From positions 96,001 through 160,000 of the forward strand of contig CAVVYZ010000017.1 of NCBI GenBank assembly GCA_963752595.1: a stretch of 64,000 bases of DNA. The letters run 5' to 3'. Below, piece after piece: positions 1 through 64,000 of the stretch. The DNA comes from an uncultured delta proteobacterium (lineage in GTDB: Bacteria > Desulfobacterota > Desulfomonilia > UBA1062). Both the position numbers and the translations under genes were made by a program. The number at the start of each line of letters is the position of its first letter. The first letter of the stretch is position 1. The notes below the pieces were generated by a model. That model did not search any database. It saw only the letters and a list, made by a program, of their open reading frames with translations, and was not told the origin of the DNA.

Positions 1-229
1 ATGCCCAGACAACCTTGCAGTACAGGGAGATGTTGGGCGTCTCCTCGGGAAAGTCGATCTCGAGGCGGACAACGGAACCCACGGGGAAATCGGCTCCGCA
101 GATGCATACGCCCTCTTCGGAGGCATTGAGGATGGTAACGGGTTTCAGGGTTTCAAAGAGCTCGACGGACCCGCTCAGTTTCGGAAGGCTGATTCTTTCA
201 TATATGCGTTTTTCTTTCTGGTTGCCCAT
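1..229 (-). CDS. PilZ domain protein (3' end runs off the window)
   Basis: Manual minus-strand translation MGNQKEKRIYERISL...ILNASEEGVCI...LYCKVVWA has the RxxxR and NxSxxG c-di-GMP-binding motifs. Not in the ORF track. Confidence 0.8.
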   Translation of the reverse strand, partial: MGNQKEKRIYERISLPKLSGSVELFETLKPVTILNASEEGVCICGADFPVGSVVRLEIDFPEETPNISLYCKVVWA

Positions 230-366
230 AATTTATCCATTACCTTGAAAACACAGTATATGTCAAGAGATGAAAGAGGGTATCTTACTTGCATTCAGCA
301 AAAGCTCAGGCGTAAGATGAAAGTCATGCAGAGGGGCATGATGAAAAAAGGTGAAACGGGACGGGA

Positions 367-1743
367 ATGCGGGGCAAGAACGTTCTCCTGATCAATCCCT
401 GGATCTACGATTTTGCCGCGTACGACATGTGGGCAAAACCCTTGGGGCTGCTGAGCCTGGGAGCGGTTCTTCAGGAGAACGGGTGCAGGGTCTCTTTCAT
501 CGATTGTCTCAAATCGCCCCATCCCTCCATGGGAGGAAAGGCGCCCAAGGTTCATGCCGGAGGGCATGGGAAGTACTATCGTGAGATCATCCCGGCGCCC
601 GGGAAGATCAGCGACATTCCGAGATACTACGGCAGGTACGGAATCAGCCCTGAAGCCTTCATGCACGACCTGGCTTTGGTTCGGAGGCCGGATGCCGTTC
701 TGGTAACCTCCCTCATGACGTACTGGTATCCAGGGGTGTTCGAGGCGATCAGACTCCTCCGGGAAGCTTTTTGCAATGTCCCGATCCTCCTCGGCGGCAT
801 CTACGCAACCCTGTGCCGGGATCATGCCCTGCGATTCTCAGGTGCGGACTACGTCATCAGCCATGAAGGAGAGCTCAAGGTTCTTGAAACGTTGAGACAT
901 ATTTGGGGAACGAGCCCTGAATATATCCCTGACGTGCAGGACCTGGACAGCCTCCCGTATCCGCTCTTCGATCTCGTTGATCCGTTGCGGTATGTCTGCA
1001 TCCAGACATCAAGGGGCTGTCCGTACCGCTGCACCTACTGTGCGGCGCACCTGATTTCATCAGGCATGCGGAGGCGGAATTATGAGCGGGTAGCCGACGA
1101 GATCGGGCACTGGGCAGGGGCGCACGGGGTAACGGATTTTGCCTTCTATGACGACGCCCTGCTTTTCCAGCCCGAAACCTGGGCCTTGCCCATGATGAGA
1201 GAGATAATCAAACGGGGGCTGAAGGTGCGCTTCCACTGCCCCAATGCTCTGCACGCGAGATGCATAACGCAGGAAACCGCTCATGCCATGAAGGAAAGCG
1301 GGTTTGCCACCATCAGGCTAGGGCTGGAGACGAGCGACCCGAAGCGTCAGTCGAGCCTAGGCGCAAAGGTGAACAATAATGATTTCCTCAACGCGGTGGA
1401 GAATCTGACAAAGGCGGGCTTTGATCCTCCGGACATCGGAGCATACATTCTTTGCGGGCTTCCCGGGCAGCACGAACGAGAGGTGCTTGATGCCGTGCAG
1501 TTTGTGAAAAGTACCGGTGCACGGCCTATGATAACAGAGTTTTCTCCGCTGCCCGGCACGAAAGAATGGGCTGATGCGTGCCTGACGAGCAGGTACCCTC
1601 TTGCCGAAGACCCCATCTACCAGAACAATACCCTGCTCCCCTGCGCCTGGGAAGGGCTTACCCTCGAGATGTACCGGGAGATAAAACGGGAAGCAGGAAA
1701 GGGACGAACTCCTGCCTTCGAGGCGGCGGCTGCCGGAAAATGA
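367..1743 (+). CDS. B12-binding radical SAM protein
   Basis: N-terminal LLINP...KPLGLL cobalamin-binding domain; TSRGCPYRCTYC CxxxCxxC motif. Confidence 0.9.
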   Translation: MRGKNVLLINPWIYDFAAYDMWAKPLGLLSLGAVLQENGCRVSFIDCLKSPHPSMGGKAPKVHAGGHGKYYREIIPAPGKISDIPRYYGRYGISPEAFMHDLALVRRPDAVLVTSLMTYWYPGVFEAIRLLREAFCNVPILLGGIYATLCRDHALRFSGADYVISHEGELKVLETLRHIWGTSPEYIPDVQDLDSLPYPLFDLVDPLRYVCIQTSRGCPYRCTYCAAHLISSGMRRRNYERVADEIGHWAGAHGVTDFAFYDDALLFQPETWALPMMREIIKRGLKVRFHCPNALHARCITQETAHAMKESGFATIRLGLETSDPKRQSSLGAKVNNNDFLNAVENLTKAGFDPPDIGAYILCGLPGQHEREVLDAVQFVKSTGARPMITEFSPLPGTKEWADACLTSRYPLAEDPIYQNNTLLPCAWEGLTLEMYREIKREAGKGRTPAFEAAAAGK

Positions 1744-1764
1744 TGCAATGCACAGGAAAGGCTT

Positions 1765-2700
1765 TTATCTCTTCTTTTCTATCCCTTTGATGATCGCGGT
1801 TAGGGTATCGTTGACGGGCGTATAGACAGAAAGCTCGCGGCCATAGCGGGCAATGGCCCCGTTGAGGGCATCGATCTCCGTCAGGCGGCCCTTTTCCATA
1901 TCCTGGAGCATGGAGGAACGGTGTGTAGCCGTTGGGGGGAGCTGATTCTCGAGGAGGAACCGGTAGTAGTCATCCGGGCATGCATACGCCATGGAAACTC
2001 CTTTGGCTTCGGCCACGGCAAAGATCTCATCGATGATCCTGTGCATGGTTTCGCGCACCTCGGGAACCTCGCCAAGGTGTCCGTAAGGGACGTTCAGGAT
2101 CGCGCCCAGCGCGTTCAGAGAGCAGTTATAGAGAACCTTTCCCCACAGGGATGATTCGATGCGGTCGCTCACCGCGGTGGGAATGCCCGCGTCATTGAAG
2201 TCATCGCATACCCGTTGTATCCTGTCGGTTGAGACGTCGCCCGTAGGGCTGCCCACAAGGACCTTGTCCGCATAGACCGTGACACGTGCTACCCCCGGTT
2301 CTTCTATCTCGGCCCCGAATATCACCCGTGCTCCCACGGTCCTGTTCCATCCGATGGCCTCGGCAATCGCTTCCCAGTTTCCCAGGCCGTTCTGGATGGA
2401 AAACACCAGGGTATCCTCGCGCATGAACGGACACGCCTGCCGGATAACAGATGCGGTATTATAAGACTTTACACTCAGGAGGATCACATCGAAGGTCCCG
2501 CTCAGGCCCTCGGTACCGTAAAAAGCGCAAGCATGAGGAATCTTATGCTCTCCCCAGAGCCCCCGGATGAGAAGGCCTTTTCGCTGTATGGCCTTTACGT
2601 GATCGTCGAGGCCCACGAAGGATACCTTGCGGCCTTTTTCCGCCAGAAGTCCTCCGAAAACGCTCCCCAGGGCGCCTGCGCCCATGACGAGGTAATTCAT
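1765..2700 (-). CDS. panE: 2-dehydropantoate 2-reductase (ketopantoate reductase)
   Basis: MNYLVMGAGALG Rossmann start, VKSY, QNG, WGKVLYN, SSMLQD...TEIDALNG; start overlaps the upstream stop. Confidence 0.9.
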   Translation of the reverse strand: MNYLVMGAGALGSVFGGLLAEKGRKVSFVGLDDHVKAIQRKGLLIRGLWGEHKIPHACAFYGTEGLSGTFDVILLSVKSYNTASVIRQACPFMREDTLVFSIQNGLGNWEAIAEAIGWNRTVGARVIFGAEIEEPGVARVTVYADKVLVGSPTGDVSTDRIQRVCDDFNDAGIPTAVSDRIESSLWGKVLYNCSLNALGAILNVPYGHLGEVPEVRETMHRIIDEIFAVAEAKGVSMAYACPDDYYRFLLENQLPPTATHRSSMLQDMEKGRLTEIDALNGAIARYGRELSVYTPVNDTLTAIIKGIEKKR

Positions 2701-4166
2701 AGATTCATGCCTCCGGCGTTTTTTTCGAGGGACTCGCCCGATAAGGCGCACGGGGCGGCCTGCAACTCTTCATGGATACTGTTCCATCGCAGGATCCCGC
2801 TGATGGATGTAATGGCATCCTGCGGGGTGCTGAAGACCGCCATGCCCGCCTTCCGGAATATCTCCGTGAGCTTGATGCGCACGTTTTCTAAATCGATGAT
2901 ATTCTCAGTGAACCGAGAGAGTATGGGAACGATGGGTTTATTGCTGTTCCGGGATGCCTCGACTATCGCATATGGCCCGCTTTCCAGCTGGTCGCTCTGG
3001 AAGGAGGTAATGAAATCGAGGGAGAAGTAGGGGATGATGACATCCACATTTTCATCCTGTGCCATGGCCTCGATCGTATGCGCCATGATGTGGAAGTCGA
3101 AACCATAAAAGCCCAGGTCTACGGGGTTTGTGGTGCTCGTATTCACGTTGCTGATTTTCTGGCTGATGATTGCTTGTGTATCCTTCCGGAGTTCAGGAAG
3201 CACCAGACCCTTCCTCGTTGCGATGTCGGTGAAGAGCACGGACGTTCCTCCGCCGGCGCCGAGAAAGCCGAGTCTGTTTCCGGAGGGGAGCTTGTCGGAA
3301 ACGGCCATCATGGTGAGATCCACCAGGTGTTCGAAATTATAGGCCTCGACTCCTCCGTACTGCCTCATCATGGCCGACCACACATCATTCCGTACCGCGA
3401 GTGCGCCGGTATGGGAAGCAGCGGCGCGTGCCCCGTACTCGGTGGTGCCTCCCTTGAGGATGATCACAGGCTTTTTGGGAGTCGTCATGCTCAGGGCTTT
3501 CATGAAGCGCCTGATGTCCTTAATATCCTCGATGTAAGCGGCAACAGCCTTGATGGTATCGTCGCCTGCGAAGAATTCGAGATAATCTTCGACCTTGAGG
3601 TCGATCTGGTTGCCATAGGAGACGATCTTGTTGATCTCGATATAGCGCGAATGGGCCATACGCATGAAGTTATGGGTCATGCCTCCGGACTGGCCCAGGA
3701 AAGCCACGTTTCCGACTCCTTTTATGGGTGACTTGGGAAGGTCGCAGGTGATGCCTGCCTCGGTACAGTGAATGCCGATGCAGTTGGGGCCGATGATTCG
3801 TGTTCCCCCGGCTTTTGCCGCATCGAGCATATCATGCTCGAGATCGTAATTCCCCACCTCGGAGAAGCCGGAGGTGAAAAAATGCAGGAAGCTGACCTTG
3901 TTTCGGGCTGCTGCCTCGACGGTCTCGAGCGCCAGTTTGGCAGGGACAGAGGCAATGGCAAGGTCGATGGGCTCAGGAAGATCGTCCAGGGATGCATAGA
4001 CCTTCTCGCCGTTTATCTCCTGATACTTCGGGTTTACCGGATAGATACGGCCGCGGTACCCGGCAAGCTTGATGAGCTGGTAGTAGGGGAGCTTCCCTCC
4101 GCCGAGGTTCGGCGATGCCCCGATAATTGCAATGCTTTTCGGATAAAAGAGTCTTTTGAGATCCAT
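2697..4166 (-). CDS. ADP-forming acyl-CoA synthetase alpha-type subunit (CoA-binding protein)
   Basis: PKSIAIIGAS, IIGPNCIG, QSGG, SYGNQID, AASHTGAL (phospho-His), NPVDL. Confidence 0.88.
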   Translation of the reverse strand: MDLKRLFYPKSIAIIGASPNLGGGKLPYYQLIKLAGYRGRIYPVNPKYQEINGEKVYASLDDLPEPIDLAIASVPAKLALETVEAAARNKVSFLHFFTSGFSEVGNYDLEHDMLDAAKAGGTRIIGPNCIGIHCTEAGITCDLPKSPIKGVGNVAFLGQSGGMTHNFMRMAHSRYIEINKIVSYGNQIDLKVEDYLEFFAGDDTIKAVAAYIEDIKDIRRFMKALSMTTPKKPVIILKGGTTEYGARAAASHTGALAVRNDVWSAMMRQYGGVEAYNFEHLVDLTMMAVSDKLPSGNRLGFLGAGGGTSVLFTDIATRKGLVLPELRKDTQAIISQKISNVNTSTTNPVDLGFYGFDFHIMAHTIEAMAQDENVDVIIPYFSLDFITSFQSDQLESGPYAIVEASRNSNKPIVPILSRFTENIIDLENVRIKLTEIFRKAGMAVFSTPQDAITSISGILRWNSIHEELQAAPCALSGESLEKNAGGMNL

Positions 4167-4449
4167 ATCGATGCCCGTCCTTAATTCACAGTGTGTGTTA
4201 TTATCCTATCATAATACAAACAAAATTAAAAAGATGATTTTACATGCCCTTATAAGTGCCTTCGGGATATATCAATAAACCACCTTCCTCGATTTATCAA
4301 GAAATGATGTTTCGCTTCCCGATTATTTCTCCCGGAGGCAAAGCCGTGTTCGGCAAGGGGTTATGAAAGAACCGGGCTTTGGAACCAAAGGAATGACGAG
4401 GACAAAGAATGGCTTGAAACTTATCGAGTTTACGATTAAATTTGAAAAG

Positions 4450-5088
4450 ATGGGAACTATACCGGTTTTTTTCCACGCTATCCGCATCGATATGCCTGCC
4501 CGCGCCGTTTACCGGCGACTCGGCTATCAGAAAGGGAAGACGGAGATCACCCGGGAGCAGCGCTCGGAGATCGAAGCAACCTTAGGCGATGCGGTATCCC
4601 TCGTCGAGCTGAAGGGATCCGCGGTTCTGATCCCTGTCAGGGAGCAGGGTGCAGGGCAGATCCTTCTGGATACAGGCGAGCTTCTCAAAAGCGCATCCCT
4701 CTTAAGGATGCTCGAAGGATCGACCGAGCTCCTCCTCATGGGAGCAACGGCCGGAAACAGGGTTATGCAGGAGATCAGCCGGGATTCGAAAAGCGGTAAC
4801 CTGACCCGTGCGATTTTGCTCGATGCAGTGGCGAGCGAGATGACCGATAAAGCCCTTGACTGGATAGCAGAGCACATGGGCAGGGAATTGAGGCGGCAGG
4901 GAAAAGGAATCACGCACAGCCGGTTCTCCGCAGGGTACGGGGATTTTGAACTGGAGAACCAGAAGATCATGTACGAGCGTTTGCAGCTTCAGGAGATCGG
5001 GGTGAAGATAACGGACTCATGCGTCCTCGTGCCGGAGAAGTCGGTTACGGCGGTTGCAGGCGTCCGTGTCGGCGAATTCGAGCGATAG
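4450..5088 (+). CDS. stand-alone methionine synthase activation (SAM-binding) domain
   Basis: LLDAVASE, RFSAGYGDF, LVPEKSVTAVAG; directly upstream of a MetH lacking this domain; start uncertain (4363 or 4450). Confidence 0.85.
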   Translation: MGTIPVFFHAIRIDMPARAVYRRLGYQKGKTEITREQRSEIEATLGDAVSLVELKGSAVLIPVREQGAGQILLDTGELLKSASLLRMLEGSTELLLMGATAGNRVMQEISRDSKSGNLTRAILLDAVASEMTDKALDWIAEHMGRELRRQGKGITHSRFSAGYGDFELENQKIMYERLQLQEIGVKITDSCVLVPEKSVTAVAGVRVGEFER

Positions 5089-5100
5089 AACGGGGGATTT

Positions 5101-7539
5101 TTGAAGAAAAAAGATGAAATACTGGCCAGGGCCTCTTCACGGCTCGTAATCCTCGACGGGGCGACCGGGACGCAGCTGCAGGCACGGGGCATGCCGGGAG
5201 GCGTATGCCCGGAACTGTGGTGCCTCCAGAATCCGGAATCCATCAAGGCGGCTCACAAGGAATACCTCCAGGCAGGGTCCGAGGTAATCTATACCTGCAC
5301 CTTCGGAGCCAGCCGGTTCAAGCTCTTTGAGTATGGGGAATGCGATGTGCGCGAGGTCAACAGGGACCTGGCCCGGATCGCACGCCAGGCGGCAGGAGAT
5401 ACCTTTCTCGTCGCCGGAGACATAGGCCCTACCGGGAGATTCATCGAGCCTTTCGGCGATGTGGGGTTCGAGGAAGCTGTCCACGCATTCAAGGAACAGA
5501 TTCGAGGGCTTCTGGACGGAGGCGTAGATCTCTTCGTGATCGAGACCATGGTGGATATCCAGGAGGCCAGGGCTGCCCTCATAGCCGTGCGTGAGCTCAC
5601 CGATGTCTTTACCATGGTCACCATGACTTTTGAACCGAACGGGCGCACCCTGAACGGGACTGATCCCCTTTCGGCGCTGATCACGCTGCAGTCATTGGGT
5701 GCCGATGCAGTAGGGTGCAACTGCTCGACAGGTCCGGAAGAAATGCTCCCCCTGATCAGGGCCATTGAACCCTATGCGAAGGTCCCTCTCGTGGCCAAGC
5801 CCAATGCAGGACTGCCGGTCCTGGAAAACGGCAAGACCGTCTTCCCCATGTCTCCGGAAGAATTTTCCGGATATGCAGGGGAGTTTACGGCTTCGGGGGT
5901 GAGATTCCTCGGCGGGTGCTGCGGTACGACCCCCGCCCATATCATGGCATTGCGAGAAAGGACCGCAGGGCTTACCTTCCACGAAAGGACCGCTGCCATA
6001 TCAGGGGCTGTGAGTTCTGCGCGGAAGACCGTTCTCCTCAAGACCGACGGCCCTCTCATCGTTATTGGTGAGCGGATCAACCCGACCGGGAAAAAGGACA
6101 TGCAGGCAGAGCTCCTCGATGGCAGAATGTCTCTGGTGAAAAGGTTTGCCCAAGAGCAGACGAAGAACGGAGCGGACCTTCTCGACGTGAATGTGGGCAT
6201 GCCGGGCATCGATGAGCCCGAAATGCTTAAGCAGGTGGTAAAAGTTCTCTCGGTATCGACAGACTCCCCGCTCTGCCTCGATTCTTCCATCCCGGAGGCC
6301 ATCGAGGGAGCGTTGCGGGTCTACCCCGGCCGCGCACTCATCAATTCGATATCGGGTGAAGAGCAGAAGCTCGATAAGCTTCTCGATATCGCTGCCCGCT
6401 ATGGCGCCATGTTCATCCTGCTGCCGCTCACGGGCAAGAAGCTGCCCAAAACCTCGGTTGAGCGTCAGAAGATCGTCGAGAACATCTATGCAAAGGCAAC
6501 CGCCTACGGGTTCACCAAGAATGATATCGTAGTGGATGCACTGACCATGGCTGTCTCCGCCGAAGGCCGCGCAGCCCTGGAAACCCTTGCCACAACAAGA
6601 TGGTGCGCTTCCGAATTCGGGGTGAGGACCGTGATGGGGCTGTCGAATGTCTCTTTCGGCCTGCCTGAGCGGAAATGGATCAATGCATCGTTTTTGGCAA
6701 TGGCCTCCTCAAGCGGCCTCACCCTTGCCATTGCCAATCCAATGAGTGAGGAGTTCATGCATATCAAGCGGGCTTCCGATGTGCTCATGAACCGCGATCC
6801 TGAGGCAAGGGCTTTTATTGCCCATGCAGCCGGGCTTCCGGCGAGGGAAAGCCCGGCGAAACCGGGCGGGGCATCAGGAAAACCGGTCTCCCAGGGAGGG
6901 TCTCCGATGGAGAAAGTCCATCAGGCAATTCTCGACGGCTCCCGGAGCGAGATCGCCGATCTCATAGACCAGGCGCTGGCCACAGGCATCCCCGCCCAGA
7001 AACTCATCGACGATTTCATGGTCACCGCCATCAGGGAGGTGGGAATCCGCTATGAGAAAAAGACGTATTTTCTGCCGCAGCTCATTGCCAGTGCCGAAGC
7101 CATGCAAAAGGGATTCGAGCACCTGGAACCGCAGCTCAAGCGTGATAATTCGTATCCGGCAAGGAAAGGGACGATCCTGCTGGCTACGGTGCAGGGAGAC
7201 ATCCACGATATCGGGAAGAACATCGTCTCTTTGATGATGAAGAATGACGGGTTTGAGGTGATCGATCTCGGAAAGGATGTCCCCAATGAGGAGGTCCTCG
7301 ATGCAGCCCTTCTCCATAAGCCGCATATCATAGGACTCTCGGCCCTTATGACCACCACTATGGTTCGCATGAAAGACGTGATTGCCAAAGCCAGGGAAGC
7401 CGGTCTGGAATGTCCCTTCCTCGCAGGCGGAGCGGTCGTGACAAAGGCCTATGCGGATTCCATCGGGGCACACTATGCAAAGGACGGGGTAGAGGCCGTA
7501 AAGCTTGCGCAATCTCTCATAAAGCAGGGGAAGGGCTGA
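5101..7539 (+). CDS. metH: cobalamin-dependent methionine synthase (Hcy-, folate- and B12-binding domains)
   Basis: LDGATGT, GCNCS, GGCCGTTP, IGERINPTG, GDIHDIGKNIV, SALMTTT. Confidence 0.93.
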   Translation: MKKKDEILARASSRLVILDGATGTQLQARGMPGGVCPELWCLQNPESIKAAHKEYLQAGSEVIYTCTFGASRFKLFEYGECDVREVNRDLARIARQAAGDTFLVAGDIGPTGRFIEPFGDVGFEEAVHAFKEQIRGLLDGGVDLFVIETMVDIQEARAALIAVRELTDVFTMVTMTFEPNGRTLNGTDPLSALITLQSLGADAVGCNCSTGPEEMLPLIRAIEPYAKVPLVAKPNAGLPVLENGKTVFPMSPEEFSGYAGEFTASGVRFLGGCCGTTPAHIMALRERTAGLTFHERTAAISGAVSSARKTVLLKTDGPLIVIGERINPTGKKDMQAELLDGRMSLVKRFAQEQTKNGADLLDVNVGMPGIDEPEMLKQVVKVLSVSTDSPLCLDSSIPEAIEGALRVYPGRALINSISGEEQKLDKLLDIAARYGAMFILLPLTGKKLPKTSVERQKIVENIYAKATAYGFTKNDIVVDALTMAVSAEGRAALETLATTRWCASEFGVRTVMGLSNVSFGLPERKWINASFLAMASSSGLTLAIANPMSEEFMHIKRASDVLMNRDPEARAFIAHAAGLPARESPAKPGGASGKPVSQGGSPMEKVHQAILDGSRSEIADLIDQALATGIPAQKLIDDFMVTAIREVGIRYEKKTYFLPQLIASAEAMQKGFEHLEPQLKRDNSYPARKGTILLATVQGDIHDIGKNIVSLMMKNDGFEVIDLGKDVPNEEVLDAALLHKPHIIGLSALMTTTMVRMKDVIAKAREAGLECPFLAGGAVVTKAYADSIGAHYAKDGVEAVKLAQSLIKQGKG

Positions 7540-7540
7540 A

Positions 7541-8062
7541 TTATTTTTTCTTGAGCATCTTTTCCAGGCGGCTTCCCGGATCGTTGCACATCCAGCAGGT
7601 AATGTTTCCGTCCTTGTCCACGATCACCTTTGTCGGTACGCCCCTGACCCCGTAGCTCGTGGCTACTTTCCCCTCGGTATCGAGGAGAATCGTATACGGG
7701 AGCGCGTGCTTCTCCGCGAAAGACGAGACCTTTTTCCGGCTTTCCTGGAGATAGACGGATATGAACTCGAAATCGGACCCTTTAAAGCGTTCATGGAATT
7801 TCTTGAGATTGGGGATGTCCTTCAGGCACCACGGGCACCAGGTTGTGGTGAAGTTCAACAGGATCACCTTTCCCCGGTACTGGCTCAGCTTGTGAGTCTT
7901 CCCTGAAAGATCCTGCAACGCGAAATCCGGCGCAGGGATGGCATAAATACCTGTTTTCTTGTCGCCCGAGCCTGCTTTCGAAGAGGTTTTATCTTCGCAG
8001 GAAGCGAAGGGAAGCGCCAGAAAGAATATCAACACCGAACAAATAAGTATCCGTCGAACCAT
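7541..8062 (-). CDS. exported TlpA/ResA-family thiol-disulfide oxidoreductase
   Basis: Signal or lipoprotein-like N-terminus, APDFALQDL, TWCPWC, GVRGVP. Confidence 0.88.
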   Translation of the reverse strand: MVRRILICSVLIFFLALPFASCEDKTSSKAGSGDKKTGIYAIPAPDFALQDLSGKTHKLSQYRGKVILLNFTTTWCPWCLKDIPNLKKFHERFKGSDFEFISVYLQESRKKVSSFAEKHALPYTILLDTEGKVATSYGVRGVPTKVIVDKDGNITCWMCNDPGSRLEKMLKKK

Positions 8063-8076
8063 TCCTATTCTCCTGT

Positions 8077-8784
8077 TTAGACCATTAACTGTCCTGCTTT
8101 GATGAGGAAGTATTCTCCCATGGCTATCAATCCCCAGCCGAATGCTTTCTGCACCGTTACCATCCATCGGCCTGCTTTCGGGAGATTTGCGAGCAGGCTG
8201 CTGAATGAGCCCAGAACTATGAGGATCAAGCCCATACCAAAGGAAAAAGCAAAAAGCAGGCTTATACCGAAAAGAACATTTTGTTTCGCTGCAACGAAGC
8301 TCAAAAGGACCCCGAGCACCGGGGCTGTGCAGGGACCGAGGACAAGGCCTATACCCGCCCCGACGATAAAGGCGCCGAAGAAGCCTTTGAGAGGTCTGTT
8401 CGATCCTAGGGTAAGCGATCTCGGCAGCGGCAGGGTGAATACCCCGATCATCGATAGTCCCATGAGAATGGTTATATTTGCCACCACGAAATATGTCCAG
8501 GGGTTTGTCTGGATCCGGCCGAAGAGCTGTCCTGTAAGGGCTGCCGCAGAGCCGAGTACTGTATAGGTCAGAGAGGTCCCCAGAACATAGAACAAAGAGA
8601 GGGTAAACCCCTTGGTTTTTGATCCGGCACTTTGAGTTGCGATGTAGGCGACCGTAATCGGGATCACGGGATAGATGCAGGGGGTAAAGCTCACGAAAAT
8701 ACCGCTGAGATACGCAGCAACGTATGCCATGAGATAAGAGCCGCTCAGGTAGGTTTCAAAATTGGCAAATAGATCGATGTTCAT
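8077..8784 (-). CDS. ccdA: CcdA/DsbD-beta transmembrane electron transporter
   Basis: SFTPCIYPVIP and LGPCTAP motifs; about 6 hydrophobic segments. Confidence 0.88.
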   Translation of the reverse strand: MNIDLFANFETYLSGSYLMAYVAAYLSGIFVSFTPCIYPVIPITVAYIATQSAGSKTKGFTLSLFYVLGTSLTYTVLGSAAALTGQLFGRIQTNPWTYFVVANITILMGLSMIGVFTLPLPRSLTLGSNRPLKGFFGAFIVGAGIGLVLGPCTAPVLGVLLSFVAAKQNVLFGISLLFAFSFGMGLILIVLGSFSSLLANLPKAGRWMVTVQKAFGWGLIAMGEYFLIKAGQLMV

Positions 8785-9092
8785 AGGTTCTCTTTCAGTG
8801 CACGAAGTATCGATGCATCCGAGACCGCTCCCTGAAATCGTTTTACGACAACGCCGTTCTGGAAGATTAATACCGCAGGGACGCTGAAAATCCGAAGGTT
8901 TGCGGCTACGGAAGGTTGTGTGCTGATATCACAGATACCGAATGTTACGCGATTATTGAATTCGTGGGATATCGTCTCCAGGGATAGCGCGATCTTTTTG
9001 CATGATGCGCACCAGGGGGAGGAAAACGTAATGATCGCCAGCTGCTCCTGAGTAAGTTCCTGGAAGTTGGCCTCGGTGACTTCTCTCATCAA
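8781..9092 (-). CDS. thioredoxin family protein
   Basis: WCASC, IFSVP; 103 aa. Confidence 0.85.
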   Translation of the reverse strand: MMREVTEANFQELTQEQLAIITFSSPWCASCKKIALSLETISHEFNNRVTFGICDISTQPSVAANLRIFSVPAVLIFQNGVVVKRFQGAVSDASILRALKENL

Positions 9093-9302
9093 TACTTCCT
9101 GTTTTTGTTTTATACTAAAGTATTTCGGTGAATATTACCACGCACTTTTCTTGCCTTCTCTTGAGGATCGAGGGCAGCACTTATTTTAGCACAGGTCTCC
9201 TTTTTGTGAAGTGGTTGAGATTCCTTGAAAAAAATCGTGCCCAATGCAATTATTTACTTATAAAGGCCATGATTATTCTTAGTGCTTAGCCTGATAAAAA
9301 GA

Positions 9303-9339
9303 TTGACATAAGTTGTCATTATTAGTAATGATTATTATT
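9303..9339 (+). promoter_or_regulatory. sigma70 -35 (TTGACA 9303-9308) with a Fur/PerR-type near-palindrome ATTAGTAAT-G-ATTATTATT (9321-9339)
   Basis: AT-rich 9-1-9 inverted repeat (7 of 9 pairs) over the -10 region, upstream of a Fur-family gene. Confidence 0.55.
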
Positions 9340-9398
9340 CTTGATTGGTACGGATATCTTCTGTCCAGGATTCATCCCAGGCGTCTAAAGGAGGGAAT

Positions 9399-9806
9399 GT
9401 GGCCGGTAAAAAATTCAGGATGACCGATCAACGTCGTATAATTCTTGAAGAATTGGAAAAAAAACATGAGCACCCGAATGCTTCCGATGTCTATGAACGG
9501 GTCAAAAAGCGGCTGCCCCATATCAGCCTCGGAACCGTATACAGAAATCTTGAAATCCTCTCTTCAGAAGGAATGGTGAAACGGATCGACGTGCCGTCAG
9601 GGCAGAGGAGGTTCGATGCCGGAACGCATGAACACAGTCATATCCGTTGCATATCCTGCGGCAAGGTAGATGATGTCCCCATGAGTTCGGATATCAGGCT
9701 CAAACCTGTTATTGCACAGGCGAGCAGTACAAGCGGATATCAGCAGACAGGCTGCACCATTGATTTTTTCGGGATTTGTCCTGACTGTGCGGGGGAAAAA
9801 CATTAG
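9399..9806 (+). CDS. perR: Fur-family transcriptional repressor, PerR-like
   Basis: MTDQRRII, HPNA, SLGTVYRNL, HxH, CISC and CPDC; GTG start after AAGGAGG; precedes rubrerythrin. Confidence 0.8.
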   Translation: MAGKKFRMTDQRRIILEELEKKHEHPNASDVYERVKKRLPHISLGTVYRNLEILSSEGMVKRIDVPSGQRRFDAGTHEHSHIRCISCGKVDDVPMSSDIRLKPVIAQASSTSGYQQTGCTIDFFGICPDCAGEKH

Positions 9807-9865
9807 ACGTTTTTCGGGGAAGCTTTATAACAAGAACACGAAGGTATATTGGAAAGGAGGAATAC

Positions 9866-10441
9866 ATGGGAAATTTGAAAGGGACTCAGACAGAGAAGAA
9901 TCTCATCGGATCGTTTGCAGGGGAATCTCAAGCGCGTAATCGGTACACATATTTTGCCGGGCAGGCCCGCAAAGATGGATTAGTCCAGATTGCCGACATC
10001 TTCGAAGAGACGGCGAATCAGGAAAAGGAGCATGCAAAGAGGTTCTTCAAGTTCCTTGAAGGAGGAGATGTCGAAGTTGTAGCAAGCTTCCCGGCAGGTG
10101 TGATCGGAAGCACTCTGGAAAATTTGCAGGCCGCGGCGGCAGGGGAAAACCACGAACATACCTCGTTGTATCCCGGCTTCGCGAAGATAGCGCGCGCGGA
10201 AGGTTTTGAAGCGATGGCCAAAGTGTGGGAAGCCATATCGATTGCGGAAAAGCAGCATGAGAAGCGGTACCGGGACCTGGCGGCAAATATCGCAGCAGGG
10301 CGCGTCTTCACGAGGGATACCCAAGTGGTGTGGAGATGCAGAAACTGCGGATACCTTCACGAAGGGAACGAGGCGCCGGGAGGATGCCCTGCGTGCGCTC
10401 ATCCGAAGGACTACTTCGAGCTTCTGGGCGAAAACTGGTAA
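9866..10441 (+). CDS. rbr: rubrerythrin
   Basis: FAGESQARNRY, EKEH, EKQH, WRCRNCGY...CPACAHP. Confidence 0.96.
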   Translation: MGNLKGTQTEKNLIGSFAGESQARNRYTYFAGQARKDGLVQIADIFEETANQEKEHAKRFFKFLEGGDVEVVASFPAGVIGSTLENLQAAAAGENHEHTSLYPGFAKIARAEGFEAMAKVWEAISIAEKQHEKRYRDLAANIAAGRVFTRDTQVVWRCRNCGYLHEGNEAPGGCPACAHPKDYFELLGENW

Positions 10442-10520
10442 GATGTAAACCCGATGTCCCGGTCTGTGAGGATTCCCGGCAAGCCTTCAAGGGAGCATCA
10501 CTGACCGGGATTGTGCTGGT

Positions 10521-11111
10521 ATGCATAAACTGTTATCCATAATTGCAGGGGTGATTGTCCCGTGTCTTTTTTCTTCGTTCCTCTGGGCTCAGGAGGCGCA
10601 GAGCGATTACCGGAACGCCCTCATGAAATTGACGCTGTACGTTCCGGAAGATCCCAAAGAAAGGGAATCCCTTGGCATCAAGAGCTCCTCGGGAAAGATG
10701 TCTTTAACACAGATCAAATCCGAGATCCTCATTATCGAGATTTTCAGCATGTACTGTCCCCATTGCCAGAAGCATGCCCCCACCGCCGATAAACTCTACC
10801 ATGCTATTGACAGCAGGAAGGAGTTTAGGGATAAGATAAAATTTATAGGAATCGGTGTGGGGAATTCACAATACGAGGTGGAAATATTCAGGCAGAAGTA
10901 TTCACCACCGTTCCCCTTGTTTGATGATAGGGCATGCGTGGTCACAAATTCATTCACTGGTATCCGCACGCTCTACTATCTCGGGATTCGGATCAACAAG
11001 GGTTCGAGCTTTGAGATATTCTATTCGAACGCCGGCGGGTTTACGGATGCTGAGGAGTTTTTGAACATGATCGTGAAGGAATCAGGTATTCAACGAGGAG
11101 GAAGTCGATGA
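10521..11111 (+). CDS. exported TlpA-like redoxin
   Basis: Signal peptide; EIFSMYCPHCQ. Confidence 0.8.
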   Translation: MHKLLSIIAGVIVPCLFSSFLWAQEAQSDYRNALMKLTLYVPEDPKERESLGIKSSSGKMSLTQIKSEILIIEIFSMYCPHCQKHAPTADKLYHAIDSRKEFRDKIKFIGIGVGNSQYEVEIFRQKYSPPFPLFDDRACVVTNSFTGIRTLYYLGIRINKGSSFEIFYSNAGGFTDAEEFLNMIVKESGIQRGGSR

Positions 11112-11704
11112 AGAGAAATGTCTGGGCTGGAATCCTGTGTGCGCTGTTCCTGGTTGTCGGTGCGCAGAACGCACCAGCTGTTTCCGATGCCATGAAAAAA
11201 GAGATCTATGACGTCGGGAAGCTCAAGCCCATAGACAGCGAATTGAAGGTCCGGGTAGGCGAGCAGGCTCCGGATTTTACGCTGAGATCCACATCCGGCA
11301 AGACGGTTTCTCTGTCGGAGTTCCGGGAAAAGAGCAACGTCGTCATCTCTTTCATCCCTTCTGCATGGACCCCGATCTGTTCTGACCAGTGGCCCGGATA
11401 CAATGTTGCTCAGGATGTTTTCCGAAAAAATAATACCGTTGTATTAGGCATTAGTGTCGATAATGTCCCCACGTTATATGCATGGACCGCACAGATGGAC
11501 GGCCTGTGGTTTCCCGTACTTTCCGATTTCTGGCCTCATGGGGCGGTTGCGAAAAAGTTCGGGGTCCTGCGCTCGGACGGCATTGCGGAAAGGGCCATCT
11601 TTATCGTCGACAGAAAGGGCAAGATCCGCTACATCGGGCTCCAGGATATTAACGTACGGCCGCTGCTTGAGGATATCGTAAAAGAGCTGGAGAAACTCAG
11701 GTAA
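11108..11704 (+). CDS. exported peroxiredoxin (AhpE-like)
   Basis: Signal peptide; PSAWTPIC (PxxxTxxC), LSDFWPHG, ERAIFIVD. Confidence 0.85.
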   Translation: MKRNVWAGILCALFLVVGAQNAPAVSDAMKKEIYDVGKLKPIDSELKVRVGEQAPDFTLRSTSGKTVSLSEFREKSNVVISFIPSAWTPICSDQWPGYNVAQDVFRKNNTVVLGISVDNVPTLYAWTAQMDGLWFPVLSDFWPHGAVAKKFGVLRSDGIAERAIFIVDRKGKIRYIGLQDINVRPLLEDIVKELEKLR

Positions 11705-11772
11705 CAAGAAAAAGCGACACTTATTACCTGTGCAGCCCCTTGAGGGAAACATCCTGTTTCCTCATTTTCTGC

Positions 11773-12309
11773 TTATACTGGATCTTTAGGCTTACCGCCT
11801 TCCTTGAATGTAGCGAGATACCTGGCTGCAAGATCGATATACATCTGCTTGCCTACGAGCATCGCGTCTCGGTGTTTCTGCTCGATATCTCCCTTTTCTA
11901 CGGCAGGAGAACCCGCATAAATCTTACCTTCCGGAACCACCTGGTTCTTCTTTACCAGGGAGTGTTCAGCAATAATCGACCAGTTCCCCACCATAGTATT
12001 ATCGCTTAAAGTCGAATGCATCCCGATAACGGCATAGGCGCCTACGCTTTTTCCGTGTAACATTGCCAAATGCCCGATGGTGACGGACCTTCCGATGGTC
12101 AGAATCGAAGGGGTATGGATAACCACGCCGTCTTCCACGGCTGTTTCGTCATCAATGACGATCGCGCCGAAATCACCCCTGATTACGGCCCCGGGGCCAA
12201 TCCAGCATCGCTCTCCGATCCGTACGTTTCCGATGATGTACGCGCTGGGAGCCACCCATGTCCCGGCACCCACAATGGGGATGGTATTGTTGAATGAATA
12301 TATTGCCAT
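11773..12309 (-). CDS. gamma carbonic anhydrase family (hexapeptide repeat) protein
   Basis: IIGNVRIG, AVIRGD, VIH, TIGH..MLHG, YAGSPA; SD GGAGG before MAIYSF. Confidence 0.88.
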   Translation of the reverse strand: MAIYSFNNTIPIVGAGTWVAPSAYIIGNVRIGERCWIGPGAVIRGDFGAIVIDDETAVEDGVVIHTPSILTIGRSVTIGHLAMLHGKSVGAYAVIGMHSTLSDNTMVGNWSIIAEHSLVKKNQVVPEGKIYAGSPAVEKGDIEQKHRDAMLVGKQMYIDLAARYLATFKEGGKPKDPV

Positions 12310-12594
12310 ACATCCTCCCGAATAGTTCATAATGTTCATCGTGTAAAAAAGAGGAGACGCATCATGAAGTATGGAGACAACATACGTTGGATGCCGACCC
12401 TTTGTCAAATATCTGAATCTAATCATAAATAGACAAGGATTAAGCGCGGAAAATTTTATTTCATCCATTTTTTTTGCGTGAACTTTTGCCGATAATAAGT
12501 GTGAATACTATTGTATGCTCTGTAGTTGAGAGAATGGGGTCAGATTATGTTAGGCGAATTGACAGGGAACATACCGGGGTTTCCACAGAGAAGC

Positions 12595-14856
12595 ATGTCG
12601 CAAGAAAAGGCAGACAAGGGGAAAATCCTTAAGAGGGAACAGAGAGAACGCCTGTATCGGAATCAATTCAAGGGCGCGTGCGTCCGATCCGGCGGAGTGA
12701 TTGTCATCTGGCTCTTCACGCTTCTCGCGTATCTTTACGGGGCTATCGATTTTCGGGCATTCAAAGGGGCCAGCCTTTCCATTGCCTACATTGTTCTCAT
12801 GCATGTGCCCCTCATCCCTCTGTTGAGGTATGTCTCCGGTAAAAGACTCTATGAATTCTTCTCCTTTTTGATCAATATCCTGGAAATCATCGGTTATACG
12901 AGTTTCATTTATTTTGTAGGCGGCTTTCGTTCCACGTACCTTACCCCGGTTTATGCCGCCATGATATTTTACGTAGGGGTTCTAGCTCCGAAGAGATATC
13001 CGTTCATACTGGCAGGCTTCAGCTCGTTGTCATTCGGCATCATGGTAGCCATGGAGCACTTCGGCATCATTCCTCATCAAAATGTGGTATTCGAATATAA
13101 CTTCCAGTGGAATATCGTATTCCTCGTCCTCCTGATCATGAGCGCGCTATTATTCGTTGTGGCCTTTATGTCTTCGTACACCGCAGGGATACTTCAGAAT
13201 GCCAGGGCAAAGCTCAAAGAGCAGAATATCGAGCTGGAAAAGGCAAACGATCGCCTCGTGCAGGAGATCGAAGAGCGCAACCGTGCGTATCAGGCCTTGC
13301 GGGAGAGCGAGGAAAAGCTTCATGATATCTTCGAAAATGTTTCGGATGCTTTGTTTTCTCATGATCTCCAGGGTAATTTCCTGGAGACGAACATGGGAAT
13401 GAAACGGTTGCTCGGATATAAGGATGATGAATCCCTGCCTGCTCGGCTCAACCTCAGGGATCTGGCCCCGGAACGCTATGCATCGTCCATCGAGGATTAC
13501 CTTGAGGATGTGAAGAAAAAGGATAAAAGCGAAGGGATGATGCGGGTTCTGATCAAGGACGGCAGGGAATGCCTCGTGGAATATAAGAACTCGCTCATTC
13601 ACGATGCAAGCGGCAAAGCAATAGGCATCAGGGGATCTGCCAGGGATGTCACGGAAAAATTCCTGGCTGAAAAAGAAAAGAGCAAGCTTCAGGAGCAGCT
13701 CCAGCAGGCGAAAAAGATGGAAGCACTCGGAACCCTTGCCGGAGGGGTTGCTCATGATCTCAACAATATACTCTCAGGGATTGTCAGCTACCCCGAACTG
13801 CTGCTCATGGAGATTCCTGGCACCAGTCCGCTTCGCAAACCCCTGCTCACGATACAGAAGTCCGGGGAAAAGGCAGCTTCTATCGTTCAGGATCTTCTCA
13901 CCCTGGCTAGGAGAGGTGTTGCTGTTTCGGAGTTCATTGAACTTAACTCTGTTATCCGGGAATATCTGAAGAGTCCCGAATATCAGAAAGTCCTCCTGCT
14001 GCACCCTGATGTCGAGGTCATAACCGATTTCGACGATGAGCTTCGATGCATTATCACCGGCTCGCCGGTACACGTTGCAAAAACGATCATGAATCTCGTG
14101 ACAAATGCCTTTGAATCAATGCCCCGAGGAGGCAGGGTAAGCATTACGACCGCCAATGCCACGCTTCATGACCCCATCAAAGGCTTCGATGCCTTCCGTG
14201 AAGGACAGTATGCGGTTTTCCAGATATCCGATACGGGGGTTGGTATGTCGGAGAAGGACAGGGAAAGGATCTTTGACCCGTTCTATACCAAGAAGGTCAT
14301 GGGAAGGAGCGGGACCGGTCTCGGGCTGACCGTCGTCTGGGGAACCGTAAAGGACATGGGAGGGCACATAGATGTCCAGAGCACTGCCGGAAACGGTTCC
14401 ACGTTCACCCTTTATTTCCCGGCCGGGAATGATGCACATGTCGGGAAAGAGATGAGAACCGAAAGCACTGCTTTAACCGGGAATGGCGAGAAGGTCCTGG
14501 TGGTCGACGACAGTGCCGAGCAGAGGGAAATAGCAACCCGCATGCTGAATAAGCTGGGATATACCGTAGTATCTGCATCCAGCGGGGAAAGCGCAGTGCA
14601 ATACCTGGAGAAAAATGCCACAGATCTGGTTCTTCTCGACATGATCATGAGTCCGGGGATCGACGGCCTTGAAACCTATAAACGGATCCTCAAGCTGCAC
14701 CCGAAGCAAAAGGCCATTATCGCAAGCGGCTATTCCGAAACCGATCGTGTCAGGGAAGCACAGAAGCTCGGGGCAGGCGTCTATATAAGGAAGCCCTACC
14801 TCATGGAAAAGATCGGCCAGGCAGTAAAAATTGAACTGGGGCAAGGCCGGTCCTGA
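12595..14856 (+). CDS. membrane hybrid sensor histidine kinase (TM-PAS-HisKA-HATPase-REC)
   Basis: About 6 TM helices, PAS, AGGVAHDLNN, DTGVGM, GTGLGL, receiver VDD...LDMIM...KP; start uncertain (12526-12595). Confidence 0.92.
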   Translation: MSQEKADKGKILKREQRERLYRNQFKGACVRSGGVIVIWLFTLLAYLYGAIDFRAFKGASLSIAYIVLMHVPLIPLLRYVSGKRLYEFFSFLINILEIIGYTSFIYFVGGFRSTYLTPVYAAMIFYVGVLAPKRYPFILAGFSSLSFGIMVAMEHFGIIPHQNVVFEYNFQWNIVFLVLLIMSALLFVVAFMSSYTAGILQNARAKLKEQNIELEKANDRLVQEIEERNRAYQALRESEEKLHDIFENVSDALFSHDLQGNFLETNMGMKRLLGYKDDESLPARLNLRDLAPERYASSIEDYLEDVKKKDKSEGMMRVLIKDGRECLVEYKNSLIHDASGKAIGIRGSARDVTEKFLAEKEKSKLQEQLQQAKKMEALGTLAGGVAHDLNNILSGIVSYPELLLMEIPGTSPLRKPLLTIQKSGEKAASIVQDLLTLARRGVAVSEFIELNSVIREYLKSPEYQKVLLLHPDVEVITDFDDELRCIITGSPVHVAKTIMNLVTNAFESMPRGGRVSITTANATLHDPIKGFDAFREGQYAVFQISDTGVGMSEKDRERIFDPFYTKKVMGRSGTGLGLTVVWGTVKDMGGHIDVQSTAGNGSTFTLYFPAGNDAHVGKEMRTESTALTGNGEKVLVVDDSAEQREIATRMLNKLGYTVVSASSGESAVQYLEKNATDLVLLDMIMSPGIDGLETYKRILKLHPKQKAIIASGYSETDRVREAQKLGAGVYIRKPYLMEKIGQAVKIELGQGRS

Positions 14857-14867
14857 CCAAGGGTCAA

Positions 14868-15836
14868 TTACCCCTTACTCCCCTTGTGATATGTTTCTAT
14901 GAGCAGGGGGATAAAGGTAGTGAGGTCTTCGACGACACCATAATGCGCAACCCGGAAAATAGAGGCGTTGATGTCTGCATTGACGGCAATGATCGTGCGG
15001 GAATCTTTCATCCCTGCAAGATGCTGGGCAGCCCCTGAAATCCCGCAGGCAACGTAGAGCTTCGGAGACACTTTGTTGCCAGTGATCCCGATCTGGTGGG
15101 TATAATCGAGCCAGCCCAGGTCGCATACCGCCCGTGTCGCTCCGAGGGCCGATTTCGAAAAGAGAGAACAGAAATCGCGTAAGATTCTGATATTTTCCTG
15201 CTTGCCGATACCCCTGCCTGCTGAAACGATGACCTCGGCATCGGAAAGGGCCATGTTTTTATGAGTTGACTCACGGATACCATGCGTCCGCGCAGAGACC
15301 GGCTCGTCCGGAAAGTTGATGATCCTGACCTCGCCGGGCAACTTTTTTGCATGGTCATACGGCTTCCAGGCGCCGGGTAATACGGTCAGCACGGAAACCT
15401 GCATGGAGGGTCGGATTTTCACCCTGAACTTCCCGCCGAACATGGTGCGGATGAATGATCCCTTCCCGATTTCCTCCACAGCGGTTATGCAGCATGCCTG
15501 AAGTGCTATAGAGAGCTGCGGGGCAAAGTCGGCTCCCTGAGCTGTATGGGGGATGCATACGCAGTCGGGGTCTTTCCCTTTGAGAAAAGAAGAAAGGGCC
15601 TTTGTGTATGCTTCCGCACAATACTCCCTCAAAAAACATCCCTTAATTCCGACTACTTCAAGACCGGTTTTCCGTGCGAGCTGTTCTGCCAGAGGGTCTA
15701 TCCTGTCCCCATCTGCGAGAACGAGCAGCGTTATCTTTCCTTCTTTGAGCTCACAGGCGAACGATACGGTTTCATAGGTTTCCTGCAGGATCTGCCCGTT
15801 TTCGTGCAAAGCGGCTACATAGATCGTTTTATTCAT
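14868..15836 (-). CDS. etfA: electron transfer flavoprotein alpha subunit
   Basis: VSAGRG, QIGITG, GISGAAQHLAGM, AVN.D..A.IF. Confidence 0.93.
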   Translation of the reverse strand: MNKTIYVAALHENGQILQETYETVSFACELKEGKITLLVLADGDRIDPLAEQLARKTGLEVVGIKGCFLREYCAEAYTKALSSFLKGKDPDCVCIPHTAQGADFAPQLSIALQACCITAVEEIGKGSFIRTMFGGKFRVKIRPSMQVSVLTVLPGAWKPYDHAKKLPGEVRIINFPDEPVSARTHGIRESTHKNMALSDAEVIVSAGRGIGKQENIRILRDFCSLFSKSALGATRAVCDLGWLDYTHQIGITGNKVSPKLYVACGISGAAQHLAGMKDSRTIIAVNADINASIFRVAHYGVVEDLTTFIPLLIETYHKGSKG

Positions 15837-15850
15837 AGAGGATCCTTCTT

Positions 15851-16627
15851 TTAAAGCAGGGAATGCCTATGGAGAATTTCAAGGAGCTTTTCCGCTTTTT
15901 GGGCAGGAGACCCCTCGATGATTTCACCTTTTCCGCCCTGTGGGGAAAAGGCGATCTTTTCTAAAACCTGGGAGGATCGGGGTGCCCCGAGCGTGGAGGC
16001 ATCGATTCGCTCGAGTGCTGCGGTGCGGGATTTGAGCATGTGGGAAAGCGCGGGGTACCTCGGGGTATTGATCCCTGACTGGATAGTGAGCACTGCCGGG
16101 AACTTCAGGGTCAGGCGCTCCCTGCACCCCCCTTCGATCTCCCGCTCTACGGCTAGCTCTCCCGAACGTTCGGCTGTTCCCTGGGAAATGACGTTCGTGG
16201 CGCACGCATAGGAAAGCATTGCAGCAGTGAGCCCTCCCACCTGGCCCTCCATGTCGTCCTCAGCCATGACCCCGGTGAGGATGAGGTCGTAGTTTCTGCT
16301 TCGAACTGCCGCTGAGATCAGGGAGGCCCGCTCGAAGGCGCTGAAATACCCGTCTTCATTCTTCATGATGTGGATTCCATGGTGAGCGCCCATACCCAAT
16401 GCACGCCTTATCGTTGCCTGGACCCTCTCCGGGCCCACTGACAAAACATCGACGGCGGTATCCGGATAATGCTCGGCAATGCTTAAGCCCTCTTCGAGGG
16501 CATATTCGTCATAACGGTTCATGCGGAAGACCGTGTTTCCCGCATACTCGATCCATGTGGCGGTTTCGTTGATGCCGAGCGTTTCAGTGCTGTCACAGAC
16601 CTGTTTGACGCAAACGAGGATTTTCAT
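15851..16627 (-). CDS. etfB: electron transfer flavoprotein beta subunit
   Basis: MKILVCVKQV, MNRYDEYALE, ALGMGA, NTPRYP. Confidence 0.93.
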   Translation of the reverse strand: MKILVCVKQVCDSTETLGINETATWIEYAGNTVFRMNRYDEYALEEGLSIAEHYPDTAVDVLSVGPERVQATIRRALGMGAHHGIHIMKNEDGYFSAFERASLISAAVRSRNYDLILTGVMAEDDMEGQVGGLTAAMLSYACATNVISQGTAERSGELAVEREIEGGCRERLTLKFPAVLTIQSGINTPRYPALSHMLKSRTAALERIDASTLGAPRSSQVLEKIAFSPQGGKGEIIEGSPAQKAEKLLEILHRHSLL

Positions 16628-16694
16628 AGCCTCTCCATGGTCAGGATATGATGTAGAAGTTATCATAACCTAAGGGACAGGTGAACGCAATTCT

Positions 16695-16725
16695 AAAACG
16701 AGCAAGCGCTCGTTTTTTATTGACA
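16695..16725 (+). promoter_or_regulatory. perfect inverted repeat AAAACGAGC-N4-GCTCGTTTT (putative TetR operator) next to TTGACA -35
   Basis: Palindrome 16695-16716 between divergent etfB and the His-phosphatase operon; TTGACA at 16720-16725. Confidence 0.6.
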
Positions 16726-16755
16726 GGTGGGGCACCTTCTGCTACAGAGGATTGC

Positions 16756-17469
16756 ATGAGTGTATTGTATCTGATCCGTCACGGGCAGGCATCCTTCGGG
16801 GCAGACAACTACGACAAACTCTCTCCCATGGGTATACGCCAGGCCCTCATCCTGGGCTCCCACCTGACGAGCATCGGGATAGCGCCGGATGCGGTTTATT
16901 CAGGCGCCATGTCGCGGCAGACGCATACCGCAGAAGAAGTAAGACTCTGCTACCGGGAAAGAGGCAAAAATATCCCCGAGCTCCTCTTGAAAAACGGCCT
17001 CAATGAGTTCGATTCTTCGGCGATCATCATCTCGCAGCTTCCGGATATGCAGAAGGAGGACCCCCTTCTTGCAGAGCATCTCCCCCGGATGTACGAGAGC
17101 AGGGAATCGTTTAAGCGCATCTTTGAAGGAGCGATGCTCAGGTGGGTGTCCGGTGAGTTCGACAGGCCCGGCGTAGAGAGCTGGAAAGATTTTCTGGCCC
17201 GGGTAAGCCTCGCAATCACGCAGATCATGGAAGAGCAGGGCAAGGGCAGGAACATATTCGTCTTCACTTCGGGCGGACCCATAGCGGCTGCGCTCCAGTT
17301 TGTCCTGGGCGTTTCGCCCGAGGCTGCCATCCGGCTCAACTGGCAGATCGTGAACACCTCATACACCAAAATCATGTATAATGCCGGTCGGATCACCATG
17401 GCGTGTTTCAACTGCACCGCACACCTGGAGCTGGAGCAGGAAAGATCCGCGCTTGTCAGCTATCGATAA
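16756..17469 (+). CDS. histidine phosphatase (phosphoglycerate mutase-like) family protein
   Basis: LIRHGQASFG, RQ..TA, LNEFD, FTSGGPI, N...HL. Confidence 0.9.
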   Translation: MSVLYLIRHGQASFGADNYDKLSPMGIRQALILGSHLTSIGIAPDAVYSGAMSRQTHTAEEVRLCYRERGKNIPELLLKNGLNEFDSSAIIISQLPDMQKEDPLLAEHLPRMYESRESFKRIFEGAMLRWVSGEFDRPGVESWKDFLARVSLAITQIMEEQGKGRNIFVFTSGGPIAAALQFVLGVSPEAAIRLNWQIVNTSYTKIMYNAGRITMACFNCTAHLELEQERSALVSYR

Positions 17470-17495
17470 AAGAAAAAAGTAAGAGGAGGATGTGT

Positions 17496-18698
17496 ATGGA
17501 TTTCGAAATCCCGGATAAGATCAAGGTTATCACTGATATGATCAATGAGTTCGTCGACAAGGAGCTCATTCCCCTGGAGCCGGAGTTCGTCACCAAGGAA
17601 TTCAGGAACATGGTCCCGGTGCTGGAAGAGAAGCGGAACATGGTCAGGCAGATGGAGCTGTGGGGGCCGAACCACCCGAAAGAACACGGCGGCATGGGGC
17701 TCGAACCTGGTGGAGCATGGCCTCGTTTCCGAAGCCCTGGGCCGGACTCCCCTCGGGCATTACGTGTTCGGCTGCCAGGCCCCGGACGCCGGCAATATCG
17801 AGATCCTCCACCTTCACGGCACGCCGGAGCAGAAGGAGAAATACCTGAAGCCCCTGGTGGCGGGAAAGATCCGGAGCTGCTTCTCCATGACCGAGGTGGA
17901 CATGCCGGGATCGAACCCGGTCATGATGGAAACCACGGCGGTCAAGGACGGCGACGACTACGTCATCAACGGCCACAAGTGGTACACCACGGCCGCCGAC
18001 GGCTCGAAGTTCGCCATCGTCATGGCGGTGACCAATCCCGAGGCGCCGACGTACCTGCAGGCGAGCATGATCATCGTGCCCTGCGACACGCCCGGCTTCA
18101 ACCTGGTGCGCAACATCCCGGTCATGGGCCAAGCCGGCAGCGACTACGCCAGCCACGGCGAGATACTCTACCAGAACTGCCGCGTGCCGCAGAAGAACCT
18201 CCTGGGCACGGAAGGGCATGGCTTCGTCATCGCCCAGGAGCGGCTCGGACCCGGGCGGATCCACCACTGCATGCGCTGGCTCGGCATCTGCAACCGCTCC
18301 TTCGACCTCATGTGCACGCGGGGCAACGAAGCGGATCATCGCGCCGGGCGGCAAGACCCTGGCCACGCGGCAGATCATCCAGGCCTGGGTGGCCGAATCC
18401 GCGGCCGAGATACAGGCGGCGCGGCTCATGACCCTGTACGCGCCTGGCGGATCGAAAGTCGGGGCCAAGGAGGCCCGGGACGACATCTCCATGATCAAGT
18501 TCGTGGTGGCCAACACCATGCAGCACGTGGTCGACCGGGCCCTGCAGGTCCACGGCGGCCTCGGCATGACCGACGACACGATCATTCGCCTTTTTCTACC
18601 GCCACGAGCGGGCGGCGCGGATTTACGACGGCGCCGACGAGGTGCACAAGATGTCCCTGGCCAAGCGGATCCTGAAGCGGTACGAGAACGGCAAGTGA
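17496..18698 (+). CDS. acyl-CoA dehydrogenase, ACAD10/11-LvaC-like (several frameshifts, probably sequencing errors)
   Basis: Pieces in three frames: MDFEIPDK..., CQAPDAGNIE, SCFSMTE, INGHKW, AQERLGPGRIHHCMR, DRALQVHGG.G, RIYDGADEVH. Confidence 0.85.
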
Positions 18699-18722
18699 GA
18701 AAGGCAAAGAGAGGGATGCCGT

Positions 18723-19403
18723 TTGAATTTCGAGACCTTCAAGGAGCGGTCATGCTCTCCGTGGAGGAGATCTGCCGGGAGCTCCTGGCGAAAACCGCGA
18801 CCGCATCAAGATCAAGAAGGAAGACGTTGCGGTCAAGAACCTGGTGACCATCGTCGAAGCGGCCCTGAGCTCAGCAATGAGAAGGGCTTTGACGCCATGA
18901 GCCTGCGGGACCTGAGCAGCGAATCGGGCCTGAGCATGGGCGCCCTGTATTCCTAATTTCGAGCAAGGAAGACCTGCTGACATGATCCAGCACCAGGGCA
19001 GATCGTTGATATTCAAGGTCCTGGGCGAATATCTGAAGGACATCGAGGACCCGGGGCAAAGCTCGAGCAGGCCATCCAGACCCATCTCTACCTGAGCGAG
19101 CTCATGCAGCCCTGGTTCTATTTTTTCTACATGGAGACCAAGAACCTGCGAAAGAGATACCAGAAGATCGCCATAGAAGCGAGCTGTTCACCGAGCAGAT
19201 CTTCACCGACATCCTCGAGGAAGGCATCACAAGGGCGTATTCCGGAAGGTAAACCCTCAGCTCGGTTAGCCGCCATCAAGGCCATGATCCAGGACTGGTA
19301 TCTGAAGCGGTGGAAGTACGAACGGCGAAAGGTAACAGTGGAGGAATACGCAGGATTTATCATGGACTTTGTTTCATCCTATCTCATGAGAAAGGTACAA
19401 TAG
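18723..19403 (+). CDS. TetR/AcrR family regulator (frameshifted)
   Basis: HTH KGFDAMSLRDLSSESGLSMGALYS; C-terminal KAMIQDWYLKRWKY; multiple indels. Confidence 0.75.
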
Positions 19404-19409
19404 GAAGGG

Positions 19410-20488
19410 ATGTCTTACATGGATCTTCAACGACAAGGCAGCTAGCGTCAGACAGGGCGAAGAGCTGGATACGGGAAAGGTCGGGGAATATCTTAAGAGG
19501 CATACATTCCCGGCCTCGCCGGAGAAATGGCGGTTAAGCAGTTTCCCAGCGGCTACTCCAACCTGACCTACCTCATCAAGGTGGGGAACACGGAGCTGGT
19601 GCTGAGGAGGCCTCCTTTCGGCAGAAAGGCGAAAACCGCCCATGACATGGGCAGGGAGTACCGCATCCTGAAGGCCCTGAACCCGGTGTTCCCTTACTGC
19701 CCGAAGCCGCTGGTCTACACCGAAGACGAAGCCGTCATGGGATGCCCCTTCTACGTCATGGAGCGGATCCAGGGCATCATCCTGAGAAAGAACCTCCCAA
19801 GGGCTTGATCTTCAGCCCTGGACAGATGCGGACGCTCTGCGAGAACCTGCTGGATGTGCAGTACGAGCTTCATTCCATCGATTACAAAGCCATAGGTCTG
19901 GAAGGGTTCGGCAAACCGGAAGGATATGTGAAGAGGCAGGTGGAAGGATGGTCCGAGCGTACCGGGCGGCCCGGACCCCGGATGCGCCGGACTTCGAGGA
20001 TGTCATGCAGTGGCTCCATGACAGGATGCCGCCTGATTCTCCCCGGCCTGCCATCATCCACAACGACTACAAGTTCGACAACGTGGTGCTCGACCCGGAG
20101 AACCCCCTGGAGATCATCGGGGTGCTGGACTGGGAGATGGCGACCATCGGCGATCCGCTCATGGACCTGGGCAGCTCGCTCGGATACTGGGTCCAGAACG
20201 ATGACCCTCAGGATTTCCAGGCAGTCGCGGATGCTCCCCACGAATCTTCCGGGAGCCCTCACCCGGCAGGAGATGGTGAAGCGCTATGCCGCAAAGGCAG
20301 GCATCGCCATCGACAATTTCGATTTCTATCTCTGCTTCGGCCTGTTCCGGCTCGCGGTCATCCTCCAGCAGATCTACTACCGGTTCTATCACGGCCAGAC
20401 CAAGGACGAGCGTTTCAAGATGCTGATCTTCGCCGTGCACATCATTGACGGGATGACGAAAAAGATGATCGAGCAGTCCTTGCTGTAA
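19410..20488 (+). CDS. APH/choline-kinase-like phosphotransferase, LvaA/ACAD10-11 kinase-like (frameshifted)
   Basis: QFPSGYSNLTY, LVLRRPP, AHDMGREY, IIHNDYKFDN, VLDWEMATIGDPLMDLG, FRLAVILQQIY. Confidence 0.85.
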
Positions 20489-20526
20489 GCAATTATTAAT
20501 GAACAGAAAAATTGAGGAGAGACGGT

Positions 20527-21290
20527 ATGGAAAAGGTAGATTTCAGGCTGAACGGTAAGGTCGCGCTGGTGACCGGGGCGAGCAGGGGTATCGGAGAGGC
20601 CATAGCCATTACCTTGGCAGATTACGGGGCGCACTGCATCCTGGTGAGCAGAAAGGAAGATGCCCTGAAGAGGGTTGCGGAAAAGATCGCTTCCCGGGGA
20701 GGCAAGGCCGATGTGATGGCCTGCCACGTGGGGGACCTCAAGCAGATCGAGGCGCTCTTCCAAAGGTCAGGGAGCGGTTCGGAAAGCTTAACATCCTCAT
20801 CAACAACGCGGCCACCAATCCCTATTTCGGCGAGATGCTGGGCGCCGACGAAGGGGTATGGAACAAGACCTTTGACGTGAACCTCAAGGGCCCGTTCTTC
20901 ATGATCCAGAAAGCGGCCAAGCTCATGATGGAAGCAGGCGGCGGCTCCATCGTGAACGTCTCCTCCATCAACGGCATCAAGCCGGCGCCTTTCCAAGGGA
21001 TCTACTCCATCACCAAGGCAGGCCTCATCTCCATGACCATGGCCTTTGCCAAGGAGCTCGCCACAAAGAACATCCGGGTGAATGCACTGCTGCCCGGTCT
21101 GGTGGACACGAATTTTTCCAAGGCCATCATGGAAAACGACATGATCTATGACTACGCGGTCAAGATGATCCCCATGGGCAGGCATGCACAGCCCATGGAG
21201 ATAGCAGGGGCTGTGCTCTACCTGGTTTCGGATGCCGCCCCTTTCACGACCGGAGCATGCATGGTGGTGGACGGCGGTGCCCTGGCATAG
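20527..21290 (+). CDS. SDR family oxidoreductase (frameshift near 20765)
   Basis: VTGASRGIG, NNAATNP, YSITK, NALLPG. Confidence 0.85.
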
Positions 21291-21365
21291 ACTGAACGAC
21301 GTGCCTGCAAGGGCAGGAGGGCCTTCATCAACACTTGTCCGAAAATCTTCTGAAGGAGGTTTTAT

Positions 21366-22283
21366 ATGAACGTATCTGATATCAGGCGTGTCCTCATCCT
21401 GGGAGCCGGCACCATGGGCCAGCAGATCGGATTCATGTGCCATGCACGGATATGATGTGGTGATTATGATATCTCCCAGGAGGCATCCTGGACAAGGCGC
21501 TAAGAGGATGAGAAAGCTCGGCTCCTGGTATCGTCTCCATCGGCCGGATCACCAGGAGCAGCTAGACGAGATACATGAAGAGGATTTCCGCCACCGCAGA
21601 TCCCGCAAGAGGCGGCCCGAGACGTTGATTTCATCAGCGAGTCCGTGCCGGAAGACCCGGAGATGAAGGGCAAGATATTCGCACAGTTCAACGAACTCTG
21701 CCCGGAGCGGACCATCTTCACCACCAATACCTCCATGCTCATCCCCTCCATGTTTGCCGAGGCAGACGGGAAGGCCTGATAAATTCTGCCGCCCTCCACT
21801 TCCACGACCTGCGGATACCAACGTCGTGGATGTCATGCCGCATCCCGGGACGGCACCGGAAGTGGTGGAGCTCGTCCATGATTTTGCCAGGAGCATCGGC
21901 CAGATCGTCATCATGCTCCACAGGGAAAACAACGGCTATGTTTTCAACACCATGCTTTCGAGCCTCTTCTTCTCGGCCCTGACGCTTGCATCGAAGAACG
22001 TAGCATCCATCGAAGACATCGACCGCTCCTGGATGGGGGTCATGCACACGCCCATCGGCCCCTTCGGCATCATGGACCAGGTAGGGCTGTCCACCGTCTG
22101 GACCATCACCGATTACTGGGCAAAAAGGACGCCGATAAGCAGGCCCAGGCGAATGCCGATTTTCTGAAAGGATACGTGGATAAGGGGCTCCTGGGCTTTA
22201 AGACCCGTGAAGGATTCTATACCTATCCGAACCCTGCATATGCCGATCCCGGGTTCCTTACCGGCGAGAGAAAAGCAAAATAA
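21366..22283 (+). CDS. 3-hydroxyacyl-CoA dehydrogenase (frameshifted)
   Basis: ILGAGTMG, ESVPEDP, TTNTS, GYVFN, GPFGIMDQVGL, GFKTREGFYTYP in shifting frames. Confidence 0.8.
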
Positions 22284-22619
22284 GAAAGAAGAGGGCCGGC
22301 TGCAGGCCATCTCATTTTAATACTCGCATTTCCTCATTTCTGGGGTAGCCAATTCACGAATAGCGGCCCATGAGTATAAATATCTCATAAAGGCCGGTCG
22401 TACTGTGAACAATTTATTCATTAATTCCTACTTCAGTATAAAAGGATGCAGAAGAGTTGTAAAATGACTTCCCAGGCGGTTCTAGGGGTGGTAATATATG
22501 GCAAAGATCTGCTAGCATTATACGGGTGACACGGGCAGCTGATAAGAAAATCCACCCGGTAGTGCAGATGGTCTCATGAAAGGCAAAGTACAAATACATG
22601 AACACCAAGGAGATGCACC

Positions 22620-23704
22620 ATGAATACACCTTATGATGACCTAATGAGGTTTTTTGGTACGGCTCTGTACAGTGGAACGCCTGAATGGGCTACACCGAAC
22701 TATGCGATCTATGAAGACGATGCTGTAGTACTGAGGAGATTCGACACGGATAGGACGGGTGATCCGATTATCATTGTTCCTCCTCAGGCAGGGCATCACT
22801 CCAGCATCGCCGATTATTCACCCGATCACAGTCTGGTAAAAACATGCCTGCAGGAGACAACGAAGCCTGTCTATGTGATCGAGTGGAAGGCAAGCACTCT
22901 CAAAAGAAAAAACGAGACCATTGACGATCTTGTGAAACAAACGATGGTCTGTGTGAAAAAGGCAGGCTCAGGTAGGCCGGTTACCCTTGCCGGGCTGTGC
23001 CAGGGAGGATGGCTCGCGACGATTTATGCAGCTTTATTCCCCTATGATGTCAAAGCCCTCATTCTTGCAGCCTCTCCCATAGACTTCACCGCGGGCGGTG
23101 GGAAAATACAGGACATCGTAAGCACCCTTCCTTTCTGGTACTATAAGTACATGGTAGACTGTCACGGCGGAAACATGTCCGGAGATGTCATGCTGATGGG
23201 CTGGAAAATCATGAACTCCTATGACAGATTCATTGGTGATTACCTGAATCTCTGGATCAACGTACAGGATGACAGCTTCCTGGAAAGAACGAGGAGATTC
23301 CGCCGCTGGTATGAATACACCCAGGATTTGTCCGGGAAATGGTACCTTGAGGTAGTGAAGGATCTTTTCATGGAAAACAAGCTGGTTATGGGTACCTTGA
23401 AGGTTCTCGGCGAATGCGTGGACCTCAAGAAGATTACCTGTCCCTTGGCATTACTGGCAGGGGAAAGGGATGATATTACGCTTACTCCGCAGGTTCATAA
23501 CATTGAATACTTTGCATCGACGCCCAAGGAAGATATTTTAAAGTGGTAATTCCCAAGGCCGGGCATATCTCTGTCTTCATGGGCAAGCGGGCTCTCCAGT
23601 ACGAGTGGCCCGAAGCGTTGAGCTTTATCGAGAGCGCAATGTCCCATGAAACGGGCACAGAGCCCTCACCTGATACCAGGGGATACAAGAAAAAAGCAGC
23701 CTGA
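22620..23704 (+). CDS. Cys-nucleophile alpha/beta hydrolase, intracellular PHB depolymerase (PhaZ)-like; frameshift near 23540
   Basis: IIIVPPQAGHHS, GLCQGG, SPIDF, AGERDDIT; the catalytic GH (IPKAGHISVF) continues in another frame to TGA at 23704. Confidence 0.65.
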
Positions 23705-23740
23705 AGACAAATAACGGGAAGGATTTAAAGCAGGGATTTG

Positions 23741-24217
23741 TTATTTCCTGCCTTTATCCTTCCCGCTTTGCTCCTGCGAAGCCCCACCGAAGAAGGACCG
23801 GAAAGATGACATATCCGAGAATGTCTTTCGGGCAATATTCGAGTAGTCGAGCTGCACATCAATCCATTTGCTGAATTGCTCGTCCGCTACTTTCTTGAAC
23901 TGGAGGTAGCTGTCGATGATCTGCTGCAGGTATTTCTCAAAAAATTCCTGCAGCACGGTTTCTCCATAGCGGATGATCAGATGGAGAAGTCCTGCCGGAA
24001 GCAGGGCATTCTTATTTCTGGCCTGCTCAAGGATAATCTGGGTAAGAATATATGCGGTCACATCTTCTTTCGTGTTTGCATCGATCACTTCGACCTCGAT
24101 GCCCTGCTTGATCATATCTGCAACCTCGTTTACGGTGATATACTTACTCCTGGCTGTATCGTATAACCGCCTGTTTCCATATTTTTTTAAAAGCAGCTTA
24201 TCCCTGTTTGCCGTCAT
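23741..24217 (-). CDS. phaR: polyhydroxyalkanoate synthesis repressor
   Basis: KKYGNRRLYDT..SKYIT, VIDANTKEDVT..ILTQIILE, LHLIIR. Confidence 0.9.
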   Translation of the reverse strand: MTANRDKLLLKKYGNRRLYDTARSKYITVNEVADMIKQGIEVEVIDANTKEDVTAYILTQIILEQARNKNALLPAGLLHLIIRYGETVLQEFFEKYLQQIIDSYLQFKKVADEQFSKWIDVQLDYSNIARKTFSDMSSFRSFFGGASQEQSGKDKGRK

Positions 24218-24472
24218 GGACGCCTCTATTCCCTCTGCATTGTGTCGCTGAGCATGTAATCTCCGGAAATGTGACTCCGGGCATCGTGAACATAAAAAAG
24301 AACATTATAATTATACATTAGATAGAGACGTACCATGAACGTATGTTACCATGCAACAAAAAAATCCTTTTAAGCCGCATTATAGATCGAAAAGCATGGC
24401 CAATCCAATTAAAAATATAATAAAATAACTAGGTAATAAATTAATCAGTCACATTTCATCAAAGTGAATAAA

Positions 24473-24524
24473 TTGTTGCATTGCAATAAATCAACCTTGA
24501 CAAAACAGCAGGTGATCCTATTAT
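24473..24524 (+). promoter_or_regulatory. putative PhaR operator TTGTTGCA-T-TGCAATAA followed by sigma70 promoter TTGACA-N16-TATTAT
   Basis: Palindrome 24473-24489 with TGC-N3-GCA core; -35 at 24497-24502 and -10 at 24519-24524; similar site TGTTAC-CAT-GCAACA at 24344-24358. Confidence 0.6.
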
Positions 24525-24570
24525 TGGATTGAGATTAACATTTCAGAAAAATATGAAGGGGGATTTGGAG

Positions 24571-24849
24571 ATGGATATGAGGACAATCATGTTACAGATG
24601 ATTGATTTGCAGAAGGCCTCCTTTGACAACGGATATGAAGCCATTGTCACGGTACAGGACCAGACAGAGAAAGCAGCCAATACCTTAATGGGTCAGGCGG
24701 CATGGCTTCCTTCAGAAAGCAGGGGCGTCCTGAAAGAGTGGTTCGGGATGCTTAAGAAAGGCAGAGAAGATTTCAAAAAGGTCTTTGATGAAGGATACGA
24801 TCATATAGGGGGATATATCAATTCAGCATCCGGCAGCTCTCTGCGCTAA
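24571..24849 (+). CDS. small helical phasin-like protein, paralog 1
   Basis: QMIDLQKASFDN...QDQTEK...KKGREDFKK; aligns without gaps to paralogs 2 and 3; PHA context. Confidence 0.7.
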   Translation: MDMRTIMLQMIDLQKASFDNGYEAIVTVQDQTEKAANTLMGQAAWLPSESRGVLKEWFGMLKKGREDFKKVFDEGYDHIGGYINSASGSSLR

Positions 24850-24889
24850 AGAGAATTTACATGAGTTCATAACGAAAAAGGAGGAAGAT

Positions 24890-25246
24890 ATGGACCAGAA
24901 AACAATGGTTAAGCAGGCGTTTGATTTTCAGAAGAATACCTTTGACAATTTCTATAGTAGTCTGGTGACTCTCCAGGACCAAGCGGAGAAATCCGTCAGC
25001 TTCTTCTTGGACAGAATGCCGTTGATGCCGGAAGAAAGCAAGAACGTGTTCATGGAGTGGAATAAAATATACAAGAAAGGCAGGGATGATTTCAAAAGGG
25101 CAATGAATGATGGATACGAGAAGATGGAGTCTTATTTCGTAACCACTGCCCAGGCAACTCAGCAGGCTGCGCAGCAGGCTACCAGATCTGCTACTGAGGC
25201 AGGAAAGAAGGCTTCCGAATCCAGCAGGCAGGAAGGTAAATCATAA
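24890..25246 (+). CDS. small helical phasin-like protein, paralog 2 (Q/A/T/S-rich tail)
   Basis: SD AGGAGG; QAFDFQKNTFDN...QDQAEK...KKGRDDFKR. Confidence 0.75.
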   Translation: MDQKTMVKQAFDFQKNTFDNFYSSLVTLQDQAEKSVSFFLDRMPLMPEESKNVFMEWNKIYKKGRDDFKRAMNDGYEKMESYFVTTAQATQQAAQQATRSATEAGKKASESSRQEGKS

Positions 25247-25281
25247 ACACGAAAAGATCAGCCCTTGCACCTACGGCTGTG

Positions 25282-25323
25282 AAAGCCTTTGCGTCCAAGA
25301 TAACTTGACGGCAAAGGCTTTTT
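25282..25323 (+). terminator. intrinsic terminator
   Basis: AAAGCCTTTGC...GCAAAGGCTTT stem followed by a T-run after paralog 2. Confidence 0.75.
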
Positions 25324-25795
25324 GTACAGGTTACCGTGGTTGCCCGAGGAAAGGATGCAGGAGGCGATGATCCGTATTTGTACTATGATAGCGCCTGTGG
25401 CATATTATAGGTATTCGCGGGTTTCCCTCCTGAGGGACAGGGGATATGAACCGGGAAATGGCAATACTTCAGAGAAGTGTTTTTTATCCTTTGTCCCGCA
25501 ATGCCACATGCGGTGATTTGTCCGGACCCGGATGTTTTTTCACAAGGTTGTTTCTGATTCAATCAAGGACCGCATATCTTCACGCCGGCAAAAGATGAAA
25601 ATACCCTGCCATTAGGATTGTCGGTTCTTCATGATCCGTTATTATATAATGCAGGCGTGCTGTGAAGAAATCGCTGGAAACCTGGCAAGGATTGTCACAA
25701 AGATTCCTCCGATGATGCCTCGATTGTATCCCGGGACATCCGCAATAGGGGTAAGGAATGGCAATAAAAAATCTTTAGCATGAAGGTGGAGAATC

Positions 25796-26071
25796 ATGGA
25801 CCAGAAAGATTTGGTAAAACAGATGATTGATTTTCAGAAGACGTCGTTTGACAACAGTTTCAATGCCATGAAAATGGTTCAGGAACAGACGGAAAAAATT
25901 ACCGACACCTACGCAGGCCAGGCAAACTGGATCCCCGAGGACGGGAGAAAGCTTATCACCCAATGGATCGGTGCATACAAGAAAGGCCGGGATGACTTCA
26001 AGAAGGTTGTCGATGACAACTTCAAAAAGGTTGATGAGTATTTCAGCACAGGAGATAAGGCAAAGAAATAA
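25796..26071 (+). CDS. small helical phasin-like protein, paralog 3
   Basis: QMIDFQKTSFDN...QEQTEK...KKGRDDFKK. Confidence 0.75.
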   Translation: MDQKDLVKQMIDFQKTSFDNSFNAMKMVQEQTEKITDTYAGQANWIPEDGRKLITQWIGAYKKGRDDFKKVVDDNFKKVDEYFSTGDKAKK

Positions 26072-26104
26072 CAAGACGATACGTCTTTTCTACGGTGGAA
26101 GCCG

Positions 26105-27685
26105 ATGATAGGTAGCTTGAACCATTTCCCCGAACAATATGGGGCTTTTGGGGAAGCTTCTTCGATGCTTGGTGATATCTTTCCAAAGCTATTCAGGGCT
26201 TATGCCGAGAGCGTAAAGGCCTCGCAGGTATATGGAGAAGGCGTGCAGAGGTATTTTCAGGACTTCAATGAAGCCTTTCTGATCGCGGTTGGTGATTTCG
26301 AATCAGTGGAAAGAAAAAATATCCTGAAGGCCCCTCCGGATGAAACCATGAGGGAATACGGCCAACTGCTCCTCATGAATCTCAAAGTTGCAGAAAAGGC
26401 GATGAGGGCCAGTGGTGCAACCGTAATGGAATACCATCTCCCGAAAGCCGGTGATGCTTTTGATGCCTGGTTGAATACCATATTCGGAAGGGAAGGGGAG
26501 GACATTGATGCCTTTTTCTCAGAGCAGGCTCGCCTTCTTGAACGGGTAGTGTACGAGTACCCCAAAGCTATCCGTGCAATCAGGGAAGAATACGGGTTCC
26601 ACTTTGACCGGAGCGGATATGTCAAAGCCGGGGAAACAGATAGATTCGATCTCTATCAGGTTTTGCCCACGCATAAGGACGTATCGGTGCGGAAGAATGG
26701 GAAGCCGGTCATCGTGGTCCCTCCGTTCGTTCTGGGTACGAATATCCTCGCCTTTCTCCCCGGCGATGACAAGAGTTATGTACACGCTTTTGCAAATCAT
26801 GGAATCCCCACGTACATCCGGGTTGCCAAGAATATTTGGACCACGCCTTCCTTTCAGGTGATGACCGGCGAGGATGATGCGAGGGATACAAAGCATTTCT
26901 GTGAAATCGTGAAGAAAAGGCATGGGAAAAATGTCACCCTCAACGGATACTGCCAGGGAGGATTTTCATCGCTGTGCAACATCCTCTCAGGCGAGCTTGA
27001 CGGTCTGGCCGACACCCTGATCACCTGCGTCTCTCCCATGGATGGGACCAGGAGCCCGGGGCTTGCCTCCTTTTTGAAATCATTGCCGCCCAGGTTCAAT
27101 GACCTTGCATACGGGACGAAGACTCTCCCGAACGGCAACAAGGTGGCGGATGGAAAGCTCATGGGATGGGTGTACAAGCTCAGGGCAATTGAAAACGAAT
27201 ACCCTCTGGTGGATTTTTACCGGGATATGGTGATGCTTTCCGCAGACGGAAGCTCAAAAGGTCGATTCAATAAGACAGCCCTGGCCATAAAATACTGGCT
27301 CGCCTATGAGCGGACCGACCTCCCTCTCCCCATCACGAAGATGAGTTTCAATTCTTATAATATCCCCATTACCAGGGACGGTACACTCCCGGTCCGCCTT
27401 TTCGACAGGAAGCTCAATCTCAAGGGCATCCCGGAAAAGGGGGTGAAGTGGCTCATAGCCTATGGGGAAAAGGATGATCTCGTGGAAAAGGAGACTGCTT
27501 TGGCGCCTCAGGATTATATCGAGGTGGAAACGACCGAGTTCCCGAAAGGACATCTCGCCATTGCAACGTCCTGGTCCAATCCCAAGACGGAATACGCTCT
27601 CGACAAGCGGTTCGGAAAGAATAACCAGCGCGGGCCGGTTCTGTTCCAACTGGAAATAGATCAACAGGCCAAAGGAGAAAAATAA
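26105..27685 (+). CDS. divergent PHA synthase-like alpha/beta hydrolase
   Basis: PVIVVPPFV...IL, lipase-box GYCQGG, VSPMD, YGEKDDLV (Asp), KGHLAI (His); long helical N-terminus. Confidence 0.65.
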   Translation: MIGSLNHFPEQYGAFGEASSMLGDIFPKLFRAYAESVKASQVYGEGVQRYFQDFNEAFLIAVGDFESVERKNILKAPPDETMREYGQLLLMNLKVAEKAMRASGATVMEYHLPKAGDAFDAWLNTIFGREGEDIDAFFSEQARLLERVVYEYPKAIRAIREEYGFHFDRSGYVKAGETDRFDLYQVLPTHKDVSVRKNGKPVIVVPPFVLGTNILAFLPGDDKSYVHAFANHGIPTYIRVAKNIWTTPSFQVMTGEDDARDTKHFCEIVKKRHGKNVTLNGYCQGGFSSLCNILSGELDGLADTLITCVSPMDGTRSPGLASFLKSLPPRFNDLAYGTKTLPNGNKVADGKLMGWVYKLRAIENEYPLVDFYRDMVMLSADGSSKGRFNKTALAIKYWLAYERTDLPLPITKMSFNSYNIPITRDGTLPVRLFDRKLNLKGIPEKGVKWLIAYGEKDDLVEKETALAPQDYIEVETTEFPKGHLAIATSWSNPKTEYALDKRFGKNNQRGPVLFQLEIDQQAKGEK

Positions 27686-28273
27686 TGGAAAAAAACCTCT
27701 TTGAACTCTGGGGGAACACCTTCTTGACTGCTGCAAGAGGACAGAAGCAGATGGAGGATACTGCCAAATGGATGAAAGGCGGATTCTGCGAAATCCCGGA
27801 CATGAGCGATATGCTGGGCAGCCTCACCGGAATCAACGCGATAATCTCAAGTTCCACGGAATACCTCAAGATCCTTAACATGGCGAGTGAAAACTTTCAT
27901 GAAATCATTCAAGGAATATTTGTCTATGATGGATCTTGTCCCCAAGAAAGACTACGATTCTCTTCTTGAAGAATTCGAAGGTCTCAAAAAACGCACCGAA
28001 GAAAAGAGCTCAAAGAAAGTCGATAAGCTCTTGAACGAAGAACTCTCTCTCCAGACACAGAGCTTGCGAAGCTTTGAAGAATTAATGAGAAATCAGACCA
28101 GGCAATTTCAGGATTTAATGACCAATTTTACGAAGTTCATCAGTCAGACGAAAACCCGCCCTTCCAAAGAGGGCTCGAGCGGACAGGAAGAAAAGAAGAG
28201 TGCCCCGGCCCGGAAAAGGCCCCCGGCTTCTTCGAGTAAAAGCCCATCAGGCGCTACGGGACCGAAGAAGTGA
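27685..28273 (+). CDS. helical hypothetical protein, PhaE-like (frameshift near 27895)
   Basis: TAATG coupling to the upstream gene; ORFs 27685-27969 and 27887-28273 join with one base removed; YLSMMDLVPKKDYDSL...LKKR coiled coil; K/S/P/A-rich tail. Confidence 0.5.
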
Positions 28274-28325
28274 GGAAACAAACATATCCCATGGCCGAGA
28301 GGAAGCCTTAACGGGTAGGGGGAAT

Positions 28326-28754
28326 CTATTTCTTTTGTGCCTTGGGAGGGCTTACCAGTGCCTGGCCGTCAAGCACAACCTCACCGTTCTGGTTTGAGCA
28401 TGTAGTATTCAGGATTACCCGATTCTTCTCCGTATTAAGTTCCGATACCTCAACTCTGGCTGTAATGGTATCTCCGACGCGGACCGGAGCAAGGAAATTG
28501 AGTTCCTGTCGTATATAGATTGTCCCGGGCCCCGGAAGTTGCATTCCGATAGCAGCCGATATGAAGCCTGCCTGGAGGATTCCATGAGCGATGCGTGTCT
28601 TGAAAAAGGTGTTCTTGGCATACTCCTCATTGATATGGGCCGGATTGAGGTCGCCGGTGAGGCCGGCAAACAGGTAGATATCGGATTCCGAAATCGTTTT
28701 CGTAAACTCTGCAAAATCACCTGTCCGGATCTCGGTTATGGTTTTTCCGAGCAT
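28326..28754 (-). CDS. phaJ: (R)-specific enoyl-CoA hydratase, MaoC family
   Basis: FAGLTGDLNPAH, RIAHG, LPGPGTIY, FLAPVRVGDT. Confidence 0.88.
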   Translation of the reverse strand: MLGKTITEIRTGDFAEFTKTISESDIYLFAGLTGDLNPAHINEEYAKNTFFKTRIAHGILQAGFISAAIGMQLPGPGTIYIRQELNFLAPVRVGDTITARVEVSELNTEKNRVILNTTCSNQNGEVVLDGQALVSPPKAQKK

Positions 28755-28847
28755 AAATCTCTCCTTTTTGTGTGACCAATCAACGTCCTCGTCACTCCAT
28801 AAGAAATGAAGTTATGATCAGCGGTTTGTTTCTGCTATAGACAGGGC

Positions 28848-29900
28848 TCAAAACCAGGAACGGTGGCTCCACATGTCTTCCTTGAGCTCTTTGAGATCCT
28901 CCTTGAGCATAAGTACACACGATGCATTCTGAATAGCCAAACCTCCCTGATGAGCAATGGCAGTGGCGAGCATTATTTCATCTTCGGAAAACTTTCTGGG
29001 GGAAGCGCTGTAGAGCCTTAAAACTCCGATAACCTCATCCATTGCCTTTATGGGAACACAAAGGATGGATGCGATCCCCTCCTCTTTTTTTTCTTTTTTA
29101 TACTGTACCCCGCCTGCCCGGGATGCATCTTCTATCAGTACAACCTTTCCTTTCAAGGCTTCGGCCATACTTTTCTCTGCAGAAACAGTACCCTTACTGA
29201 GGTATTTCTCACTCAGGCCGAAACTCGCTATCAGCTGCAACGTCTGTTTTTCATTATCGAGGAGTCGTACCGATGCAGCCTTTAATCCGAAGGCATTGGC
29301 CACGTTTTCGGTCAGGATCTCCATGATATTTTTAAGATCGAGATTTGAATTCATGCCTACTGCGAGATCGTGGAACAGCTCGGTATTCTTTCGGATCTGC
29401 TCTATGAGCCTGGAATGCTCGATAGCTATCCCGCCCTGTTCGGCCAGCGCGGTGAGGAAGCTTATTTCATTGTCTGAGAACCTTCTTGGATCAGAGGTGT
29501 ACAGCGAGAGAAGCCCGATTACCTCATTGTTGACCATGACAGGAACGATAAGGATTGATGCAACGCCTTCGGCCTTTTTGATATCATGATGCTGTACTCG
29601 TGCATCGGTGGTAGCATCATGGATAGCGATGTATCCCTTGCGAAGTATTTCTTTTGCTGCCCGCACGGCCTCTTTGGGCTCAATGTGCAGATAATTCTTC
29701 GATAAGCCTTTTTGAGCCAAAGGAAAGAAAAGCGGGCTCTTTGTGTCATTATCCTGCATAAAAAGACAGGCAGCCTTACCATCCATGGTTTCGATGGCGC
29801 TTTGGACGATCAGATCCAGCAATTCTTCCTTTTCAAGGGTGGTCCCGAAGGCCCTGCTCACCTTGCAGATCGTTAAAAAATAGCTTTCTTTTTCCGGCAT
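28848..29900 (-). CDS. tandem GAF-GAF protein without output domain
   Basis: Two internal repeats: GLSKNYL...EGVASILIVP...VIGLLSLY...RRFS and GLSEKYL...EGIASILCVP...VIGVLRLY...RKFS. Confidence 0.85.
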   Translation of the reverse strand: MPEKESYFLTICKVSRAFGTTLEKEELLDLIVQSAIETMDGKAACLFMQDNDTKSPLFFPLAQKGLSKNYLHIEPKEAVRAAKEILRKGYIAIHDATTDARVQHHDIKKAEGVASILIVPVMVNNEVIGLLSLYTSDPRRFSDNEISFLTALAEQGGIAIEHSRLIEQIRKNTELFHDLAVGMNSNLDLKNIMEILTENVANAFGLKAASVRLLDNEKQTLQLIASFGLSEKYLSKGTVSAEKSMAEALKGKVVLIEDASRAGGVQYKKEKKEEGIASILCVPIKAMDEVIGVLRLYSASPRKFSEDEIMLATAIAHQGGLAIQNASCVLMLKEDLKELKEDMWSHRSWF

Positions 29901-31100
29901 GGCTCATCTCCTCAGTTCTTTTGGTGCTCGAAGATCTTTTCTTCAATGAAGAAGTCGCCCGTATCCGGGTCGAGTTCTTTCTGTTTTGGCTGATATGATG
30001 CGCAGGTTCGTACCGGTCTTCGCGTTCTTTAAGCCACTGGATGATTTTGGGAGCAAATTCCTTCTGCGTCTTACTGCTGACATAGATACCGATATGGCCG
30101 GTATCGAGGCATACATTTTCGGTGTCCTTGCTTCCCACCACACTGGTGATCTGTTCAGCAGCTCCGGGGGGCACAAGATGGTCGTACTGGCCATAAATAT
30201 TGAGAAGCGGCATGGTGATATTCTTCAGATCCACCCGCTTGCCGCCGACCACGAGCTTGTTCTGAATGAGCAGATTTCTCTGGTAGCAGTCCTTGACGAA
30301 CTGTCGGAAGGTCTCGCCCGGTACATCAGGGCTGTCGAAAATCCATTTTTCCATGCGGATAAAGTTTTCGACAAATGCCTTGTTGTCCATGTTCTCCATG
30401 AAACCCACGTATTTGTCGATCATCAGTCGTGCCGGATTGAGGAGCAGAAATCCGAAATTCATGAGGTCCCCGGGCATGTTCCCGAAGGTGTCGATCACCT
30501 GGTCCGGATCCATCGCATTTCATCCAGACATGCAGCAGGCCCTGGTCGGTGTCGAAATTGGTCGGGGTAGACCGTCGTGATAAGGTTCTTGATCTTGTTC
30601 GGGTGCAGTGCGGAATAGATGACGGAGAAGGTTCCTCCCATGCAGATGCCCATGAGATTGATCTTGCTCGACCTTTGCCGCTTCCGGATGAAGTTTACGA
30701 TATTGTCCATGTACCCATTGACATGATCGTCGATGGTAAGGAACTTGTCCTTTCGTGTAGGGTATCCCCAGTCAATCATATATAGATTGATGCCGTTTTC
30801 CTGAAAGCTCTTTACCACACTCCTCTCCGGCTGGAGATCGAGCATGGTTTCCCGGTTGATGAGGGCATAGACGACAAGGAGAGGCGTTTTGATGTCATCA
30901 GGGGATGTGCGGGTAGGAGAATAATACTTTAATTTAACACGATCTTCTTCATATATCGTCTCATACGGGGTGGTGGCAATTTCGGTGTTGAGGTTGCTCA
31001 GGAGTATATCAGAGGCCTTCTGAGCCCGCACATGGGCACTCTCTGCCTCCTCGGCAAGGTGCTTTATAATCATATCGACAGGAATTACCGGTTTATCCAT
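29833..31100 (-). CDS. phaC: class III PHA synthase catalytic subunit (two 1-nt insertions, ~30569 and ~30517; true stop may be nearer 29905)
   Basis: PLLVVYALINR..LDLQP, IDWGYP, GICMGG, RMEKWIFDSPD, YDHLVPP, TGHIGIYVS. Confidence 0.9.
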
Positions 31101-31116
31101 GGTTTCTCCTTTGCTG

Positions 31117-32007
31117 CTATTCCTTCCCGTTCACCTTTTCAAGCTCCCTGACTTTCTTTTTCAGCAGGTACACCTCTTTGTAGAGGTCGTCCATTTCCTT
31201 GCTCGTTGGAATGGGATAGGTCTGGAGCATGTCCTGTATGATGTCGTTGCGGGCTCCAAGATAGTCCTCCAGCGCAGCCATCGTTTTACTAAAGGTTTTA
31301 TTGTACTCTGATGATTGAAAGAGGGTCATGAAGTGGCCTTCAAGTGTTTTCACCCACATCCGGTAATACTCTCTGGAATCCCCAGGGAGTTTCCCCGCTT
31401 TTGTGAGCACCTCAATTTTTTCGTGCATCATCTTGTTGGTTTTTTCAAACGGCATTTGGACCAGCTGAAGGAATTCGGCAAGGGAAGTTGCAAATAAGTT
31501 ATATTTATCCAGAGCTTGATTGATTTTCTCTTGATGGTATCTGTTCAAGCCAAGCTGGGGTATATTGAAGTAACGTCTGATTTCGCTCTTGTAAATGTTC
31601 GACCAGGTCTGGAGAGTTTCCTGGTCAAGATTGTCGAAGCTGTACGGCTCGGAGCGCGAACCCAGTTTCCCGACTTTCTCGAAGGCTTGCTTCTGAAGGG
31701 TAAGGAATGCATTCACCCCGGATTGGAGAAAGTTCGAGGTTATATCGGGCAGTACTGCAATTCCTCGAAATGCGGCATCCATAGCAGACGGTTCACCCAA
31801 TGCGGTGGATATGGCGGTGAATGATTTGAGGCCGGAGAGGAAAGCATCCTGCAAAGCGTGCCCGTTCTCTTTTTTTGGAGTGGTATTTCCTGTTGAGTTC
31901 TGACTGTTCTGTCCGGAGCCTGACTTTACCCAGAACTGATTTGCAGCCTTCAGCCATTCTGAGATCAATGTCTGCTGGTCAGGAATAGTTTGTTCTTTGT
32001 TGTCCAT
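31117..32007 (-). CDS. phaE: class III PHA synthase subunit PhaE
   Basis: PQLGLNRYHQE, YRMWVKTLE, SSEY, IPTSKEMDDLYKEVYLLKKKVREL; directly upstream of phaC. Confidence 0.88.
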   Translation of the reverse strand: MDNKEQTIPDQQTLISEWLKAANQFWVKSGSGQNSQNSTGNTTPKKENGHALQDAFLSGLKSFTAISTALGEPSAMDAAFRGIAVLPDITSNFLQSGVNAFLTLQKQAFEKVGKLGSRSEPYSFDNLDQETLQTWSNIYKSEIRRYFNIPQLGLNRYHQEKINQALDKYNLFATSLAEFLQLVQMPFEKTNKMMHEKIEVLTKAGKLPGDSREYYRMWVKTLEGHFMTLFQSSEYNKTFSKTMAALEDYLGARNDIIQDMLQTYPIPTSKEMDDLYKEVYLLKKKVRELEKVNGKE

Positions 32008-32271
32008 ACCTTACCTCATGGGCAAAAAGATGTACAGGGATTAGTTCCACACCACACTCCAGCCAAAGGAAAATTCGAGATCAAATATCATACAAAAAGA
32101 GTAAGGGCTCTGTTCTGTTTTTCAATGGATGAAAGATGATCGATGTTGAGAAATTTGAAGGTATTCCAAAAAGGAAGCATGAATGAAAAAAAGGATAAGC
32201 AGTCGAAGACAGTCGACAAAAGTACCTTGACAAAGAAAATGTAGTTGCTTATATGGGTAGGGTGTTTTTGG

Positions 32272-32346
<75 letters not shown>

Positions 32347-32454
32347 AACTTTTACTTTAGTCTTTCTTGGAAAGATAAACCTCCCTTCGGCAATATCATT
32401 TCTTGCACGAACCTTGTGGTCCTGTGCCTCATATCATTCGTCAGAGATAGTGGC

Positions 32455-32493
32455 AAAAAAAGCCTTGCGGCGCATACCGATCCGCCGCAAGGC
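32455..32493 (-). terminator. intrinsic terminator for asnS (possibly bidirectional)
   Basis: 11-bp stem GCCTTGCGGCG/CGCCGCAAGGC preceded by A7 on the plus strand. Confidence 0.8.
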
Positions 32494-32542
32494 CGCGTAC
32501 TTCTTTACTTCTGAGCCCTCAACCCATTCCTTCTTGCCCCTC

Positions 32543-33838
32543 TTACGGATATGCGCGATAGATCATCCTAGGGAACGGAATGGTTTCACGTACATGCTTG
32601 AGCCCGCAGATCCATGAGAGGGTCCTCTCGATCCCGAGGCCGAACCCGGAATGGGGGACGCTGCCGTACTTTCTCAAATCGAGATACCAGCCATAGCGCT
32701 CCGGCTCGAGATTATTGTCCCGTATTGCCTGAATAAGCTTGTCGTAATCGTCCTCGCGCTGAGATCCGCCGATGATCTCCCCATATCCTTCCGGCGCCAG
32801 CAGGTCGGCGCACTTGACATACTCGGGTTTGTCCGGGTGCTGCTTCATGTAGAATGCCTTGACCTTCTTGGGGTAGTTCTCGATGAAGATGGGTTTGTCG
32901 TAGAGGCTCGTTATGATGGTTTCGTCATCTCCCCCGAGGTCGGCCCCCCACTGGATGTCCGAGCCGTTCTTCCGGAGGAGTTCTAACGCCTCGTCGTAGG
33001 TGATTCGATTGAAAGGCGGCTTGACCTTTTTCAAAGGCTCAAGATCTCTCTCCAGGGATATAAGCTCTGCTTCCATCTCTGCAAGGGTGTTCTGGACGAT
33101 GTACGAAACAAAGTCCTCCTGGAGTGCGAGATTCTTGTCATGATCGAAGAACGCCATCTCGGCCTCGACCATCCAGAACTCGATGAGGTGCCGGCGCGTC
33201 TTGGATCGTTCCGCTCTGAATGTGGGGCCCAAGCAGAAGACCTTCCCCAGCCCGAATATGGCAGCCTCGAGGTAGAGCTGGCCGGTCTGGGAGAGGTATG
33301 CCTTCCCGAGGTCGAAGTAATCGACCGAAAACAGGCTTGAGGTATCCTCGCCGCAGGTGGTGGTGAATATGGGCGAGTCGATCAGGGTGAAGCCGTTTTT
33401 ATGGAAATATTCCCTGACATGCCGTACCAGCGCGTCCCTTACCCGCATGATGGCAGTCTGTCTGCTTGATCTGAGCCAGAGATGGCGGTTGTTCAGGAGA
33501 AAGTCCGGGCCGTGCTCCTTCTTTCCGATGGGAAACTCCTCGGACTTGTGAACGATCTCTACCTTTGTTGCGTTCATTTCATACCCGCCCGGCGATCTGG
33601 GCTCTTCCCGTACCGTTCCCTGAACGATCACGGACGATTCAATGGGGATCTTCTTGATTTCAGGATAGATCTCCTCGCCCATGACTTCTCGTTCCGCAAT
33701 GACCTGGCAGATACCGCTTCCGTCCCGGATAATGAGAAAAGAAAGCTTGCCGCTGGACCTCCTGTTGGAAACCCATCCCTTGATGATGACCTCTTCTTCC
33801 GTATGTTTGGAGAAGTCCTTGATGAGACATTCTATCAT
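32543..33838 (-). CDS. asnS: asparagine--tRNA ligase
   Basis: OB fold, RHLWLRS, FRAERSKTRRHL.EFWM.E, GEIIGGSQRE, PHSGFGLGIER. Confidence 0.96.
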   Translation of the reverse strand: MIECLIKDFSKHTEEEVIIKGWVSNRRSSGKLSFLIIRDGSGICQVIAEREVMGEEIYPEIKKIPIESSVIVQGTVREEPRSPGGYEMNATKVEIVHKSEEFPIGKKEHGPDFLLNNRHLWLRSSRQTAIMRVRDALVRHVREYFHKNGFTLIDSPIFTTTCGEDTSSLFSVDYFDLGKAYLSQTGQLYLEAAIFGLGKVFCLGPTFRAERSKTRRHLIEFWMVEAEMAFFDHDKNLALQEDFVSYIVQNTLAEMEAELISLERDLEPLKKVKPPFNRITYDEALELLRKNGSDIQWGADLGGDDETIITSLYDKPIFIENYPKKVKAFYMKQHPDKPEYVKCADLLAPEGYGEIIGGSQREDDYDKLIQAIRDNNLEPERYGWYLDLRKYGSVPHSGFGLGIERTLSWICGLKHVRETIPFPRMIYRAYP

Positions 33839-33945
33839 ATCGTCTTATCAGCCTCCTTTGCCTGTGAACGTTCATAACGTATTAGCCATCTTGAATCAAC
33901 TACAAACAATTGATTCTTTGCAAGCATAGTGCTATCTCTTGCACT

Positions 33946-34299
33946 ATGAATTTCGGATATAAAATTTGGATCGAAAAGGACGGGAATACGGTTTTCGGGA
34001 TGGGGATCTTCAGGCTCCTGACCCTTGTAGCGGAGACAGGGTCATTGCATAAGGCTGCCCAGGAACTCAAGATGTCTTATCGTGCAGCATGGGGAAAGGT
34101 CCGGGATTATGAAGAAAGGCTCGGGATAGGCCTGCTTGAAAAGGGAAGGCACGGCAGGACCGGCGCCCACCTGACTCAGGAGGGTCAGCAGATCATGACC
34201 CGCTTCAAGGATATCCTCAAAGAGGTGGATAAGACCCTTACCGCAGACCCCATCGCAAAGTTGATAAACAATATCGGACATGTCGATCCGACCGCGTGA
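33946..34299 (+). CDS. ModE N-terminal-like winged-helix regulator
   Basis: KIWIE...FG.G...LL...TGSLHKAAQELKMSYRAAW...GA.LT. Confidence 0.85.
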   Translation: MNFGYKIWIEKDGNTVFGMGIFRLLTLVAETGSLHKAAQELKMSYRAAWGKVRDYEERLGIGLLEKGRHGRTGAHLTQEGQQIMTRFKDILKEVDKTLTADPIAKLINNIGHVDPTA

Positions 34300-34302
34300 C
34301 CG

Positions 34303-34764
34303 ATGGCGACCGTCGAACGCCTAAGCCGCCTCATAGCGACCTTTTTCGGTGCAGGCTATGCGCCGAAGGCCCCGGGAACGGTTGGAACCTGTGCGGCTTT
34401 GCCGCTGTATTTCCTGCTCAGGATGATGACGCTTCCCCGCTACCTTCTGGTTATCGGCGTCCTCACCTTGCTGGGAGCAGCTGCATCCACAAGGGTGGAG
34501 GCGCAGTGGGGGAAAGATCCTTCCAGGGTGGTGATCGACGAGGTCGTGGGATTGCTTATAGCGCTCGTCTCCAGGCCCAAAGGGGTCAAAGAGATTTGTT
34601 TGGCCTTTGTGCTGTTCCGGTTTTTCGACATCATCAAGCCGCCGCCGGTGAGCTCCATGGAATCCCTTCCCGGAGGAGCCGGCATCATGGCCGATGATAT
34701 GGCCGCAGGGGCATTGAGCGCGTTGGTGCTGGCCGGGATCCGGACAGCAGCGAAAAAATACTAA
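34303..34764 (+). CDS. pgpA: phosphatidylglycerophosphatase A
   Basis: APGTVGT, DPSRVVIDEVVG, FRFFDIIKP, GIMADD. Confidence 0.93.
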   Translation: MATVERLSRLIATFFGAGYAPKAPGTVGTCAALPLYFLLRMMTLPRYLLVIGVLTLLGAAASTRVEAQWGKDPSRVVIDEVVGLLIALVSRPKGVKEICLAFVLFRFFDIIKPPPVSSMESLPGGAGIMADDMAAGALSALVLAGIRTAAKKY

Positions 34765-34771
34765 AATACTT

Positions 34772-35860
34772 ATGGAAGTCTCCATCATTATCACCGGCTC
34801 CGAGATCCTGCGGGGCATGCGCCGGGATATGCTGATCCAGCCCATTGCCTCCATGATGGTAGCGCGCGGCATAACCATGGGGGAGATCCGCATCATAGGC
34901 GATGATCCGAGGATGCTTTCTGCCGCTGTACGCGAACTGGGTTCAGCGTCCGATGTCATTATCGTCACCGGCGGCCTCGGCCTGACACCGGACGATACCA
35001 CCCATACGGCGGTCAGGGAATTGCAGGCAGACCAGAAGGTTCGCATGAACCCTGAAATACAGAATCCCGTAGGCTCTGCCAAAGGCATAGACCTGCACCT
35101 TGAATCAGGCGCCCGGGTCATTTTTCTCCCCGGCGTTCCGCGGGAGATGTTGGCGATGTCCGGCAGCCTTGTCCAGAATTTGCGCCCGGAGTCCCCGGCA
35201 GTTACGGAGATAGCGGTCTTCGGCTTGCGTGAGGTGGAAATCGCAAGGCGCCTCGGGAAGTTGGCCGATTCGTGCGCCTTTCTGCCGAGGGACATGGAGG
35301 TTGCCCTGATCGTGCCTGACAAGATAGAGCAGGAGGTCCGCGGGATATTGAAGAGGCATGCCCTTGAGGAACAAAGCCTGAACGCTTCTGTCGGGGCTCT
35401 GCTCAAACGGAAAGGATTGACGGTTACCGTGGCCGAATCCTGCACCGGAGGCCTCATAGCGCATCTCATTACACAGCTCCCGGGCAGCTCTGCCTATTTT
35501 AAAGGAGCGGTCGTCTCTTACAGCAATGAGCTCAAGAGCACGATCCTGCATGTTCCGGCAACCCTGATCGACCGTCATGGAGCGGTGAGCCGCGAGACCG
35601 CCGAGGCTATGCTCAAGGGGGTCCTGGAAGCTACCGGAGCGGATACGGCCATGGCAACTACGGGGATTGCCGGCCCGTCGGGAGGATCCGAAGAAAAGCC
35701 GGTGGGAACGGTATGGATCGCCGCAGGCATGCAGGATTCCTATACGGTCAAAAATTTCTGCTTCCCGTTCGACAGGCAGGGGAACAAGATGATCTTTGCA
35801 AAGACAGCGCTCTTTCTCTTGAGGGAATTTATCCATGATACGGACGTTCATAGCCTTTGA
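34772..35860 (+). CDS. cinA: CinA/PncC competence-damage inducible protein (NMN deamidase)
   Basis: GSEIL.G, TGGLG.T.DD.T, LPGVPRE, AESCTGG, GSSAYF, TGIAGP. Confidence 0.9.
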   Translation: MEVSIIITGSEILRGMRRDMLIQPIASMMVARGITMGEIRIIGDDPRMLSAAVRELGSASDVIIVTGGLGLTPDDTTHTAVRELQADQKVRMNPEIQNPVGSAKGIDLHLESGARVIFLPGVPREMLAMSGSLVQNLRPESPAVTEIAVFGLREVEIARRLGKLADSCAFLPRDMEVALIVPDKIEQEVRGILKRHALEEQSLNASVGALLKRKGLTVTVAESCTGGLIAHLITQLPGSSAYFKGAVVSYSNELKSTILHVPATLIDRHGAVSRETAEAMLKGVLEATGADTAMATTGIAGPSGGSEEKPVGTVWIAAGMQDSYTVKNFCFPFDRQGNKMIFAKTALFLLREFIHDTDVHSL

Positions 35861-36389
35861 GCTCCCGGATGAGATCAAGGCCTGCCTGGGAGAGGTCATT
35901 TCCGGCCTGAAGCAGAAGAACCGGGCGGTGAAGTGGGTTCACCCCGAAGGCCTCCATGTTACGGTGAAATTCTTAGGCAGCATCGATGAAACCCTCGTAG
36001 AGCCTCTTTCCCGTGATCTGGACGCGATAACAGCCCTTCAGAAGCCCATACGCGTGTCCCTCGCTCGGATGGGGGCTTTCCCTGACCGGAAAAGGCCCCG
36101 GGTCATCTGGGCCGGTCTGAGCGGGGATACGGCCGTTATGGCCATGATTGCCCGGCAGGTTGACGATATGTGTGCCGGATACGGCATGAAACCTGAAACC
36201 AGGCCGTTTCGGGCACACGTAACCATGGGTAGACTAAAGGTGCCGAGTGTGGTAGATTTGGCACAGGAAATTGAGGAAAGGGACTTCGTTATAAACAAAG
36301 TAGTTTTATACAAGAGCGAATTGTCCCCTTCGGGGGCCCGCTACGTTGTTTTGCATTGGAGCGTTCTTGGGCAAGAAAAAGGAGAATAA
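35835..36389 (+). CDS. thpR: RNA 2',3'-cyclic phosphodiesterase
   Basis: RTFIA, HVTVKFLG and HVTMGR (two HxT motifs). Confidence 0.9.
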   Translation: MIRTFIAFELPDEIKACLGEVISGLKQKNRAVKWVHPEGLHVTVKFLGSIDETLVEPLSRDLDAITALQKPIRVSLARMGAFPDRKRPRVIWAGLSGDTAVMAMIARQVDDMCAGYGMKPETRPFRAHVTMGRLKVPSVVDLAQEIEERDFVINKVVLYKSELSPSGARYVVLHWSVLGQEKGE

Positions 36390-36392
36390 ATA

Positions 36393-37484
36393 ATGGAAGA
36401 CGGAAGAAAGCGTGCGTTACAGGATGCCATAACGAAGATCGAGCGTTCCTACGGGAAAGGCTCCATCATGCGTATGGGAGCCGACGACATCGGCAAGGAC
36501 GTTCCGGTCATTTCCACAGGGTCGATGCTCGTTGATTTCGAGGCGCTGACCATCGGTGGGATCCCCCGCGGAAGGGTGACCGAGATTTATGGGGCCGAGT
36601 CCTCCGGAAAGACCACTCTGTCTCTGCATTGTATCGCATCAGCCCAGGCCCAGGGCGGAGTTGCTGCATTCATCGATGCTGAGCACGCACTGGACATCAA
36701 TTATGCAAAGAAACTCGGCGTCAATGTCGAAGATCTCCTGGTATCCCAGCCGGATTCCGGCGAGCAGGCCCTCGAAATCGCCGAGACGCTGGTCCGGTCG
36801 AATGCCGTGGATATCGTAGTAATCGACTCGGTGGCAGCTCTGGTTCCCAGAGCTGAAATCGAGGGAGACATGGGTGATTCCCATATGGGTCTCCAGGCAC
36901 GGCTCATGTCCCAGGCGCTGCGGAAGCTTTCGGGCGCTATTTCCAAAACGAACACAACGGCCATATTCATCAACCAGACACGGCAGAAGATCGGCGTCCT
37001 CTACGGCAACCCTGAGACCACGACAGGCGGCAACGCTCTGAAGTTCTATGCGAGCGTAAGGCTCCAGATCAAGAATGCCGGCCCCATCAAGGAAGGTACC
37101 GAAGTGGTCGGCAACCGGACCAAGGTCAAGGTGGTAAAGAACAAGATGGCCCCGCCGTTCAAGGAAGTGGAGTTCGATATCATGTTCGGCGAGGGGATAT
37201 CCCGTTTCGGTGAGATCCTGGATGTCGGAGCCATGCCCAGCAGGGGGATCATCGAAAAGTCCGGCGCGTGGTACAGTTATAAGAAACAGCGCCTCGGACA
37301 GGGAAGGGAGGCCGCCAAGGCGTACCTGAAGGAACATCCGGAAGTATTCGCCGAGATCTATGAAGACCTCAAGAAGACCTTCGCTGTTGCCGAAAACCAA
37401 GGAAAAAGGGTACAGCCCGCCGAGACTCGGGACAAGCCGGTCGAAGCCCTTGAGAACGAGGCAGGTACGTACGGGGAGGCTTAA
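36393..37484 (+). CDS. recA: recombinase A
   Basis: [36 protein letters not shown]. Confidence 0.98.
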
Positions 37485-38619
37485 ATGGATATTAACGATG
37501 TCTTGAGACAGGCAGTTGAAATGTCTGCCTCAGACATTCACATCAAGGTGGGCCTGCCTCCGGTTATCCGGAGGTTCGGTGCGCTCATTCCTTTACGGGA
37601 TCGTGAGCGTCTAACGAATGATGACATCTCATCCATGGCGTACAGCCTCATGAACCAGTACCAGCAGGCGAAATTCGATACGACCAATGAGATAGATCTG
37701 GCGCACAGCCTGTCCGGAGTGGCGCGTTTCAGGGTAAACTGCTTCAGGCAGAGGGGAAGCTACGGCATGGTGCTCAGGGTCGTCCCCACAGACCCTCCTG
37801 ATCTCGAAGAGCTCCATCTGCCCGAAGTCATTCAGAAGATCAGCGTGGAGCGCAAAGGGCTCATCCTCGTTACCGGTACGACGGGTTCGGGTAAGTCCAC
37901 AACGCTCGCAGCCATGGTGAATCATATTAATACCTACCGGAACTGCCACGTGATCACCATCGAAGACCCCATCGAGTTTCTGCACAAGGACAGGAAATGC
38001 ATCATCAACCAGCGAGAGGTGGGCGCTGACACTAACTCCTTCGCCATGGCGCTCCGGGCGGCGCTGCGTCAGGACCCGGATGTAATCCTGGTGGGTGAAA
38101 TGCGTGACCGGGAGACAATCGATATCGCACTCTCCGCTGCAGAGACAGGTCACCTCGTGCTCTCTACGCTGCATACCCTTGATGCGGTGGAAACCATCAT
38201 GCGCATCGTTTCCCAGTATCCACCTCACCAGCACCTGCAGGTAAGGCTCCAGCTCGCAGGCGTCGTCAAGGCGGTCATCTCACAGCGGCTCCTGCCGAAG
38301 GTCGACGGTGAAGGCGTGGTCCCTGCCTGCGAGGTCCTCGTATCCACAGCACGGATACGGGAGTGCATTATCGACGAGACCCGGACCAACGAGGTTCCGG
38401 ATGCCATTGCCGAAGGCCAGATCGCCTACGGCATGCAGACCTTTGACCAGTCCCTCATGGCGCTGGTGAAAGACGGCAGCGTAAGCTACAACGAGGCAAT
38501 GCGCCAGGCCACCAACCCCAATGACTTTGCGCTGCGCATGAAGGGGATCAGGGGCACCAGCGATTCGAAGTGGGACAGCTTCGAAGGGGAAAAGGCAGAA
38601 GAGCGGGGAGAGACCCCAG

Positions 38620-41737
<3,118 letters not shown>

Positions 41738-41741
<4 letters not shown>

Positions 41742-42316
41742 GAACGGCTACGGTCAGCAGGAAGACAAAAGAAACCGAGATAACGGTAAGTTTAGACCTT
41801 GAAGGAGGAGAGCTGATCCTTGACATCCCCTCCGGATTCCTGACCCACATGCTCGATGCCTTCTCAAAGCATGCGGGGATAGGCCTTACGGTGGAGGCCA
41901 AGGGCGATGTGCACGTGGATCTGCACCACACGGTTGAAGATATCGGCATCGTTTTAGGCCAGGCTATGAAGAAGGCACTGGGGGATAAGCGGGGGATCAC
42001 CCGCTACGGCCTGGCAAAGGTGCCCATGGACGAATGCCTCGTGGAAGTATGCCTCGACATCTCCGGCAGGTCCTATTTCCAGATTCACGGTGGGGACGTG
42101 TTCCATGGCCAGGCAGGAGACCTAGATCTGGAGCTCGTGCCCGAGTTTTTCCGAGCAGTAGCCTTCAATGCGGGCATCACCTTGCACATGACCGTATGCG
42201 CTGCGGGCAACGGCCACCACCTGGCAGAGGCCTCCTTCAAGGCATGTGCGCGGGCCATCAGAGAGGCGGTTGCCGTAACCGGCACCGAGATTCCCTCGAC
42301 AAAGGCCAGCCTATGA
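41738..42316 (+). CDS. hisB: imidazoleglycerol-phosphate dehydratase
   Basis: RKTKETEI, FL.HML, DLHHTVED, PMDE, N.HH..E..FK. Confidence 0.95.
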
Positions 42317-42570
42317 TGAAATTCCGGCACGCCAAGGTCAAGACAGCAGACAGCTACACCGCTCCCGGGAAGCCTTTTCACATGGAGATAGACGGAGCAG
42401 GCGTTGAGATCGAGCAGGTCATGAACCACTGGCGGCAGTCGTACGAAGATCCGAGTTTTTATCCCGAGGAGTTCTACGAGGTGAAGACATCCGATAAAAA
42501 GGTGTATATCCTTCGCTACTGCATCCTCTTCAACAGCTGGTGGGTAAAAGAGTACGAGAGGGCGTCATGA
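42313..42570 (+). CDS. small hypothetical protein (DUF6504-like beta fold)
   Basis: ATGA overlaps with both hisB and hisA; IEQVMNHW...FYEVKTSDKKVYILRY...WWV. Confidence 0.65.
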   Translation: MMKFRHAKVKTADSYTAPGKPFHMEIDGAGVEIEQVMNHWRQSYEDPSFYPEEFYEVKTSDKKVYILRYCILFNSWWVKEYERAS

Positions 42571-43286
42571 TCGTCATCCCTGCCATCGATCTCCATGAGG
42601 GAAACGTGGTTCGCCTGAAGAAGGGCGCATTCGACGACGTCACCCGCTACAGCAGCGTGCCATCCGATGTGGCAAAGGCATTCCGCGATGCAGGGGCCAA
42701 GCGGATCCATGTGGTAGACCTCGACGGTTCACTGAAAGGGGAAGGCATCAATACGCAGGCAATAGAATCCATCTGTGCTGCGGCCGGAGTCGAGGTGGAG
42801 CTGGGGGGAGGCATCAGGAGCCTGGATGATGCGCGGCGGGCGTTCGATCTTGGCGTAACCTATGTGATTCTGGGAACGATCACGGCTGCCATGCCGGATA
42901 CTGCAAAAGAAATCATCAGGGCATTCCCGGGAAAAGTCGGGATCGGGATCGATGCCCTGAAAGGCTATGTAGCGATCAAGGGGTGGAAAGAGATTACCCC
43001 TAAGACCGCTGTTTCCCTGGCACGGGAGTATGAAGAGGCAGGTCCTGCGTTCGTAGTGTACACCGATATCGACCGTGACGGCATGCTCGCCGGACCCAAC
43101 ATCGAAGCAACAGGCGAAATGGTGCGGAGCGTCCACATCCCGGTTGTTGCCTCAGGCGGGGTTGCAGGCATAGAGGATGTCTGCGCTCTGAAGCAGATAC
43201 CTTCCCTTTTGGGTGTGATTACCGGCAAGGCGGTTTATGAAGGCCGGATAGATCTGAAAGCTGCCATACGTGAGTGCGAATCCTGA
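42567..43286 (+). CDS. hisA: ProFAR isomerase
   Basis: MIVIPAIDL..G.VVRL.KG, HVVDLDG, GGGIRS, YTDIDRDGML.GPN, ASGG. Confidence 0.95.
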   Translation: MIVIPAIDLHEGNVVRLKKGAFDDVTRYSSVPSDVAKAFRDAGAKRIHVVDLDGSLKGEGINTQAIESICAAAGVEVELGGGIRSLDDARRAFDLGVTYVILGTITAAMPDTAKEIIRAFPGKVGIGIDALKGYVAIKGWKEITPKTAVSLAREYEEAGPAFVVYTDIDRDGMLAGPNIEATGEMVRSVHIPVVASGGVAGIEDVCALKQIPSLLGVITGKAVYEGRIDLKAAIRECES

Positions 43287-43300
43287 ATTAGGAGGAAGAG

Positions 43301-43636
43301 ATGGGTTGTATCTTCTGCAAGATTGTAGCGAACGAGATTCCCTCGTCAAAGGTTTATGAGGATGATCTGGTTGTTGCGTTCGATGACATCGAGCCATTGG
43401 CACCGGTGCACGTGGTCGTGATTCCCAAGAAGCACATTGCGGACATAGGCGAGCTCGATGACAGCGCAATCTGGTTTGCCATGCTCAAGGCCGCACAGAA
43501 GGCAGCGAAGATAAAGGGTGTGGACCGGACCGGGTACCGCCTCGCCATCAACTGCGGGAAAGACGGTACCCAAATCGTCCAGCATGTTCACCTCCACGTC
43601 ATGGGGGGAAGACAGCTCGAGAGCAAGATGGGATAA
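43301..43636 (+). CDS. histidine triad nucleotide-binding protein (HinT-like)
   Basis: CIFCKI, HVHLH. Confidence 0.93.
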   Translation: MGCIFCKIVANEIPSSKVYEDDLVVAFDDIEPLAPVHVVVIPKKHIADIGELDDSAIWFAMLKAAQKAAKIKGVDRTGYRLAINCGKDGTQIVQHVHLHVMGGRQLESKMG

Positions 43637-43757
43637 CAAGGACAGAGGTAAGGATTCAGGGCCCGGAATCATAACGACCCTAAAATGAAATGCCCCGGTT
43701 TTATTCTTTATAAGAAAAACGGCCAAGCATATCCGTTACACTCAGCGCACCCTGAAC

Positions 43758-45029
43758 TCATGCAAAGGGGTGGTTCGATTTTTTCCTTTTTTGCAGGTGG
43801 CTTTCCCGGGTATCAGGGATCGAGAAGACGAAGAGGCTTCCTTTTTCCCCGTCGCTCTCCACGCTGATACAGCCGAAATGGGCCTCGATTGCCATTTTGC
43901 AGAATGTCAGGCCGAGCCCGGTGGAGAATCTTCTCCCGTCATTCTTCTTCGTGATCTGGAAGAATTTATTGAAAACGGCATCCTGGTATTCAGGGGCAAT
44001 GCCGGGTCCATGGTCCTGTACATGCAGCAATACTCCGTCAACGGTGTGCGTGAATCCGACCTCAACAAATTCACCAGCCGGAGAATGCTGGATCGCATTC
44101 ACGATCAGATTCTGCATGACCCGCAACAGAATGCCGCGGTCACCCCGGATGTTTCCCCGATCCCTATTTCCGGGGATAGACTCCTTGAGGATAATATCTC
44201 TGGCCTTCGCCATGCTGTTCAAACGGATTACGGCCTCATGAACAAGATCTGCCGGATCGATATCTTCATACAAAAGATTGATGCACCCCTCCTCAAGCCT
44301 GGTGATATCGAGGAGATCCGAGATCATGCGGAACAGGGTATCACAGGCGGATTGCGCCGACTGGACCCGTTCGAGGTCGTCATCGGCAGTGGTGTACGAA
44401 AGGATGTCGATGTTAGCCACAATCTCGGACAAAGGGCCTTTGAGATCGTGGATGAGCATGTTGAAGAGTTCGGTGCGGACCCTCTCCAGTTTCTGCAACT
44501 CAGCGTTCTTTTTTTTGATTTCATCCCTGCTCCTCCTCAGTGATTCGCCCTGACGCTGGCTTTCAATGGTGCTGATCACGGAAGAGGCAATGGTCAGGAG
44601 GAGCTCCTGCTCTTCGGCACTGAAGGTATCCTCGCCTTTCTTGTCGGTGATGCTCAAGACTCCGATTACCTTGCCCCGGCTCATGATCGGGGCAAGGAGG
44701 AAGGCCTCTTTTTTATAATGCGTAAACCTTTTATGGAATGCCGTTTCTTCTCCGCCCGGACCCATGTACAGGGTCCGCTTGTTCCTGACGACCCATGAAG
44801 AGGGGGTATCCTCTTCCACCGGATGCCTGAGCCCTACGAGGACAGGGTTTGTTGATGCAGCGATTTCAAAGGTATTATTCCCACGGAGAAGCATAATCGA
44901 GCCCTTTTCAGTATTCATGCAAAAGAGCACCTGCTCCAGAATGGACTTCAACTTCTCATGAAAGGAAAGGGATTTCTTATGAGATATCTCAACTATTTCC
45001 AATAAGGTTTTGAAGCTGTTCGAGTTCAT
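43758..45029 (-). CDS. GAF sensor histidine kinase
   Basis: GAF domain, HDLKGPL, NLIVNA, DHGPGI, TGLGLTFC. Confidence 0.9.
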   Translation of the reverse strand: MNSNSFKTLLEIVEISHKKSLSFHEKLKSILEQVLFCMNTEKGSIMLLRGNNTFEIAASTNPVLVGLRHPVEEDTPSSWVVRNKRTLYMGPGGEETAFHKRFTHYKKEAFLLAPIMSRGKVIGVLSITDKKGEDTFSAEEQELLLTIASSVISTIESQRQGESLRRSRDEIKKKNAELQKLERVRTELFNMLIHDLKGPLSEIVANIDILSYTTADDDLERVQSAQSACDTLFRMISDLLDITRLEEGCINLLYEDIDPADLVHEAVIRLNSMAKARDIILKESIPGNRDRGNIRGDRGILLRVMQNLIVNAIQHSPAGEFVEVGFTHTVDGVLLHVQDHGPGIAPEYQDAVFNKFFQITKKNDGRRFSTGLGLTFCKMAIEAHFGCISVESDGEKGSLFVFSIPDTRESHLQKRKKSNHPFA

Positions 45030-45043
45030 ATAATGCCCCCCTC

Positions 45044-46198
45044 TCAATCTAATTGCTTTAAAAGCTCTCTGGCCTCCCTGTTCCCCGGGTTGATTTTATC
45101 GACCTTCTGGAGAACCAGGTCGGCCCGTGCCGTCAGTTTCAGGGAGATATAGACCCTGGCAACCTTCAGGAGGGGCCGCACGTCTTTGTTCTCCTTCTTT
45201 TCGATCTCCGTGAGGTACGGCATGGCCTTTTTTGAATCTCCCGAACGTACATAGGCATCCACGAGCCTGGACATGAGATCGACACGGCCGGGGATGTGGC
45301 GGAGGACGAAAGTGTAGAGGTCTATGGCATACCCGTACTCCCCGTTGTTCATACAGATCGAGGCAATGTCTTCCCTGAGAGAAAGAGGGTCTTCGGCAAG
45401 GTCGAGAATCTGGGCAAAGACCTTGAGCGCTTTATTTATCAGGCCCTTCTCCAAAAGGATCTTGCCCAGATTCATGCCCCGCTCGAGGTGGCGCGGGCTG
45501 ATGACCATCGCCCGTTCATAATATTTGGCCGCACTGTCCATGTCTCCCTTCTTGAGGTAGATGTCACCTAGATAGTGGAAGGCAAAAACATCCATCGAGT
45601 TCATTTGAACGGCCTTGAGGAAAAGCTTTTCCGCCCCTTCCAGATCGTTCATTTTTAAGTAGAGGTATCCCAGTTCCCTGACGGGCCTTGAAGATGAAGG
45701 ATTCGCATCCATTGCAAGGCGCGCTTCGTCGATCGCCTTGTCGATATGTCCGCCCTCTTCGAGAATGCGTGAGTTCTTTAAATGAAGAAGCATGGGAGGC
45801 GGGCAGTTCGCCTTGGTAATGACCAGCTTTATCCGGTCTTCGAGGGCCTTTACGGTAACGGGCTTGAGAATATAGGCATCAATATCCGATTCTGCGGCCT
45901 CTGCAACGATCTCGCGGTTCGCCTCGGCAGTGACCATCACAACAGGCAGGTCGCGCAAGTTCCGGTCATCACGGATACGCCCCAGGAGCTCTACCCCGGT
46001 CATTACCGGCATGTTCCAGTCTATGATGGCAAGATCGATCTGTTCACCGCGCTCCAGGATTTTCCATGCATCTAACCCGTTAAAGGCGTAAAAAACCTGA
46101 CCGCCGATATTCAGGACTTTGAGCATGCTCTTGATCGCCTTGCACATATTCTCCATGTCATCAACGATAAGTACATTCATATGCTGCATATCTATCAT
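45044..46198 (-). CDS. response regulator receiver + TPR protein
   Basis: LIVDD, IDWNMP..TG.E, LKP, followed by TPR-like helical repeats. Confidence 0.88.
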   Translation of the reverse strand: MIDMQHMNVLIVDDMENMCKAIKSMLKVLNIGGQVFYAFNGLDAWKILERGEQIDLAIIDWNMPVMTGVELLGRIRDDRNLRDLPVVMVTAEANREIVAEAAESDIDAYILKPVTVKALEDRIKLVITKANCPPPMLLHLKNSRILEEGGHIDKAIDEARLAMDANPSSSRPVRELGYLYLKMNDLEGAEKLFLKAVQMNSMDVFAFHYLGDIYLKKGDMDSAAKYYERAMVISPRHLERGMNLGKILLEKGLINKALKVFAQILDLAEDPLSLREDIASICMNNGEYGYAIDLYTFVLRHIPGRVDLMSRLVDAYVRSGDSKKAMPYLTEIEKKENKDVRPLLKVARVYISLKLTARADLVLQKVDKINPGNREARELLKQLD

Positions 46199-46297
46199 GG
46201 CACCAACCTAATGTAGAATGATATAGATTACTTATACCCCTGTACGTCATTTTCAAGAAAAAAGTTAACGGGAAAAGCAAAGAAAAGAGCGAGGCAC

Positions 46298-47452
46298 CTA
46301 TTCCACGTAAAGAATATGCCCGAAGAGATGGATGCCCTGGGGGTGAGTCGGCAGGACCGGGAAGTCACGGCCCTCGTGGAGGGGCTCTATGAGCTTGACG
46401 GTTCGGGATGTCTGTTCAGCTGCGCCTTGGACCGCTTTATAAAATTCCAAAGGTGTAAACTGGGGACCGAGGTATGAGGTTGCAAAGAGCAATCCCGAAC
46501 TTTTCAACCTCTCGAGGGAAAGGGCCATAACCTTTTCCAGGTCATCGGACTCTTTTGGAAAGGCGGGCGGATCGCATATGATAATGTCATAGCGGGACCG
46601 GTCGTCCTGGAGGAACCTGAAGGCATCGTCACGCACGTGTTTCCAGACAAAAGGCGCTATTTTGTTTACCTCCAGGTTCTTTTTGGCCAGGGCCTGGGCA
46701 GGAGACGAGGAGTCGACGGATACTACCGATTTTGCCCCTCCTTTGAGGGCATGCACTGCATAGGCGCCGGTATAGGAAAAGAGATCGAGTACATCCTTGC
46801 CGGCAGCGGCTGCCTGGAGTTTTGCGCGGTTATTCCGGTGTTCGAGGTAAAAGCCTGTCTTGTCTCCTGTGAGAACATCGACCATGAAGGGTATTCCCAT
46901 CTCATGGACAAGGACCTCTCCCTCCTCGACGGCACCTGAAAGCGGTCCGCTCAAAGGGCGAAGCCCCTCGGACGACCTGGACCTCAAATCGGAGCGCTCA
47001 TGGATGGGGCATTTGGGATAGAGCTCCTGGAATATGGAGACGATATCTCCTTTGATTTCATCCATACCCGTGCTCAAAAACTGCATGACCACAACCGTAT
47101 GGAAAAAATCCACTACGAGTCCGGGAAGCATGTCCCCTTCTCCATTGACGAGACGGTAACATGTGGTGTCGGCAGGGATGAGCGATTCCCTCAGCCTGAT
47201 CGCCTGCTTTATCCTCCTCTGGAAGAATGCCCGGTCAATAGTTTCCTTGCCTCTGGAGAGAACCCTTACCGCGATCTGGGAGTAAGGATTGTAAAAACCC
47301 TGGCAGATGAACCTTCCCCGGGAATCAATGACCCTGCAGAGGCTGCCTTCTTCTGGGGATCCTTGAATTTTATCCACTGCCCCGGAAAATATCCAGGGAT
47401 GGCCTATAATTACAGGTATCTCTTTTTTTGGTTTGAGCCGGACGATCAGCAT
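46298..47452 (-). CDS. rlmI: RlmI-like class I SAM-dependent rRNA methyltransferase
   Basis: GHPWIFS, RLVNGEGD.LPGLVVD, KTGFYL, VLDLFSYTG, DPPAF. Confidence 0.8.
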   Translation of the reverse strand: MLIVRLKPKKEIPVIIGHPWIFSGAVDKIQGSPEEGSLCRVIDSRGRFICQGFYNPYSQIAVRVLSRGKETIDRAFFQRRIKQAIRLRESLIPADTTCYRLVNGEGDMLPGLVVDFFHTVVVMQFLSTGMDEIKGDIVSIFQELYPKCPIHERSDLRSRSSEGLRPLSGPLSGAVEEGEVLVHEMGIPFMVDVLTGDKTGFYLEHRNNRAKLQAAAAGKDVLDLFSYTGAYAVHALKGGAKSVVSVDSSSPAQALAKKNLEVNKIAPFVWKHVRDDAFRFLQDDRSRYDIIICDPPAFPKESDDLEKVMALSLERLKSSGLLFATSYLGPQFTPLEFYKAVQGAAEQTSRTVKLIEPLHEGRDFPVLPTHPQGIHLFGHILYVE

Positions 47453-47561
47453 AGGGTTTAAGCCTTTACCATAGTTTATTGCACGATGCTACAGCTTATT
47501 GAGTTTATTATATGAAATAAACTTGTAAAAATCGAGAGAGCATCCAAAAAGGCTTCCGGCA

Positions 47562-48062
47562 TTATCTCGGTCTGTTCGGGCTCTCTATGAAGTCGCAGAT
47601 CTTTGGAATATCTTCAAAGGAAAACCAGGGAACTCCTGCATCGATATATTCTTTGCTCACCAGTGCAATATAGGAAACATCAGGTTCTTCAATGCACATG
47701 GGGGTATCGTAGAGAGCAGGATTAAAAACCTCAATTTTCCTGAAAGGACCATTCTTGAAGCCCTCTACGAGTACGATGTCCATACCGTTTCGCGCGAGCG
47801 AGGAGAGATGCTCTATACCGGGCTCGGAGAGCTCATAAAGCATCAGCGCATTGTCGGAGAACAGGATGATGCGGTCAGCCCCCTGCTGAGAGAACTTATA
47901 GGTATCCTTGCCTTTTTTATCCACCTCCATCAGGTGGGTGCTGTGCTTGACGGCCGCAACACGTTTCCCCCGTGCTTTGAAGGCACTGATAAGTTGTTCG
48001 ATGAGATAGGTTTTTCCGCTGTTGGTCCCTCTGGCAACAAAGGCTACGATGTTTTCAAACAT
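47562..48062 (-). CDS. mobB: molybdopterin-guanine dinucleotide biosynthesis protein B
   Basis: NSGKTYL, VKH..H, D..GKDT, LVEGFK, KIEV. Confidence 0.88.
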   Translation of the reverse strand: MFENIVAFVARGTNSGKTYLIEQLISAFKARGKRVAAVKHSTHLMEVDKKGKDTYKFSQQGADRIILFSDNALMLYELSEPGIEHLSSLARNGMDIVLVEGFKNGPFRKIEVFNPALYDTPMCIEEPDVSYIALVSKEYIDAGVPWFSFEDIPKICDFIESPNRPR

Positions 48063-48265
48063 GGCGTTTTCATCTTCTCCCAAACCCTATCCGGATGCGT
48101 GTAAAGAACCGGTCAGGGTAGGGGATATTGTATGACAAAGATCTTCCCTTTTGTAAACCCCGGCACGAAGTTTCTTAAGCAAAAGATCTTCACGATCCTT
48201 AGCTTGTGGGAGAAAAGGGAAGGATGAAAAGATAGTATATTTCTGGAGTAATTTCCTGACAACCC

Positions 48266-48700
48266 TCAATTTTTTTCTGCAAGAATCGGATGCCGGTGCG
48301 AATAGTTTTCGTCCGGGCATATGATCTGAAGGGCGCAGCGTTTGTTGACATTAATGATGATGGGCCCCAGAAGGTTGATGGTCATCTTGTCCGGCTGATT
48401 GAGCGGGATGGTAACGACACACATGACTTCGAGCTCGGATAAGTTCTCTGCATGGAGCTCTTTAAGGAGATTTTCTTCTATATTGATGGTATAATCGGAC
48501 TTCACCAGCTGTGGGTTCATGACCACGAAGGCGATTGTCCCGTCATCGACGCTCTGCAACCAATAAAAAGGGGATCCTTCCGTATGCGGGAAAAGGATAA
48601 ATTTTTTATTCTGGGAAAAACCCAGGATCCCTTTGGGAAAAAGGATTACCTTATCTTCCTGAGCCGTTATGGTTCCGAACCTCGCAGTTTGAATTTCCAA
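48266..48700 (-). CDS. fliW: flagellar assembly factor FliW
   Basis: TARFG, FPKGILGF, FYWLQS, MTINLLGPIIIN; TTG start after GAGGAGG. Confidence 0.92.
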   Translation of the reverse strand: MEIQTARFGTITAQEDKVILFPKGILGFSQNKKFILFPHTEGSPFYWLQSVDDGTIAFVVMNPQLVKSDYTINIEENLLKELHAENLSELEVMCVVTIPLNQPDKMTINLLGPIIINVNKRCALQIICPDENYSHRHPILAEKN

Positions 48701-48710
48701 GATCCTCCTC

Positions 48711-49820
48711 CTATATGTAATCTACAAGACTCATGCTCGTAATCATGGATGCACTTTTCAAGGTCGCCTGATAGATCGTTTGCTGGTTCTGCAGGGAAGT
48801 AAGGGCATCGGCATAGTCCAAGTCCTCGATATCCGATGTGGTTTTCTTATTGTCGACCACTGCAAGCTGGAGAACCGATTTCGTATGCTCGAGCCGGTTG
48901 ACCACAGCCCCAACCTTTGCAAGCTTGTTCATAAGATTTTTACTTGAATTTTCAAGCTCGGGGAGGCTGTCCTTGATTCTTTGGACATCGTTGTTGCGAA
49001 GTGCCTTCTCAAGCTTCATGAGGGTCATGAGGACATCTCCTGACGAGCTTCTGAAGAGCTGGCTGCCGGGGACATTGATTTCCGCCGTATCGGTTTTGCC
49101 GATCTTAACGGAAAAGGTATCGTCGTTCCCCGCATACTGGGTGGACCACCGGCCGTCGTGGTATACGTAAAGCTCATTTTCGCTCTGCACTACCGCCGAT
49201 GTTCCTTCGCCTGCCGCAGTACTTATCTGCCAGGCCGCTCCATCGTATTCGTAAATATTGCCGTCCGTAGTATTTATGTAGCGGTCTCCGGCTGAGGCTG
49301 CACCGCCGAGGTTCGCCACTGCTCCCGCGTTATCTGCAGCCATGGTACCCACATCATCCTGCCAGTCCGTAACGGGTGCAGACAGGAAAGGTGCTTCCTG
49401 AGTCATGGTGCCGCCGAAGATATACTTGTTTCCATACTTGGAGTTTGCATGGCCGAGGATCATCTCACGGATTTCTTTTATTTCCTGGGCCTCGCCCAAT
49501 CTTGCGCTTGCGTCCGACGTAGAGGAAGCCATCTGGACTGCAATCTCGGATGCACGGCCGAGCAGGTTATCCACATCATTGACGATGGAATCCGTTCGTG
49601 CGAGCCATCCGTTGGCAAGGTCGATAGACCTCTGGTATTGCTCAAAGGCATTCAATTCGGTGCGGTTTATCAAAACCCTGGAGAGCCCGAGAGGATCCTC
49701 GGAAGGCTTGTCTATACGCTTGCCCGATGAGATCTGGCTGTTCAGCCTGAAGAGCTTTTCCGTACTCTTCCCGAGATCCTTGACAAGCTGGTCGTAGAGA
49801 AATCTATTGCTCACTCTCAT
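48711..49820 (-). CDS. flgL: flagellar hook-associated protein 3
   Basis: MRVS..., ISSGKRIDKPSEDP, ANSKY..KYIFGG, IEDLDYA, YQATL, SLVDYI. Confidence 0.92.
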   Translation of the reverse strand: MRVSNRFLYDQLVKDLGKSTEKLFRLNSQISSGKRIDKPSEDPLGLSRVLINRTELNAFEQYQRSIDLANGWLARTDSIVNDVDNLLGRASEIAVQMASSTSDASARLGEAQEIKEIREMILGHANSKYGNKYIFGGTMTQEAPFLSAPVTDWQDDVGTMAADNAGAVANLGGAASAGDRYINTTDGNIYEYDGAAWQISTAAGEGTSAVVQSENELYVYHDGRWSTQYAGNDDTFSVKIGKTDTAEINVPGSQLFRSSSGDVLMTLMKLEKALRNNDVQRIKDSLPELENSSKNLMNKLAKVGAVVNRLEHTKSVLQLAVVDNKKTTSDIEDLDYADALTSLQNQQTIYQATLKSASMITSMSLVDYI

Positions 49821-49828
49821 ATATCCAC

Positions 49829-49878
49829 CTATCGGCAAGCTGAACTCGCCTCTTTATTACTTTGCAATGATTCTGCCA
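49829..49878 (-). promoter_or_regulatory. tandem sigma54 (TGGCAG-N5-TTGCA, 49878-49863) and sigma28-like (TAAA-N16-GCCGATAG, 49856-49829) promoters of flgL
   Basis: GG-N10-GC spacing is exact; GCCGATA -10 with TAAAG -35. Confidence 0.6.
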
Positions 49879-49962
49879 GGGTGGATAATCCAAGGAGGGC
49901 CTTGAGAAAGGCACGCGGCAGGGGGAAAAGAGTTCCCTTCTAAGGAGGAAGTCTTTTCCCCT

Positions 49963-51249
49963 TCAGCTCTTAGAAACCCTTTCCTGGATCTTGCGGCATT
50001 CCCTGATGAGCGCTTCCTCGTCGACCGTAGTCGAAGTAAAATCCCTGACAATGATCCGGCCGTTTATGACTACATCCTTCACATTGGAGCCGGAAGCCGC
50101 ATAGATTACATGGGAAACAGGGTTATAGACCGGAACCAGATTCGGCGCATGACCGTCCAGGGTTATGATGTCGGCGAGTTTTCCCGGCTCCAGGCTTCCG
50201 GCATCTAGCTTAAGCGCTCGGGCAGCATTTTCGGTCATGAGGGACAGCGCAGTGCATTCATCGAGCACGGTCGGGTCCATGGTATTGATCTTGTGCAGCT
50301 TTGCAACCGTAGATATCTCCGTAATCATGTCCAGGTTATTATTGCTCGCACACCCGTCGGTTCCGATCGTAACGTTCACCCCTGCTGCAAGCATTTTAGG
50401 GATAGGGGCGATCCCTGATGCCAGCTTCATGTTGCTCTCGGCGTTATGGGCCACCGAGACTCCTCTCTCTGCGAGGAGCCCGATCTCGTCATCGTTAAGG
50501 ACAACGCAATGTGCCGCCAACGTGCGTGGCGAGAGGCACCCGAGAGAATCCAGGAGCTCCACAGGCGTCATTTTATATTGTTCCATTACCTGCCTGACCT
50601 CGGCCTCTGTCTCGCTCAGGTGGATCTGAAACACGAGGTCGAACTCTTCAGCCAGGCCGTAAGCCTGGACGAGAAGCTCCGGCGAACAGGTATACACGGC
50701 ATGGGGGAATACCGTAGGCCGTGCAAGCTCGTCATCGAGCCAGCGGCTTATGAATCTCCGGGAGTGTTCGATTGTGCGCGAAGGGTCAGACAGCGACGGG
50801 CTGGGAAACTGGAGGATCCCTTCGCCAAGCCAAGACCTAAGCCCCACTTCATGGGCCGCCTTTCCCACCTGGTCTTCGTAGAAATACCCGTCGCAGAAAG
50901 CCGTGGTGCCGGATCTGGTCATTTCCCATGCCGCCAGCAGCGTCCCGAGATAGACGAACTCCTTGTTCACGAACTTGGCTTCCGCCGGGAAGATATAGTC
51001 CTGCAGCCACGACATGAGGGGAAGGTCGTCGGCAAATCCCCGGAACAGGGTCATGGAGGCGTGGGTATGGGTGTTGATGAGCCCGGGCATCACGATATCG
51101 AAGGGCCCGCCGAGAACTTCATCGATGCCTTGGGGGAGGATCGGCGTTATCTCCCTGATGGTACTGCCTTCTACGACGACATAGTGGTCACGCAGCACTT
51201 CCCGGGAATTCTTGATGACATAGCCCCCCTGAACGGCGATCCTTTTCAT
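49963..51249 (-). CDS. mtaD: amidohydrolase, 5-methylthioadenosine/SAH deaminase-like
   Basis: PGLINTHTH, PHAVYTC, HLSET, AHCV, SNMKLASG, GTDG.ASNN. Confidence 0.85.
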   Translation of the reverse strand: MKRIAVQGGYVIKNSREVLRDHYVVVEGSTIREITPILPQGIDEVLGGPFDIVMPGLINTHTHASMTLFRGFADDLPLMSWLQDYIFPAEAKFVNKEFVYLGTLLAAWEMTRSGTTAFCDGYFYEDQVGKAAHEVGLRSWLGEGILQFPSPSLSDPSRTIEHSRRFISRWLDDELARPTVFPHAVYTCSPELLVQAYGLAEEFDLVFQIHLSETEAEVRQVMEQYKMTPVELLDSLGCLSPRTLAAHCVVLNDDEIGLLAERGVSVAHNAESNMKLASGIAPIPKMLAAGVNVTIGTDGCASNNNLDMITEISTVAKLHKINTMDPTVLDECTALSLMTENAARALKLDAGSLEPGKLADIITLDGHAPNLVPVYNPVSHVIYAASGSNVKDVVINGRIIVRDFTSTTVDEEALIRECRKIQERVSKS

Positions 51250-51272
51250 GCGAAATGCTCCACGATTAAAAC

Positions 51273-51881
51273 TTATTTCACGTTCCTTCGGTACCGCAGT
51301 GCACTGGCCAGGGTTACCTGGTCCATGTACTTCAATTCCCCGCCCATGGGGACTCCGGATGCAATCCTGCTTACCCGGACGTTCAGTTTTCTTTCTTCGA
51401 TGAGCCTCGTGATGTAGTGGAACGTTCCTTCGCCTTCAACCGACGGGTTGGTGGCGACAATGACCTCGCTGACAGGGTTTCGCGTGAGGCGGTCCATGAG
51501 TTCGGGCAGCTTGATGTCTTCGGGGCCGATCCCGCCCATAGGTGATACGAGGCCGTGCAGCACATGGTAGAGACCCTTGTATGCATGGGCGGATTCAAGG
51601 GCGAGCACGTCGCTCGGCTCCTCCACCACGCAGATTATCGAGGAGTCGCGCGAAGGATCCTGGCATATGGAGCATTTCGGCATATCCGCGAGATTGTAGC
51701 AGACGGAGCACAGGCGGATGGTCTCCCGCACCGTGGTCAACGATCCGGCAAGATCGGCGGCAAGATTGTCCCTGTCTGCAAGGATGAACAGGGCGAGCCT
51801 GGTTGCGGTCTTTTCACCCACGCCGGGAAGGCGCTTAAGTTGTGATATGAGCTGCTTGAGCGGCTTAGGATACGGGTCCAT
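51273..51881 (-). CDS. recR: recombination mediator RecR
   Basis: LPGVGEKTA.RL, C4 zinc finger, ICVVE, YHVLHG, ATNPSVEGE. Confidence 0.96.
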   Translation of the reverse strand: MDPYPKPLKQLISQLKRLPGVGEKTATRLALFILADRDNLAADLAGSLTTVRETIRLCSVCYNLADMPKCSICQDPSRDSSIICVVEEPSDVLALESAHAYKGLYHVLHGLVSPMGGIGPEDIKLPELMDRLTRNPVSEVIVATNPSVEGEGTFHYITRLIEERKLNVRVSRIASGVPMGGELKYMDQVTLASALRYRRNVK

Positions 51882-51883
51882 CT

Positions 51884-52201
51884 TCAGACGATGTCAAAAG
51901 GCAGCGGCAAACCGCCTGTGAGCTGTTTCATCTCTGATGCCATGAGTTCTCTGGACTTCTGTATCCCCTGGTTCACTGCCGCAAGGATAAGATCTTCGAG
52001 CATGGGAATATCGCGGCTGTCCACGCAGACGGGGTCGATCTTGATTTCCCTGATTTCCTGCCTGCCGGTCACCGTAACCGTAACCATGCCGCCTCCCGAG
52101 GAGGCCGTCACGGTTTTTTGGGCGAGGCCTTCCTGTATCTTCTTTGCGTGTTCCTGGATGTTCTGGACCTGCTTCATGAGTTCTTGAAAATTGAATTCCA
52201 T
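51884..52201 (-). CDS. ybaB: YbaB/EbfC nucleoid-associated protein
   Basis: SGGGMVTV, LEDLILAAVN; upstream of recR. Confidence 0.92.
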   Translation of the reverse strand: MEFNFQELMKQVQNIQEHAKKIQEGLAQKTVTASSGGGMVTVTVTGRQEIREIKIDPVCVDSRDIPMLEDLILAAVNQGIQKSRELMASEMKQLTGGLPLPFDIV

Positions 52202-52327
52202 ATCAACCATTAATACGGAAAAACAACTAGGTGTCAACACGCATCATCTTGACAGCAAGCCTTCCCAATCGTTATCATAATAAAAAAATCTTCCTTATCG
52301 AGCAGTGAAAGGAATGGAGGTTTGATC

Positions 52328-53104
52328 ATGCCCCGGAGGTTCATCGACCTTTCCATCGCCATTGAAGACGGGTTGCCCAGCGACCCGCCGCTCATGATTC
52401 CCAAGATCACCTATCTGGATCACCGGATAGGTGCGGAGACCATGAAGCTTTTTTATCCCGGGCTCGATTCGGAAGACCTGCCCGGAGGGCTGGGCTGGGC
52501 CGTGGAAATCCTTGAGCTGTCCACCCATGCAGGGACCCATATGGACGCCCCCTGGCACTATCATCCGAGCCAGGATTCGGGAAAGCCTGCCCTTACCATC
52601 GATCAGTTTCCCCTGGAGTGGGCCGTTGGAGACGGAGTGGTAATGGACTTCACCGACCGGCACGACGGCTATAAGATCACCCCGGATGACATCATCGCAA
52701 AACTCGATGCCATGAACTATAGCATGAAAGAAGGCGATATCTTCCTGGCCAGGACCGGAGCGGACGCCTACTGGGGAAGGCCCGAATACCTGGTGAAGGG
52801 TTGCGGCTTCGGCCGCGAGGCAACATTATGGCTCATCAACCAGGGGATCCATGTCGTGGGGACCGATGCGTGGAGCTGGGACAGGCCGCTTGCCTTCCAG
52901 GCCGAGGACTTTATACGGACACACGATCCTTCCCTCGTCTGGGAAGGACATTTCGCCGGGATCGAAAAAGGGTACTTCCAGATCGAAAAGCTCACCAATC
53001 TGGACAAGCTTCCGCCCACGGGATTCACCTTCTATTGCTTTCCCATCAAGATCAAGGGAGCCGGCGCAGGCTGGATCCGGGCGGTTGCCGAGATTCATGG
53101 TTGA
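52328..53104 (+). CDS. cyclase family protein (kynurenine formamidase-like)
   Basis: IDLS, THAGTHMDAPWH, VGTD, IEKLTNL, PIKI.G. Confidence 0.9.
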   Translation: MPRRFIDLSIAIEDGLPSDPPLMIPKITYLDHRIGAETMKLFYPGLDSEDLPGGLGWAVEILELSTHAGTHMDAPWHYHPSQDSGKPALTIDQFPLEWAVGDGVVMDFTDRHDGYKITPDDIIAKLDAMNYSMKEGDIFLARTGADAYWGRPEYLVKGCGFGREATLWLINQGIHVVGTDAWSWDRPLAFQAEDFIRTHDPSLVWEGHFAGIEKGYFQIEKLTNLDKLPPTGFTFYCFPIKIKGAGAGWIRAVAEIHG

Positions 53105-53266
53105 CCAGGTACTGGTAAATGTCTTATGATTTTGTTGTAAGGGCGAAACGAGCTGCCTGAAGGCTGAACCGGACCCTTATACAGGCCTTTTCTCCATGAA
53201 GGAATGCCAAAAAAGAAATTGAAAAAAACCTTGAAGATGACCAGCGATGTGGGCTAGAGGAAGGTT

Positions 53267-54028
53267 ATGCTCGCCATTGATGTGGGCAATACCCATATAA
53301 CCTGTGCAGTCATAGAGGGGGCTGAAATCCGGGTGGTCCGGCGTATCCCGACCGAAGCATGCCTGAAAAGCGGCACCTTCTTTGAGCATCTCGACCTTGC
53401 GGGCGAACCGGTGCCCGAAGAAATAGTGCTCAGCAGCGTGCGGAAGAGCATTTCCGGCATCATCTGCAGGGAGTGCGAGGGGCTCTCCGGCATCATGCCC
53501 TTTATCGTTGCCAACGATACACCCATGGGGATTACGAACCGCTATCTGTCGAAAGAAACCCTCGGGGCAGACAGGCTCGTGGACGTAGCGGCCTGCTATC
53601 ATCTCTATACAAAGGGGCAGCAGCCCGGGATCGTAATCGATATGGGCACTGCGACGACCATTGATTACATCACAGAGAAGGGGGAATATCTTGGAGGTGT
53701 AATCGCTCCCGGTCTCATCAGCGCATACCGCGGCCTGCTTGCCTCTGCACCGGAACTGCCTGAAATCGAGATATCGCCGGTGGATAGGCTTGTCGGGACA
53801 ACGACCCGAGACTGCATCCGCTCAGGGGTGGTCGCAGGCCATGCAGCCATGGTGAAGGAGCTTTCCTCCCTAATGGCACAGGCGCATCGGTCAAAACCGG
53901 TGGTGGCGGTGACCGGCGGGCTTGCCCCAATGGTTATTGCCTGGCTGCCGGAAGAATTCATCCATGACGAGTATCTGATGATCAAGGGGTTATCATTCAT
54001 TTATCAGATAAATATAAAAGATGATTAA
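53267..54028 (+). CDS. coaX: type III pantothenate kinase
   Basis: LAIDVGNT, LGADR, IDMGTATT, GGVIAPG, TGG. Confidence 0.93.
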   Translation: MLAIDVGNTHITCAVIEGAEIRVVRRIPTEACLKSGTFFEHLDLAGEPVPEEIVLSSVRKSISGIICRECEGLSGIMPFIVANDTPMGITNRYLSKETLGADRLVDVAACYHLYTKGQQPGIVIDMGTATTIDYITEKGEYLGGVIAPGLISAYRGLLASAPELPEIEISPVDRLVGTTTRDCIRSGVVAGHAAMVKELSSLMAQAHRSKPVVAVTGGLAPMVIAWLPEEFIHDEYLMIKGLSFIYQINIKDD

Positions 54029-54124
54029 GATTTTAAAAAGGGTTTGCCGATAATTTCCTTGCGAGGGATTTTTATATAAAAACCCGAGGACAAGTAAGGG
54101 ATTACTTAAAAAAGACAAAACGTA

Positions 54125-55948
54125 ATGGATTACATCAATGAAAAACTAAGGCTCGCATTCTGTGTCTTTTTCTTCAGTTGCATGGTTGCCTCGATTCTCG
54201 GGGCAGAGGCATACGCTTCAAACGACGTTGCCGCCTTGTTCCAGGATGCCAATAAATCCTATGTGGAGCTCAGCAGAGACGCCTCCAAGAAGAAAATACG
54301 GGACAACTGGGTAAAGGTGATCTGTGAATTCAGGGATATTGCCGAAAGATATCCCGACTCTGCCTTTGCACCCCAGGCCTGTTTCAAGGTCGGTAAGATT
54401 TACGAGCAGTTCTACCGGTATTCAGGGAAAAAGAACGACATATTGATGGCCTCCCAGGCGTATCAGGATTTTGTCAGAAAATATCCTAAAAACGATGTCG
54501 CAGATAATGCCCTTTACAATGCCGGTCTCATAGAAGAAAACCTCGGCAACCATGATAAGGCTTCAGTCTATTACCGGCGTATCATCGATGAGTACGCCAA
54601 GGGGGATATGGCTGACCAGGCTCGGAAGAAGCTGGGCGAGAGCATCCCGGCATCGAATGCAAAAGCTTCTGTCCAGGCTGTAAAGTCTGAAAAAATTATC
54701 CCGGCAGAACGTACGGAGGGAAAAGTGAAAAAACGTTCTGTGGTGAGAAATGTTCGCGATTGGACAGCCCAGGGCAATACCCGCGTCGTAATCGATCTTG
54801 ACCGAACCGTTTCCTACAAAACCTTTGTCCTTTCCGGGGATCCGAAGGAGAACAAGCCTAACCGGCTTGTCATCGATCTCAAGGATGCCAGGGTGCCTTC
54901 AAGCATCCCGTCGAGCCGCAGGATAGAAGATTCATCCGTCTCCGGCATCCGCATCTCGCAATTTTCCGCGGATAAGGTCCGGATAGTCCTTGATTTCAAG
55001 GAAAAGCCGTATTTCGAAGCATCCGCCATGGAAGATCCTTTCCGGATAATCATCGATGTCGGCAGCAGCAGTGCATCCCTCAAATCCGCTTCATCCGAGC
55101 TGAATACGGCATCCACCCTGGATGCTTCTTCCCAGGGCGCAGCCTCCAAGGAAACAGCTCCATACCAGAGCACGGTGAAGAAGGTCGCGCCTGGTTCCCC
55201 GGCAAAGGTCAATGATAAGGAAGATGCCCCGACTATAGCATCCCAGCTCTCTTTACGGGTATCGCGCATCGTGATCGATCCCGGGCATGGAGGAAAGGAT
55301 CCGGGCGCCATCAGCCCTACCGGTGTACGGGAAAAAGAACTTACGCTGGAAATCGGGAAACTCCTTGCAAAGCGGTTGAAGTCTGACGGTTTCGAGACCT
55401 ACATGACCCGGAGCAAAGATGAGTTCCTTACCCTGGAAGAACGGACTACCTTTGCCAACAAGAAAAGGGCAGACCTGTTCATCTCGGTGCACATCAACTC
55501 TCACCAGAACAACACTGTAAGCGGCATCGAAACCTATTTCCTGAATCTCACGACGGATTCCTCGGCCATCGAGGTCGCTGCCAGGGAAAATGCCACTACC
55601 CAGAAATCGATCAGTGATCTGCAGCTGATAATCAACGATCTCATGCTCAACTCAAAGATCAATGAGTCGTCAAAATTCGCCAACTGTGTTCACACCAGCG
55701 TAGTCTCATCAGCGGTCACGACCGGATATGACGGAAAAAATCTGGGCGTAAGGCAGGCGCCGTTCTATGTCCTGCTGGGAGCACAGATGCCTTCTATCCT
55801 CCTTGAGCTCGGCTTCCTGACGAATTCCACGGACATCGGAATGCTGAAGCGGCGCACGTATCAGGAAACTTTGGTAGATGGTATTGCAAAGGGAATAAAT
55901 AATTATATAATGAACACCACATATGCGTATAGCTGGAGGAATAGATGA
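54125..55948 (+). CDS. N-acetylmuramoyl-L-alanine amidase (TPR-AMIN-Amidase_3)
   Basis: Signal peptide, TPR, TRVVIDL/RLVIDL AMIN, IDPGHGGKDPGA, SVHIN, FYVL.GAQMPSILLELGF. Confidence 0.92.
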   Translation: MDYINEKLRLAFCVFFFSCMVASILGAEAYASNDVAALFQDANKSYVELSRDASKKKIRDNWVKVICEFRDIAERYPDSAFAPQACFKVGKIYEQFYRYSGKKNDILMASQAYQDFVRKYPKNDVADNALYNAGLIEENLGNHDKASVYYRRIIDEYAKGDMADQARKKLGESIPASNAKASVQAVKSEKIIPAERTEGKVKKRSVVRNVRDWTAQGNTRVVIDLDRTVSYKTFVLSGDPKENKPNRLVIDLKDARVPSSIPSSRRIEDSSVSGIRISQFSADKVRIVLDFKEKPYFEASAMEDPFRIIIDVGSSSASLKSASSELNTASTLDASSQGAASKETAPYQSTVKKVAPGSPAKVNDKEDAPTIASQLSLRVSRIVIDPGHGGKDPGAISPTGVREKELTLEIGKLLAKRLKSDGFETYMTRSKDEFLTLEERTTFANKKRADLFISVHINSHQNNTVSGIETYFLNLTTDSSAIEVAARENATTQKSISDLQLIINDLMLNSKINESSKFANCVHTSVVSSAVTTGYDGKNLGVRQAPFYVLLGAQMPSILLELGFLTNSTDIGMLKRRTYQETLVDGIAKGINNYIMNTTYAYSWRNR

Positions 55949-56619
55949 AGCGTAGTATCATGGTATGTATTCTTCTCATGGGAGCGCTCCCCCTCTTGGC
56001 GGATTCCGGTTTGAGCAATGTGGTGAGGAAGGAAATCCATCGCACCATGCCTCCTGCTCAGGCTCCCGCAGAGACAATACAGGAAACCCGGGCGCAGCCG
56101 GCACAGCCTGTACAGGAAGCAATCCGGGGACAAAAAGCGGTTTCCTTTACCAAGGCGGCCAGCTACCCTTATACGATTCACCTCGCTTCCTTTGAGAATC
56201 CCAATGATGCAGCACGCCGTTTCGAGAGGCTCAAGTCCAAGCTGGATATGCTCTTTGTCACCAAGATCGACCTCGGAGCGCCGGGCGTTTGGTACCGGCT
56301 GGATTACGGGGCGTTTCCGAACATAAAAGAAGCAGTGGGCAAACTCCAGGAGCTCAAGTCCAAGGGGCTTGTAGAGCAGGGTTCCTTTGTGGGAGGCTCG
56401 GTCGCCTATGCCATAGAGATCGGGGTATATTCAAGCAGGCAAGAGGCCCAGTCAAGGGCAAAGGCCCTGGCGGGGAAAGGGGTGGCAGGCTATATCATAC
56501 AGGAACGTGAAGACCTCTACCGCCTTCTCTCCGGTGCTTATCCCGATGAAAAAAGCGCTGCCCCTGCACTCGATGACCTGGCATCGCTGAACTTTGCGGC
56601 TACCGTAAAGAAGAGATGA
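55945..56619 (+). CDS. tandem SPOR domain protein
   Basis: Signal peptide; YTIHLASF...WYRL..G.F and YAIEIGVY...YRLLSG. Confidence 0.85.
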   Translation: MKRSIMVCILLMGALPLLADSGLSNVVRKEIHRTMPPAQAPAETIQETRAQPAQPVQEAIRGQKAVSFTKAASYPYTIHLASFENPNDAARRFERLKSKLDMLFVTKIDLGAPGVWYRLDYGAFPNIKEAVGKLQELKSKGLVEQGSFVGGSVAYAIEIGVYSSRQEAQSRAKALAGKGVAGYIIQEREDLYRLLSGAYPDEKSAAPALDDLASLNFAATVKKR

Positions 56620-57500
56620 CCCGTGCATTCATAGATTCTTTTCTCGAGTATCTGATCGTAGAGAGATCCGCACCCGAAAATACTCTGGCAGCGTATGAAA
56701 ATGACCTTAAGGCATTCTTTACATGGCTTGAGGAACAGGGCAAGGATATCCGCGAGCTCGAATCGGGCGATCTGACCGAATTTTCCTCAGCCTGCAGGGG
56801 CAGAAAGCTCAAATCCACAAGCATCAGCAGGCGGCTCTCCGCCATCCGGCAATTTTACCGCTTCCTCCTCGAAGAAGGAGGCATCGGAAAAGATCCTACC
56901 CGCGACATGGTAGCCCCGAAGCGGGGAAGATATCTTCCCGAAGTATTGAGCATCGATGAGGTTGACAGGCTTCTTGCAGCCCCTGATGTATCGACGTCCT
57001 TAGGCATCAGGGACAAGGCGATGATCGAGCTCCTCTATGCCACGGGCTTACGGGTAAGCGAGCTTGTGGGCTTGAAGATCCATATGGTCAACCTCTATGT
57101 GGGATATCTTATCTGCAGAGGCAAAGGCAGCAAGGAGCGGCTCGTTCCCATCGGGGAATCCGCGCTGAACCGGGTGAAGGAGTATATCGTTACCATAAGG
57201 CCTGCTCTGGCCGGGCCTTCTTCTGATGTCCTCTTCTTCTCGAACCGCGGTGCTGCCATGACCCGGCAGAATTTCTGGTACATGATCCAGCGGTATGCTG
57301 CGCAGGCAGGCATCATGAAGCATATCTCCCCGCACGTGCTCAGGCATTCTTTTGCCACGCATCTGCTTACCGGCGGGGCAGACCTGCGATCGGTCCAGAT
57401 GATGCTCGGGCATGCAGATATTTCAACTACCCAGATCTATACGCACATCAATGATGTCCGGCTGAAGCAAATCCATGAGCAGTACCATCCGAGAGGGTAG
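56616..57500 (+). CDS. xerD: site-specific tyrosine recombinase XerD
   Basis: NT..AY..DL, RDKAMIELLYATGLRVSEL, GKGSKER, SPHVLRHSFATH, LGHADISTTQIYTH. Confidence 0.93.
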   Translation: MTRAFIDSFLEYLIVERSAPENTLAAYENDLKAFFTWLEEQGKDIRELESGDLTEFSSACRGRKLKSTSISRRLSAIRQFYRFLLEEGGIGKDPTRDMVAPKRGRYLPEVLSIDEVDRLLAAPDVSTSLGIRDKAMIELLYATGLRVSELVGLKIHMVNLYVGYLICRGKGSKERLVPIGESALNRVKEYIVTIRPALAGPSSDVLFFSNRGAAMTRQNFWYMIQRYAAQAGIMKHISPHVLRHSFATHLLTGGADLRSVQMMLGHADISTTQIYTHINDVRLKQIHEQYHPRG

Positions 57501-57503
57501 GGC

Positions 57504-60137
57504 ATGGAGGTAATCACCTCTCATACTCAGGCAGATTTCGATGCGTTCGCCTCCATGGTAGCGGCGCATATGCTCTATCCCGAAGCTGTCCTTGTCTTTC
57601 CCAGTGCTCAGGAAAAAAACTTAAGAGATTACCTCGCTGTGGCCCCGGAGGAAATTACCAAGCCCATCGTCAGGCAGAAGGACATCATCCTGGACGAGGT
57701 CACGAGGCTCATCATTGTGGACAACAGGCAGATCTCGAGGATCGGTGATTTTTCCAGGCTCATCGGCCGGGAGGGCGTAGAGGTGATCATCTATGATCAC
57801 CACCCCTGTTCCGTTGAAGACATCAAGGCTGATGAAGAGTACTGCATCGAATTAGGCTCCAACGTGACGATCATGGTGGATGCTCTGAAAAAGAGGGGCA
57901 TCACACCGAGCCCTGTTCAAGCGACGGCCATGGCCATGGGCATCTACGAAGATACCGGGTCTCTCCTGTTCCCCTCGACCACGCCTGAAGACTGCATGGC
58001 GCTTGCCGATCTCATCAGGTGGGGCGCGAACCTCAAGCAGGTTTCCCATGCGATCCTGCGGGAGCTCGAGGCCGAGCAGGTGGATGTCCTGGACCAGCTC
58101 ATCAAAAACGCCTATATCCTGCACTTAGGCGGCATCGACGTCCTGTTCACCCGCTCGGAGTCCTCCGGGTATGTGGAGGATTTCGCCATGCTCGTCCACA
58201 AGCTCCGGGGCATGTTCGACGTCGATGCCATGTTTGCGCTCGGCCTCATGGGCGAGCGGATTTACCTCGTGGCAAGGAGCACGCTCCCCCAGATCAATGC
58301 AGCCGACATTGCAAACCACTTCGGCGGCGGAGGGCATCCCACTGCAGCTGCAGCCTCCATCAAGGAAATCTCTTTCGACCGGGTGGAAAGCAGGCTCGTC
58401 AACCTCGTTAAAAAAGAGACAAAGCCGAGGATCATGGCCCGGGATATCATGACCTTCCCCGTCATTTCCTTGAACATGAGCTCTACGATCGACGAAGCAA
58501 GCGAAAGGCTCAACCGCTACAACATCAATGCTCTGGTGCTGCAGACAAAGGGCGGCCGTCCGGCTGGAATCATCACCCGGCAGGTGGTGAGCCGCGCCCA
58601 GGGACACGGGCTCGGAAATGCTCGCGTCAAAGACTACATGATACGGGATATCAAGCACGTGGACCCTGATGCACCTGTCTGGGAGATACGGACGCTCATC
58701 ATCGATGGGAACCAGCGTCTGCTGCCGGTAGTGGAGAACAGGAAGGTCATAGGCGTGATCACGAGGACTGATCTCATGATGATCATGCATGAGAAGATGG
58801 CAAAGGCCGAAGGGGCAGAGCCCAAGGCCCCTCAGGCAAAGAATCTGAAAAAATTGTTGGAAGAAAGGCTTCCGCAGGAGTTCTTCGATCTGCTCCGGCA
58901 GGCAGGATCTCTTGCGGCATCCATGGGATACAATGTTTATGTCGTGGGCGGGATCGTCCGAGATATGCTGCTCCGGATCAACAATCTTGATGTAGATATC
59001 GTGGTGGAGGGGGACGGCATCGCCTTTGCCAGAACATTTTCCCAGTCCATAGGAGCCCGGTACGCCGCCCATGAGAAGTACAAGACGGCAGTCATAACCC
59101 TGCCTGACGGAAACCATATCGATATTGCCACTGCCCGGCTCGAATACTACAAAACCCCGGGAGACTTCCCCATCGTGGAGCAGTCTACCTTAAAGCTCGA
59201 TCTCTACCGCCGGGATTTCACGATCAACACCATGGCCGTGGCCCTGAACCCGCAGCGCTTTGGAGACCTTATCGACTTTTTCGGCGCCCAGCGGGATATC
59301 AAGGAAAAGCGGATCAGGGTTCTGCACGCCATGAGCTTTGTCGAAGACCCGTCCCGCATCTTAAGGGCGGTCAGATTCGAGCAGCGCTATGGGTTTTCTC
59401 TCGGCAAACAGACGAGCTCTCTCGTGCATGCCGCCGTGAAGTCCGGGCTGCTGGGGAACGTCCCCGGAAGGCGCATCTCTCATGAGATCCGGCAGATGCT
59501 CAGCGAGAACGATCCGGATAAAGGCATGGAAAAGCTCCAGGATCTCGGCGTGCTCAACGCCATCCATCCCGATCTCCATTTCAGCACTCCTGTCAGGGAA
59601 TATTTCCTGCGGGTCAAGGAAACGCTCCTGTGGTTCAACATGCTCTTCACCCACGAAGAGTACCGGTCATGGTTCGTATACCTGCTCGCCCTGGTCGACA
59701 GCCTGAAGGGGAAAAAGATCATCGAGATCTGCAAACGGCTCGGCCTCACCGACGAAGAAATCCGCGGTATCCTGTCCTCACATGCACGGATACATGAAAT
59801 CCTTAAAGATTTTGTTGCTGCAAAACCGTTGCGGCCGGCGAATGTGGTAAAAATACTCGAAAACGCGTCCCTGGAGGTGATCCTCTTTGCCATGTCCAAG
59901 ACCAGGAGCAGCGAGGTCAAGGAGATGATCTCCGCCTACATTACCACCTGGCGCTCCTATAAGCCTCCGCTCAGCGGCAAGGACCTCATCGCCATCGGGT
60001 TCACCAGGGGCAAGTTCCTCGGCGACACATTGCGGCTCATCCGGGACAAGGGCCTCGACGGGGAGGTCAAAGATTTCAAGGATGCAATCGGCTTTGCCAG
60101 GATCAGGCTTCTGGAAGAACAACAGAAAAGCAAATAG
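57504..60137 (+). CDS. DHH-DHHA1-CBS-CBS tRNA nucleotidyltransferase (A-adding type)
   Basis: H..ADFD, DHH, GGGGH, CBS pair, VGGIVRD...DVDIVVEG, DLYRRDFTIN, EDPSRILRAVRF. Confidence 0.88.
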   Translation: MEVITSHTQADFDAFASMVAAHMLYPEAVLVFPSAQEKNLRDYLAVAPEEITKPIVRQKDIILDEVTRLIIVDNRQISRIGDFSRLIGREGVEVIIYDHHPCSVEDIKADEEYCIELGSNVTIMVDALKKRGITPSPVQATAMAMGIYEDTGSLLFPSTTPEDCMALADLIRWGANLKQVSHAILRELEAEQVDVLDQLIKNAYILHLGGIDVLFTRSESSGYVEDFAMLVHKLRGMFDVDAMFALGLMGERIYLVARSTLPQINAADIANHFGGGGHPTAAAASIKEISFDRVESRLVNLVKKETKPRIMARDIMTFPVISLNMSSTIDEASERLNRYNINALVLQTKGGRPAGIITRQVVSRAQGHGLGNARVKDYMIRDIKHVDPDAPVWEIRTLIIDGNQRLLPVVENRKVIGVITRTDLMMIMHEKMAKAEGAEPKAPQAKNLKKLLEERLPQEFFDLLRQAGSLAASMGYNVYVVGGIVRDMLLRINNLDVDIVVEGDGIAFARTFSQSIGARYAAHEKYKTAVITLPDGNHIDIATARLEYYKTPGDFPIVEQSTLKLDLYRRDFTINTMAVALNPQRFGDLIDFFGAQRDIKEKRIRVLHAMSFVEDPSRILRAVRFEQRYGFSLGKQTSSLVHAAVKSGLLGNVPGRRISHEIRQMLSENDPDKGMEKLQDLGVLNAIHPDLHFSTPVREYFLRVKETLLWFNMLFTHEEYRSWFVYLLALVDSLKGKKIIEICKRLGLTDEEIRGILSSHARIHEILKDFVAAKPLRPANVVKILENASLEVILFAMSKTRSSEVKEMISAYITTWRSYKPPLSGKDLIAIGFTRGKFLGDTLRLIRDKGLDGEVKDFKDAIGFARIRLLEEQQKSK

Positions 60138-60182
60138 TTGACGAATACCTGTTCCTCATGTAGACAGGATTCTGGTACCTTT

Positions 60183-60255
<73 letters not shown>

Positions 60256-60617
60256 TTCTTTAACATATTGATATTATTTCATATTATCTATTATATAATA
60301 CCCAAAAACGTGTGTAAAACAGCATTAGTCATTCAGTCTCCGGTTTCCGGTTCTTGATGGGGACAATATCCCCCTTCTTTTTCGTCTTGTGGATTGGTCA
60401 TCATGGGCTTTTTAGCCTTTGGCAACGTCTCTTCCCCCAGGATGTGCTGCGATAGATGGTCAAGGAGGTCACGCAGGTTGAAACAGGATGGTTCGACCAT
60501 AGTAACTGGAGCCATATCCGAGGAGTTAAAAACGCTATCCTCTCAGGCCCACAATCACGAGATAATTTATTTTCCTTCAGGGCCTGAATTGATGGCCTAG
60601 GCTAAACCGGGCATTTG

Positions 60618-61343
60618 CTACATATCTGCCAGGAGGCGTTTCGCCCAATCTGAATAGTACTTGTCATCGGATACCGATGCCTTTTGGAGGAGTTTTTTTG
60701 CCTCATCTTTGCTCCCCGTTTTCATGAGGGTCTCTGCCAGGTACACCTGTCCCTCGGGATCATTGGGGAAAGCTTTCTGGAATTCCCTTAGGTACTGCGA
60801 TGACAATTTCTTGTCCTGGAGCGGCCAGGGCAGGACGAACCAGAAACGTCCCAGGGCCTTAATGGGCCCGCCGTCGTTGTACATTTTATTTGCCTTGTAG
60901 GCCTTCTCAAAGCTGCTCTGTGTTTTGTCCTTAAGGCCTTCCCTCAGGGCGGTGAGCACACTGACGCTGTCCGAATAGCTTGCCACCGAAAATCCATACC
61001 AGGTATTCCCTTCAACATTGTCCGGGTTAAGCACGATGGCCTTTTCACCGAATTTCATACCGAGCTTTCCATACTCCTTACAGATAGCCTTCCAGTTTGT
61101 TACGTTCTCCTTTTTGGATTCATTCGCAAAATAACGGTAAGAACGTGCCGCCTTCCATGCTGCTTCATAACTGCTTGGATTCGCATCGAGGGCTTTTACA
61201 AACATATCCCCCGATTGTTTATAGCTCTCGAAACTTGTCCTGCCTTTATCAAAGAGGGCATTGCCTTCGGCCATGAAATCTCCGGCAAACAGCGCGAGAG
61301 GTACCACCCAAAATATGCAAAAAAAGAATACTTGTTTGGACAT
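60618..61343 (-). CDS. exported TPR-like helical protein
   Basis: Signal peptide; YEAAWKAARS, GEKAIVLNP..VEG..WY, ALGRFWF.LPWP, YLAE helical repeats. Confidence 0.7.
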   Translation of the reverse strand: MSKQVFFFCIFWVVPLALFAGDFMAEGNALFDKGRTSFESYKQSGDMFVKALDANPSSYEAAWKAARSYRYFANESKKENVTNWKAICKEYGKLGMKFGEKAIVLNPDNVEGNTWYGFSVASYSDSVSVLTALREGLKDKTQSSFEKAYKANKMYNDGGPIKALGRFWFVLPWPLQDKKLSSQYLREFQKAFPNDPEGQVYLAETLMKTGSKDEAKKLLQKASVSDDKYYSDWAKRLLADM

Positions 61344-61353
61344 GCTCCTCATA

Positions 61354-62166
61354 TCATTTCCTCCCTATGCGTTTCTCATGAAAGAAACCCTGCTTCTCCA
61401 GGATACTTCTGACCGCCTTCAGGCATGGAGCATCCTCGGGGATATCGGTAATAGGCCTGTCCTGCAGATCGAGCTCCGTGATTCCGGGGTCTTCCGGCAT
61501 GAATCCAAGAACGTCTATACCCAGGACCTTTGCCTTCTTTCTCATCTCATCTTCTTCGGTGCCTCGAATCCGGTTTAGAATTACCCCCTTGGAATAGTCG
61601 CCCCGAATACCATATTCACCGGCTATCCCGCGGATGCTGGATGCGGTCCGCATGCCCTTGGCGGATGTGTCCGTCACCATGAAGAGCCTGGTGATGGTGT
61701 CCAGGACACGCCGGTTGATCTGCTCCACTCCAGCTTCACAGTCCACAAGGGTGTAGTCGAACTTCCGGGAGAGTGTGCTTATTCCATACCTGAGGAGATC
61801 GTTGATCTTGCAGAAGCAGCCCGGGCCTTCGGATTTGCCCATTACCAACAGGCTGTATCCCTTGAGGGTCATGACAGCTTCCTCTGCTATGACCTCTTCC
61901 ATAGGGATGTCGCTGATCCTCCTCTTCTCATCCGGATCCTCGATCATCTTTGTCCTGAGGTCGGCGATGGTCCTGTCCAGATTACTCCCGAGGGCATAGG
62001 CAAGGCTCACTGCGGGGTCCGCATCCACGGCCAGGACCGAGAATCCCTCCGAACTGAGGATGCGGGTCATAAGGGCGGTCAGGGTAGTCTTGCCGGTCCC
62101 TCCCTTCCCGGTAACTGCGATGATCTCATTGACAGCGCTTTTGTGAGAGCTGCAGCATTCGCACAT
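61354..62166 (-). CDS. CooC/AcsF-like nickel-insertion ATPase
   Basis: GKGGTGKTT, DADP, GPGCFC (CxC), DCEAGVE; SD AAGGAGG. Confidence 0.85.
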   Translation of the reverse strand: MCECCSSHKSAVNEIIAVTGKGGTGKTTLTALMTRILSSEGFSVLAVDADPAVSLAYALGSNLDRTIADLRTKMIEDPDEKRRISDIPMEEVIAEEAVMTLKGYSLLVMGKSEGPGCFCKINDLLRYGISTLSRKFDYTLVDCEAGVEQINRRVLDTITRLFMVTDTSAKGMRTASSIRGIAGEYGIRGDYSKGVILNRIRGTEEDEMRKKAKVLGIDVLGFMPEDPGITELDLQDRPITDIPEDAPCLKAVRSILEKQGFFHEKRIGRK

Positions 62167-62192
62167 ATCGTCCTCCTTGTGCACTTTTCAAC

Positions 62193-63032
62193 TCAAGTAC
62201 GTACGCTCTTGGCAGCATTTCCTCCGGTCGGACCGGCCTCCCTCTGCTGGGCCTTCTGCCATCTTTCCCGGGCGAACAGCGCTGATCCCAGGGCACCGAC
62301 GATCTGAGGGTCGACCTCGCCGAGATTCACGAATTTAATACCCATGACGTCGCTGATGGCATTCACCACAGCAAAGTTTTTGGCTACCCCACCGGTGATG
62401 GCCACTCCCTCCTTGATACCGACCCGCCTGACCAGCTTCGAAATCCTCTCAGCCATGGCATAGTTGATGCCCGCAGCGATGTCGGACCGTTCGATGCCGT
62501 CACTGATCATGTACATCACCTCGATCTGCGACAGAACAGTGCAAGTCTTGGTGATAGCCACACGCCCCTTGGAGCTCAGCGATAGAGGGGCAAGATCCTC
62601 AAGACCCACTCCCAGCACCTTGGCCATACTTTCGAGGAACCGCCCAGTGCCGGCAGCACACTTGTCGTTCATGACGAAGTCCATCATGTAGCCGTACTTG
62701 TCCACCCGGATGACCTTGCAGTCCTGGCCGCCGATGTCGATGATGGTCCTGACCTCCGGGCACGCCCACTGGGCTCCCCGGCCATGGCAGGAGATCTCCG
62801 AGATGCTGCTCCGGGCAAAGGGAATCTTTTCTCTGCCGTAACCGGTGCTCACGCAGTAGTCAATGTCGGCAAGCGTCTTGCCTATCTTTCCAAGGGCTTT
62901 TTCCGTGACCTCCCGGGCAGTCTGCTCCGGCCGGGGCCTGACCCGGATGATCTCAGAGCTCAAGATCCTGTCATCTTCCAGTATGACCGCCTCCCCTGTC
63001 AGGGAGCCGACGTCACATCCAGCGAATATCAT
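62193..63032 (-). CDS. acyl-CoA dehydratase/reductase activase (HgdC/BcrA/BzdQ-like ASKHA ATPase)
   Basis: GCDVGS, STGYGR, SEISCH, IDIGGQD.K, MNDKCAAGTGRFLE, TGGVAKN, GALGSAL. Confidence 0.9.
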   Translation of the reverse strand: MIFAGCDVGSLTGEAVILEDDRILSSEIIRVRPRPEQTAREVTEKALGKIGKTLADIDYCVSTGYGREKIPFARSSISEISCHGRGAQWACPEVRTIIDIGGQDCKVIRVDKYGYMMDFVMNDKCAAGTGRFLESMAKVLGVGLEDLAPLSLSSKGRVAITKTCTVLSQIEVMYMISDGIERSDIAAGINYAMAERISKLVRRVGIKEGVAITGGVAKNFAVVNAISDVMGIKFVNLGEVDPQIVGALGSALFARERWQKAQQREAGPTGGNAAKSVRT

Positions 63033-63047
63033 AGGCTGCCTCCTGCT

Positions 63048-63833
63048 TCATGATTGCTGTACATCCCGGGCGCACAGGGCTGCCCCGACCGCGGCGATGA
63101 GCTGGTGGTCTGCTGGTACCGATTTGACGACTTCCATCCCGAGGTGCTTCTCAAGGGCGCAGACTACCCCCCTGCTCTTGGCTACCCCCCCGGTGATCAG
63201 GATCGCAGGTATGGCGCCGAGTCTGTTGATCATGGTGGCGATCCCGCTGCCCAGGGAGTAGTTGATTCCCCCCACAATGCTCTTCACTTCGATGCCGTCG
63301 TTGATGTGGCTCACGATCTCGCTCTCGCAGAACACTGCGCACTGGGTGCTCATGTGCGCACATTCTTCGGGCGGTACCACCGTCTCCCCCATCTCTTCCA
63401 CCGTAAGTTCGAGGGCCTGTGCCGCAAGCTCCAGGAAGAAACCCGGAGCCGGATGCGCATTTGTCACTCGTGCGGTACTCGATAACCTTGCCTGCTTCAT
63501 TCAGCGATATGATGGTGGTCGAAAGCCCGCCGAGGTCCACCACTGTCCGTGCCCCGGCCAGGGCCCAGAAAGATCCTCTGGCAAGGCATTTGATGATCCC
63601 CTCGTTGACATGCTCGATCCTGATATATTTATCTCCCATGCCCGTACCGCCACGGATCCTTGATGTCATCAAGGGACAGCCCGGCCCTGGAGACGGCACT
63701 ATGTATGGATGCCTCAACAAGTCTCCTTCAAAGTTCCGTTGTTCCGGGTGATGTCGTGTGCGATCACGTTGCCGTTATCCATGACTACGGTCTTGGTGAA
63801 CATGGTACCCACATCGCATCCGAGTGCAAGCAT
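63048..63833 (-). CDS. second, divergent activase subunit (BcrD/BzdP-like), frameshifted
   Basis: MLALGCDVGTMFTK, VDLGG, SDKCASGSGF, QCAVFCESE, TGGVAKS, AVGAAL in shifting frames. Confidence 0.75.
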
Positions 63834-63871
63834 GGTTAGCAGTCTCCTTTGTGCGTCTTCGCGCTTCGGAC

Positions 63872-64000
63872 TCAGAACGTAGCGAAAAAGTCGTTCATGA
63901 TCCTCTTGAGCTCGGCCGGGCTCGTAAAGCGTTTGTCCATCATATCGAACTCGAAGCGGAGTGTCGGTATGCCCGCTTTCTCCTTAACCTTATCGGACAT
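63872..64000 (-). CDS. C-terminus of a 2-hydroxyacyl-CoA dehydratase (HGD-D) family subunit (partial)
   Basis: ...KEKAGIPTLRFEFDMMDKRFTS...FF; adjacent to the activases. Confidence 0.7.
   Translation of the reverse strand: MSDKVKEKAGIPTLRFEFDMMDKRFTSPAELKRIMNDFFATF

Follow-up and report, generated by a model that had tools for sequence, protein, structure and literature searches.

Four classes of PHA synthase are distinguished in the literature. The closest described relatives of the locus reported here are the class III PhaE/PhaC enzymes of the Allochromatium vinosum type, the class I PhaC enzymes, the PhaR-phasin regulon of Cupriavidus necator, Paracoccus denitrificans and Bradyrhizobium diazoefficiens, and, for hyd360, intracellular PHB depolymerases (PhaZ) and DUF3141 proteins. 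A class III PHA synthase was reportedly described for Desulfococcus multivorans by Hai et al. in 2004. In two studies, the binding sites of PhaR are TGC-rich or of the form GCN3GC (PMC10888616, PMC3570403).

We analyzed a 64,000-nt stretch of DNA from an uncultured delta proteobacterium (hereafter the window), in which a class III-type module (phaE-phaC-GAF-phaJ) is joined to a second module consisting of phaR, small-protein genes and the gene pair p526-E2. The gene block at 22620-32007 has the contents, order and strands given in an earlier note on this DNA: a PhaC/PhaZ-like hydrolase gene (hyd360) in forward orientation, phaR in reverse, sp1-sp3, p526 and E2 in forward, and phaJ, the GAF-GAF gene, phaC and phaE in reverse. 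The three GxCxGG boxes that had been claimed were also all found, namely GLCQGG in hyd360, GYCQGG in p526 and GICMGG in phaC. The features of the locus and its upstream flank, with supporting matches and, for two broken flanking genes, the orthologs in the closest relative (G004), are as follows:

20515..21287, forward strand: short-chain dehydrogenase/reductase (SDR), PhaB-like candidate, frameshifted; G004 ortholog matches adh_short_C2 (221 bits), window match spans two frames
21366..22280, forward strand: 3-hydroxyacyl-CoA dehydrogenase gene, repeatedly out of frame; G004 ortholog matches 3HCDH_N and 3HCDH
22620..23704, forward strand: hyd360, PhaC-like Cys-Asp-His alpha/beta hydrolase (GLCQGG), broken; TIGR01836, DUF3141 and PHB_depo_C matches
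23741..24217, reverse strand: phaR, PHA-responsive regulator; PHB_acc_N 90.3 bits (cut-off 25)
24474..24488, unstranded: candidate PhaR box, a TGC-N3-GCA palindrome with core TGCATTGCA at 24477-24485; conserved in phaR-sp intergenic regions
24497..24524, forward strand: promoter-like site TTGACA-16-TATTAT, 5' of sp1; 11/12 consensus matches
24571..24849, forward strand: sp1, small paralog 1, start Met chosen to match orthologs, 92 aa; amphipathic, z = 4.0
24890..25246, forward strand: sp2, small paralog 2, 118 aa, Q/A-rich tail; amphipathic, z = 4.5
25282..25323, forward strand: likely intrinsic terminator (hairpin and U-run), 3' of sp2; RNA fold against shuffles
25796..26071, forward strand: sp3, small paralog 3, 91 aa; two-helix AF2 model, amphipathic, z = 4.6
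26105..27685, forward strand: p526, predicted PhaC-fold enzyme (GYCQGG), intact in the window; AF2 model, invariant triad
27685..28273, forward strand: E2, gene for a small coiled-coil partner, disrupted by one additional T (27895); resembles the PhaE C-terminus and phasin families only weakly
28326..28754, reverse strand: phaJ-like MaoC dehydratase gene; MaoC_dehydratas (PF01575) 80.6 bits
28848..29900, reverse strand: GAF-GAF protein without output domain; GAF_2 132 bits, two stretches
29833..31100, reverse strand: class III-type phaC (GICMGG) with basic C-terminal extension, broken by two insertions; TIGR01836 matches on both halves
31117..32007, reverse strand: phaE; PHA_synth_III_E (PF09712) 68 bits (cut-off 25.7)

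The phaE-phaC pair appears to be of the same class as the Allochromatium-type enzymes. The phaE gene lies directly upstream of phaC, which is split in the window into two halves that give 185 and 223.6 bits on TIGR01836, each below the cut-off of 365.3; for the unbroken ortholog in G004 the value is 435.7 bits, above this cut-off. Unlike the Allochromatium type, the window phaC subclade has a basic C-terminal extension and an overlapping GAF-GAF gene, which starts 68 nt inside the phaC 3' end. The GAF-GAF gene also follows phaC in five of six p526-negative loci of the same PhaC subclade, a neighborhood pattern that places it in the phaEC module rather than with p526. The product of phaJ has a MaoC-like hot-dog dehydratase domain and is predicted to be an (R)-specific enoyl-CoA hydratase.

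Three genes of the block are broken in the window. The phaC gene carries two single inserted nucleotides (near 30567 and near 30515; alignment against four of four relatives), which split it into ORFs at 30495-31100 and 29833-30513; the conserved peptide between the two insertions is still readable in the shifted frame. E2 is divided by its extra T into ORFs at 27685-27969 and 27887-28273. In hyd360, a 309-aa ORF ends before the catalytic His owing to a 1-nt deletion at ~23536; the remaining part of the gene, with this His, is read in a different frame (23537-23704). Four single-base indels within three PHA genes could be read as real mutations in a decaying locus, with phaC, E2 and hyd360 as pseudogenes, and the comparison with independent reads, which covered only the indel at 27895, contradicts just this one of the four: a 176-nt contig from an independent run is otherwise identical and does not have the extra base. 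Decay is nevertheless improbable, since the same kind of indel is found in unrelated genes across the window. When G004 ORFs were compared with the window by tblastn, multi-frame matches also appeared at 17.5-18.7, 19.3-20.5, 20.7, 34.7, 39.45 and 52.2 kb, and in the 3-hydroxyacyl-CoA dehydrogenase gene in-frame blocks alternate with out-of-frame stretches and stops. Frame is thus lost and then regained inside single genes whose in-frame parts are still conserved. Also speaking against pseudogenes, all orthologs are in frame in G004 (hyd360, 360 aa; E2, 195 aa; phaC, 421 aa), G001, G003 and G021, and the source assembly comprises 31 contigs, yet is only 84% complete. Because such indels occur window-wide and one of them is missing from the independent contig, the four frameshifts are most likely assembly errors, and therefore the organism itself likely has all genes of the locus intact.

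The hyd360 gene lies upstream of phaR, in a slot that is held elsewhere by a PHB_depo_C protein (~480 aa) or a full-length DUF3141 protein (~750 aa). It had been labeled phaZ-like, but the gene is closer to class III PhaC. In the window it gives 134.7 bits on TIGR01836 (cut-off 365.3), 74 bits on DUF3141 and 34.7 bits on PHB_depo_C, as against 44.5 bits on the PhaZ model TIGR01849 (cut-off 300.75); for the intact G004 ortholog the values are 133 bits on TIGR01836 and 58.2 bits on TIGR01849, both below the cut-offs. Comparison with the phaC group by hhalign gave a probability of 99.8. Intact hyd360 passes the Pfam cut-offs of PHB_depo_C (50.8 bits) and DUF3141; true PhaC passes them as well, and these matches therefore leave the role of hyd360 undecided.

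The regulator encoded next to it has the DNA-binding domain PHB_acc_N of PhaR (PF07879), and its score on TIGR01848 (103.3 bits) is slightly below the cut-off of 109.45. As in the known PhaR-phasin regulon, phaR is divergent from genes for small amphipathic proteins of the abundant type, which here stand behind a conserved TGC-N3-GCA box and a promoter. In 21 of the 29 phaR-sp intergenic regions a TGCA.TGCA form of the box precedes TTGACA by 19-21 nt, compared with 0.035 in shuffles, and the other eight regions have TGC-N3-GCA variants; CTTGACAA is conserved in 23 of the 29. The box resembles the TGC-rich/GCN3GC sites of the known regulon (PMC10888616, PMC3570403). It differs from that regulon in lying 5' of the -35 element instead of overlapping the promoter, and a further difference is the presence of an enzyme gene in the operon. 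The box was also found in loci that have p526 and no detected canonical PhaC. Behind such a box a sole synthase could never start if PhaR acts as a repressor of the operon, which is a point against reading p526 as a synthase.

The small proteins have a hydrophobic moment z of 4.0-4.6, and the AF2 model of sp3 consists of two helices (3-42 and 48-89; pLDDT 90). In contrast to the known regulon, they show no consistent match to phasin families: window sp1-sp3 have no match to curated phasin models at E<=0.01, and Phasin_2, Phasin, PhaP_Bmeg, TIGR01837 and TIGR01985 gave sub-threshold matches only, in at most 2-3 of 36 family members per model. By function-related features, however, they agree with phasins, being small amphipathic helical proteins encoded beside phaR under a PhaR-type site. 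Such amphipathic hairpins behind a box and promoter next to phaR therefore fit a phasin-like role, and sp1-sp3 are likely phasin-like granule coat proteins. The likely terminator 3' of sp2 is part of a fold at 25240-25345 of -36 kcal/mol (z = -3.67), with none of 200 shuffles as good, and the same hairpin is visible in G004.

The 526-aa protein p526 has an N-terminal three-helix domain and a Cys283-Asp457-His483 triad, with the Cys in a GxCxGG box as is characteristic of the PhaC superfamily. Across 26 homologs, no variation occurs at residues G281, C283, Q284, G285, G286, D457 and H483. In the AF2 model (pLDDT 85), the active-site residues follow strands 277-282, 448-454 and 475-479, and the triad is thus predicted at the nucleophile-elbow, post-strand-7 and post-strand-8 positions. 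Foldseek placed PhaC chains at all of ranks 1-13 (E 2e-11 to 1e-9), followed by lipases (1e-6). With VIA-align the top seven entries were PhaC (Z 24.0-26.2, rmsd 3.3-5.8, 306-348 aligned), gastric and lysosomal lipases reached Z 20.9-21.5, and Bacillus thuringiensis PhaZ reached Z 17.1-17.3. A PhaC-type alpha/beta-hydrolase fold is therefore predicted with good confidence, a likeness that by itself does not tell synthases apart from depolymerases or lipases. The best matches to the model were class I PhaC of Aeromonas caviae (9KNL/9KNJ/9KNK), Chromobacterium sp. USM2 (5XAV/6K3C) and Cupriavidus necator (5T6O/5HZ2). These enzymes are similar in length to p526 and likewise have an N-terminal helical stretch ahead of the catalytic domain, but p526 is only 13-17% identical to them in the structural alignments, matches neither PhaC_N nor TIGR01838, and usually has a separate small partner gene.

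At the sequence level, p526 stands apart from the described synthases. It matched no Pfam family, including PhaC_N (PF07167); among the curated synthase models it gave only 24.7 bits on TIGR01836 (cut-off 365.3) and no match to TIGR01838 or TIGR01839; and a sequence search of the PDB returned no matches. Comparison of the p526 family with the phaC group by hhalign gave a probability of only 36.6, and the family profile reached 339 of 1.84 billion representatives at E<=0.001. The layout of p526-E2 is similar to that of class III PhaEC, pairing a catalytic subunit of the Cys-Asp-His type with a small coiled-coil protein encoded after it, although p526 differs from class III PhaC in its low TIGR01836 score and the extra N-terminal domain. 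The two genes overlap by 1 nt, at the p526 stop and the E2 start. E2 proteins (~160-200 aa) carry a PhaE-like C-terminal motif, but are shorter than the window PhaE (296 aa) and mostly fall below PF09712, which was matched in only two of 34 members (best E 0.02); TIGR01834 was absent among the 25 families listed. With an hhalign probability of 22.5 over 60 columns against the phaE group, E2 would appear to be only weakly similar to PhaE.

Both modules recur, linked to each other, across many Desulfobacterota, so the 'expanded' locus of the earlier note is not an expansion peculiar to this organism. Among the best 80 of 547 p526-encoding loci, small-protein genes were found in 74, E2 in 68, phaR in 67, phaC in 57 and phaE in 56. 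In the 31 related loci among these 80 whose flanks extend for 6 kb or more in both directions, phaC, phaE and sp genes were each present in 28, phaR in 27, the GAF gene in 26, E2 in 25 and phaJ in 23. The suggestion of an undescribed system with its own coat proteins, second enzyme and sensor is partly supported, in that the unnamed genes co-occur with phaEC and none of them maps cleanly to a curated PHA family. The GAF gene goes with phaEC and not with p526.

Canonical PhaC was detected in 18 of 21 p526-bearing genomes (15 class III and 3 class I), and p526 could therefore be an accessory enzyme. The p526 loci linked to class I have no E2. As it usually accompanies a canonical synthase, p526-E2 might be a granule-bound mobilizing enzyme, either a hydrolytic or a CoA-dependent thiolytic depolymerase, made together with coat proteins once polymer exists. 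Its sharing of an operon and PhaR-box promoter with the phasin-like genes would suit such a role. Intracellular PhaZ-type depolymerases also use a Cys nucleophile, and PHB thiolysis by such an enzyme is on record. What makes a depolymerase unlikely is that p526-E2 is present, together with thiolase and reductase genes and without a detected class I/III PhaC, in five genomes. All five are uncultured assemblies; four belong to a single genus, and two have a completeness of only 73% and 81%. This occurrence of p526-E2 is what is new here. In genus g133, p526 is found in four of nine genomes, and TIGR01836/TIGR01838 matches at E<=1e-5 in none of the nine. Two of the assemblies, G190 and G278 (each 99% complete), have no PhaC_N, PHB_depo_C or DUF3141 match. 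The gene order in G190, G451, G453 and G278 is thiolase - GNAT - phaR, divergent from sp - sp - p526 - E2 - SDR, and p526-E2 occupies the PhaC slot of a phaCAB-type cluster. In addition, a PHB_depo_C, DUF3141 or patatin gene in other loci could carry out breakdown, and the structural matches favor PhaC (Z 24-26) over the sole solved PhaZ listed (Z 17).

Because it stands alone in the PhaC slot with thiolase and reductase, we consider p526-E2 more likely to represent an undescribed class of PHA synthase than a depolymerase, with a probability of roughly 0.55. The odds are about even for the broader proposal that p526-E2 constitutes a fifth class, isolated from classes I-IV and so far confined to Desulfobacterota, which is able to act as sole polymerase and is controlled by the PhaR box along with a new phasin family. 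It is very improbable that the substrate of p526 is some other thioester or lipid, as it would be for a neutral-lipid acyltransferase or lipase that sits in PHA loci only through shared precursors. The lipases are its next-best structural matches (Z 21), and the family is named 'metal transporter' or 'hypothetical' in some sources, so no annotation ties it to PHA; but p526 is tightly linked in most loci to phaR and small proteins behind a PhaR-type box, shares the GxCxGG box with PhaC, and has thiolase and reductase neighbors where it stands alone.

If p526-E2 is indeed a synthase, bioplastic engineering would gain another class of enzyme to draw on, one that comes with a partner subunit and coat proteins of its own. 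The PHA capacity of sulfate reducer and syntroph genomes would then be read differently, and some lineages scored as PHA-negative may be polymer makers. For carbon-storage regulation in strict anaerobes, testable handles are offered by the conserved PhaR box and by the GAF-GAF protein tied to one phaEC subclade. In the mechanism we propose, (R)-3-hydroxyacyl-CoA would be supplied by PhaJ and the neighboring reductase and polymerized by both PhaEC and p526-E2. Through the box, PhaR would control the small-protein/p526 operon, whose small hairpin proteins would form a phasin-like coat on the granule; hyd360 would hold the depolymerase slot, and the GAF-GAF protein might modulate PhaEC. An SDR of the PhaB-like kind is present in 23 of 80 related loci.

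The gene order that the earlier note had described for this locus was confirmed by an ORF listing and family scans of the window, and all three of the cysteine boxes reported there (GLCQGG, GYCQGG, and GICMGG) are present in window ORFs.

Features of the PHA locus (window positions), from the ORF listing and family scans, with p526 and E2 from the ORF listing
22620-23549, forward strand: hyd360, a PhaC/PhaZ-like hydrolase ORF
23741-24217, reverse strand: phaR
24571-24849, 24890-25246, and 25796-26071, forward strand: small paralogs sp1, sp2, and sp3
26105-27685, forward strand: p526, an enzyme of 526 aa
27685-28273, forward strand: E2, a small PhaE-like gene
28326-28754, reverse strand: MaoC/PhaJ gene
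28848-29900, reverse strand: GAF-GAF protein
29833-31100, reverse strand: phaC
31117-32007, reverse strand: phaE

The genes immediately upstream, named via intact orthologs in the closest relative (G004), encode an acyl-CoA dehydrogenase, APH-type kinase-like proteins, a short-chain reductase, and a 3-hydroxyacyl-CoA dehydrogenase. Compared with known class III synthases, the phaE-phaC pair is an ordinary member of a Desulfobacterota subclade, and PhaR and PhaJ are ordinary as well. Our literature search covered PHA synthase in Desulfobacterota, a fifth synthase class, DUF3141, GAF with PhaE/PhaC, Syntrophus/Smithella PHA, and Desulfobacterota phasins; it returned no description of p526 with E2, of the small hairpin family, of the PhaR-box promoter, or of a GAF-GAF gene tied to phaC. 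The GC content of positions 22000-34000 is 0.41-0.51 versus 0.55-0.63 in the flanks. This low-GC island was set aside: synteny with G004 continues across both borders, and a recent insertion is not indicated. An Rfam search of the locus gave no match apart from one tRNA gene (32272-32343, forward strand, 69.3 bits), located between phaE and an asparaginyl-tRNA synthetase gene.

Several genes of the locus are interrupted in this assembly. phaC is split into two ORFs by extra bases near 30567 and 30515 (alignment with four relatives), and the third frame between the two insertions still encodes a conserved peptide. A single extra T at 27895 splits E2, and the hyd360 ORF stops ahead of its catalytic His, which follows in another frame after a base missing at ~23536. 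Such interruptions could reflect decay of the locus; the orthologs of all three genes in G004 and three other relatives (G001, G003, and G021) are in frame, and unrelated genes across the whole window carry similar frame shifts. Moreover, an independent freshwater-sediment run yielded a 176-nt contig that differs from the window only by lacking the base at 27895, which puts E2 back into the frame seen in G004; contigs from three DNA runs, matching small shares of the stretch, covered this one indel site and left those of phaC and hyd360 uncovered. The indels are thus very probably assembly errors rather than signs of decay. The genome assembly comprises 31 contigs and is just 84% complete. Frame shifting is extreme over the upstream five kilobases: at 17475-22280, single-base indels relative to G004 pervade the genes for acyl-CoA dehydrogenase, the APH-type proteins, the reductase, and 3-hydroxyacyl-CoA dehydrogenase, and the dehydrogenase gene at 21366-22280 loses and recovers its frame several times. 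Within this region, 19268-20479 is apparently one stretch matching both APH-type genes of G004 (430 and 359 aa), which may represent a deletion or a collapsed repeat. Additional frame changes at ~34750, 39450, and 52240, where the matching G004 ORFs (437, 883, and 176 aa) are intact, are consistent with assembly-wide indel errors.

The p526 protein has no Pfam match and reaches just 24.7 bits with the class III PhaC model TIGR01836. A profile of its family retrieved 339 of 1.84 billion representatives at E ≤ 0.001 and none of the PDB sequences. At least 2089 homologs were found, none with a Pfam family, under names such as 'metal transporter', 'hypothetical', and, once, 'class III PhaC'. In its AlphaFold model (pLDDT 85), three long N-terminal helices (residues 8-72, 78-127, and 134-161) accompany an alpha/beta-hydrolase domain. 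Foldseek searches with this model placed PhaC chains at ranks 1-13 (E-values of 2e-11 to 1e-9), followed by lipases at 1e-6, and in VIA-align the top seven entries were all PhaC (Z 24.0-26.2), ahead of gastric and lysosomal lipases (~21) and Bacillus PhaZ (17). Cys283 (within GYCQGG), Asp457, and His483 are invariant across 26 homologs and occupy canonical fold positions in the predicted model. Because the model matches PhaC best and the catalytic triad is invariant, p526 is placed in the PhaC-fold group, as a predicted member with catalytic residues that is recognized by no curated synthase model. It is therefore predicted to be a PhaC-fold enzyme outside the four synthase classes.

Scanning one genome per species identified 547 loci encoding a p526 relative. 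The best 80, analyzed using profiles made from close relatives, are those most similar to the query, and remoter loci may differ; among them, small paralogs were detected in 74, E2 in 68, phaR in 67, phaC in 57, and phaE in 56. The earlier note had suspected that the genes it could not name belong to the PHA system, and p526, E2, the small paralogs, and the GAF gene do co-occur with phaEC: phaC plus phaE were found in 28 of 31 p526 loci flanked on each side by 6 kb or more, along with small paralogs (28), phaR (27), the GAF gene (26), E2 (25), and phaJ (23). By gene content, the locus is a conserved pair of modules. The GAF gene is assigned to the phaEC module because it follows phaC also in genomes lacking p526 (5/6 loci of the same PhaC subclade and 0/6 of the other class III subclade). 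In five loci from genomes without p526 (L116 and L118-L121), canonical class III phaEC genes are bordered by ORFs weakly resembling sp and E2 (20-53 bits), which may be distant relatives of both small-protein families.

Sampling the phylum evenly, we found p526 in 21 of 401 genomes and 18 of 255 genera. Class III PhaC accompanies it in 15 of these 21 carriers, 14 scoring above the cut-off and the one in the genome of the window (G000) being split by the frameshifts. Three others have class I PhaC genes, which adjoin p526, and a canonical synthase is absent from the remaining three, in one of which the contig ends right after phaJ. We consider genomes in which p526 occurs and class I or III PhaC was not detected to be the most telling evidence on whether p526 is a synthase or a depolymerase. 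In one genus (g133), four of the nine genomes encode p526, and none of the nine yielded a class III or class I PhaC match at E ≤ 1e-5; matches to PhaC_N, PHB_depo_C, and DUF3141 are also absent from G190 and G278, each 99% complete. The locus order in G190, G451, G453, and G278 is thiolase, GNAT, phaR, small paralogs, p526, E2, and short-chain reductase, with a patatin-like gene nearby in three of these four. In gene content, these lone loci correspond to a phaCAB-type cluster in which p526-E2 takes the place of phaC. Within one family (f76), p526 is partnered by nothing, by class I, or by class III, so that what stays constant is the p526 cassette. A depolymerase would make little sense beside phasins, PhaR, and precursor enzymes yet without a polymerase, and we regard this role as unlikely. 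We instead propose p526 as a candidate PHA synthase, with a probability of about 0.55. This estimate takes into account that most p526 carriers also keep a canonical synthase and that the lone-p526 set consists of uncultured assemblies, four of five being kin and two being just 73% and 81% complete.

In both the window and G004, the E2 start and the p526 stop share one base, and an E2 ORF begins beside p526 in 62 of 73 testable cases; E2 is absent from class I-linked p526 loci. Its products (155-212 aa) contain a coiled coil and two motifs, a conserved FLEFWGN near the N-terminus and 'VPK..E' in the middle. Resemblance to known families is weak: hhalign against PhaE gave a probability of 22.5 over a C-terminal motif, and matches among 34 members were sub-threshold (TIGR01837 in 11, Phasin_2 in 8, and PF09712 in 2). 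Either two tandem E2 genes or, in several Desulfococcaceae-type loci, an extra small paralog after E2 was observed among L062, L063, L065, L071, L085, L089, L093, L038, and L040.

hyd360 is clearly a relative of class III PhaC (hhalign probability 99.8; TIGR01836, 133 bits) and less so to PhaZ (58 bits), both scores being under the cut-offs. It was found in 12 of the best 80 of 547 loci; in other lineages, its position upstream of phaR is occupied by PHB_depo_C or full-length DUF3141 proteins. From position alone, we infer a mobilizing role for it. Elsewhere (G000:C1:227423-228379 and G000:C20:195219-195677), the genome carries another paralog resembling hyd360 (TIGR01836, 153.7 bits; open frame of 368 aa) and an open frame of 806 aa whose C-terminal part is weakly PhaC-like.

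The three small paralogs share 36-60% identity with family members at other loci and are strongly amphipathic (z 4.0-4.6); the sp3 model is a two-helix hairpin (pLDDT 90). At least 655 proteins lacking Pfam domains make up their family; most are called 'hypothetical', and one source auto-names some of them 'polyhydroxyalkanoate synthesis regulator phasin'. No curated phasin model matches the family consistently, Foldseek with the sp3 model returned nothing at E ≤ 0.001 and generic helical hairpins only, and hhalign detected no link to E2, PhaE, PhaR, or p526. In an Atlas lookup, sp3 fell into unnamed clusters of its own, one of them automatically labeled as phasin; among clusters bearing a Pfam domain, the closest (Phasin_2, PHB_acc, and PhaP_Bmeg) score just 0.80 and serve as leads only. 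In the genus of the window, a strong hairpin plus U-run lies downstream of sp2. An RNA element in the ~0.5-kb (550-nt) spacer between sp2 and sp3 was rejected, since this gap is poorly conserved among the nine relatives compared.

The top promoter-like site of the region precedes sp1 (TTGACA-16-TATTAT, 24497-24524), and the palindrome TTGTTGCATTGCAAT precedes its -35 element by ten bases. Among 29 extracted phaR-sp intergenic regions, 21 contain TGCA.TGCA 19-21 nt ahead of TTGACA, compared with 0.035 expected from shuffles, and the remaining eight carry TGC-N3-GCA variants at the equivalent position. According to passages of two published reports, PhaR binds TGC-rich or GCN3GC sites (PMC10888616, PMC3570403). 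The box and the hairpin proteins would fit candidate phasin-like proteins under putative PhaR control. Given the position of the box, ahead of the -35 element, PhaR could either repress or activate, which bears on the loci with p526 as the sole synthase candidate; the lone-p526 loci show the same box-promoter arrangement. In one of them (L108 of G453, ~4720-4770), a second TGCA.TGCA box with the promoter CTTGACAA is present ahead of the patatin-like gene, making this gene a candidate member of the same regulon.

Follow-up and report, generated by a model that had tools for sequence, protein, structure and literature searches.

A 526-aa open reading frame, intact at positions 26105–27685 of the forward strand in the 64,000-nucleotide stretch of DNA analysed here (the window), encodes an enzyme for which we use the working name PhaX and which we regard, on balance, as representing a hitherto undescribed class of PHA synthase. 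Its sequence supports assignment to the PhaC superfamily as a Cys-Asp-His enzyme outside the sampled classes I–IV and PhaZ, and gene content at the genome level hints that PhaX can be the sole polymerase in some genomes. The family, to which no existing model corresponds, is widespread among anaerobic bacteria and holds a conserved position in PHA gene clusters.

Catalytic Residues and Fold of PhaX

The synthase motifs are present in the order given by the preliminary description: PVIVVPPF (residues 201–208), GYCQGG with the predicted nucleophile Cys283 (codon 26951–26953), GEKDDLV with the predicted catalytic Asp457 (27473–27475), and KGH with the predicted catalytic His483 (27551–27553), all on the forward strand. 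The class III signatures IDWGYP and RMEKW are missing, as had also been stated, with the Trp of the latter retained as W398. C283, D457, and H483 are unchanged in 55/55 close homologues and in all 45 aligned rows of the family, distant members included. The alpha/beta-hydrolase fold with an ordered Cys-Asp-His triad places PhaX among the PhaC/PhaZ1 Cys-dependent hydrolases; family members are often annotated as "metal transporter", a label that we reject on the grounds of this fold and triad. The gene is under purifying selection where class III is absent, with dN/dS of 0.06–0.19 (21 pairs from seven genomes), and the ratio is 0.08–0.16 in six pairs with class III present; in this analysis, G244 gave no match to the nucleophile and Asp patterns used.

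The AlphaFold model of PhaX (mean pLDDT 89) contains long helices at residues 8–72, 78–127, and 134–161, followed by the hydrolase core; this N-terminal domain of three predicted helices (residues 8–161) is encoded by 26105–26587 (+). An N-terminus of ~170 aa had been called helical and unique; it is helical in the model, whereas uniqueness does not hold because it is common to the whole PhaX family. No profile match links this domain to the class I/II N-terminus (probability 0.9%) or to the PhaE, phasin-like, or partner families. Solved PHA synthases give the top structural matches (9knl at E 7.7e-14, followed by 6k3c, 5xav, 5hz2, and 5t6o), and other hydrolases appear at E 2e-7 or worse; identity to solved PhaC is 12–19%, the whole-chain rmsd against a full-length PhaC structure is 18–22 Å, and the match is biased because class I PhaCs were the only members of the superfamily that the structure library showed. 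Sequence searches of solved structures gave no match for PhaX and found no PhaE chain. Long family members (641–666 aa) were considered as fusions of PhaX with its downstream partner and rejected, as the partner profile matched 0/270 proteins; their extensions are low-complexity tails.

Placement among PHA Synthases and Depolymerases

PhaX passes no Pfam or NCBIfam cut-off. It reaches 24.7 bits against the class III model TIGR01836 (cut-off 365.3), and gives no match to TIGR01838, TIGR01839, or PF07167 at E 0.1, nor to TIGR01849 or PF06850. DUF3141 (PF11339, cut-off 29.7 bits) is likewise unmatched, with 2/39 relatives matching below the cut-off. Class III PhaCs are of about 40 kDa, against 526 aa and a separate clade for PhaX, which also falls outside the III/IV branch and thus outside class IV (an about 40-kDa PhaC plus PhaR). 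PMC11767486 names a class V PhaC as a further class. A search of representatives clustered at 50% returned only 340 PhaX matches, and a tblastn search of a plasmid collection at E 1 returned none; genomic matches number 559. Desulfonema magnum (two copies) and Desulfonema ishimotonii are cultured hosts named among the PhaX matches listed. The literature search, which largely excluded subscription papers such as that on D. multivorans PhaEC, found no paper on the family.

Profile–profile comparison, from which two class-I-labelled rows falling outside class I and two PhaX rows were omitted, gives the best match to class III/IV (E 8.5e-24, residues 167–494), followed by ZL (1.6e-17), class I/II (3.5e-16), DUF3141 (5e-8), the PhaZ-like ZD (4e-7), and PhaZ1-type enzymes (0.022). 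ZL is the type of a third Cys-Asp-His enzyme of the window (22620–23701, +), which has an AGHH loop and groups in the tree with the PhaZ/DUF3141 side. An initial comparison with class III was weak (11%) because its alignment was shallow.

PMC11767486 lists S260, C319, G322, D351, W425, D480, G507, and H508 as universal in PhaC. Their PhaX equivalents are S224, C283, G286, D313, W398, D457, G482, and H483, placed through 13 class-I-labelled and 12 class III rows rather than through C. necator itself, and each is kept in 37–45 of the 45 family rows; the eight residues are not diagnostic of a synthase because ZL has them too. Three further residues typical of synthases, N248 and D254 of the INK/R..ILD loop and H481 after the catalytic Asp (PMC10215190), are replaced in PhaX by L210, A216, and D458, while class I–IV rows carry the expected residue in 25/27, 27/27, and 24/27 cases, respectively. 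The residue after the catalytic Asp is Asp in 24/45 PhaX rows, as in PhaZ1 (5/7) and ZL (7/8). The [AS]GH loop His of all 23 PhaZ-side rows is Leu in 44/45 PhaX rows, and PhaX has no CQP box of the PhaZ1 kind.

In an unrooted tree of 84 rows built with a quick method, PhaX forms its own branch, joining on a long stem between the synthase and PhaZ sides; it nests in none of the sampled classes I–IV, PhaZ, or DUF3141, and falls outside the PhaZ-side branch with an SH-aLRT of 95. Before the catalytic-domain alignment, 24/122 rows were removed (17 near-duplicates or atypical, seven missed by the nucleophile pattern), and 14 further rows were removed to reach the 84. Four AU tests on 34 rows, uncorrected and chosen after the tree was seen, give p 0.039 for joining PhaX to PhaZ1+ZD, 0.051 to ZL, 0.10 to III/IV, and 0.21 to I/II. 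Atlas neighbours of PhaX include PF06850 clusters at 0.94, the same level as class III.

Among known systems, the class III PhaC/PhaE enzymes (TIGR01836/TIGR01834), of the Allochromatium vinosum type and including the PhaEC of Desulfococcus multivorans, and the class IV PhaC/PhaR of Priestia megaterium are thus closest by profile, with Cys, Asp, His, Trp, Ser, and Gly in register, a CQGG box, and a small helical neighbour bearing a PhaE/PhaR-like zipper. PhaX differs from them in its length, its 160-residue helical N-terminus, the lack of IDWG and of the N/D loop residues, and an Asp rather than a His following the catalytic Asp; moreover, its neighbour lies downstream and is not obligatory, whereas theirs lies upstream. 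Like the class I/II PhaCs (C. necator PhaC1 and Aeromonas caviae PhaC, 9knl), which are its best fold matches, PhaX is a single chain of about 60 kDa with a helical part before the catalytic domain and a PP-aromatic-aliphatic..IL loop in register; unlike them, it matches neither their family models nor their N-terminal profiles. With PhaZ1/PhaZa, ZD, ZL, and DUF3141, it shares the triad, the Gln after Cys, an acidic residue following the catalytic Asp, and a site in PHA clusters, but not the loop His, the CQP box, or the PhaZ-side branch.

The Downstream Partner Gene

The phaX stop codon TAA (27683–27685) overlaps the ATG of the next gene in the TAATG described earlier. This partner gene (27685–28273, +) encodes a helical, coiled-coil protein with a Lys/Ala/Pro/Ser-rich tail, and a single surplus base near 27895 breaks its reading frame; the PhaE-like peptide quoted in the preliminary description lies in the frame 27887–28273. 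The indel suspected at ~27895 proves to be an assembly error that divides a single 195-aa gene, intact in the relative L001, whose alignment with the window partner has a single one-base gap at the split site. A short-read contig otherwise identical over 27830–28006 lacks one base at 27895 (one of four runs covers the site, at depth 2.9). A true pseudogene is rejected on account of the intact L001 gene and of this contig.

It is doubtful, although compatible with any role of PhaX, that the partner is an obligatory PhaE/PhaR-type subunit and that the pair forms a two-component synthase in C-then-E order. The gene lies directly 3' of phaX in 69/80 related loci, its start overlapping phaX in 17 of the 68 placed loci and following after 0–30 bp in 37, and its size resembles that of class IV PhaR (199 aa). 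HHalign matches it to 63 columns at the PhaE C-terminus (69%, E 4.5e-5) and to Priestia PhaR (45%, E 2.3e-4), the PhaR, PhaE, and partner models give similar scores to a 131-aa gene that lies upstream of a PhaC, and the first named Atlas neighbour, offered as a lead only, is a PhaR-named Bacillota cluster (0.83). The likeness to PhaE is confined to the zipper, and phasin and unrelated coiled-coil models match equally well. Among 56 partner members, 13 match TIGR01837, 13 TraP, 12 HlyD, and six TIGR01834, all far below cut-off; PF09712 is matched by two (best E 7.9e-5), again short of its cut-off, the 25 families listed for these members do not include TIGR02132 (PhaR), and matches to NheA/NheC and the like, far below cut-off, are dismissed as coiled-coil noise.

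Distribution also argues against an obligatory subunit, as does the helical N-terminus that PhaX has of its own. Partner homologues stand upstream of an ordinary phaE-phaC in 6/7 PhaX-negative genomes that have one, while PhaX occurs without a partner in 3/11 genomes and, among the loci listed, in 12/12 of a divergent clade. For the partner, the Atlas offers a poor model (pTM 0.22, all TM under 0.35). When the complex of the two intact L001 proteins was predicted from paired alignments of 75 rows, the score was 0.01 and the mark 0.32, values that we count neither for nor against binding. Of the proposed new two-component synthase class, the position outside the sampled classes and the tightly linked gene are borne out, whereas "two-component" is unproven because the zipper likeness is short, the partner precedes phaE-phaC elsewhere, and some PhaX lack it. 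In its helical body, short zipper, and, in many members, Lys/Ala/Pro-rich tail, the partner resembles PhaF/PhaI-type granule proteins (TIGR01837, PF05597), its most frequent PHA-related weak match, but these matches are no stronger than those to unrelated coiled coils; PhaM has a comparable architecture. The partner is possibly a PhaX subunit; more likely, it assists at the granule, has a zipper of the PhaE/PhaR/phasin type, and is not obligatory in every lineage.

Genomic Neighbourhood and Distribution

A 33 bp gap separates phaX from the upstream 91-aa gene, phasin-like paralogue 3 (25796–26071, +), as reported before, and this spacing makes their co-transcription plausible; promoter scanning performed at chance (six found vs 6.0 in shuffles) and terminator scanning near chance. 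Paralogue 3 encodes a small helical protein that reaches no family cut-off, its putative role resting on size and context. Further upstream lie phasin-like paralogues 2 (24890–25246, +) and 1 (24529–24849, +), a PhaR-like PHA regulator (23741–24217, −; PF07879 90 bits, cut-off 25; TIGR01848 103 vs 109), and the ZL-type gene, frameshifted near 23537 in this assembly. Downstream are a MaoC-family dehydratase with a presumed PhaJ-like role (28326–28754, −), a double-GAF protein that travels with phaE-phaC (28848–29900, −), and canonical class III phaC (29833–31100, −) and phaE (31117–32007, −; PF09712 68 bits, cut-off 25.7). Relative to L001, the window has many further frameshifts, among them two one-base insertions (30515, 30568) that split the class III phaC.

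Among the 61 genomes of the order of G142, 22 carry PhaX, 22 a TIGR01836 match, and 13 both, which leaves nine of the 22 PhaX genomes without a detectable class I/III PhaC; these nine are mutually related drafts of one order, three of them checked with one model only. The other six (G142, G206, G211, G224, G240, and G250; 92–99% complete, 20–490 contigs) gave no class I, PhaE, local class III, or DUF3141 match at E 0.001, and PF06850 was absent from all five PhaX-only genomes tested, with queries that did match in other genomes. In eight of the nine, thiolase, phaR, phasin-like gene, phaX, partner, and 3-oxoacyl reductase form one cluster, the ninth having phaX on a 4 kb contig; the linked reductase scores below the acetoacetyl-CoA reductase cut-off (127–136 vs 302 bits). 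In this order, the genomes with phasin-like genes coincide exactly with the 22 that have PhaX, PhaR-like genes are present in these plus one, and the nine class-III-only genomes have neither. G159 was dropped as a PhaX-only genome, its contig ending within the GAF gene, and genome G322 holds a PhaX fragment only.

Elsewhere, a class III PhaC accompanies PhaX in 26/27 PhaX genomes of the order of G134 and in 28/31 full-length PhaX loci, so that PhaX would be redundant there as a synthase. In a survey of 201 genomes, 11 carry PhaX and all of these lack a PhaZ that passes the TIGR01849 cut-off, and the degrading enzyme is therefore often unaccounted for; a separate full-length PhaZ-side enzyme (ZL, ZD, or DUF3141) is present in 27/80 PhaX loci. 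Divergent PhaX loci carry class I or III genes, and solitary copies lie outside PHA clusters in G075 and G167.

Role of PhaX

C. necator PhaZ1 catalyses the thiolysis of PHA with CoA to 3-hydroxyacyl-CoA. The main rival to a synthase, raised as an alternative in the preliminary description, is that PhaX is likewise an intracellular mobilising enzyme, a Cys-dependent thiolytic depolymerase whose 3-hydroxyacyl-CoA, released from granule PHA and CoA, would enter the reversed reductase and thiolase; we consider this rather unlikely. The near-obligate company of class III PhaC in the order of G134, the class I or III genes of divergent loci, and the 11/11 PhaX genomes without PhaZ1 suit a depolymerase, yet phaX is intact and constrained in genomes without a detectable synthase, and 27/80 loci already possess another PhaZ-side enzyme. 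Residues and profiles are similarly divided: the Asp after the catalytic Asp and the Gln after Cys recall PhaZ1 and ZL, the synthase Asn/Asp loop residues are lost, ZL is the second-best profile match, and PF06850 Atlas clusters rank level with class III; against these stand the missing PhaZ-type loop His and CQP box, the negligible PhaZ1 profile match, and the marginal rejection of a grouping with PhaZ1+ZD.

It is quite improbable that PhaX is a granule-associated acyltransferase that neither makes nor degrades bulk polymer and instead, for instance, synthesises primers or oligomers, transfers chains, or produces a different storage ester. Such a role would accord with a long stem about equally far from synthases and PhaZ, the low identity to solved PhaC (14–19%), the invariant stretches and N-terminal domain specific to the family, and the solitary copies of G075 and G167, but the Cys nucleophile and the eight PhaC residues are kept, PhaX co-occurs exactly with phasin-like and PhaR-like genes, and thiolase and reductase adjoin phaX in PhaX-only genomes.

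For PhaX as a synthase, PhaC chemistry suggests that His483 would activate Cys283 for attack on an (R)-3-hydroxyacyl-CoA, supplied by the linked thiolase and reductase or by the MaoC hydratase, and that the chain would be extended through activation of the incoming 3-OH by Asp457. Dimerisation or granule anchoring, the task of the N-terminal domain in class I, would fall to the three helices at the PhaX N-terminus; the small proteins co-expressed with PhaX would form the granule coat, and PhaR would exert control. Alongside the PhaEC of this genome, PhaX would act as a second synthase, which might differ in monomer range or timing. More tentatively, PhaX might represent a third deep PhaC/PhaZ branch in anaerobic Desulfobacterota that, where it is the sole enzyme, both builds PHA and returns it to 3-hydroxyacyl-CoA, with the partner as a minimal PhaE/PhaR-like activator; such a reversible enzyme would conserve thioester energy.

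The range of monomers in PHA bioplastics and the properties of their chains are determined by the PHA synthase, and the PhaX family is missed completely when producers are screened for with class I–IV models. If PhaX is instead a thiolytic mobiliser, it would fill the depolymerase gap in anaerobic PHA producers. If it polymerises, it would add a structurally distinct catalyst, and sulfate reducers and syntrophs scored as non-producers would be able to store PHA.

Gene, protein and predicted structure

The preliminary description of the PHA-synthase-like gene phaX was accurate as to the gene itself: the 526-aa product of the ORF at 26105-27685 (+) contains the listed synthase motifs, a spacing of 33 bp separates the gene from the upstream 91-aa gene, and its end overlaps the next gene in TAATG. 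Pfam returned no match to PhaX at E 0.1, and the only NCBIfam match, class III PhaC, scored 24.7 bits where the cut-off is 365.3. The predicted model (mean pLDDT 89) shows an alpha/beta-hydrolase core preceded by three long helices at the N-terminus, and the top Foldseek match is a solved class I PhaC (9knl, E 7.7e-14, 14% identity), class I being the sole PhaC type found in the structure library behind this ranking.

The partner gene (27685-28273, +) reads as two ORFs of 94 and 128 aa in the window. The closest relative (L001; PhaX 88% identical) has one 195-aa gene, and its DNA alignment to the window requires a single one-base gap; the base at 27895 is missing in a short-read contig that is otherwise identical over 27830-28006 (one of four runs reaches the site). 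The split is an assembly error. Many similar frameshifts distinguish the window from L001, two of them in the class III phaC, and dense single-base indels at 17358-23600 and 30515-30568 break several genes, a pattern common in long-read assemblies that have not been polished; genes of the window that look like pseudogenes should be treated with distrust.

Family extent and placement in the superfamily

A protein search with PhaX gave 2089 matches among 7994 candidates scored, and a genome scan gave 559 matching stretches. Named protein matches, from Desulfobacterota, are mostly called 'metal transporter' or hypothetical, and one source labels a family member class III PhaC. When all 50%-clustered representatives were searched with a profile, only 340 matched at E 0.001; the family is therefore discrete. 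Its Atlas neighbours are unnamed 'metal transporter' clusters (0.99), followed by PF06850 and class III clusters (both 0.94). One single sequence, P0135 (938 aa), carries TIR and NB-ARC domains fused ahead of a PhaX catalytic domain whose triad looks intact, and could be a chimeric assembly. Lys/Ala/Pro-rich low-complexity tails, which recall the DNA-binding tails of PhaF and PhaM, occur on PhaX (P0121, P0122, P0125, P0126) or on the partner (loci L001, L006, L026).

In a quick tree of 84 catalytic domains, the 32 PhaX rows form a single clade (SH-aLRT 100), whose long stem joins between the synthase side (92) and the side of PhaZ1, DUF3141 and two further Cys-Asp-His families, ZL and ZD (95). 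AU tests on 34 rows, uncorrected and with groupings picked after tree inspection, gave p values of 0.21 for PhaX joined to classes I/II, 0.10 for III/IV, 0.051 for ZL and 0.039 for PhaZ1 plus ZD. Profile comparison ranked class III/IV first (E 8.5e-24), followed by ZL (1.6e-17), class I/II (3.5e-16), DUF3141 (5e-8), ZD (4e-7) and PhaZ1 (0.022); the N-terminal domain matched none of seven profiles (best probability 16%).

The residue evidence is mixed (98 of 122 rows aligned). All eight positions called universal in PhaC (PMC11767486) are kept in PhaX, and in ZL too. Unlike the PhaZ side, PhaX is missing the loop His found in 23 of 23 rows and, unlike PhaZ1, the CQP box; in contrast to synthases, it has neither the Asn nor the Asp of the INK..ILD loop, nor the His following the catalytic Asp, all tabulated as conserved in PMC10215190. 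PhaX would work like PhaC yet falls outside the groups compared, namely classes I-IV, PhaZ1 and DUF3141.

Gene context and partner

The best 80 of the 559 loci, a sample skewed to close relatives and often incomplete, contain phasin-like genes in 77, phaR-like genes in 66, class III phaC in 60, phaE in 58, a double-GAF gene in 56 and maoC in 42; phaC and phaE are both present in 28 of the 31 full-length loci. The name 'phasin-like' reflects gene size and neighbourhood; these genes reach no family cut-off. The window shows the commonest gene order. The stand-alone double-GAF gene (28848-29900, -), which accompanies phaE-phaC in these 56 loci and also in a separate module of another order, possibly encodes a regulator of the class III synthase.

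A separate full-length PhaZ-side enzyme occurs in 27 of the 80 loci (16 ZL, 8 ZD and 3 further DUF3141). The ZL member of the window (22620-23701, +; L001:6369-7451), its third Cys-Asp-His enzyme, has a PPQAGHH loop and an LCQGG box, groups on the PhaZ/DUF3141 side although all eight PhaC residues are kept, and is a candidate depolymerase of the PHA cluster. ZD, a PhaZ1-like family of 470-520 aa with a CQP box (TIGR01849 about 100 bits, under the cut-off), is found at the position of ZL, upstream of phaR, in other Desulfobacterota (L017:6335-7744, L065:2877-4349 and six more loci).

Other arrangements were also observed. A partnerless phaX adjoins two class I phaC and an acetoacetyl-CoA-reductase-like gene in G143 (L101) and G213 (L175), and a solitary phaX lies apart from other PHA genes, near 2-oxoacid dehydrogenase complex-like genes, in G075 (L102) and G167 (L103). 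Two copies are present in some genomes (L011; L015 and L033; G262, G267, G282, G315), L011 holding a second, inverted phaR-phasin-phaX-partner block. The source genome also encodes, elsewhere (G000:C1:227423-228379; L117:7289-8395), a class-III-like protein whose nucleophile Cys is replaced by Ser (GHSLGG), and L148 has a similar Ser variant.

The partner was proposed to be the PhaE-like subunit of a two-component synthase. The tight linkage of a downstream gene stands: the partner lies directly 3' of phaX in 69 of the 80 loci, elsewhere in the locus in 4, is absent from 5 and cut off in 2. The two-component reading is unproven. The partner aligns with the C-terminal part of PhaE over 63 columns (69%, E 4.5e-5) and with Priestia PhaR over 57 columns (45%), and bears no likeness to the phasin-like family (1.7%); members match TIGR01837 (13/56) and TIGR01834 (6/56) with scores no better than those of unrelated coiled coils. 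In a survey of 201 genomes, eight of the 11 with PhaX have the partner, as do seven without PhaX; in six of these seven it lies before phaE-phaC. This argues that the partner belongs to PHA clusters independently of PhaX. Some class III operons have an unnamed third gene, a partner homologue located immediately 5' of phaE-phaC (L107-L112). The partner is possibly a small PhaE/PhaR-type activator or, by analogy with the architecture of PhaF and PhaM, possibly a granule anchor.

Co-occurrence and proposed function

Of the 201 genomes, all from one phylum, 11 carry PhaX, 18 a class III match above its cut-off and two a PhaZ1 match above its cut-off, both of the latter without PhaX. In the order of genome G142 (61 genomes), PhaX and a TIGR01836 match each occur in 22 and together in 13; the nine PhaX genomes that lack the match, mutually related drafts, span three genera, and in genus g111 PhaX occurs in 4 of 9 genomes and class III in none. 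Searches for class I, PhaE, local class III and DUF3141 all came back empty in six of the nine PhaX-only genomes (92-99% complete), and PF06850 had no match in the five checked. In eight of the nine, genes for thiolase, phaR, phasin-like proteins, phaX, the partner and a 3-oxoacyl reductase are clustered; phaE-phaC-GAF forms a module apart from the phaX cluster in this order. Without class III, phaX is under purifying selection (dN/dS 0.06-0.19); three assemblies of the nine, G217, G219 and G240, show it with a frameshift. The phasin-like gene set coincides exactly with the PhaX genomes (22/22), PhaR-like genes add one genome, and neither occurs in the nine class-III-only genomes (G005, G218, G228, G233, G237, G245, G247, G252 and G253), a pattern for which physical linkage accounts in part. 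Desulfococcus multivorans reportedly stores PHA with class III PhaEC. Two observations count against a stand-alone PhaX. Among the 81 genomes of the order that includes G134, class III occurs in 26 of 27 PhaX genomes; and in a divergent clade from metagenomes, class III adjoins phaX in 2 of the 12 loci listed, and class-I-like genes do so in two near-identical loci.

With the predicted fold class, the conserved triad, the cluster and the distribution established, PhaX would employ covalent Cys catalysis on (R)-3-hydroxyacyl-CoA in a PhaC-like manner. Synthesis and thiolysis, the latter being the reaction of PhaZ1, use a common acyl-enzyme chemistry, so that motifs alone cannot tell them apart. 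The PhaX-only clusters, which resemble a phaA-phaR-phaP-phaC-phaB set, shift the balance toward synthesis; PhaX as a thiolytic mobilising enzyme appears less likely, and as an enzyme of another acyl transfer considerably less likely still. We lean, by a modest degree, toward PhaX as a candidate PHA synthase.

A literature search covering titles and abstract openings found no paper on the family; 'polyhydroxy' is absent from the main texts of PMC5109826 and PMC11887813, whose supplements could list phaX-family genes, and the abstract and outline of 10.1101/693432 were among the literature covered. PhaX is a real, widespread and unmodelled branch of the PhaC superfamily, and most likely a new synthase type.
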